Virus record (IMG/VR): IMGVR_UViG_3300003321_000657
Source: an uncultured virus (IMG/VR IMGVR_UViG_3300003321_000657)
Lineage: Duplodnaviria; Heunggongvirae; Uroviricota; Caudoviricetes
Reading direction: 5' to 3' (one strand)
Length of the DNA: 20,000 bases
Shown: in pieces, positions 1 to 20,000 of the stretch
How the letters are laid out: every line of letters starts with the position of its first letter
Position numbering within the stretch: position 1 is the first letter of the stretch
Notes under the pieces: model-generated
Databases searched by the model: none
Seen by the model: only the letters and a program-made list of their open reading frames with translations
Told to the model about the DNA's origin: nothing
Program-made: the position numbers and the translations under genes

Positions 1-2
1 AC

Positions 3-509
3 AAGGGCGCTTCGCCAGCAGCCGCCACCGTCCCGGCCGGAGTGCCGACCACTGGCGAAGAGGTGAAGCCGAATGCCGCGCCGCCGACTGAGCATAGCGC
101 AGCGCCAGCGCAAGCTGCTGCCGCTGCGGCTCCGGCCGAACCGGCAAAGCAGGCGACTGGCGAAGTACTGACGGCCACGTCTGAGATCACCAACGTCTCC
201 AAGGTCAAGGATAGCAATCCGACGTGCTGGAAGATGAAGGACGAGACGTCGGGTCAGTACATCACCGAGGACTTCGAACTCGCGAAGAAGTTCAAGACCG
301 CCTACGAGAAGAAGATCAAGCAGTTGATCGAATACGTGGAACGCTCGGCGCTGACGGAGAAGTACGGAAACAAGTTCTGGGAAGTCGTCGGCATTTCCGA
401 TGCGCCAGTGGATTCCGACATGCCGCCCGGAGCAGACGTATGGCCGGGAGACGATCTCGGCGAAGAGCCAGCGGCCGCAATCGAGAATCTGCCGGAGACG
501 CCGCAGTAA
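3..509 (+). CDS. C-terminal part of a protein truncated at the window start; possibly a single-strand annealing recombinase (Bet/RecT/ERF-type C-terminus)
   Basis: Frame is open from base 3 (KGASPAAATVPAGV...). Ala/Pro linker, small beta-rich domain (WKMKDETSGQYITEDFELAK...IEY), acidic tail. Function inferred from architecture only. Confidence 0.4.
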   Translation, partial: KGASPAAATVPAGVPTTGEEVKPNAAPPTEHSAAPAQAAAAAAPAEPAKQATGEVLTATSEITNVSKVKDSNPTCWKMKDETSGQYITEDFELAKKFKTAYEKKIKQLIEYVERSALTEKYGNKFWEVVGISDAPVDSDMPPGADVWPGDDLGEEPAAAIENLPETPQ

Positions 510-600
510 CGAGGAGGTGATGTGTAGCGCATGATGAGGACTGTACGTGTGACACATGTCATTCGAAGCGAGCGTTCGCGTCATTAAAACGAGTGAGAAA

Positions 601-775
601 TTGAGGCGGCGTGGACAGCGACACGCAGGCGGCGCCGGATGGCGTACGTGACGGCAATTGGCCGGATGGCCTTAACCTTGCAGGGTTGCCGAGTCGGTGA
701 CAATGCGGCGAGTAAGCTTGACCAGTGACTGCAATCATCTGGAGTTTAGCTAAAGCCGACAATTCCGATCCTCAA
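601..775 (+). ncRNA. Putative structured, tRNA-shaped ncRNA
   Basis: TTGAGG(601-606)/CCTCAA(770-775) closing stem; D-arm-like GCGTG-GACAGCGA-CACGC (609-626); stem ATC(T)GGAG/TTCCGAT (737-744/763-769) directly before the 3' strand; intergenic. Confidence 0.4.
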
Positions 776-793
776 CTTTTTAGGATTCGACCG

Positions 794-1339
794 ATGGCAT
801 CCATCGCTGGCGGACACAAGCCAAACAAAGGCGTCGACAACTGCGACTGGTTGACGCCACCTGAGATCCTGAAGGCGCTCGGTCCTTTCGATCTTGATCC
901 GTGTGCTGCCCCACGGATGCCGTGGGAGACAGCGAGGAAGATGCTGACGAAGGAGACCGATGGATTTAATGCGGACTGGGGTGAGTCTCGCGTATTTTTA
1001 AATCCGCCGTACGGCCTCCAAACTGCTCCGTGGATGAGAAAAATGTCCGCCCACGGCAACGGGATCGCACTGATCTTCGCGCGCACAGAGACCAAGCTGT
1101 GGCAGGAGTGGGTGTGGAAACGCGCATCTGGCATTCTCTTTCTGTCTGAGAGGCTGTTCTTTTACGACATGGACGGCCAACGCGCCGCGCACAATTCTGG
1201 CGGACCATCGGCCTTGGTGGCGTATGACCGTAAAGACGGGAGTGGCTGGAATCGATCTTGTTTGAGCATCTGCGGCCTGTCTGGCGCATTCGTGGACGGG
1301 AAGGATGTGAGGTGGTGCGACTCTAGGACTGAACAATGA
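794..1339 (+). CDS. Phage DNA N6-adenine methyltransferase (Dam-like)
   Basis: DWLTPPEI, FDLDPCA, VFLNPPYG, GIALIFARTET motifs. AGGA RBS before ATG 794, preferred over GTG 725. Confidence 0.92.
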   Translation: MASIAGGHKPNKGVDNCDWLTPPEILKALGPFDLDPCAAPRMPWETARKMLTKETDGFNADWGESRVFLNPPYGLQTAPWMRKMSAHGNGIALIFARTETKLWQEWVWKRASGILFLSERLFFYDMDGQRAAHNSGGPSALVAYDRKDGSGWNRSCLSICGLSGAFVDGKDVRWCDSRTEQ

Positions 1340-1587
1340 CCACATTCGAACTGATGCAACAGACTCTCGCGAAGCTACGCGCCGTCCACGGCTGGGACGG
1401 CATGTTCAACATCTGGATTGACCGCTACGGCATCCAGCGCATCCGGCTGGAGTACGCATTAGAGACCGATACGGACGATTCTCCAGACAGGGTCCATCAT
1501 TACAAAGAGAGGGTTGGCGGAGAACCGTGGCAGAATCTCGAAGAGTTGATCGCGCAGTTCTGTAAAGAATGCGTGGAGGGTCTGTGA
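1336..1587 (+). CDS. Hypothetical protein
   Basis: ATGA overlap with the methylase; AGGA RBS. Confidence 0.75.
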   Translation: MTTFELMQQTLAKLRAVHGWDGMFNIWIDRYGIQRIRLEYALETDTDDSPDRVHHYKERVGGEPWQNLEELIAQFCKECVEGL

Positions 1588-2051
1588 TGGCGCTCGAAGA
1601 TCCGGAGCAACTCAAGCTGTTGAAGAAGGCGAAGCGGCCCAAGTACGGCAATCAAAAGGTCGAGCTGGACGGCCATGTGTTCGATAGCAAGGCTGAAGCG
1701 GCGCATTACATCTACCTACGCAAGTTCTGTGGAAAGTGCGGCGATTGCGTAACGATGTTCGTGGTCAAGCCGCCGCCGATCGTGTTTAGATCCGGAATCA
1801 AGTACTACCCGGACTTCTACGTCGCGACATGGCGATACACGCCCGTGTCGGCAATGACTCCGCACGGTAGCGCGAAGAAGATTGCATCCCACTACATCGA
1901 CGTGAAAGGCACGGAAACCAGAACGTTTCTAATGAAGATGAAGATGCTGAAAAACGAATACCCGAAGATCTTCGCGAAGCTCGAAAAGCCACGGTGGAAC
2001 GCGGCGCAGGCCGACGCCATGATCAAGGGCTACGAGGCTGAGCCTAAATGA
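1587..2051 (+). CDS. DUF1064-family PD-(D/E)XK nuclease-like protein
   Basis: KYGNQKVELDGHVFDSKAEA, YYPDF, IDVKG motifs; GGAGG RBS; TGATG overlap. Confidence 0.85.
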   Translation: MALEDPEQLKLLKKAKRPKYGNQKVELDGHVFDSKAEAAHYIYLRKFCGKCGDCVTMFVVKPPPIVFRSGIKYYPDFYVATWRYTPVSAMTPHGSAKKIASHYIDVKGTETRTFLMKMKMLKNEYPKIFAKLEKPRWNAAQADAMIKGYEAEPK

Positions 2052-2209
2052 GGAGGGCATTCTTCTACTGTTCGCGCTGCGTGATCTGCGGCCAGTTCTT
2101 CATTCACCATCACGGCCTGCGGCGGACGGCGTGCAGCAAGAAACAGTGCAAGCAGCGCAACCACAGCCGGAACGCGTGTACGTCATACCATCGAAGAAAG
2201 GCATCATGA
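2048..2209 (+). CDS. Small zinc-finger protein (53 aa, not in ORF track)
   Basis: MRRAFFYCSRCVICGQFF...TACSKKQCKQRNH; ATGA overlaps at both ends. Confidence 0.75.
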   Translation: MRRAFFYCSRCVICGQFFIHHHGLRRTACSKKQCKQRNHSRNACTSYHRRKAS

Positions 2210-2427
2210 ACTACCGTGTGGTCAGCGGACAACTGGACATGCTCGTAGAAGTGAACGGCGGACCTGACAAGGCGATCGCCGAAGCCTTGGCGCGCAACGA
2301 GAAAAAAAGGAAACGTTTTGTTTTATCCAGCGAGATCGAGGTCACGCCGATCGACAAGAAGCCGGTCAAGTTCGTGACCACAGAGATCTTAAAGAAGCTT
2401 GGTAAATGGGAGGAGGCAAAGGCATGA
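2206..2427 (+). CDS. Hypothetical protein
   Basis: ATG 2206 coupled to the stop of the Zn-finger ORF (MNYRVVSGQL...). Confidence 0.75.
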   Translation: MNYRVVSGQLDMLVEVNGGPDKAIAEALARNEKKRKRFVLSSEIEVTPIDKKPVKFVTTEILKKLGKWEEAKA

Positions 2428-2621
2428 ATGATGAGATTCGCGACTTTGCGCTCTACGTCAACTTCCTCGCGTCAATGACGCTATTTATCTTCGCCGGGAT
2501 CGCGTTCGTGGAATTTCGAGTCTGGCGATACCTGTTCGTGTCTCTAGCAGCTCTGGTGTGGCCGTTTCTGGTGAAGCTGGCCGCGAATTATGTCGAGAAG
2601 AAGATTGGAGGAGACTCATGA
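2424..2621 (+). CDS. Small membrane protein (2 TM)
   Basis: Two hydrophobic stretches; GGAGG RBS; ATGA overlaps. Confidence 0.75.
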   Translation: MNDEIRDFALYVNFLASMTLFIFAGIAFVEFRVWRYLFVSLAALVWPFLVKLAANYVEKKIGGDS

Positions 2622-2968
2622 AGGTTCACCACGTCAAGTCGCGGTCGCATCTGTTTGCCGGGTTCAGCAACGGCACGCGGACATTCGACCTGCGTTTGAA
2701 TGATCGTGATTATCAGGTTGGCGATGCGATCGTGTTTGAGGAATGGCGTCACGAACTAGTCACCAGTGACGAACAGCGCTTCACCGGCAAGAAAGAGGTG
2801 CGAGTGATCTCTGCGATCGATCCGATCCTGAATATCCCGGGAGTATTGGATGCGATGCCGATTTCAGATAACTCTAATCCATTCGGCCGGATCAAAAAGT
2901 ACGTCATCCTGTCTCTACGTCTAGTGACAGAGATGGACGCGTGCAGGATGTTTAGCGAGTCAAAGTAA
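2618..2968 (+). CDS. ASCH/PUA-like (DUF3850) domain protein
   Basis: HHVKS...GTRTFDLRLNDRDYQVGDAIVFEEW...FTG...YVILSL. Confidence 0.88.
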   Translation: MKVHHVKSRSHLFAGFSNGTRTFDLRLNDRDYQVGDAIVFEEWRHELVTSDEQRFTGKKEVRVISAIDPILNIPGVLDAMPISDNSNPFGRIKKYVILSLRLVTEMDACRMFSESK

Positions 2969-2980
2969 AAGGAGAACGTC

Positions 2981-3319
2981 ATGGCGAGAGAAAGGCTGGC
3001 TCCATCGCAACTGGATACACCAGCATTCCGGAAGATCGTCGCAACGGCACCGGATTACATGCGCGATCTGACGGAGCTGTACCGCGATCACAACGACTAT
3101 AACGATCGCGTCAAGATCAAGGTCCGCATCAAGATTTTGCTCGACCTTCTGTCGGTCGACACTGCTTACCCGGCCGAGCTACCCAAGAGTCAGCCGGGCA
3201 TGAACCGCATCAACGTACACGACAACAACGGCATGGCCGCACCGTTAGCTCCTGCCGTAAATGTCGTCAACCCGATCGCCCAAGGAGAAGGACGCAATGG
3301 AAACCAAGACCAGCTCTGA
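2981..3319 (+). CDS. Hypothetical protein
   Basis: AAGGAG RBS, ATG start. Confidence 0.75.
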   Translation: MARERLAPSQLDTPAFRKIVATAPDYMRDLTELYRDHNDYNDRVKIKVRIKILLDLLSVDTAYPAELPKSQPGMNRINVHDNNGMAAPLAPAVNVVNPIAQGEGRNGNQDQL

Positions 3320-3791
3320 CGTCAACTGCGTGATCGCGGTGACCGGTCCGTCCGGTCACACGCAACTGGAATTTCGCGACGACGGCGTCGTGATCGACTG
3401 GGCCAAGACCACCGGTAAAGAGCGGGACATGATCACGGCCATGATCGAGAACGCCCGCAAGGAAGGCTTCACGACATGGGCGCTTAACGACGAAGACCAG
3501 CCGGAGGAGATCACGGAGAAGCTGCCCGGGTTCTTCTTCAACCGCAAAGGCCGCATGCTGCTCAAGACTGACTCGCCGCCAAAGTTGCAGGTGCTCGCCA
3601 AGGGCATCATTGATCAGCGCATCAAGAACGGCAAGGTGGCGATGGAGGTCGGAAAGGACGGAGAGTGGAAGATCATTTCCTTGGGCGATTTCCAGCTCAA
3701 GATCGCCGACAAAGAGCCCAAGATCAAGAAGGAAGTCGAGAAAAAAGAGCCGCAGAAAGTCCACGTTCAGGAAAAGATTGGAGGCGGCTGA
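3297..3791 (+). CDS. Protein ending in -IGGG; candidate ubiquitin-like modifier
   Basis: AAGGAG RBS; C-terminal KIGGG*; two similar segments (RKEGFTTWALNDED and KNGKVAMEVGKDGE). Confidence 0.6.
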   Translation: METKTSSDVNCVIAVTGPSGHTQLEFRDDGVVIDWAKTTGKERDMITAMIENARKEGFTTWALNDEDQPEEITEKLPGFFFNRKGRMLLKTDSPPKLQVLAKGIIDQRIKNGKVAMEVGKDGEWKIISLGDFQLKIADKEPKIKKEVEKKEPQKVHVQEKIGGG

Positions 3792-4003
3792 TGAGGCGCA
3801 TTTCAGAGCGAAGGCTCACGCGGCTGGAGTTCGAGGTCGGCAGCCACGATCCGCACCATCCACTCATTGACATGGTCGAGGAGATCCGCGCGCTGCGGAA
3901 GCTGGAGGAGGCTGTGCGCGCCCGCGGCGAACTGCCGGAAACGGCCGGGGAGATGGGCATCCGGGAAGAGCTGGCAAAGATCCCGGAGCTAAAGGAGGAG
4001 TGA
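3791..4003 (+). CDS. Hypothetical protein
   Basis: TGATG overlap, GGAGG RBS (MRRISERRL...). Confidence 0.7.
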   Translation: MRRISERRLTRLEFEVGSHDPHHPLIDMVEEIRALRKLEEAVRARGELPETAGEMGIREELAKIPELKEE

Positions 4004-4197
4004 TGAGCGAAAAATTCTGGTTCCGGTTAGCGGCAATGGCCTGTGGAACTCTTATCGGCATCATCGTGATCGTCGAGGTCTCGCGACATATGGAAGACCG
4101 GCTGTTGTACGAGTCTGGTCTGCGGCCGCAGGTTGAGCACGATGCTCTCGGCAATCGAAGGCTCTACTGGAGTCGGCCAGCATCGGAGCAGTTCTGA
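4003..4197 (+). CDS. Small single-TM membrane protein
   Basis: AGGAGG RBS; hydrophobic LAAMACGTLIGIIVIV. Confidence 0.7.
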   Translation: MSEKFWFRLAAMACGTLIGIIVIVEVSRHMEDRLLYESGLRPQVEHDALGNRRLYWSRPASEQF

Positions 4198-4475
4198 TGG
4201 CGTTCGACACGAAAAAGCTCAAGCCGCCGCCCGGGCATCCGCGCTTCCGGATCAAAGAGAACGGCGAGATCAGTTTCCAAGTCGCGCCAGTGAGCTACGG
4301 CTGGCGCTTTGTTAGAGAACTGGACGGATATGAGCGCGAATGCGTGTGTTGCGTGGCCTACCGTCACTGGCGGCTGATCCGCGACGAAAATCCAGAGAGC
4401 TGGGATAACATTAAGCAGGAAAAGATGGCGTCAGATCAGATGCGCTACTGGGATGATTTCCGAGAGAGTAAGTGA
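4197..4475 (+). CDS. Hypothetical protein (CxC-C cluster)
   Basis: TGATG overlap, GGAG RBS. Confidence 0.7.
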   Translation: MAFDTKKLKPPPGHPRFRIKENGEISFQVAPVSYGWRFVRELDGYERECVCCVAYRHWRLIRDENPESWDNIKQEKMASDQMRYWDDFRESK

Positions 4476-4759
4476 TCTACAGATACCGCGCCCGCTGCCG
4501 TCGTTGCAAGCGAGAGATCAGCAGCCCGGTCGAATGGCTGGATAAGCCGTACTGTATGTGCGGACGACAAATGGTTCGATTGCCGAATAGGACAGACGAT
4601 GAACTACGACATGACCACACCCTGCAACGACTGTCCATTCCTGAAAAAGTACAAGAAGGGATTCACGACGCGAAGGCTCCAAGAGTTCATACAGGGCGAG
4701 TTTCCGTGCCACAAGACGGCCGAAGACGACGAAGAGGAAGGGCTTGTCGGAACGGATAA
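4472..4759 (+). CDS. Zinc-ribbon protein; 3' half overlaps the next gene
   Basis: YRARCRRC...PYCMCGRQMVR; GTGA overlap. Confidence 0.55.
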   Translation: MIYRYRARCRRCKREISSPVEWLDKPYCMCGRQMVRLPNRTDDELRHDHTLQRLSIPEKVQEGIHDAKAPRVHTGRVSVPQDGRRRRRGRACRNG

Positions 4760-4889
4760 AAGCTCTCATTGCGCAGGCGCGCTCATCTATATGGAAAAGC
4801 ACAACCGTAGTCACCAGATGATGCGGATCGCTGAGCGTCTGTGCCTGTACGATCATACGAAGCTAAACATGGAGGCGGATGTACGATGA
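4599..4889 (+). CDS. Cys/His metal-binding phage protein (DUF6283-like)
   Basis: PCNDCPF...FPCHKT...HCAGAL pattern. Confidence 0.75.
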   Translation: MNYDMTTPCNDCPFLKKYKKGFTTRRLQEFIQGEFPCHKTAEDDEEEGLVGTDKSSHCAGALIYMEKHNRSHQMMRIAERLCLYDHTKLNMEADVR

Positions 4890-5125
4890 ACGATCCGCTG
4901 GTGGAAGTTCGTAACCCGCACGGCATCGATCTGATCAAGATCGCGTTCCGTCGCATGAAGGTTCCACAGAATGTCGTCGATCATCGCATTATCGCCGGAG
5001 ATTGTACGCGCGCTGGCGGCGACCGTATCTGTGAGCGCTGTGGCCTCGAATACCGCGATCATCCGGTAATCGACGGCATGGAGTTTCTTCACGTGATCTG
5101 CGATTGGAGGGTGTACAAGCTGTGA
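4886..5125 (+). CDS. Hypothetical zinc-binding protein
   Basis: RAGGDRICERCG..Y..HP...LHVICD; ATGA overlap. Confidence 0.75.
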   Translation: MNDPLVEVRNPHGIDLIKIAFRRMKVPQNVVDHRIIAGDCTRAGGDRICERCGLEYRDHPVIDGMEFLHVICDWRVYKL

Positions 5126-5127
5126 AT

Positions 5128-5430
5128 ATGATCACCCTGCCTGATCCGAGGGATGCCACGCGCATGATCGAGTTGGAGATCCCAGCCGACTGCGAGTATT
5201 TCCAGCGCGGAGTTTTGAAGCCGGTCTGGAATTTCGTTATGCCGCCCGGCCGCGGGATAGAGATCCGGATCTGCGCCGAGCTGCCAATCATTGCCGCCGT
5301 GGCCGCTGAGTGGTGGGACGCCAAGGCGCAATTCGAAATGTCTCAGAAGGACGACACTTACCGCGCATATGCGCGGAGATGGCGCTTATTCACGGCTCAA
5401 CCCACACTCGATAGCGCATTGGAGAACTGA
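5128..5430 (+). CDS. Hypothetical protein
   Basis: Fills the gap on the + strand; start at ATG 5128 or GTG 5122. Confidence 0.7.
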   Translation: MITLPDPRDATRMIELEIPADCEYFQRGVLKPVWNFVMPPGRGIEIRICAELPIIAAVAAEWWDAKAQFEMSQKDDTYRAYARRWRLFTAQPTLDSALEN

Positions 5431-5432
5431 CG

Positions 5433-6173
5433 ATGGATCATCCATTTGAACTGGCGCAGAATGCCGTCAAGATCGTCATCGAGCACGGCACGCATCACTC
5501 CGGCCGAAAACATATCGACGTCCAGCCGGAGTACTGCCTGAAATCCGCCGCTCAAGAGCTATCCGAATTAACGTTCGCAGAAGGCGTCTCACAGAACTGC
5601 GCGGCTGATAATAGACTAGAAGAGCTGGCCGACGTCTTCATCGCGCTCTTCCACTACAAGTTTAAAGTGCTCTATCAAATGCGAGACGGTATCACCGATC
5701 TTGAGCTGGCGCTCATGATCGTCAAGAAGCTGGCCGCGCGCAATGAAATGCCGCAGAGCTGGAAAGACAAATTGTGGTCGATCGAAGCATCGCTGATCAA
5801 TCAGCTACCGATCAGCAATAGAGATGAGTCTCCGTATCCAAAGCGCAAGACGCTTGCCGACTGCAAGACTCCGAACGAAGCGAAGGCGCTCAATGGCGAC
5901 AGTAACTACGTCTGCACGGGCAAGTGGTTAGAGGATTCTGGGCAAGCCGGGAGCGCAGTCGTCGTCAGTATCAACGGCAAGGACTGTTACTATCGCTACG
6001 GGCTTACGTGTGTGACCCTCTTCTGGCTCAAGGTCGAAGTGCTGGCGCGAAACGGTTACGGGGCCGATCAGCTCGAAGACTGGACACTCATTACCTACGG
6101 CGGATCACGCGTAGATCTAAACCAATTGGTCAGCGTTGGCACGTACTTCCTCAACAAACGTGGCGGAGCTTAA
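5433..6173 (+). CDS. MazG-like NTP pyrophosphohydrolase domain fused to a C-terminal DUF2604-like ubiquitin-like domain
   Basis: N-term QELSEL...RLEELADVFIAL (all-alpha NTP-PPase pattern). C-term VVSING...VLARNGY...EDWTL...G..VDLNQ...YFLNKRGGA. Confidence 0.6.
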   Translation: MDHPFELAQNAVKIVIEHGTHHSGRKHIDVQPEYCLKSAAQELSELTFAEGVSQNCAADNRLEELADVFIALFHYKFKVLYQMRDGITDLELALMIVKKLAARNEMPQSWKDKLWSIEASLINQLPISNRDESPYPKRKTLADCKTPNEAKALNGDSNYVCTGKWLEDSGQAGSAVVVSINGKDCYYRYGLTCVTLFWLKVEVLARNGYGADQLEDWTLITYGGSRVDLNQLVSVGTYFLNKRGGA

Positions 6174-6175
6174 AT

Positions 6176-7672
6176 ATGTGGGGTGAATTCCACGACTCTC
6201 CATACTTGGTCGCGCTGGCCGAGAATCCGGACTTCGTCCCGGAGAACGAACAGCGCGCCATGGAATTGATGCAATCGCTCTGCGATCCGGAGCGCTTTGG
6301 CATCTACATCCAGACTGGCTGCATCCACGCGCGCGGCAACCTCACGGGTAAGATCTACCGCATCGAACACGGTAAGGGCCACGGCGCCGGGTGCTGGGAG
6401 CTCGAAGATGGTAAGCCGCAGTTCTACTGGTGTACTACCAAGAGCGCAGAGACATGGAAGGCGGATATTCCCGACACCGACCATGTCCTCACGCTCAAGA
6501 ATATGATCGAGGGCGAAGAAGCGCGCTTCCGCACGATCGCCAATCGCAGCTCGGCCGACTACCACCGCATGGATACCTTCGAAGATGAGGGCAGCTACCG
6601 TAATTTTGCGGCCGTCATGAAACAGAGCCCGTACGAGATCTCGATCGCCAAGGAAAGTAGCGCACTCGAAAAGAAGCACGATCTGGGAGTGATGATCTAC
6701 CGCGACCCGTTCTTCGACGAGATCAAGAAGGACGGCGACTCTGGCTTCGAAGACAATGTCGACATGCTTACGGTCGGAGCTGAATCCATGTTCCGACTTC
6801 ACCCGCAGCTCAAGCGCTGGCGCAACAACGCCGGTCCGCATGACATTCAGATTCTCGATGAGATCCGCCCGGGCGATCTGGATCTTGTCCGCGTCTGCCG
6901 CACCAACGATCTGTGGCCGTACGAAGGTGAGCCGCCCGGCTACCCGGGTCCCCGCGCCACGGATGCCTACGCTTGCGAACGCTTCAATAAGGCACAGCGC
7001 CTCCATCACATGACCATGGCCTTCGACGATCGCGTAGAGCACATGGTCCGCAATGAAGCGGCCGATCTTGGTCCCGATAACGGCACCTGCTACTTACAAG
7101 GGTTTATCGACGGCATGGCAACTGCCCGGCCGCGTCGGCGTGAGCGTGAATGGGCCGGGCTGGAGCGTCTCGATATCAACCCAGCAGACGCAGAAGGCTA
7201 CGTCCCGGGCTTTCTTGAAGCGGACGACATGCAGGCGCACATGGAGCCGCGCGATGCCGCCATCTTCCGCGACGCGTACATGCGCGGCCTTGAAGCCCGC
7301 AATCAACAGAACAATCAGCTCAACTATGGATTTGGAAACTACTACCCGCTGGCGATCAATGGTCCGATCGATTGCGGATACAATGCGAGAACTTTGACGG
7401 TCACAAACAGCGCCTACTACACAATTAAGCCGCTCAAGGCGGAGATCGGCGAGATCAGTGACTCGCCCGGCAGGCGCTGCGAAAGGCTCGAAGACTTCTT
7501 CGCCATAGCGTGCGAATACGACGCCATGGCCGGAATCGATGACGCGGCCGAGCTCAAAGAGATTCCTAACGAGGATCTTACAGCCGCGAAGTGGGATAAT
7601 GATAAGGTTTGTGGAGTCGATCTGAACCTACCCGACGTGGGGATCATGAAGTATTTCGAGGAGGTGGCATGA
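6176..7672 (+). CDS. Large phage protein with an N-terminal Cys-containing domain
   Basis: GGAG RBS, ATG 6176 two bases after the previous stop. RAMELM..L...G...TGKIYRI...FYWC...IP..D.VLTLK.MIEGEE.RF..IANR; later short YxxGFxx repeats. Confidence 0.75.
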   Translation: MWGEFHDSPYLVALAENPDFVPENEQRAMELMQSLCDPERFGIYIQTGCIHARGNLTGKIYRIEHGKGHGAGCWELEDGKPQFYWCTTKSAETWKADIPDTDHVLTLKNMIEGEEARFRTIANRSSADYHRMDTFEDEGSYRNFAAVMKQSPYEISIAKESSALEKKHDLGVMIYRDPFFDEIKKDGDSGFEDNVDMLTVGAESMFRLHPQLKRWRNNAGPHDIQILDEIRPGDLDLVRVCRTNDLWPYEGEPPGYPGPRATDAYACERFNKAQRLHHMTMAFDDRVEHMVRNEAADLGPDNGTCYLQGFIDGMATARPRRREREWAGLERLDINPADAEGYVPGFLEADDMQAHMEPRDAAIFRDAYMRGLEARNQQNNQLNYGFGNYYPLAINGPIDCGYNARTLTVTNSAYYTIKPLKAEIGEISDSPGRRCERLEDFFAIACEYDAMAGIDDAAELKEIPNEDLTAAKWDNDKVCGVDLNLPDVGIMKYFEEVA

Positions 7673-7887
7673 AACTGGTCGATACCGACAAGGTCGTGGA
7701 GTACGACGACAGCCCGGAGATGCAGCGCAAGGTCTTTGACCGCGTCATCAAATGGTTTGTCGAGCACGACGTCTTCGCGGGCGAGTCCGTGGCGCAGATG
7801 GATTCGTGTCAGGTAGACGCTGCTCCGCTGATGGAGGAGCTTGCAGACGATGTCATCCGGTTCAAGGTGAACTATAAGGAGAGCTGA
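7669..7887 (+). CDS. Hypothetical phage protein
   Basis: GGAGGT RBS, ATGA overlap (MKLVDTDK...). Confidence 0.8.
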   Translation: MKLVDTDKVVEYDDSPEMQRKVFDRVIKWFVEHDVFAGESVAQMDSCQVDAAPLMEELADDVIRFKVNYKES

Positions 7888-7889
7888 GT

Positions 7890-8075
7890 GTGATCGGCCA
7901 AATGAAACGGATGTTCATCGCTGCTCTGATTAAAGGTCCGTTCGCGACGGTCGCAGCGATTTGCGTCTACTGTGCATGCCGATACGGAGAATATAGCCCA
8001 GCCGGATGCGCTGCCTTCGTTACGGCCGCGCTCCTCATCAACAATGCAATGGATGAGACAGAACGTGGCAGATGA
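7890..8075 (+). CDS. Small membrane protein (2 TM)
   Basis: AGGAG RBS; two hydrophobic segments. Confidence 0.6.
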   Translation: MIGQMKRMFIAALIKGPFATVAAICVYCACRYGEYSPAGCAAFVTAALLINNAMDETERGR

Positions 8076-8574
8076 TATCAAGCCTTTCACGCACCAGCTC
8101 TTCATCATCCAGAAGAGCACGGGGAACTTCTGTCGGTTGACCGGCTGGAAAGATTACGAAAACGTTTCTGAAATTTGGCTACCAATCGGAATCAGGAGCC
8201 CGGAGCAATGGCACGAGATACTAAAACAGCACGGCGGAGACCGGTGGCAGGCAACAAGCGAGTACAAAAGCGTCGCGGTCGATGTAGCTGCGGAAACCGC
8301 ACCAGCGGCGAAGGACGACTCTGTAACGAATGCTACATCGCGGACTGCTTGTGAGATCCGCTATCCGACCTGCCCGGTCTGCAAGAAGACTTGGGAGCTT
8401 GAGGTCGGAAAGGAATACTCCGCGCCGGGCAATCCGGGACTGACATACCTGCCGGTCATGACACAGCGCGGCCGGGCGACGTGTCCGAAGTGTACGTTCG
8501 ATCCGAAGTACCGATCGTCCGGCCGTGATACGGTCAATTCACTGGTGGCGCGACAGCGGGAGAAGAAGCACTGA
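8065..8574 (+). CDS. Hypothetical protein with C-terminal zinc ribbon; start uncertain (8044/8053/8065)
   Basis: CPVC...CPKC. Confidence 0.65.
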   Translation: MADDIKPFTHQLFIIQKSTGNFCRLTGWKDYENVSEIWLPIGIRSPEQWHEILKQHGGDRWQATSEYKSVAVDVAAETAPAAKDDSVTNATSRTACEIRYPTCPVCKKTWELEVGKEYSAPGNPGLTYLPVMTQRGRATCPKCTFDPKYRSSGRDTVNSLVARQREKKH

Positions 8575-8801
8575 TGATCCCACGCGGAAAAGAAGGCGAC
8601 TACCTTGTTGAGATCGAAGTAGACGGCGTCTTCTCGCACCGGAAGTTTACCGGCGAGCATGCGAGCGCCAAGGCTGACACGTATGCCGCCAACATGAAAG
8701 CCAAGGCGTCGTACATCCGCATCTTCCGCTGGGATGGCTGGCATTCGGTAGCGTTCATTACTGGAGATCTCAATGGAAAAGTGCACACAAACCGGCGTTG
8801 A
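8574..8801 (+). CDS. Hypothetical protein
   Basis: TGATG overlap, GGAG RBS. Confidence 0.7.
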   Translation: MIPRGKEGDYLVEIEVDGVFSHRKFTGEHASAKADTYAANMKAKASYIRIFRWDGWHSVAFITGDLNGKVHTNRR

Positions 8802-9222
8802 TGTTCATGACTGCCGGTACTGCCAAGGCGAAGCTTGTAACCTCTGTGGCGCCGGATGCTGGAATAGCCGCGAGCGCAACTGCGAGCATGATGTAGTGCA
8901 ACGTCACGAGGGTGTCTGTATTCCAAAGAAAGCAGCAGTCGAAAAGATCCTAAAGCAGATTGAGAAACAGAACGAACGCGAACGCGAGAAAGAGCGCAAG
9001 GAACGCGAAGAAGCAGGGCGCGAACACGTCGTCGGTAAGTGCGTTGTTTGCGATGGCATCATCAAGGAGCATAAGTCAATCGAGCACACGCGCCTTGGTC
9101 CTGCGATCTACGGTCCGGGATCGCGAGGACAGATGAGTCACGGCGTCGTGCTTCACGGATACTACTGCATCGATTGCGGCATCAAGTACCAGCATCCGCC
9201 TAAGAAAGGCAAGAAGCGATGA
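8773..9222 (+). CDS. Cys-rich protein: two zinc-binding modules joined by a coiled coil
   Basis: CRYC, CNLC, CVVC, CIDC; E/R/K-rich linker. Confidence 0.75.
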   Translation: MEKCTQTGVDVHDCRYCQGEACNLCGAGCWNSRERNCEHDVVQRHEGVCIPKKAAVEKILKQIEKQNEREREKERKEREEAGREHVVGKCVVCDGIIKEHKSIEHTRLGPAIYGPGSRGQMSHGVVLHGYYCIDCGIKYQHPPKKGKKR

Positions 9223-9253
9223 AACTCTACCGCGATTTTTTGAGGGTGCGAGC

Positions 9254-9565
9254 GTGAGCATTCCGATGCACGGCGGATACCGCAAAGGTAGCGGCCGCAA
9301 AAAATCCTACGAGATCAAGCGCGAGTGGGATATCGGCAAGTGGGTCGTAAAGCGGATGAAGCCGACCGGCCGCGAGCGCGGATTTATGAAATGCTACACG
9401 TGCCGCCTGCCGAAGAGTAAGACAGTAGAGCTGGTGATCGGAAATCAAGGCTTCAACATCGGCGAGTATGAAAAGCGGCCGCACGGAGACTGGATGCGTC
9501 TGATGCTGGCGCGGGCGCTCATCCGACTGGTCGAACGCGAAACGGAAACGAGGGCTGCACAGTGA
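9254..9565 (+). CDS. Basic hypothetical protein
   Basis: HGGYRKGSGRK (GGxRxGAGR-like DNA-binding motif); GAGG RBS. Confidence 0.65.
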   Translation: MSIPMHGGYRKGSGRKKSYEIKREWDIGKWVVKRMKPTGRERGFMKCYTCRLPKSKTVELVIGNQGFNIGEYEKRPHGDWMRLMLARALIRLVERETETRAAQ

Positions 9566-9804
9566 GGAAATTTATTCGGCGGTATGTCGCTCGCTCGAAG
9601 CGAGGAGGTGGCTACGCCTGCGAGGGCGATACGTCATGCTCGATCGACCATTGCAAACGCGTCAGTGACGCCAAGCTGTTTTACGGCCCAAGCGCAATAT
9701 CCCAATGGATGGGAGGACACTACAAAGGCTACGAAGCCGTTCCTGTTAAAATCAGCTACGATCTCGGAGCGGCTGAGGAGATTCAAGCTCCAGTGGATGA
9801 TTAA
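9562..9804 (+). CDS. Hypothetical protein
   Basis: GTGA overlap. Confidence 0.65.
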   Translation: MRKFIRRYVARSKRGGGYACEGDTSCSIDHCKRVSDAKLFYGPSAISQWMGGHYKGYEAVPVKISYDLGAAEEIQAPVDD

Positions 9805-9807
9805 TCC

Positions 9808-10053
9808 GTGGCCAAAAGTAAATTCGAAATAAACGACGTCGTCGATTGCCCGTACTGCGGCCGTCGTGGGACCATCGTCAACCGCTGGGGCGGCGGCGAT
9901 CATCCGATCTCCTACCACGTCATCCATAAATGGGCGTGGGTCGATCTCCCGGGCAAGATGGGTGGTACGATCAAGGCAGAAGTTGTGTTAGAATCGTGTT
10001 GGAAAGGCGTCAAACGCATCAACCCTGACTTCATCGAAGAGGAGCCTTTTTGA
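9808..10053 (+). CDS. Small beta-barrel-like phage protein with acidic-PF tail
   Basis: KFEINDVV...GTIV (SH3/KOW-like start); ends EEEPF. Confidence 0.65.
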   Translation: MAKSKFEINDVVDCPYCGRRGTIVNRWGGGDHPISYHVIHKWAWVDLPGKMGGTIKAEVVLESCWKGVKRINPDFIEEEPF

Positions 10054-10436
10054 TGGAAAGACCAGTCGAGTTCGCTGAGTATCTTTCTGGTTACAGCCCG
10101 GTCTTATATGACGGTTGGTGTGGGGAACCAACAGCGTGGGGATTTAAAATCAGGCAGCGTATGGGAGAAGACAAGTTCTCCGCTCTCAGTCGCTACATGA
10201 CATCAATCGGCGGCGGTACAGAATGTGTTACTCTTGGTGAGTGGGTCGCGGTCGTGACCTATCTAAAACCGCAGGAAGCTATTGAAAAATATGGAGCCAT
10301 TACTGAGGTAGTTACCGGACCTCGCGGTGGATTCCGCACCGTTAAATACGGAGAAAAGAAATTTGTTTGCAAGCGCCTTGATCCAAGGCGCGCAGAAATT
10401 CCGGTAGATCCACGATTGATTCGAGTTGAAAAATGA
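10053..10436 (+). CDS. Hypothetical protein, lower GC than neighbours
   Basis: GAGGAG RBS; coupled to both neighbours; many A/T-ending codons. Confidence 0.75.
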   Translation: MERPVEFAEYLSGYSPVLYDGWCGEPTAWGFKIRQRMGEDKFSALSRYMTSIGGGTECVTLGEWVAVVTYLKPQEAIEKYGAITEVVTGPRGGFRTVKYGEKKFVCKRLDPRRAEIPVDPRLIRVEK

Positions 10437-12097
10437 AGCTCGCAATGCCGAAAGACGCGTGGGGTCCATGGGAACCGCGCTGGTGGCAGGCCGATTCTCT
10501 CCCCAAGCTCATCACCGAGTACAACCAGCCCATCCCCGGATCAAATGTGGTCCGAGCCGTGACCGGCTCCGGCAAGAGTAAGTCTATGGCGCAATTGGCC
10601 GCGTGCGCCATTCTCGAACCGAACGAATGTATAGTCGTTTCCACGCCATCCAAGTTTCTCGTCGAACAACTGGAAGACACCTTCCGTGAGCGCCTCGAAG
10701 GCGGGTTCATGTCTGGGACCAAGCGCGTCGGTACGTTCTACACCGACAGCAAAGACTACATGACCCCCATCATCATCTGCTGCACACCCAGCTTGGAAGA
10801 GCTGGCTAAGCGACTGGAGGCAAGTAAGCGCCGATGCGCGCTGTGGATCTGCGACGAAGTCCACCGCAGCTACGCGGCCATGGTCGTCAATGGCATCGAA
10901 AAGCTGCGGCCGCTGGCGTCGCTAGGCTACGGCGCCACGCCTTACCGGGCGAAGTGGAGTGAAAGCCTGCATCTGTTCGATCAGCTCATCTACGAATACA
11001 AGCCAGAGCAGGCGATCAAGTACGGCGACGTCGTGCCATTCAGGGCTGTGTTCTGGAACGGCGGCGAAGGCGGACTGGATGATGCCTGTATATCAATGAC
11101 CGAGCTGGCCGATGGTCCGGGTATGTACAATGCCGTGTCGATCGACGATGCGGACATGTTCGCCATCAAGCTTAATGAGCAAGGGATACCGGCGCAGTCG
11201 ATCCACAGCCGGATGCCCAAGGCAGAGCGCAAGAAGCGTATCGAAGATCTGCGTACGGGCAAGCTGCGAGCATTGATCCACGTCAGCATCCTACAGGAGG
11301 GCGCAGATCTGCCGTGGCTGCGCTGGCTATGTATGCGACGGCCGGTGACCAGCCGCGTGCGCTTCATTCAGGAGATCGGCCGGGTCATCCGCGGCTACAC
11401 CGATAAGGTGACCGGGATCAAAAAGACCGAGGCCGTGCTTTACGATCCGCATGGACTCCTGCAAGACTTTTCAATGACGTACGACGAAGTACTGGGCGGC
11501 GAGCGGGAGGTGGAAGAGGACGATGAAGAAGAAAAGCCGTCCCAGAAAAAGAAGAAGGTCTTTGAACAGCTCATTTTTGAAGTCATGCGCGAGCTGGTTA
11601 ATGTGCGTGCTGGCAAGAAGCCGCTATGCGTCACGCCTCTGGCAGCGTATCTGACGGAGCTCACCACCGCCTTCGACCTCTGTCAGCTTATCGATAGCAA
11701 GATCACGAGCCGGGAATGGCGGCAGAAACCGGCCACAGAGAAACAGGCGACCGGCGCCAAGTACCTCTCCAAGGAAGCCAACCGGGCATGCGTCCCAAAA
11801 GTCCACCGCGCGCCATTAAAAATGCTGGCCGACACGGTCGGAAAATGGAGCGACGCCGGGCAGTTTACGCCCATGCTCAGCCGGGGTTTAGCGTCAGACC
11901 TGACGTCTGTCTTAATGTCGCTGGCCGATAAAAAATCTTGGCCAGACCTAAAGGTTTTGGACCGATCTGCCGAAGATAGTATGAGAGCACACGAGCAGCG
12001 GCAGCGCGAGCTGACCAACCGCCCGGCCACGGCCCAACAGATAGTGCTCCCGCACCAGAAGGTACACAAGAAGGAACAGGGGCCGCAACTTTTTTAA
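10433..12097 (+). CDS. Superfamily 2 DEAD/DEAH-box helicase (ResIII/Helicase_C)
   Basis: AVTGSGKS (I), DEVH (II), GATP (III), LQEGADLP (V), QEIGRVIR (VI); C-terminal PATEKQ...LSRGLAS motif. Confidence 0.93.
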   Translation: MKLAMPKDAWGPWEPRWWQADSLPKLITEYNQPIPGSNVVRAVTGSGKSKSMAQLAACAILEPNECIVVSTPSKFLVEQLEDTFRERLEGGFMSGTKRVGTFYTDSKDYMTPIIICCTPSLEELAKRLEASKRRCALWICDEVHRSYAAMVVNGIEKLRPLASLGYGATPYRAKWSESLHLFDQLIYEYKPEQAIKYGDVVPFRAVFWNGGEGGLDDACISMTELADGPGMYNAVSIDDADMFAIKLNEQGIPAQSIHSRMPKAERKKRIEDLRTGKLRALIHVSILQEGADLPWLRWLCMRRPVTSRVRFIQEIGRVIRGYTDKVTGIKKTEAVLYDPHGLLQDFSMTYDEVLGGEREVEEDDEEEKPSQKKKKVFEQLIFEVMRELVNVRAGKKPLCVTPLAAYLTELTTAFDLCQLIDSKITSREWRQKPATEKQATGAKYLSKEANRACVPKVHRAPLKMLADTVGKWSDAGQFTPMLSRGLASDLTSVLMSLADKKSWPDLKVLDRSAEDSMRAHEQRQRELTNRPATAQQIVLPHQKVHKKEQGPQLF

Positions 12098-12180
12098 GGA
12101 ATCGCAAGTAATTTTGTGATTTTCACTATAGACGAGATGAGCTTTGCCGATTATATAGAAAGCGTTTTGTAAATTTGTGA
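12098..12180. promoter_or_regulatory. AT-rich putative promoter region
   Basis: Sharp AT enrichment in an intergenic gap; TTGCCG and TATATA/TAAATT-like boxes, but no well-spaced consensus pair. Confidence 0.4.
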
Positions 12181-12236
12181 GCGCAACGCTCCGCCGAGTC
12201 AACTAGATCACGCGCGAAAGCGCACGGGGAAATCGA

Positions 12237-12332
12237 ATGTCTGCCAACGTCAATAAACCTTCCACCGCCCGCAGCCACACGTCAACAAGCACGAACCGAA
12301 GTGCCGAGGTAACGCTCGGCGAATCCTCGTAA
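12237..12332 (+). CDS. Putative 31-aa Ser/Thr-rich leader peptide
   Basis: GGGGA RBS; MSANVNKPSTARSHTSTSTNRSAEVTLGESS*; overlaps the structured leader. Confidence 0.35.
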   Translation: MSANVNKPSTARSHTSTSTNRSAEVTLGESS

Positions 12333-12448
12333 CAAGCGCCCGTCACGACACCAGCCGCGCCGAAGGGACTGTCACGGCGCATTTCTGCAACACCGCTGCG
12401 GGCGGTGGTTGCTTGGTGTTTTGCACGAGTGAACTCATGTTACGAGGA
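12262..12448 (+). ncRNA. Structured leader/antisense-like RNA with alternative folds
   Basis: 14-bp perfect stem 12262-12275/12395-12408; inner hairpins 12303-12320 and 12336-12380; 11-nt anti-RBS 12324-12334 complementary to 12438-12448. Confidence 0.65.
12387..12422 (+). terminator. Conditional intrinsic terminator (alternative fold)
   Basis: GCAACACCGC-TGCGG-GCGGT(G)GTTGC followed by TTGGTGTTTT. Confidence 0.45.
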
Positions 12449-12454
12449 GGAGTT

Positions 12455-12823
12455 ATGAGTGTCAATCGTCAATTGGTGGAGCTGGAGCGCCGTCTGCGTT
12501 CCGAGTTCTTTGAAGAGATCCAGCGTATCGACAAGCGTATCGACGCCTTCTTTGAAAAACAGAAGAAGGCCAAGGACGCCGTCGATAAGATCCGCAGCGT
12601 GCAGGCTGAGAACACGCGGCAGCAGAACGAACGGGACGGGAAGAAGCTGCTGGAGATTCGCAAGGCGACCGGGCTGGATCAGTTCTATTTCGCGAAACGT
12701 TTCAAGAAAAGCCAAGCTTCTATCTGCATGATGGAGAAGGGTTTGCGAAGTTCTCGCAAGCTCTTGGATCAGATTGCCACGGATTCGGAGTTCCAACAGA
12801 TGGTGAAAGGACAGTCGGCATGA
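12455..12823 (+). CDS. Coiled-coil plus C-terminal XRE-type HTH regulator
   Basis: GAGGAGG RBS; LLEIRKATGLDQFYFAKRFKKSQASICMMEKG. Confidence 0.8.
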   Translation: MSVNRQLVELERRLRSEFFEEIQRIDKRIDAFFEKQKKAKDAVDKIRSVQAENTRQQNERDGKKLLEIRKATGLDQFYFAKRFKKSQASICMMEKGLRSSRKLLDQIATDSEFQQMVKGQSA

Positions 12824-13011
12824 GCCTGAACTTGGAGCAGTTGCAGAAGATCGCTGAGCGCGCCCGGGTCACAGATCGAGCGGACGCATCCTTCCGTCGC
12901 GACTTCGATCGCGCATTTACGCCGGACGTTGCGATCGAGCTTATCAAGCGTGTTCGGGAGGCAGAAGCTAAGCCCGCCGTAGCGGTCGAAGGACTTGAGA
13001 ACGTGACTTAA
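12820..13011 (+). CDS. Small Ead/Ea22-like phage protein
   Basis: LEQLQKIAERA...AFTPDVAIELIKRVREAE. Confidence 0.6.
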   Translation: MSLNLEQLQKIAERARVTDRADASFRRDFDRAFTPDVAIELIKRVREAEAKPAVAVEGLENVT

Positions 13012-13016
13012 AGCAA

Positions 13017-13048
13017 CCCGGCCTCGGAGCGCAACATCCGAGGCCGGG
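13017..13048 (-). terminator. 12-bp perfect hairpin, probable leftward terminator
   Basis: CCCGGCCTCGGA-8nt-TCCGAGGCCGGG; followed by TTGCTTT on the minus strand. Confidence 0.55.
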
Positions 13049-13158
13049 CAACGAGAAGGACGCGTCATGGCGGGCGCATCAAACAGCTAATCTTTTACCT
13101 GCCTGACGCTCCTCCGTCAACGTTATTTTTGAAACGTTTTCGAAAATGGAGGGAGCCA

Positions 13159-13503
13159 ATGACACGCAAGCGCAAGCGCAAGATTTACGCGCGCAAACCG
13201 CATCAGGACGGCTGGATCGACGGCCGTCGCGTACACCGTTTCAGATCGCGCGCGTACTGCGACACTTGCGGTCGCAGCTTCAATAAGGACCGCGCCGAAG
13301 CCGCTGGCCATATCTACACGCCAGCGCACGCAGACTACTACGGCGAGTGGGTCGAAGAACACACCATGTGTAAGGACTGCGTAGACAGCCTCAACGCGTG
13401 GTGCGACGAAGAAATGAAACGCATGGACGCGGATATGGCGCTCGAACAAGAGCGCAACGATGAGTTCAGAAGGATGGCCGAGACTGCGGAGGCGCAGGCA
13501 TGA
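13159..13503 (+). CDS. Zinc-finger hypothetical protein
   Basis: GGAG RBS; CDTCG...MCKDC. Confidence 0.75.
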   Translation: MTRKRKRKIYARKPHQDGWIDGRRVHRFRSRAYCDTCGRSFNKDRAEAAGHIYTPAHADYYGEWVEEHTMCKDCVDSLNAWCDEEMKRMDADMALEQERNDEFRRMAETAEAQA

Positions 13504-13730
13504 CTGAAGGCTATACGTGCTGGATCGACGGCGATCCTCACAACTGCGAGCGCGTCGAAGCTGATACCCCCAGCGATGCGGCTGAGATCTTCCTTCACGA
13601 TCGCGCTCAGTACGACAATAGTCTGATCAACAACTACACGAAAGTGCTCGTTCAACTGGGCAATTCAGTCAAGGAATACTCTGTCCTATGCGAATACCAC
13701 CTTGAGGCTGCGGCCGAGGAGCTTGAATGA
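13500..13730 (+). CDS. Hypothetical protein
   Basis: GGAGG RBS, ATGA overlap; VEADTPSDAAE motif. Confidence 0.75.
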   Translation: MTEGYTCWIDGDPHNCERVEADTPSDAAEIFLHDRAQYDNSLINNYTKVLVQLGNSVKEYSVLCEYHLEAAAEELE

Positions 13731-14059
13731 CCGACAAGGAAATCAACGACGCCTGTGCGTCGATCGTGATGGGCTGGAAACAGAAGGTGATCTGGGAAGG
13801 CGGAATCGGACTTCCGCAGTGGTGCGTCGGCGACAAGCCAGCCCAGCGAATCGATGGCTGGAATCCAGCCGAGAGCCTCGAACAGGCCAAGATCCTGCTC
13901 GATAAGATGCGCGTGCGCGAACATGTCGTCATCATCGAAAAGACCCATCGCGGTCCGTGGACTGTATCGCTCGACGGCATCGGCGTCGGCACAGATCCGG
14001 AGAATCTGGCGCGGGCGATCTGCAAAGCCTGTCTGGAAATGCATGGAGTCAGCGCATGA
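13727..14059 (+). CDS. Phage ABA-sandwich (BC1872-like) protein
   Basis: MTDKEIN..A..VMGW...WNP.....A..L...LARAICKACL. Confidence 0.78.
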   Translation: MTDKEINDACASIVMGWKQKVIWEGGIGLPQWCVGDKPAQRIDGWNPAESLEQAKILLDKMRVREHVVIIEKTHRGPWTVSLDGIGVGTDPENLARAICKACLEMHGVSA

Positions 14060-14337
14060 AGACGCCGGAGCCGCCCACAGACGCAGAGCTGGACCGGCTG
14101 GAGAAGGATCACATCTTCTTCGGCCCCAGCGGCTGTACGCAGGTCGTGATCGAAAAGGCGAAGCTGTACGCGCTGATCGCAGGCTGTCGGAAGTTCAATG
14201 CAATGCGGGACTCTATGGAAGAGTTCGCGGCCAAGATGGTCAAATGCGAGGCATGCGGCGTCGAATTCCCGACGCGCGAGACGACGACGGATGGAGCTTA
14301 CGTTATCTGCAAGGCATGCTCGGAGAAACACCTGTGA
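14056..14337 (+). CDS. Hypothetical protein with C-terminal zinc ribbon
   Basis: CEACG...ICKAC; GGAG RBS, ATGA overlap. Confidence 0.72.
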   Translation: MKTPEPPTDAELDRLEKDHIFFGPSGCTQVVIEKAKLYALIAGCRKFNAMRDSMEEFAAKMVKCEACGVEFPTRETTTDGAYVICKACSEKHL

Positions 14338-14382
14338 AGACCGTTTTTAAAATCATAGCTTCACATTCGATGAGGAGCCCTC

Positions 14383-14793
14383 ATGAGCGACTGCGACGAG
14401 CCAGACTTCTACAACGAACACTTCCGCACTGCGCGCAAGTGGCACAAATGCTGTGAGTGCGAAACGCTGATCGATCCCGGCGACAAGTACGTAGCCTGCG
14501 TCGGCAAATGGGATCGCAGCGTTCACGTTTATAAACAACATCTGTGCTGCTACCACATAGCCCGCTTCGTCAACCTTGATCTGCTGTCCTACTGGCCAGA
14601 CCTTCCAGAAGGACTACGCTACGCGCCTTTTCGTGAAAAAGTCCGCGAGGCATGCATCTCGTTTGGCGGGATTAAGTACGCCGTCGATGAGTTTTCCATA
14701 GGTGATTTCGAAAATTGCGTAGATGTGCTGGGATACTGGCAGCGCTGGCTCTCTGGAATTCGCGAAACGTTTTCAGAAGGAGCTGGGATATGA
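14383..14793 (+). CDS. Phage zinc-finger protein
   Basis: TARKWHKCCEC...I.PG.KY...HLCC; GAGGAG RBS. Confidence 0.8.
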   Translation: MSDCDEPDFYNEHFRTARKWHKCCECETLIDPGDKYVACVGKWDRSVHVYKQHLCCYHIARFVNLDLLSYWPDLPEGLRYAPFREKVREACISFGGIKYAVDEFSIGDFENCVDVLGYWQRWLSGIRETFSEGAGI

Positions 14794-15677
14794 GCCAGAA
14801 GAAAGCCATGTCGGCTGCCGACGTCATGAACAGCATCCGCGCGCGCTTCGCGGCGCAGAATGAATACACGGTGCTACAGCAGGTCGCCAACGCCACTGGC
14901 ATGTCTTGTTACTCATGGATCGATGCCGTGGTCATCAGCCTGTGGCCGTCGGCCGGGTGCAAGCGTAGCGCCTACGAGATCAAGGTCCACCGCGGTGATT
15001 GGCTGCGCGAGCGCGAGAACCCAGAGAAGAACCAGTGGGTGCGCGAATACTGCCACGAGTTTAGCTACGTAGCGCCCAACGGGATCATCAAAGAGGATGA
15101 GCTCCCGGCCGGAGTCGGTCTCTACCGCGCGAATGAGAAGACGATCACTGTCGTGCGGGCTCCGTCGTACCGCAATGATGCCAAGCTGGATGATGAGTTT
15201 CTCGCGGCTCTGGCGCGCGCTATGGACAAAGAGTTTCGGCGTAAGGAAGCGGAGCTGCATAAGACATTCAAGAACGATAATCGAGAATTTCGCTTGGCAG
15301 CCGTGTGGCAGGCAGCCGCGCATTCGTTCATCCGGCTTAGCGCTCAGTGGGCATCTGACCCGGACCCCACGGCGCCCGATGCGGTCACAAAGGCGCTGGA
15401 GCAGCTTAAAGCGGCTGGCGGCGGAAAAGCCGACCAGCGCGACAGGAAGCAGATAGAAGAATGCTGCTCACGCTTTCGCGAACACATCGCCGACAGCATG
15501 CAATTCTTTCTAGCCTTCGCGTACTACGGCATGCTCGATTTAGGCGAGCACCAGAATTTCATCCTGAACTACTACGGAACGTACGACGAGAAGGCGCTTC
15601 TTTCGAAAATGGAGAAGAACAAAGACAAGATGCGGGATGCGTTTTTGGAGCTGGTGAAGGCGAATCCAAGGGAGTGA
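14790..15677 (+). CDS. MmcB-like PD-(D/E)XK nuclease-fold protein
   Basis: IDAVVISLWPS...AYEIKVHRGDW.RE..NPEK...CHEFSYVAP...ELPAGVGL. Confidence 0.8.
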   Translation: MSQKKAMSAADVMNSIRARFAAQNEYTVLQQVANATGMSCYSWIDAVVISLWPSAGCKRSAYEIKVHRGDWLRERENPEKNQWVREYCHEFSYVAPNGIIKEDELPAGVGLYRANEKTITVVRAPSYRNDAKLDDEFLAALARAMDKEFRRKEAELHKTFKNDNREFRLAAVWQAAAHSFIRLSAQWASDPDPTAPDAVTKALEQLKAAGGGKADQRDRKQIEECCSRFREHIADSMQFFLAFAYYGMLDLGEHQNFILNYYGTYDEKALLSKMEKNKDKMRDAFLELVKANPRE

Positions 15678-15678
15678 T

Positions 15679-17004
15679 GTGGCGGCGGATAGTGACCTGC
15701 TGACGATTAAGCAGAGCGAACAGCTCATTCTGCAAGCGCTCGGTATCGACGCGCCCGGGTCGCACTGTCTCTGCCCACTCTGTAAACACAAGGCGCTTCG
15801 CGTCGGCTTGGAGAAGAAAGGCAGCGGCGTCTATCTCTGCCAGTGTATGAAATGCAATGGGGTCAAGGGCGACATCTTCAGCGTCTATAAGCTGGTCCAC
15901 AATCTCGAATTCAAACAGGCGCTGGCGATCTGCTGTGAGAAGCTCGGGATCAAGAACGGGACTGGCGGTGGTTACACGCGCACTCATGGCGTGCGGGCGC
16001 TCGATATCGACACCACGATCGCCGAAGCACAGCACAATCAGGATCAGCTCGAAAGCGAAGCGCCGGAGTCGGCCGAACTCGATATGGCCATGGCCGAGGA
16101 GTTCATCGACACCCATCACCGCTATCTCATGGACACGCAGAGTTGTATCGACACATGGCTCAAAGGTAAGCGCGGGATCTCTGAGGCTGTCGCCGAACAA
16201 TACCGGCTTGGCTTCGTCGAGAACTCCACGATCAAAATGTGGAGTAAAAAACATCAGAGCTGGTTTGATTCATATACTGAGGGCGCGTGGGTCCTTCCGA
16301 TCACGGACTGGCGCGGGAAGCTGCGCGCGATCAAGCTGCACTTCGAAGTCGTCGGCCGCTTCGGTAAGTGCGTCTGGATGCCTGTCGGCAAAGATCCGGA
16401 GAAGCGCTACGTCAGCTACAACACTTTCTGGCCGCACCTTTACTCGCAGTCCAAGTCTCTGCGGCCGGTAAACTTCACCGACGATCCGCTGTGGTGGCTA
16501 TCCAAGCTGCCTGACGGAGAATTGAAAGACCGCTTCGAATCGCAGAAGCAAATCAACGCGTTGACCTTCGCCTACGATCAGAAAAAAGCGGTCGAGGATT
16601 TGACTCCAGCACAGTGGGAGCAAATTATTCGCGAAACGTTTCCTGATTTTCAGAAGGATATCCAGAATGAGATATTGGCGCGCGGAGGCAAAGTCCAGCC
16701 GCCGCGCAATGTCCACGGATGGACGATCTGGGCGCCCGGCGAGCTCAAGGCGCTGGCATACGTGTCGGTGGCGGTGCAGGCGACGGCGCTGACGGCTGGC
16801 GAGGGCTATATCCCGCCGCCCGGCATGCTGCGCTGTTTCCGCGGACGACGCGTGGCGATCAATTGGGACGCCGACGTACCGAAGGTGGATGAGCAGGGGC
16901 AGATCCGCTGCACCGGCCGCGAGTTTGCCCATAAGGCAGTCGACGCATTAAAGAAAACCAGTGGCGTAAGAGAGGTTCGCGCTTTCACATGGGGAAGAAA
17001 ATAG
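15679..17004 (+). CDS. DNA primase-like protein (zinc finger plus incomplete TOPRIM)
   Basis: CPLC..H...CQCMKC..KGDIF...F.QA; WL.GKRGIS..V.EQYRLG; WVLPITD..G....IKL; WAPGELKAL; INWDAD. Confidence 0.82.
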   Translation: MAADSDLLTIKQSEQLILQALGIDAPGSHCLCPLCKHKALRVGLEKKGSGVYLCQCMKCNGVKGDIFSVYKLVHNLEFKQALAICCEKLGIKNGTGGGYTRTHGVRALDIDTTIAEAQHNQDQLESEAPESAELDMAMAEEFIDTHHRYLMDTQSCIDTWLKGKRGISEAVAEQYRLGFVENSTIKMWSKKHQSWFDSYTEGAWVLPITDWRGKLRAIKLHFEVVGRFGKCVWMPVGKDPEKRYVSYNTFWPHLYSQSKSLRPVNFTDDPLWWLSKLPDGELKDRFESQKQINALTFAYDQKKAVEDLTPAQWEQIIRETFPDFQKDIQNEILARGGKVQPPRNVHGWTIWAPGELKALAYVSVAVQATALTAGEGYIPPPGMLRCFRGRRVAINWDADVPKVDEQGQIRCTGREFAHKAVDALKKTSGVREVRAFTWGRK

Positions 17005-17013
17005 GAGGCTACA

Positions 17014-18354
17014 ATGGAAGCGGTTGCAGACATTCGTGACATCGTTCCGATCAAAGAACTCCCTCCCGAAGAATACGAAATCGAGAAATCAAAAAAGAAG
17101 GTGGACGCCAACGACAAGGTCGTCGAGCTCGGACCCTTCGGCGTCCTTGACGCGCTGGCCGAGGCGATCGACGCCCAGCCGCCCGTCTTCCGCGGTAAAT
17201 CCAAGATCGTCTCCCTACGGGATCTGCGGGCGCTCTATCCAAAGATGCGGGACCCCGTGATCGACGGCCTACTGCGCAAGGGCGAGATCATGAATATCAT
17301 TGCCGCGCCCAAGGCCGGTAAGAGCTGGCTAAGCCTTGATCTCACGCTGGCGGTGATTCAGGGCGCGAAGTGGTTCGGAAAATTCGATACGAAGCCCGGC
17401 CGCGTGCTGATCGTCGACAACGAACTGCATAAAGAGACGATCACGTTCCGAACACACGCTTCTGCACAGGCGCGAGCCATAAAACTCGACATGCAGTACG
17501 TCGATGACATGGTCGATTACATCCCTTTGAGGGGTGAATTAGTCGATTTGGAGCGGCTGGCCGACGAGCTGGCGGACATAGAACCGGGCGAGTATCGACT
17601 GATCATTCTCGATGCATTTTACCGGTTCATGCCACCCCGGACCGACGAAAACGACAATGGACAGATGACTAGCCTCTATAACCGTCTGGACTTATACGCA
17701 AACCAGACGGACGCGGCGATCTGCCTGATCCACCACACCACCAAGGGCCTTCAGGGCGGAAAGAAGGTCACCGACGTCGGAGCCGGTGCAGGTGTACAGT
17801 CCCGGGCGACGGACACCCACATGATCCTCCGGCCGCACAAGGAGCCGGACGTGATCGTGCTGGACGCGGCCGTGCGCTCATTCAAGCAGCCGCAGGCGCT
17901 GTGTCTCCGGCGCAAGTTTCCTACGTGGGAGATCGATACCAAGCTCAACCCGGAGGACCTCGAAGGCGTCGGCACCCAGAGCGAATTCACCCAGAACCGG
18001 CAGGTTCGTGAAGTCGAAAAGGAGCGCCTGCTGAACGCGTTGACGTCCTTCAAGACGATCAAGGAGATGGTCGCGATCGCCACCCAGATGGGCCTCAAAC
18101 TGGGCTACGGAGCCATTAACGCCGTCGTGACACAGAACTGGGAGCCCAACGGCCGCGTGGTTGCCCAGACCGGCCAGAAAGGGCCGAAAAAGTACATGAA
18201 ATCCGGCACCCAGCCGTCCACGCAAGTCCAACAAACAGGACCATCAACGGAATCGAACGATTCGGGGCAAGATGAGGCTACGGAATTGAATGAGACCCTT
18301 GATGCTGCGTCGGATTTTACTGAAGAGGAGATTGAAGACGTTCCTCCGTTCTAG
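17014..18354 (+). CDS. RepA-type (AAA_25, RecA-superfamily) replicative helicase
   Basis: AAPKAGKS Walker A, IVDNE, LIILD Walker B, DEND, IHHTTKG, GAGAG; AGGAGG RBS; acidic EDVPPF tail. Confidence 0.92.
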   Translation: MEAVADIRDIVPIKELPPEEYEIEKSKKKVDANDKVVELGPFGVLDALAEAIDAQPPVFRGKSKIVSLRDLRALYPKMRDPVIDGLLRKGEIMNIIAAPKAGKSWLSLDLTLAVIQGAKWFGKFDTKPGRVLIVDNELHKETITFRTHASAQARAIKLDMQYVDDMVDYIPLRGELVDLERLADELADIEPGEYRLIILDAFYRFMPPRTDENDNGQMTSLYNRLDLYANQTDAAICLIHHTTKGLQGGKKVTDVGAGAGVQSRATDTHMILRPHKEPDVIVLDAAVRSFKQPQALCLRRKFPTWEIDTKLNPEDLEGVGTQSEFTQNRQVREVEKERLLNALTSFKTIKEMVAIATQMGLKLGYGAINAVVTQNWEPNGRVVAQTGQKGPKKYMKSGTQPSTQVQQTGPSTESNDSGQDEATELNETLDAASDFTEEEIEDVPPF

Positions 18355-18474
18355 TCAGCGATTTTAGGCAATGTAACATCAAAATCGATGACAATCATGC
18401 TGGAAAAGTGTTGACTTATCGAGAAAACGAAGTACAGGATAGATGTTCAAAATAAGGGTCTGTTCATAAGGAAT

Positions 18475-18564
18475 CGATATCAGTGACATTCAGTTAATCA
18501 TCATCAATATCGATCATTATGTAGTCGATATTGATGATGATTAAGCTAATAGTCACTGATATCG
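18475..18564. repeat. Long palindrome 1 (13-bp and 20-bp perfect arm segments)
   Basis: CGATATCAGTGAC 18475-87/18552-64; TTAATCATCATCAATATCGA 18494-513/18525-44; 11-nt loop. Confidence 0.95.
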
Positions 18565-18571
18565 GAGATAT

Positions 18572-18655
18572 AGTTCCTATAGAACTATGGGTGTTCTAAA
18601 ACACACCCGTGGATAGGGATGTGTTTTAGAACCCGGGATAGTTCTACAAGGAACT
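18572..18655. repeat. Long imperfect palindrome 2
   Basis: AGTTCCT/AGGAACT, TAGAACTAT/ATAGTTCTA, GTTCTAAAACACA/TGTGTTTTAGAAC, CCC/GGG. Confidence 0.92.
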
Positions 18656-18685
18656 CCGGTCGGAAAAGAAAACGGAGAGCAAAAG

Positions 18686-19159
18686 ATGCCAGCGTGGAAG
18701 CGTAAAGATCGGCGGAGTAGTATCGATAATTCACATCGTGATCCAGAGCCACTGGAGAAGGTCATATCGAGTCAGCCACGGGCGGTCTGCCTGTACTATG
18801 CGCTGGTGGAGTATGCGCAGGCGCGCGGCCTGCAAGAGATCTGGTTGACACGCCACCAGATGGCGCGGCTGGTCGGAGTCTCGGCCGGTGGAACGATCAG
18901 CGCTGCGCTCACGAAGCTGGCCAACTCAGCGTGGATCGTGAAGGACGTCTACAACGTCCAGAACGAAGAGACCGGCAACGTCGATCGCAAGATGCGGATC
19001 ACGTTTCACCGCAAATTTGGCGACAAGAAAAACTTTCCCGTCCGGCCGAAGCGCGAGCCCGAGCCGCCCGCCGAGCCATCCACGCCGCCGCAGATCGTGT
19101 CCGGTCCGGAGGTTCTTGAGATCGAAACTCTTGATGATATTCCGGAGGAACAGGCGTGA
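18686..19159 (+). CDS. Winged helix-turn-helix protein (replication-initiator-like N-terminal HTH)
   Basis: AVCLYYAL...LTRHQMARLVGVS..TISAALTKL...WI; GGAG RBS. Confidence 0.75.
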   Translation: MPAWKRKDRRSSIDNSHRDPEPLEKVISSQPRAVCLYYALVEYAQARGLQEIWLTRHQMARLVGVSAGGTISAALTKLANSAWIVKDVYNVQNEETGNVDRKMRITFHRKFGDKKNFPVRPKREPEPPAEPSTPPQIVSGPEVLEIETLDDIPEEQA

Positions 19160-19821
19160 GAGTTATTCTCAACAGAGACGAGTACGCTGGTTACTTGCGT
19201 ACGTTGGTTTGGAAGGAGCTTTGTAAAAAAGCCCTTCGTCGCGCTAGATATCGCTGTCAGTGTTGTTATAGCAAAAGGAATCTTCGCGTTCACCATCGGA
19301 CGTATTGCCGTCTCGGTCGAGAACGCGCCTCTGATTTAACCGTCGTCTGTCGACGTTGTCATCGCATTATGCACGCCACTGGATGCGCGCCGAGTTTGAG
19401 TCGCGCGCTAAAGATCAATGAACAGTTGTACGGAAAAATCAACCCTCAAGTCATTGAGAGACAGATGGAAAAAGCAGAGCGCTTTGCAATCTTAATAAAG
19501 ACTCTCAATGGAAAGAGAATGCAGAAACCAGATCTGATTAAGCTAATCCTGTGCAGAACTCGGAAATGGTCGTACGGACAACTTTCAAGGGCATTCGATC
19601 GCCTCGAATGGGAGCACAGAGTATTTGTCCGAGTGGAACATTTACGCAATGTCTTCGAAGTAAAAAAGGGGATTGAGAATGATTGGAGTCTTAAAACTAT
19701 TCCAGCCGGAGACGGCTCATGCGATCGGCAAGTGGGCGATGAAGCATCGCCTCCGGGCGCCCGGCCGGTATCGAGTCGTGACGGAGCGTGTGCAGCACAG
19801 TCCCGGCAGCTACAAAGTTGA
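19156..19821 (+). CDS. HNH endonuclease
   Basis: YL.T..W......RA.YRCQCC....L.VHH.TY..LG.E...DL..VC..CH...H. Confidence 0.88.
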
Positions 19822-20000
19822 CTGGCCGACGAAGTATCAGCTTTTCGGCAATTCAATCGATAACCCCTTCGGCCTTGCGGCCGGGTTCGACAAGAACGGC
19901 GAACTGGTGGACGTCATCCGTGACTACGGCTTCGGCTTCATGGAAGTCGGCAGCGTCACCTACCGCGGCGGCAAAGGCAATCCGCGGCCGCGCCTCTTCC
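19679..20000 (+). CDS. pyrD: Class-2 (quinone) dihydroorotate dehydrogenase, 5' part (runs off the window; not in ORF track)
   Basis: Manual translation from ATG 19679: ...PETAH...[13 protein letters not shown]...[11 protein letters not shown]...GNPRPRLF. Confidence 0.93.

Follow-up and report, generated by a model that had tools for sequence, protein, structure and literature searches.

A phage gene encoding a MazG-like domain fused to a probable BilA-like ubiquitin-fold domain

A gene located at 5433..6173 (+) of the window, which designates here the whole stretch of 20,000 nucleotides analyzed from an uncultured virus, encodes a protein in which a MazG-like domain, a linker and a candidate ubiquitin-like (Ubl) domain follow one another. 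Its N-terminal ~120 residues are well supported as a MazG-like all-alpha NTP pyrophosphohydrolase domain with predicted activity, and its C-terminal ~75 residues, according to structure models, probably fold like the ubiquitin-like tag BilA. This two-module architecture is largely supported, while membership of the C-terminal domain in the DUF2604 family is not. A preliminary description of the gene had interpreted it as a two-in-one anti-defense protein. The two-domain reading holds, with good support for the N-domain and at the level of the fold only (ESM Atlas model) for the C-domain, whereas the family thresholds for DUF2604 were reached neither with Pfam nor with hhalign. From comparison with known systems, an anti-defense role can reasonably be inferred.

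The gene and its coding support

The open reading frame (ORF), taken from the ORF list of the window, comprises 246 codons plus a stop and its product ends in F-L-N-K-R-G-G-A-stop. A ribosome-binding site, GGAG (5421..5424, +), can be read from the sequence 8 nt 5' of the ATG, and the upstream ORF has its stop at 5428-5430. The whole gene has an in-frame coding signal of 0.44 bits per codon, the two other frames scoring -0.44 and -0.56. By part, it reaches 0.495 bits per codon for the N-domain, 0.375 for the linker (aa 116-170) and 0.405 for the C-domain, both other frames being negative. There is no in-frame ATG, GTG or TTG near aa 160-172, and the C-domain can therefore arise only as part of the fusion.

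The sequence is present in root-metagenome sequencing runs, all from one study, with no RNA run among those listed. Contigs of four runs cover the ORF piecewise with no other letter and no gap, including a single contig across 5605-6700 in one run and a single contig across 5000-5929 in another. The ORF is real. An assembly artefact or a merger of two genes was considered and is ruled out by the coding signal together with the contigs of the four runs.

N-terminal MazG-like domain and linker

The hallmark of the MazG-like superfamily is an E-x-x-E ... E-x-x-D metal-binding motif carried by adjacent helices. The acidic pattern pointed out in the preliminary description is indeed present, as Q41-E42-L-S-E45 and E63-E64-L-A-D67, and the motif itself, E42-x-x-E45 followed after 18 residues by E64-x-x-D67, spans 5556..5633 (+; residues checked by script) within a domain covering aa 1-123 (5433..5801, +). 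A phmmer search of 1.84 billion representative sequences retrieved five true homologues besides the protein itself, which align with aa 4-121 only. In all six sequences, E42, E45, E64 and D67 are invariant, as are K99 and R103; the same small subfamily is further marked by invariant H21 and G24 inside an 'HHSG' loop.

With Pfam, only one of these homologues (P0003) passes the MazG (PF03819) cut-off, with 24.9 versus 22 bits. The four others stay below this threshold, and sub-threshold matches to dATP/dGTP-PPase occur in four of the five homologues. The 246-residue protein itself matches no Pfam family even at E<=10, so its membership in the MazG-like group is transitive: the profile check that had been suggested succeeds through a homologue and not through the protein. 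A phmmer search of the protein against the PDB likewise returned nothing at E<=10. Comparison of profiles nonetheless led to a match with Bacillus subtilis YpjD (PDB 2gta, E 0.0069), in which the two motifs are aligned to EELGELA and EEIGDVL.

Structure prediction with AF2 on the six-row alignment gave helices at residues 4-18, 32-47, 56-81, 89-101 and 108-123 with pLDDT of about 60-80. Over aa 1-130, pLDDT ranges from 58 to 80 per ten-residue block and is about 70-80 in the N-domain. When this model was compared with 48,161 chains using VIA-align, eight of the top ten rows were MazG proteins or pyrophosphatases by title, with Z 7.0-8.2, values under about 13 being common for helical bundles; the MazG-like enzyme of cyanophage S-2L is among the top rows. 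A Foldseek search of the same model against the PDB gave nothing at E<=0.001. The model and its VIA-align matches thus show the four-helix all-alpha fold of the superfamily, and the metal-binding motif is retained: its acids are invariant, located on adjacent helices and aligned to those of YpjD. Collectively, the homologues, the YpjD profile match and the best structural matches of the AF2 model, which are MazG-type enzymes, bear out the N-terminal assignment. Judging from this fold and motif, the compound most likely to be hydrolyzed by the N-domain is either a nucleoside triphosphate or a nucleotide of the alarmone type.

The linker which follows (aa 124-170; 5802..5942, +) is a coding segment of ~47 residues, in which Pro, Lys, Ser and Asn abound and which none of the homologues covers. 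With pLDDT between 38 and 53 in the ten-residue blocks of aa 131-170, it is probably flexible.

DUF2604 and the Type II Bil systems

That bacterial ubiquitin-like conjugation systems (Bil, Bub and Type II CBASS) act as defenses against phages has been established recently. DUF2604 is BilA, the Ubl of the Type II BilABCD anti-phage ubiquitination operons. Its profile matches PDB 8tyx/8tyz, 'Ubl(BilA)', with E 3e-38, and two loci retrieved here display the gene order DUF2604, Metal_CEHH, Prok-JAB and Prok-E2_C+ThiF. This corresponds to the order Ubl, CEHH/E2, DUB and E1 given, with the renaming as Type II BilABCD, in the published passages on these operons (PMC10557695).

The passages on Ensifer aridi BilA describe a protein ending in Gly97-Ala98, between which the DUB BilC cuts (PMC10557695). 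According to the same passages, Ala98 prevents adenylation as well as the binding of ATP by the E1, no conjugates are formed until BilC has trimmed it off, and the solved complex contains capped BilA in the E1 adenylation site with ATP excluded (PMC10557695). Among DUF2604 matches with a source name, Rhizobium, Mesorhizobium, Ensifer, Aminobacter and one Chthoniobacterales MAG were found; Type II Bil operons are reported mostly from plant-associated Rhizobiaceae (PMC10557695). As a side observation on ecology, the phage sequence itself comes from root metagenomes.

Fold of the C-terminal domain

The candidate beta-grasp domain extends over aa 171-246 (5943..6170, +). In a structure search of the ESM Atlas with aa 168-246, a DUF2604 cluster ranks first, its TM being 0.65 for the query and 0.61 for the row over 72 aligned residues (aa 173-245 of the Atlas model), although TM over 0.5 has little meaning for such short stretches. 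A named family lies on or beside the aligned part in six of the ten rows and all six are beta-grasp; besides DUF2604, the named neighbors comprise Raf-RBD, TUG-UBL1/UBX, PB1 and ThiS. Whether the whole protein or this part was used as query, beta-grasp folds were consistently found among the named neighbors. The Atlas model is of the ESMFold type and has a mean pLDDT of 0.54 over the whole protein.

AF2 gave a less clear picture. With the six-row alignment, the C-domain shows a strand-strand-helix-strand-strand order with pLDDT under 57, and with the single sequence the mean pLDDT is 37.5, which is unusable. Both models contain, at low confidence, a strand-strand-helix order at aa 175-206 as in beta-grasp folds, while the better one places a helix at aa 229-242 instead of the expected last beta-strand. 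Since pLDDT stays below 57 across the C-domain in the two AF2 models, the beta-grasp assignment depends on a single ESMFold-type model. The expectation that this segment would model as a beta-grasp is supported by the Atlas model and not by AF2, in which the last strand is absent.

At the sequence level, the C-domain matches no family in Pfam (E<=10), NCBIfam or PADLOC, and a PHROGs scan of the protein returned only noise (E 0.14 and 0.5). It has no sequence relative among the 1.84 billion representatives; searched alone against 5.8 billion clusters, it gave three candidates and none at E<=10. An Atlas feature search with the domain yielded no usable match. Against an HMM built from 94 DUF2604 proteins, it scores 6.2 bits, below the PF10790 cut-off of 25 bits and above each of 2000 shuffled sequences (maximum 6.0). 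The domain is identical to DUF2604 at 12 of 31 highly conserved columns, a marginal result that 9 of 200 shuffles also reach, and its motifs NG, E-x-W-x-L, G, D, F-L and G occur in the DUF2604 order. BLASTP to one DUF2604 member gave E 0.25, and hhalign against the 94 proteins a probability of 1.9% (P 0.026). The proposed match to DUF2604 is therefore retained in part: the Atlas fold neighbor and the HMM score above 2000/2000 shuffles agree with it, whereas Pfam and hhalign do not.

The C-terminal 75 residues might alternatively not be ubiquitin-like at all, being an orphan extension or a partly disordered tail whose likeness to DUF2604 arose by chance and whose GG arose by chance and from a ribosome-binding site. 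The empty searches of representatives and clusters, the low hhalign probability, the low confidence of the domain in both AF2 models and the modest meaning of TM values for short stretches would all fit such a tail. Against it stand the consistently beta-grasp neighbors in both Atlas searches, the strand-strand-helix order that AF2 recovers even at low confidence, the HMM score exceeding all shuffles and the normal coding signal of the segment, and we consider this explanation improbable.

The C-terminal Gly-Gly-Ala

As had been noted, the di-glycine is capped by one alanine: the protein ends in G244-G245-A246 (6162..6170, +), as read from the sequence. In DUF2604/BilA, the reactive C-terminal glycine is described as conserved and followed by 0-9 non-conserved residues (PMC10557695, passage on BilA). 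Of the 94 DUF2604 proteins, 44 terminate with the conserved glycine itself; in the 50 others it is followed by 1-6 further residues, which in four cases amount to just one alanine. The phage tail agrees with this layout, a likeness that is weak taken alone. Indeed, a terminal GG is near chance, at about 1-3%, with a figure of about 1.35% from glycine frequency, and the GG constitutes weak evidence by itself because it overlaps the ribosome-binding site of the next gene, GGAG (6165..6168, +), which lies inside codons G245 and A246, 7 nt 5' of the ATG at 6176. Counted between the F-L that closes the last strand and the terminal glycine, the tail is also about three residues shorter than in DUF2604, and it might fail to reach a BilD-type adenylation site. 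Altogether, what the preliminary description reported from the letters, namely the ORF, its motifs and the GG-A tail, was confirmed, while its 'match to DUF2604' was so only partly.

These features bear on a second explanation, in which the C-domain is a beta-grasp acting solely as an adaptor that recruits or regulates the MazG enzyme without covalent attachment, and its GG-A end is incidental. Beta-grasp domains such as RBD, PB1, UBX and TGS fulfill such functions elsewhere. Non-conjugated domains of this kind (Raf-RBD, PB1 and TUG-UBL1/UBX) are among the Atlas neighbors, the GGAG of the next gene partly dictates the same codons, 5 of 166 six-frame ORFs of at least 60 aa end in GG or GGx by chance, and the window is devoid of conjugation enzymes. 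This adaptor function is nevertheless opposed by the best structural neighbor, the conjugatable Ubl family DUF2604/BilA, by the weak sequence signal specific to DUF2604 conserved motifs, and by the last strand running straight into K-R-G-G plus one cap, which is the pro-form layout of characterized BilA and of 50/94 DUF2604 members. It appears possible, if rather unlikely.

Genomic context and distribution

The gene belongs to a tightly packed block of phage genes for replication and nucleotide metabolism. It is translationally coupled to a downstream gene (6176..7672, +) whose 498-residue product has no match in Pfam, PHROGs, NCBIfam or PADLOC, nor in GenBank phages by tblastn. The block shows neither a noteworthy promoter or terminator nor a tRNA. 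With Pfam, ThiF (E1), Prok-E2, Metal_CEHH and JAB were absent from the 34 other plus-strand ORFs of the window, and neither a JAMM nor an HPN motif occurs in the 35 ORFs checked, the present one included. The BilB-BilC-BilD context (CEHH/E2, JAB DUB and multidomain E1) is thus missing within the window, which is part of a contig of about 130 kb, the longest reported having 129,915 bases.

This absence counts against a third explanation, in which Ala246 is lost and a host or phage E1/E2 conjugates the whole MazG protein through G245, as is the case for the CD-NTase of Type II CBASS. In the passages on that system, an E1-E2 fusion conjugates an enzyme through the C-terminal end of the latter (PMC10097602, PMC10557695), and the GG-A tail and flexible linker would suit a tethered cargo. 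The trimming of the alanine envisaged in the preliminary description also gains a precedent, since BilC trims Ala98 from E. aridi BilA. In addition to the lack of E1 or E2 in the window, however, the tail is shorter than that of BilA and no benefit is evident for a phage in having its protein tagged by a host defense system, which makes such attachment very unlikely.

Relatives of the fusion were searched broadly. A word-index search returned only the protein itself, and no locus related to the 246-residue protein was found in IMG/VR, JGI metagenomes or GTDB genomes, nor any by alignment A1 in IMG/VR. The profile of this alignment gave two weak matches, in 275-aa ORFs, among 401 Pseudomonadota genomes (E 0.002-0.007). 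In IMG/VR, homologue P0003 led to no locus and homologue P0004 to one standalone MazG of 131 aa without a Ubl. Like this relative, the five homologues stand alone (113-182 aa), so that the linker and C-domain are present only in the protein described here. GenBank phages have no tblastn or megablast match to the gene and only distant matches, under 60% identity, to the primase-like gene of the window. Canonical DUF2604 was found in phages neither in IMG/VR (three patterns) nor in GenBank (tblastn with one member). The protein is an orphan fusion, its linker and C-domain known from this one sequence only.

Concerning the host, the window DNA matches four Bil-carrying genomes only along a stretch of pyrD, which is conserved, and in short segments by chance, and hence provides no host link; the 246-residue protein had no match in four genomes reached through pyrD loci. 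A predicted complex between aa 168-246 and a stand-in BilD-like E1 of another host scored 0.00, a value that speaks neither for nor against binding.

Comparison with known systems

The C-domain resembles Type II BilA (DUF2604, PF10790; PDB 8tyx, 8tyy, 8tyz and 8tz0), its best structural neighbor, by its predicted beta-grasp fold, its size, its order of conserved motifs (NG, E-x-W-x-L, G, D, F-L) and a glycine capped by one alanine, like the G97-A98 given for E. aridi (PMC10557695, same passages). It differs by scoring under the family HMM threshold and by its shorter tail. Moreover, BilA stands alone in an operon of Ubl, E2, DUB and E1, whereas the phage domain is fused behind an enzyme and located outside such an operon.

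The N-domain shares the four-helix fold and the E-x-x-E ... E-x-x-D motif with standalone MazG-like enzymes (MazG PF03819, MazG-like PF12643 and dATP/dGTP-PPHyd PF04447; YpjD 2gta and S-2L 7ody), and with small phage enzymes of this type a context of replication and nucleotide-metabolism genes. Unlike them, the phage protein lacks a Pfam match of its own and carries the H21/G24 'HHSG' loop of its subfamily.

The counter-defense activity of a phage MazG-like enzyme has been described for Atd1, which depletes (p)ppGpp and protects against TIR-STING toxicity, as reported in the abstract of one preprint (10.1101/2022.06.09.495361). The claim that such enzymes can counter defense has this single abstract as its source. 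Atd1, compared here by description only, is likewise a phage MazG-like enzyme, while the counter-defense role is that of Atd1, and no Ubl domain is mentioned for it in that abstract.

Ubls with other N-terminal domains ahead of a single beta-grasp have been documented in bacteria (PMC11601603, section 5), including coiled-coil-Ubl1, DUF1508-Ubl1 and N/G-rich tail-Ubl1 proteins. They share with the phage protein a different domain followed by a single C-terminal beta-grasp. In contrast, they belong to host Bil/Bub operons and their N-domains serve oligomerization or are disordered and are not enzymes. Type II CBASS, with its cGAS/CD-NTase and Cap2, provides an enzyme with its own conjugatable C-terminus (PMC10557695 and PMC10097602, in the passages on CBASS); there, the conjugated end is a tail rather than a beta-grasp domain, and the system belongs to host defense, with its E1-E2 encoded alongside.

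Proposed role

The reading that we tentatively favor, without giving it even odds, is that of a two-module protein in which a MazG-like enzyme is combined with a BilA-like pro-Ubl recognized by host machinery and acting chiefly as a decoy. Module 1 (aa 1-123), in which the metal site is intact and K99 and R103 are conserved, would be the four-helix enzyme. Module 2 (aa 171-246) would be a linker-tethered beta-grasp of predicted fold, most similar to BilA and ending in the pro-form Gly-Gly-Ala. Most likely, a ubiquitin-like machinery of the host (Bil-type E1, E2 or JAB DUB) would recognize the C-domain, which would then chiefly compete as a decoy or pro-form occupying the DUB or the E1, the latter as seen for capped E. 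aridi BilA. Less likely, the C-domain would be a handle by which the enzyme itself is conjugated once Ala246 is removed.

Because it combines a BilA-like predicted fold with the same capped Gly-Ala end, the protein may interfere with Bil defense. A more specific form of this proposal has little probability: a pro-form BilA mimic, produced early and abundantly, would block the host DUB or E1 site through its capped Gly-Gly-Ala while the coupled MazG domain removes a nucleotide that host defense requires or uses as a signal, making it the first phage antagonist of Bil-type defense.

The papers searched name no phage counter-measure against Bil. A word search of the preprint of Hör et al. brings up none, its single 'counter' being part of 'counterpart', and a review of 2026 names none where it deals with Bil. 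The term 'DUF2604' is absent from the papers searched, and among those that mention MazG, ubiquitin-like proteins, fusion and phage together, none is devoted, by its title, to such a fusion. In one of them, PMC9503650, the mentions of MazG and of ubiquitin-like proteins are unrelated to each other.

If the Ubl reading is wrong, the protein is left as a phage MazG of the ordinary kind followed by an orphan tail. Should the more specific proposal above be true, no earlier phage protein would be an antagonist of bacterial ubiquitin-like (Bil-type) defense, and two counter-defenses would be united in one chain. A phage protein bearing a BilA-like pro-Ubl would also be a case, in bacteria, of a virus mimicking the ubiquitin-like modifier of its host, for which a parallel exists in eukaryotic viruses.

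The MazG-Ubl Gene as a Single Open Reading Frame

The MazG-Ubl gene lies, as the preliminary description had placed it, at 5433–6173 on the plus strand, and encodes 246 amino acids ending in F-L-N-K-R-G-G-A-stop. A GGAG is located 8 nt 5' of its ATG. The stop codon of the preceding ORF occupies 5428–5430, and 2 nt separate the MazG-Ubl stop from the start of the following gene at 6176. Codon usage, scored as a log-likelihood after training on 25 other plus-strand ORFs of the window, gave own-frame coding signals of 0.495, 0.375 and 0.405 bits per codon for the N-domain (about aa 1–123), linker (about 124–170) and C-domain (about 171–246), respectively, both other frames being negative, and GC at the three codon positions was like that of the window's genes. 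No in-frame start codon is present ahead of the C-domain. Logan contigs from four runs of one root-metagenome study, one of which may be the sample of the window's assembly, cover the ORF in pieces and show neither a differing letter nor a gap; they include one contig spanning 5605–6700 and, from a second run, one spanning 5000–5929. Because the coding signal extends over all three parts, no start precedes the C-domain and the contigs agree without gaps, an erroneous merger of two genes is ruled out and the fusion is a genuine open reading frame. Its protein cluster is a singleton found on two contigs, the longest of 129,915 bases.

The N-Terminal Domain

Pfam returned 0 families on the MazG-Ubl protein, even at E ≤ 10. 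A phmmer search of 1.84 billion representatives recovered five true relatives, with E values from 4.9e-13 to 1.4e-4. Each is a standalone protein, 113–182 aa long, whose match is limited to aa 4–121; a sixth match, a repetitive cadherin-like protein, was spurious and was left out. One of the five exceeds the Pfam MazG gathering score (24.9 vs 22 bits), while the remaining ones give sub-threshold MazG, MazG-like, PRA-PH or dATP/dGTP-PPase matches. In the six-sequence alignment, E42, E45, E64, D67, H21, G24, H74, K99 and R103 are invariant, and the corresponding profile matches Bacillus subtilis YpjD (2gta, E 0.0069) with both acidic motifs, E-x-x-E and E-x-x-D, as well as the K...R pair in register.

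AlphaFold2, supplied with this alignment, predicted five helices (pLDDT about 60–80). Among 48,161 PDB representatives compared by VIA-align, MazG or pyrophosphatase titles occupy eight of the top ten rows, with Z scores of 7.0–8.2 that are modest for a helical bundle; among them are MazG from E. coli and from M. tuberculosis, and a MazG-like enzyme from cyanophage S-2L. The remaining two rows, 6j22 and 2a3q, we take to be HisIE and RS21-C6, from the same superfamily. Foldseek returned nothing for the model at E ≤ 0.001; MazG entries came 3rd, 15th, 20th, 23rd and 39th in its ranking (TM by target 0.53–0.60). With the structure matches and the sequence evidence taken together, the MazG-like assignment proposed initially can be considered established, with an intact metal site and a predicted activity.

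The domain and its relatives form a small MazG-like subfamily in which helix 1 and helix 2 are joined by an H-H-S-G loop (aa 21–24, 5493–5504). This loop and H74 lie outside the usual MazG motif, and H21, G24 and H74 may be the mark of a particular substrate specificity.

The C-Terminal Domain

The C-domain had been described as a DUF2604-like Ubl. No sequence relative of it emerged from any search, nor did the family libraries (Pfam, NCBIfam, PADLOC) contain a match. For reference, DUF2604 (PF10790) was above cut-off in four of 401 Pseudomonadota genomes, and 252 homologues were collected from the protein collection, of which 94 were aligned. Against this family, hhalign produced an in-register alignment, but with a probability of 1.9% (P 0.026), and BLASTP against one member gave an E of 0.25. 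The HMM of the 94 proteins scored 6.2 bits on the C-domain, a value reached by none of 2000 composition-preserving shuffles (maximum 6.0). After MAFFT-add, 12 of 31 highly conserved columns were identical (N-G, L, L, E-x-W-x-L, G, D, F-L, G), a count reached by 9 of 200 shuffles. The sequence likeness is a faint family-specific echo at most, not membership.

The ESM Atlas model of the protein itself has a mean pLDDT of 0.54. Among Atlas neighbours of aa 168–246, a DUF2604 cluster comes first (TM 0.65 by query, 0.61 by row, 72 residues), and all neighbours with a named family are beta-grasp: DUF2604 (twice), Raf-RBD, TUG-UBL1/UBX, PB1 and ThiS. AlphaFold models of the C-domain (pLDDT <57) place strands at 175–180 and 183–188, a helix at 193–206 and short strands at 218–220 and 226–228, a beta-grasp order so far, followed by a helix in place of the last strand. 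Mainly on the strength of one kind of predictor, a language model, the C-domain is probably a beta-grasp; that it is not a Ubl at all, the third-ranked reading, appears distinctly unlikely. The proposed DUF2604 match holds as a likeness of predicted fold but not as family membership by sequence.

The GG-A Terminus and Type II BilA

The DUF2604 profile matches PDB entries 8tyx, 8tyy, 8tyz and 8tz0, "Ubl(BilA)" (E 3e-38). In two Pseudomonadota genomes, DUF2604 is followed by Metal_CEHH, Prok-JAB and Prok-E2_C+ThiF (locus L014, 3224–6211, minus strand; locus L015, 2621–5573, plus strand), and both loci are complete Type II BilABCD operons. This operon of Ubl, CEHH/E2, DUB and E1, renamed Type II BilABCD, is mostly from plant-associated Rhizobiaceae (Chambers et al., PMC10557695). 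The E. aridi BilA C-terminus is Gly97-Ala98; Ala98 occupies the E1 adenylation site, where it would exclude ATP, the JAB DUB BilC cleaves between both residues and, with Ala98 present, no conjugates form, while BilA homologues carry up to nine residues past the conserved glycine (PMC10557695). Among the 94 DUF2604 proteins, glycine is last in 44, and 1–6 further residues follow in 50, a single Ala in four. The GG-A end of the MazG-Ubl protein resembles the Gly-Ala end of E. aridi BilA, and the single Ala cap noted earlier therefore corresponds to the known pro-form layout of the family.

Of the window's 166 six-frame ORFs of 60 aa or more, five end with GG or GGx (about 1.35% expected by glycine frequency). 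The glycines are also under another constraint, because the GGAG that serves the next gene as its ribosome-binding site falls within the G245-A246 codons (GGA GCT). Measured from the last-strand F-L, the tail reaches its final Gly about three residues sooner than in DUF2604. Such a length is nearer to that of ubiquitin, so any partner could be a protein other than a Type II BilD.

Genomic Surroundings

The window is a tightly packed phage block with genes on one strand. Pfam and PHROGs scans identified, all on the plus strand, a Dam-type methyltransferase (725–1339), a DUF1064 resolvase-like protein (1569–2051), a DUF3850 protein (2558–2968) with an RNA-binding annotation in PHROGs, an SF2 helicase (10433–12097), a DNA-repair-like PHROG (14715–15677), a primase-like protein (15679–17004), an AAA_25 primase/helicase (17014–18354) and an HNH endonuclease (19156–19821). 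Beside the DUF3850 protein, the block 2981–5430 upstream of the MazG-Ubl gene holds many small ORFs without an assigned function. Two plus-strand ORFs with tentative boundaries overlap there in different frames, 4599–4889 being phrog_5443 (E 1e-21) and 4472–4759 having no family.

The 498-aa gene at 6176–7672 (plus strand) is translationally coupled to the MazG-Ubl gene, whose last two codons hold its ribosome-binding site, and has no match in Pfam, PHROGs, NCBIfam or PADLOC. Within this phage replication block, 19673–19999 (plus strand) is the 5' part of a gene continuing past the window end and resembling dihydroorotate dehydrogenase (Pfam DHO_dh E 6e-13, phrog_14943). Its top relative in the genome collection (57% identity) sits in a contig of 7 kb assigned to a Woesearchaeota MAG; this contig may be a piece of phage genome itself. 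Others, at 35–42% identity, are in Motiliproteus and Helicobacteraceae MAGs.

No ThiF/E1, E2, CEHH or JAB family was found among the 34 other plus-strand ORFs, and JAMM and HPN motifs are absent from these and the MazG-Ubl protein (35 ORFs). The window has no tRNA, and no promoter or terminator of note lies near the MazG-Ubl gene. Megablast and tblastn against 50,697 GenBank phage records gave no match to the window, the MazG-Ubl protein or its 498-aa neighbour; the phage is new.

Possible Role of the Fusion

A literature search for the name "DUF2604" found no mention, and literature joining MazG, ubiquitin-like, fusion and phage contained, judged by titles, no such fusion; the passages of PMC9503650 mentioning MazG and ubiquitin-like are unrelated to each other. 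Neither IMG/VR, searched with three patterns, nor GenBank phages, searched by tblastn with one member, yielded a canonical DUF2604 gene. A term search of the preprint by Hör et al. found no phage counter-measure to Bil, and none appears in the parts of a 2026 review that deal with Bil or in literature listings. The protein joins an enzyme of known kind to a predicted Ubl, also of known type; the phage-borne combination is new and seen in one sequence.

Bacterial Ubls behind other N-terminal domains are documented (PMC11601603, section 5). Those are encoded in host operons with non-enzymatic N-domains, in contrast to this phage-borne protein with an enzyme-type N-domain, and "MazG" and "pyrophosph" are absent from two supplementary text files of that article. 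A counter-defence role is reported for one phage MazG-like enzyme, Atd1, in a single preprint (10.1101/2022.06.09.495361). The sequence originates from a root metagenome of one study, and DUF2604 matches with a named source come from Rhizobium, Mesorhizobium, Ensifer, Aminobacter and one Chthoniobacterales MAG; the ecological overlap with Type II Bil, itself biased towards Rhizobiaceae, is suggestive only.

The linker, modelled with low confidence, is probably flexible, and the Ubl-like module would engage host ubiquitin-like machinery. A purely non-covalent adaptor role, ranked second, is possible albeit rather unlikely. Conjugation of the enzyme itself, for which the CD-NTase of Type II CBASS is a precedent (PMC10557695), would be a minor and very improbable variant. 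Tentatively favoured, at somewhat short of even chances jointly with the conjugation variants, is that the module acts as a decoy or pro-form which would compete for the DUB or the E1.

Follow-up and report, generated by a model that had tools for sequence, protein, structure and literature searches.

A candidate ribosome-sensing leader in front of an XRE-like regulator gene in the replication module of an uncultured phage

Which function is served by a gap of 357 nt in an array of genes that is otherwise tightly packed? This question is raised by the replication module of an uncultured phage, in which an SF2 (ResIII/Helicase_C) helicase gene (10433..12097, + strand) is followed, after an interval extending from its stop codon (12097) to the ATG at position 12455, by the gene of an XRE-like HTH protein of 122 aa (12455..12823, + strand). 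The region under study is the GC-rich 3' part of this gap. In the window, i.e., the whole stretch of 20 kb of DNA that was analyzed, the phage-type + strand array also encodes a Dam-like methylase, a DUF1064/resolvase-like protein, a Phage_ABA_S protein, a primase-like protein (15679-17004), an AAA_25 primase/helicase (17014-18354), and an HNH endonuclease. Based on the pairings described below, the best reading of the gap is that it provides the XRE-like gene with a leader RNA that acts in cis and adopts several states, its fold being possibly set by ribosomes translating a short upstream open reading frame (uORF).

The gap and the gene that it precedes

The base composition of the gap is uneven, with a GC content of 0.40-0.45 in the first ~80 nt and of 0.56-0.64 in the remainder, the GC-rich part being C-rich and G-poor in its 5' half. 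The AT-rich head (12098..12180, + strand) represents a candidate promoter/operator region, and its 9-mer TGTGATTTT (12115-23) is common to the AT-rich head of the corresponding gap in L027, the metagenome contig described below. No sigma-70-like promoter was found on the + strand by site search. Among the promoter-like sites of the window, the best one, TTGACA-17-TAACAT on the - strand (12465 to 12437), was considered as an antisense promoter and rejected: at least ten out of twelve matches were reached in 62 of 100 shuffles, no - strand terminator follows it, and L027 lacks a counterpart. Furthermore, tRNA and tmRNA genes were not found, and a 59-aa ORF on the - strand (12203-12382) was without a protein family match.

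The 122-aa protein, featuring a coiled-coil-like N half and an HTH in its C half, remained below the Pfam thresholds and had no PHROG match. Its family is tiny in a full HMMER search, comprising the window protein, L027, P0126, and P0175, all other matches being generic or multi-HTH proteins. HTH_3, HTH_19, or HTH_31 matches were obtained for three of these four members, with the L027 regulator reaching 24.4 bits for HTH_3 (cutoff 23). Given these family matches, the label 'XRE-like' appears fair, and the term 'XRE operon' chosen in the earlier note is acceptable, three of the four members matching HTH_3/HTH_19 and the window protein itself being sub-threshold. A strong hairpin, not followed by a T tail, is located at 13017-48. 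The earlier note had also assumed that the operon leads to the primase/helicase; this hairpin may already mark the end of the operon, far upstream of the primase/helicase genes.

Pairings between the upstream reading frame and the region before the regulator

The gap harbors a single ATG-initiated ORF of at least 20 codons, namely, a putative uORF of 31 codons on the + strand (12237..12332) with its TAA at 12330-32, which is preceded, at a distance of 6 nt, by an SD-like GGGGA (12226..12230, + strand). The uORF is C-rich and G-poor (34 C and 20 G per 96 nt), its peptide contains 12 Ser/Thr among 31 residues and no run of a single amino acid, and its stop codon lies 122 nt from the main ATG. 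It spans one arm of the most prominent pairing of the region, as the earlier note had stated, and the pairings listed in that note were likewise all located at the positions given there.

The first of these is a perfect 14-bp stem, formed by CCACCGCCCGCAGC (arm A, 12262..12275, + strand, uORF codons 9-13) and its exact reverse complement GCTGCGGGCGGTGG (arm C', 12395..12408, + strand), with 119 nt in between and a duplex energy of -32.6 kcal/mol. This clamp closes a domain of ~147 nt and ends 36 nt before the regulator SD. Within the domain, a 7-bp hairpin with a GCCGAG.../...CUCGGC core and a loop of 6 (12302..12321, + strand) is more stable than expected (-12.1 kcal/mol, z -3.58, 1 of 200 shuffles), while a second, imperfect hairpin (12336..12380, + strand) is unremarkable (z -0.35). 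Arm C' doubles as the loop and 3' arm of a terminator-like hairpin of 10-11 bp with one bulge (12387-12412), which is followed by the interrupted T-rich tail TTGGTGTTTT (hairpin and tail 12387..12422, + strand; -16.5 kcal/mol with flanks). Because both structures use positions 12395-12408, the 14-bp stem and the terminator-like hairpin are mutually exclusive.

The second long-range pairing involves the 11-nt anti-SD TCCTCGTAACA (12324..12334, + strand), which contains the uORF stop codon and is exactly complementary to TGTTACGAGGA (12438-48; duplex -16.2 kcal/mol). This target overlaps the regulator SD GAGGAGGAG (12444-52), target and SD together occupying 12438..12452 (+ strand) in front of the ATG at 12455. 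In addition, junction B, TGCAACACC (12386..12394, + strand), either contributes the 5' arm to the terminator-like hairpin or pairs with the GGTGTT..GCA of target D, GGTGTTTTGCA (12415..12425, + strand), over 6+3 bp with a 2-nt bulge. At -9.0 kcal/mol, this latter pairing is too weak to stand alone. A GAG-TGAA-CTC hairpin of 3 bp (12427..12436, + strand) is situated between the two targets.

To what extent these pairings exceed chance depends on the feature considered. Among 200 dinucleotide shuffles of the 20-kb window, only 4 produced a perfect inverted repeat of at least 14 bp with a loop of 50-300 nt (mean 0.02). Perfect 11-mer inverted repeats with the same loop range number four in the window (1.45 +/- 1.13 expected), and this region accounts for two of them. 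The clamp-closed domain 12261-12409 (149 nt) has an MFE of -64 kcal/mol and a z-score of -3.68, none of 200 shuffles being as stable. It ranked second among 250 sliding segments of 149 nt (positions 11-12461; z -3.14, 30 shuffles each) in a scan whose grid was phased on the inverted repeat, with coding segments at 861, 10811, and 10261 reaching similar values (z near -3). The full span 12237-12457 (221 nt), by contrast with the domain, is unremarkable (z -0.84; 35 of 200 shuffles fold as well). The value of -20.2 kcal/mol obtained for the anti-SD:SD duplex was reached in 14 of 1000 shuffled leaders and, among 16 further genes of the window that served as controls with their upstream 246 nt, by two. 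A MITE or other repeat was rejected as the source of the 14-mer, which is without a further copy at one mismatch or fewer; at up to three mismatches, 7 copies were counted versus 3.19 expected.

A second leader of the same plan and the fold set by ribosomes

Relatives of the locus proved to be scarce. A search of 50,697 phage records with the DNA of positions 10000-15000 remained without a match, tblastn of the regulator against phages yielded no homolog, and a word-index search with the regulator returned only its own sequence. Viral contigs, scanned with either protein of the locus (regulator or helicase) and with two alignments of the regulator (A2 and A4), likewise yielded no regulator relatives. 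The helicase, serving as upstream synteny anchor, matched GenBank phages at no more than 28% identity, and its homologs reached up to 60% identity. An alignment of 22 helicases led to 47 loci (24 viral, 4 metagenome, and 19 genome), of which only L027 was found to have a regulator homolog downstream of the helicase (tblastn and A4 HMM on six-frame ORFs). L027 is a metagenome contig of 1860 bp, and its regulator is 33% identical to that of the window. P0126 and P0175 share contigs of 121 kb and 110 kb with the two closest helicases and, therefore, represent two further syntenic relatives known as proteins.

An alignment of the L027 and window leaders revealed no meaningful similarity. The plan of the leader is nevertheless analogous in this one syntenic relative compared (1/1): an SD-bearing uORF, a helix connecting the uORF with the SD region, and a CCUC-type anti-SD at the uORF stop, following an AT-rich gap head like that of the window. 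The L027 uORF comprises 21 codons (ATG 1154, TAG 1217-19) and is preceded by the SD GAGGAG (1140-45), so that a leader ORF with its own predicted RBS is present in both cases (GGGGA in the window). Its clamp is a 22-bp helix (1155-76/1267-92; 7+6+9 bp, two bulges, one G-U pair), in which uORF codons 1-8 pair with a stretch that includes the SD AGGAGG and reaches as far as the last nucleotide ahead of the regulator ATG at 1293; the duplex energy is -40.8 kcal/mol (1 of 1000 shuffles). The 147-nt domain of L027 reached a z-score of -4.69 (0 of 200 shuffles), and a second anti-SD of 7 nt, CCTCCTA (1212-18), holds the uORF stop. In both phages, the domain has a lower z-score on the + strand than on the - strand (-3.68 vs. 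-2.77 in the window; -4.69 vs. -3.75 in L027). The two leaders also differ: the L027 clamp covers the SD itself, whereas that of the window ends upstream of it; a terminator-like hairpin is absent from the L027 leader; and the L027 uORF peptide is unrelated to that of the window and lacks a Ser/Thr run.

Taken together, the features shared by L027 and the window suggest that ribosomes on the uORF determine how the leader folds. According to this reading, to which we assign a probability of about 0.45, uORF translation would remodel the long-range helices that mask the regulator RBS. The ~275 nt at the 3' end of the gap between the helicase and XRE-like genes would be transcribed as a structured 5' leader, with transcription presumably beginning in the AT-rich head. 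In the resting RNA, long-range helices would link the uORF to the region before the regulator gene, A:C' closing the domain and the 11-nt anti-SD, together with the uORF stop that it contains, being able to pair with the regulator SD. A ribosome translating the uORF would have to unzip arm A and, on reaching the UAA, also the anti-SD:SD helix. The regulator SD would thus become exposed only in step with uORF translation, amounting to translational coupling at a distance. Release of C' would also free the terminator-like hairpin to form, which could add a weaker, window-specific transcriptional layer in this phage.

Folding models bear on this mechanism to different degrees in the two leaders. 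For L027, the cost of opening the SD dropped from 20.0 to 9.8 kcal/mol when a ribosome footprint was placed at the uORF start and was unchanged with a ribosome at the stop. For the window, the cost was 8.1 kcal/mol in the free leader, 11.6 kcal/mol with arm A masked, and 7.8 kcal/mol with the uORF stop masked; a ribosome at the stop hence barely shifts it, a local hairpin over the AUG persisting. This simple nested model lends clear support to uORF-dependent unmasking of the SD in L027 and little support in the window. The change from 8.1 to 11.6 kcal/mol upon masking of arm A was listed in favor of the ribosome-sensing leader, and the weak SD of the window uORF (GGGGA) was counted against it.

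Competing explanations

An explanation on the DNA level is conceivable as well, the repeats serving as two binding sites for a protein, as the borders of a small segment that moves or inverts, or as a component of an origin, or else owing their existence to chance pairing in GC-rich sequence. A:C' and anti-SD:SD consist entirely of Watson-Crick pairs, so that G-U pairs give no indication of the strand, and the - strand of the domain also folds well (z -2.77). Moreover, the z-score of the overall leader (-0.84) and the SD duplex energies reached by the control genes would be in accordance with chance. However, the 14-bp repeat is rare by shuffling and has no second copy in the window at one mismatch or fewer, and contigs of three DNA runs of one study, covering all or part of the stretch, exhibit neither differences nor joints over the region. 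This comparison was made on the level of contigs, and one of the runs may be the source of the window. In addition, the G-U pair of L027 (U1163-G1281), together with the bulges of its clamp, fits RNA rather than DNA. A DNA element or coincidence is regarded as unlikely.

Classical ribosome-mediated attenuation, as known from the transcription attenuators trpL, thrL, and hisL, would regard 12387-12412 as an intrinsic terminator and arm A as its antiterminator; a ribosome on uORF codons 5-17, for example, slowed at the Ser/Thr-rich stretch, would hide A and cause termination before the regulator gene. These systems resemble the phage leader in having a leader ORF, a terminator-like hairpin ahead of the structural gene, and antiterminator and terminator pairings that exclude each other. 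Likewise in agreement are the position of arm A inside the uORF, the sharing of 12395-12408 by stem and terminator, and the 12 Ser/Thr codons out of 31. The energies of the competing states are also of relevance here. For the segment 12180-12470, the MFE structure (-99.5 kcal/mol) includes A:C', and forcing of anti-SD:SD resulted in -98.3 kcal/mol. In transcripts ending between 12412 and 12425, i.e., at the decision point, the A:C' state is ahead of the terminator state by ~10-13 kcal/mol, and the terminator would, therefore, form only with A masked. In transcripts including the SD, the two states are less than 2 kcal/mol apart, a balance that a switch would be expected to show. Judged by these modeled energies, the 14-bp stem acts like an antiterminator.

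The terminator itself argues against attenuation. Its hairpin does not stand out (z -1.44; matched in stability by 16 of 200 shuffles), the T-rich tail is interrupted by GG, and terminator-like sites occur in the window at chance level (2 vs. 1.6 +/- 1.4 and 19 vs. 19.3 +/- 4.8). Another strong hairpin of this phage, that at 13017-48, is devoid of a T tail, and L027 features neither such a terminator nor a Ser/Thr run. Unlike in trpL, thrL, and hisL, the strand inside the leader ORF is the antiterminator itself, so that control would work the other way round, with termination caused by a ribosome occupying this strand, and there is no run of a single regulatory codon; the window terminator is mediocre and missing from L027. 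As the main principle of this leader, attenuation is considered distinctly unlikely.

A composite of these ideas would be a three-state, two-level phage switch of a class outside any Rfam family. In such a device, the ~147-nt clamp domain, its 5' strand being read by ribosomes on the uORF, would act as antiterminator of the downstream terminator, would form a two-junction pseudoknot of the C4/CI fashion over a bipartite target covering the SD, and would be the sensor opening both locks upon uORF translation. It would gate an XRE-like regulator that heads the replication genes in an uncultured lineage with contigs of ~110-130 kb. We regard the complete device as quite improbable.

It is also conceivable that the clamp helices are cleaved by RNase III, or by another double-strand-specific enzyme, and in this way determine how stable or how well translated the regulator mRNA is, the uORF being incidental. 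RNase III cleavage signals of this kind are found in the lambda N leader and in T7 early mRNAs, and the 22-bp helix of L027 as well as the perfect 14-bp helix of the window are located between + strand genes of the array. However, 14 bp is short for the enzyme, and the SD-bearing uORFs and the anti-SD at both uORF stops would be left unexplained. Processing is considered very improbable as the function of the leader.

The least probable explanation is the C4/CI-like antisense device, one of the two options named in the earlier note. In the P1 C4 and P4 CI RNAs, two single-stranded elements pair with a bipartite target in their own transcript, and C4 is a small stable RNA freed from the leader by RNase P. 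By analogy, the junctions of the A:C' domain (12324-34 and 12386-94) would pair with the bipartite target 12415-25 / 12438-48, either as a cis pseudoknot or, once processed, in trans, and block the SD. As in P1/P7 C4 and P4 CI, a stem-closed domain with two elements complementary to a bipartite target overlapping the RBS is present here, and a small ORF precedes the controlled gene. Both complementarities exist, one perfect over 11 nt and one bulged over 6+3 nt, and the junctions are predicted to be single-stranded. If A:C' is imposed while the junctions and their targets stay unpaired, the energy of the leader amounts to -83.4 kcal/mol; the duplexes of -16.2 and -9.0 kcal/mol would bring it near the other states, with the pseudoknot penalty uncounted, so that a C4-like pseudoknotted state is energetically possible. 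For the immI region of P1, a published account describes the C4 antisense RNA as controlling Ant expression together with Icd (PMC8201110).

Membership in the C4/CI family, as opposed to a possible resemblance to C4 in the way of working, is supported neither by the Rfam models nor by the gene context. The covariance-model search gave no match at the gathering score in the whole window, and at E <= 10, only three unrelated weak matches (SBWMV2_UPD-PKk, ar14, and FinP) were obtained for 12050-12550, none of them of C4 type; the search of L027 yielded nothing of C4 type either. An ant/icd cassette is absent downstream, where the XRE-like HTH protein is followed by small proteins of unknown function and Ant/KilA-type matches were not obtained. 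The domain is about twice as long as the C4/CI RNAs, the second pairing, comprising 6+3 bp and a bulge, has little strength, and L027 is without a separate arrangement of junction and target, its anti-SD being part of the closing helix rather than of a junction. The proposal of a multi-state RNA switch made in the earlier note is, thus, partly supported: the pairings are real, the stem is rare, and L027 is analogous; assignment to the C4/CI family is not supported, and attenuation may contribute.

Relation to known leaders and significance

The individual mechanisms invoked for the ribosome-sensing leader, i.e., uORF coupling, anti-SD masking, and attenuation, are already established. In the repY-repZ and repB-repA systems of IncI-alpha/IncB plasmids and in tap-repA of R1, translation of a leader ORF opens a structure sequestering the downstream RBS; these systems make use of long-range or pseudoknot pairings, their leader ORF runs up to or across the main RBS, and the input comes from a dedicated antisense RNA (Inc/CopA). 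Similarly, translation of a short leader ORF would open an RBS-masking structure in the phage leader. In contrast to the plasmid systems, the uORF stop is 122 nt away from the main ATG and the SD is reached only by pairing, and an antisense RNA is unsupported, the promoter-like site on the - strand being at chance level. In the MS2 coat-replicase and E. coli rpmI-rplT cases, the downstream SD pairs inside an upstream translated frame and is unmasked by ribosomes there. The regulator SD of the phage is likewise complementary to a segment of the upstream frame; however, this frame is not a full-length gene but a uORF of 21-31 codons without a conserved peptide, positioned before an HTH regulator. 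Finally, a Sinorhizobium meliloti survey describes SD-bearing uORFs in 5' leaders, comparable to the one considered here, which alter the expression of the main ORF, in some cases by translational coupling (PMC13285730). The uORFs described there overlap the main RBS or lie near it (PMC13285730), whereas the link in the phage leader would be a long-range helix.

The value of the locus lies mostly in providing a testable example rather than a new principle. If the ribosome-sensing leader exists as proposed, it would represent a uORF that reaches the main RBS only via long-range pairing, possibly in addition to an antiterminator. In a lineage without a cultured relative, as reflected by the helicase identities of at most 28% to GenBank phages, such a leader would tie the synthesis of a phage regulator to the translational state of the host.

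Extent of the XRE operon and a downstream repeat cluster

A perfect, GC-rich hairpin of 12 bp is located at 13017-13048, directly 3' of a 63-aa ORF, which itself comes next after the XRE-like gene, and lacks a T tail. It may mark the end of a two-gene operon comprising the XRE-like gene and this ORF; the operon that the earlier note had leading to the primase/helicase therefore need not reach these genes. Nested perfect inverted repeats were also observed in AT-rich DNA within the gap at 18355-18685, 3' of the AAA_25 primase/helicase gene. An outer repeat of 13 bp (18475-87/18552-64) encloses an inner one of 20 bp (18494-513/18525-44), followed on the 3' side by a 16-nt hairpin (94%; 18593-608/18617-32), and the cluster as a whole (18475-18632) is a candidate replication origin or strong terminator.

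Promoter- and operator-like motifs

Three exact copies of the 14-mer TTCGCGAAACGTTT are present in the window, always on the plus strand (12689-12702, 14759-14772, and 16628-16641), each copy lying within a different gene and the reading frames differing. Allowing up to two mismatches, four matches were found in the window, a count attained in none of 200 shuffles, and a promoter-like TTGACT-17-AATTAT immediately precedes the copy at 16628 on its 5' side. TTCGCGAAACGTTT is regarded as a candidate motif of an operator or of an internal promoter, and the XRE-like protein is its possible user.

The AT-rich heads of the helicase-regulator gaps in the window and in the metagenome contig L027, otherwise unalignable, have the 9-mer TGTGATTTT in common (12115-12123 and 1082-1090, respectively). 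Its window copy is embedded in the palindrome GTGATTTTCAC, and the 9-mer represents a possible promoter or operator element. TTTCACTATAGACGAG (12121-12136) includes a core similar to the one conserved among promoters for single-subunit RNA polymerases of the T7/SP6 type; this sequence has a single exact copy and one further copy with three mismatches (minus strand, 4782-4797), and no gene for such a polymerase was seen in the window.

The top sigma-70-like site of the entire window, TTGACA-17-TAACAT (minus strand, 12465-12437; 10 of 12 matches), points antisense into the leader. Sites as good were present in 62 of 100 shuffles, and comparison with L027 revealed no conservation of this site.

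Regulator and helicase homologs

The regulator profile also matched long metagenomic proteins of up to 1048 aa (P0113-P0125), which feature an unusual architecture of five to nine tandem HTH stretches per protein. The two nearest helicase homologs, at 60% and 58% identity, are co-located with two regulator homologs, P0002 with P0126 on a 121-kb contig and P0003 with P0175 on a 110-kb contig. This co-location points to large uncultured phages of one lineage that share the helicase-regulator neighbourhood.
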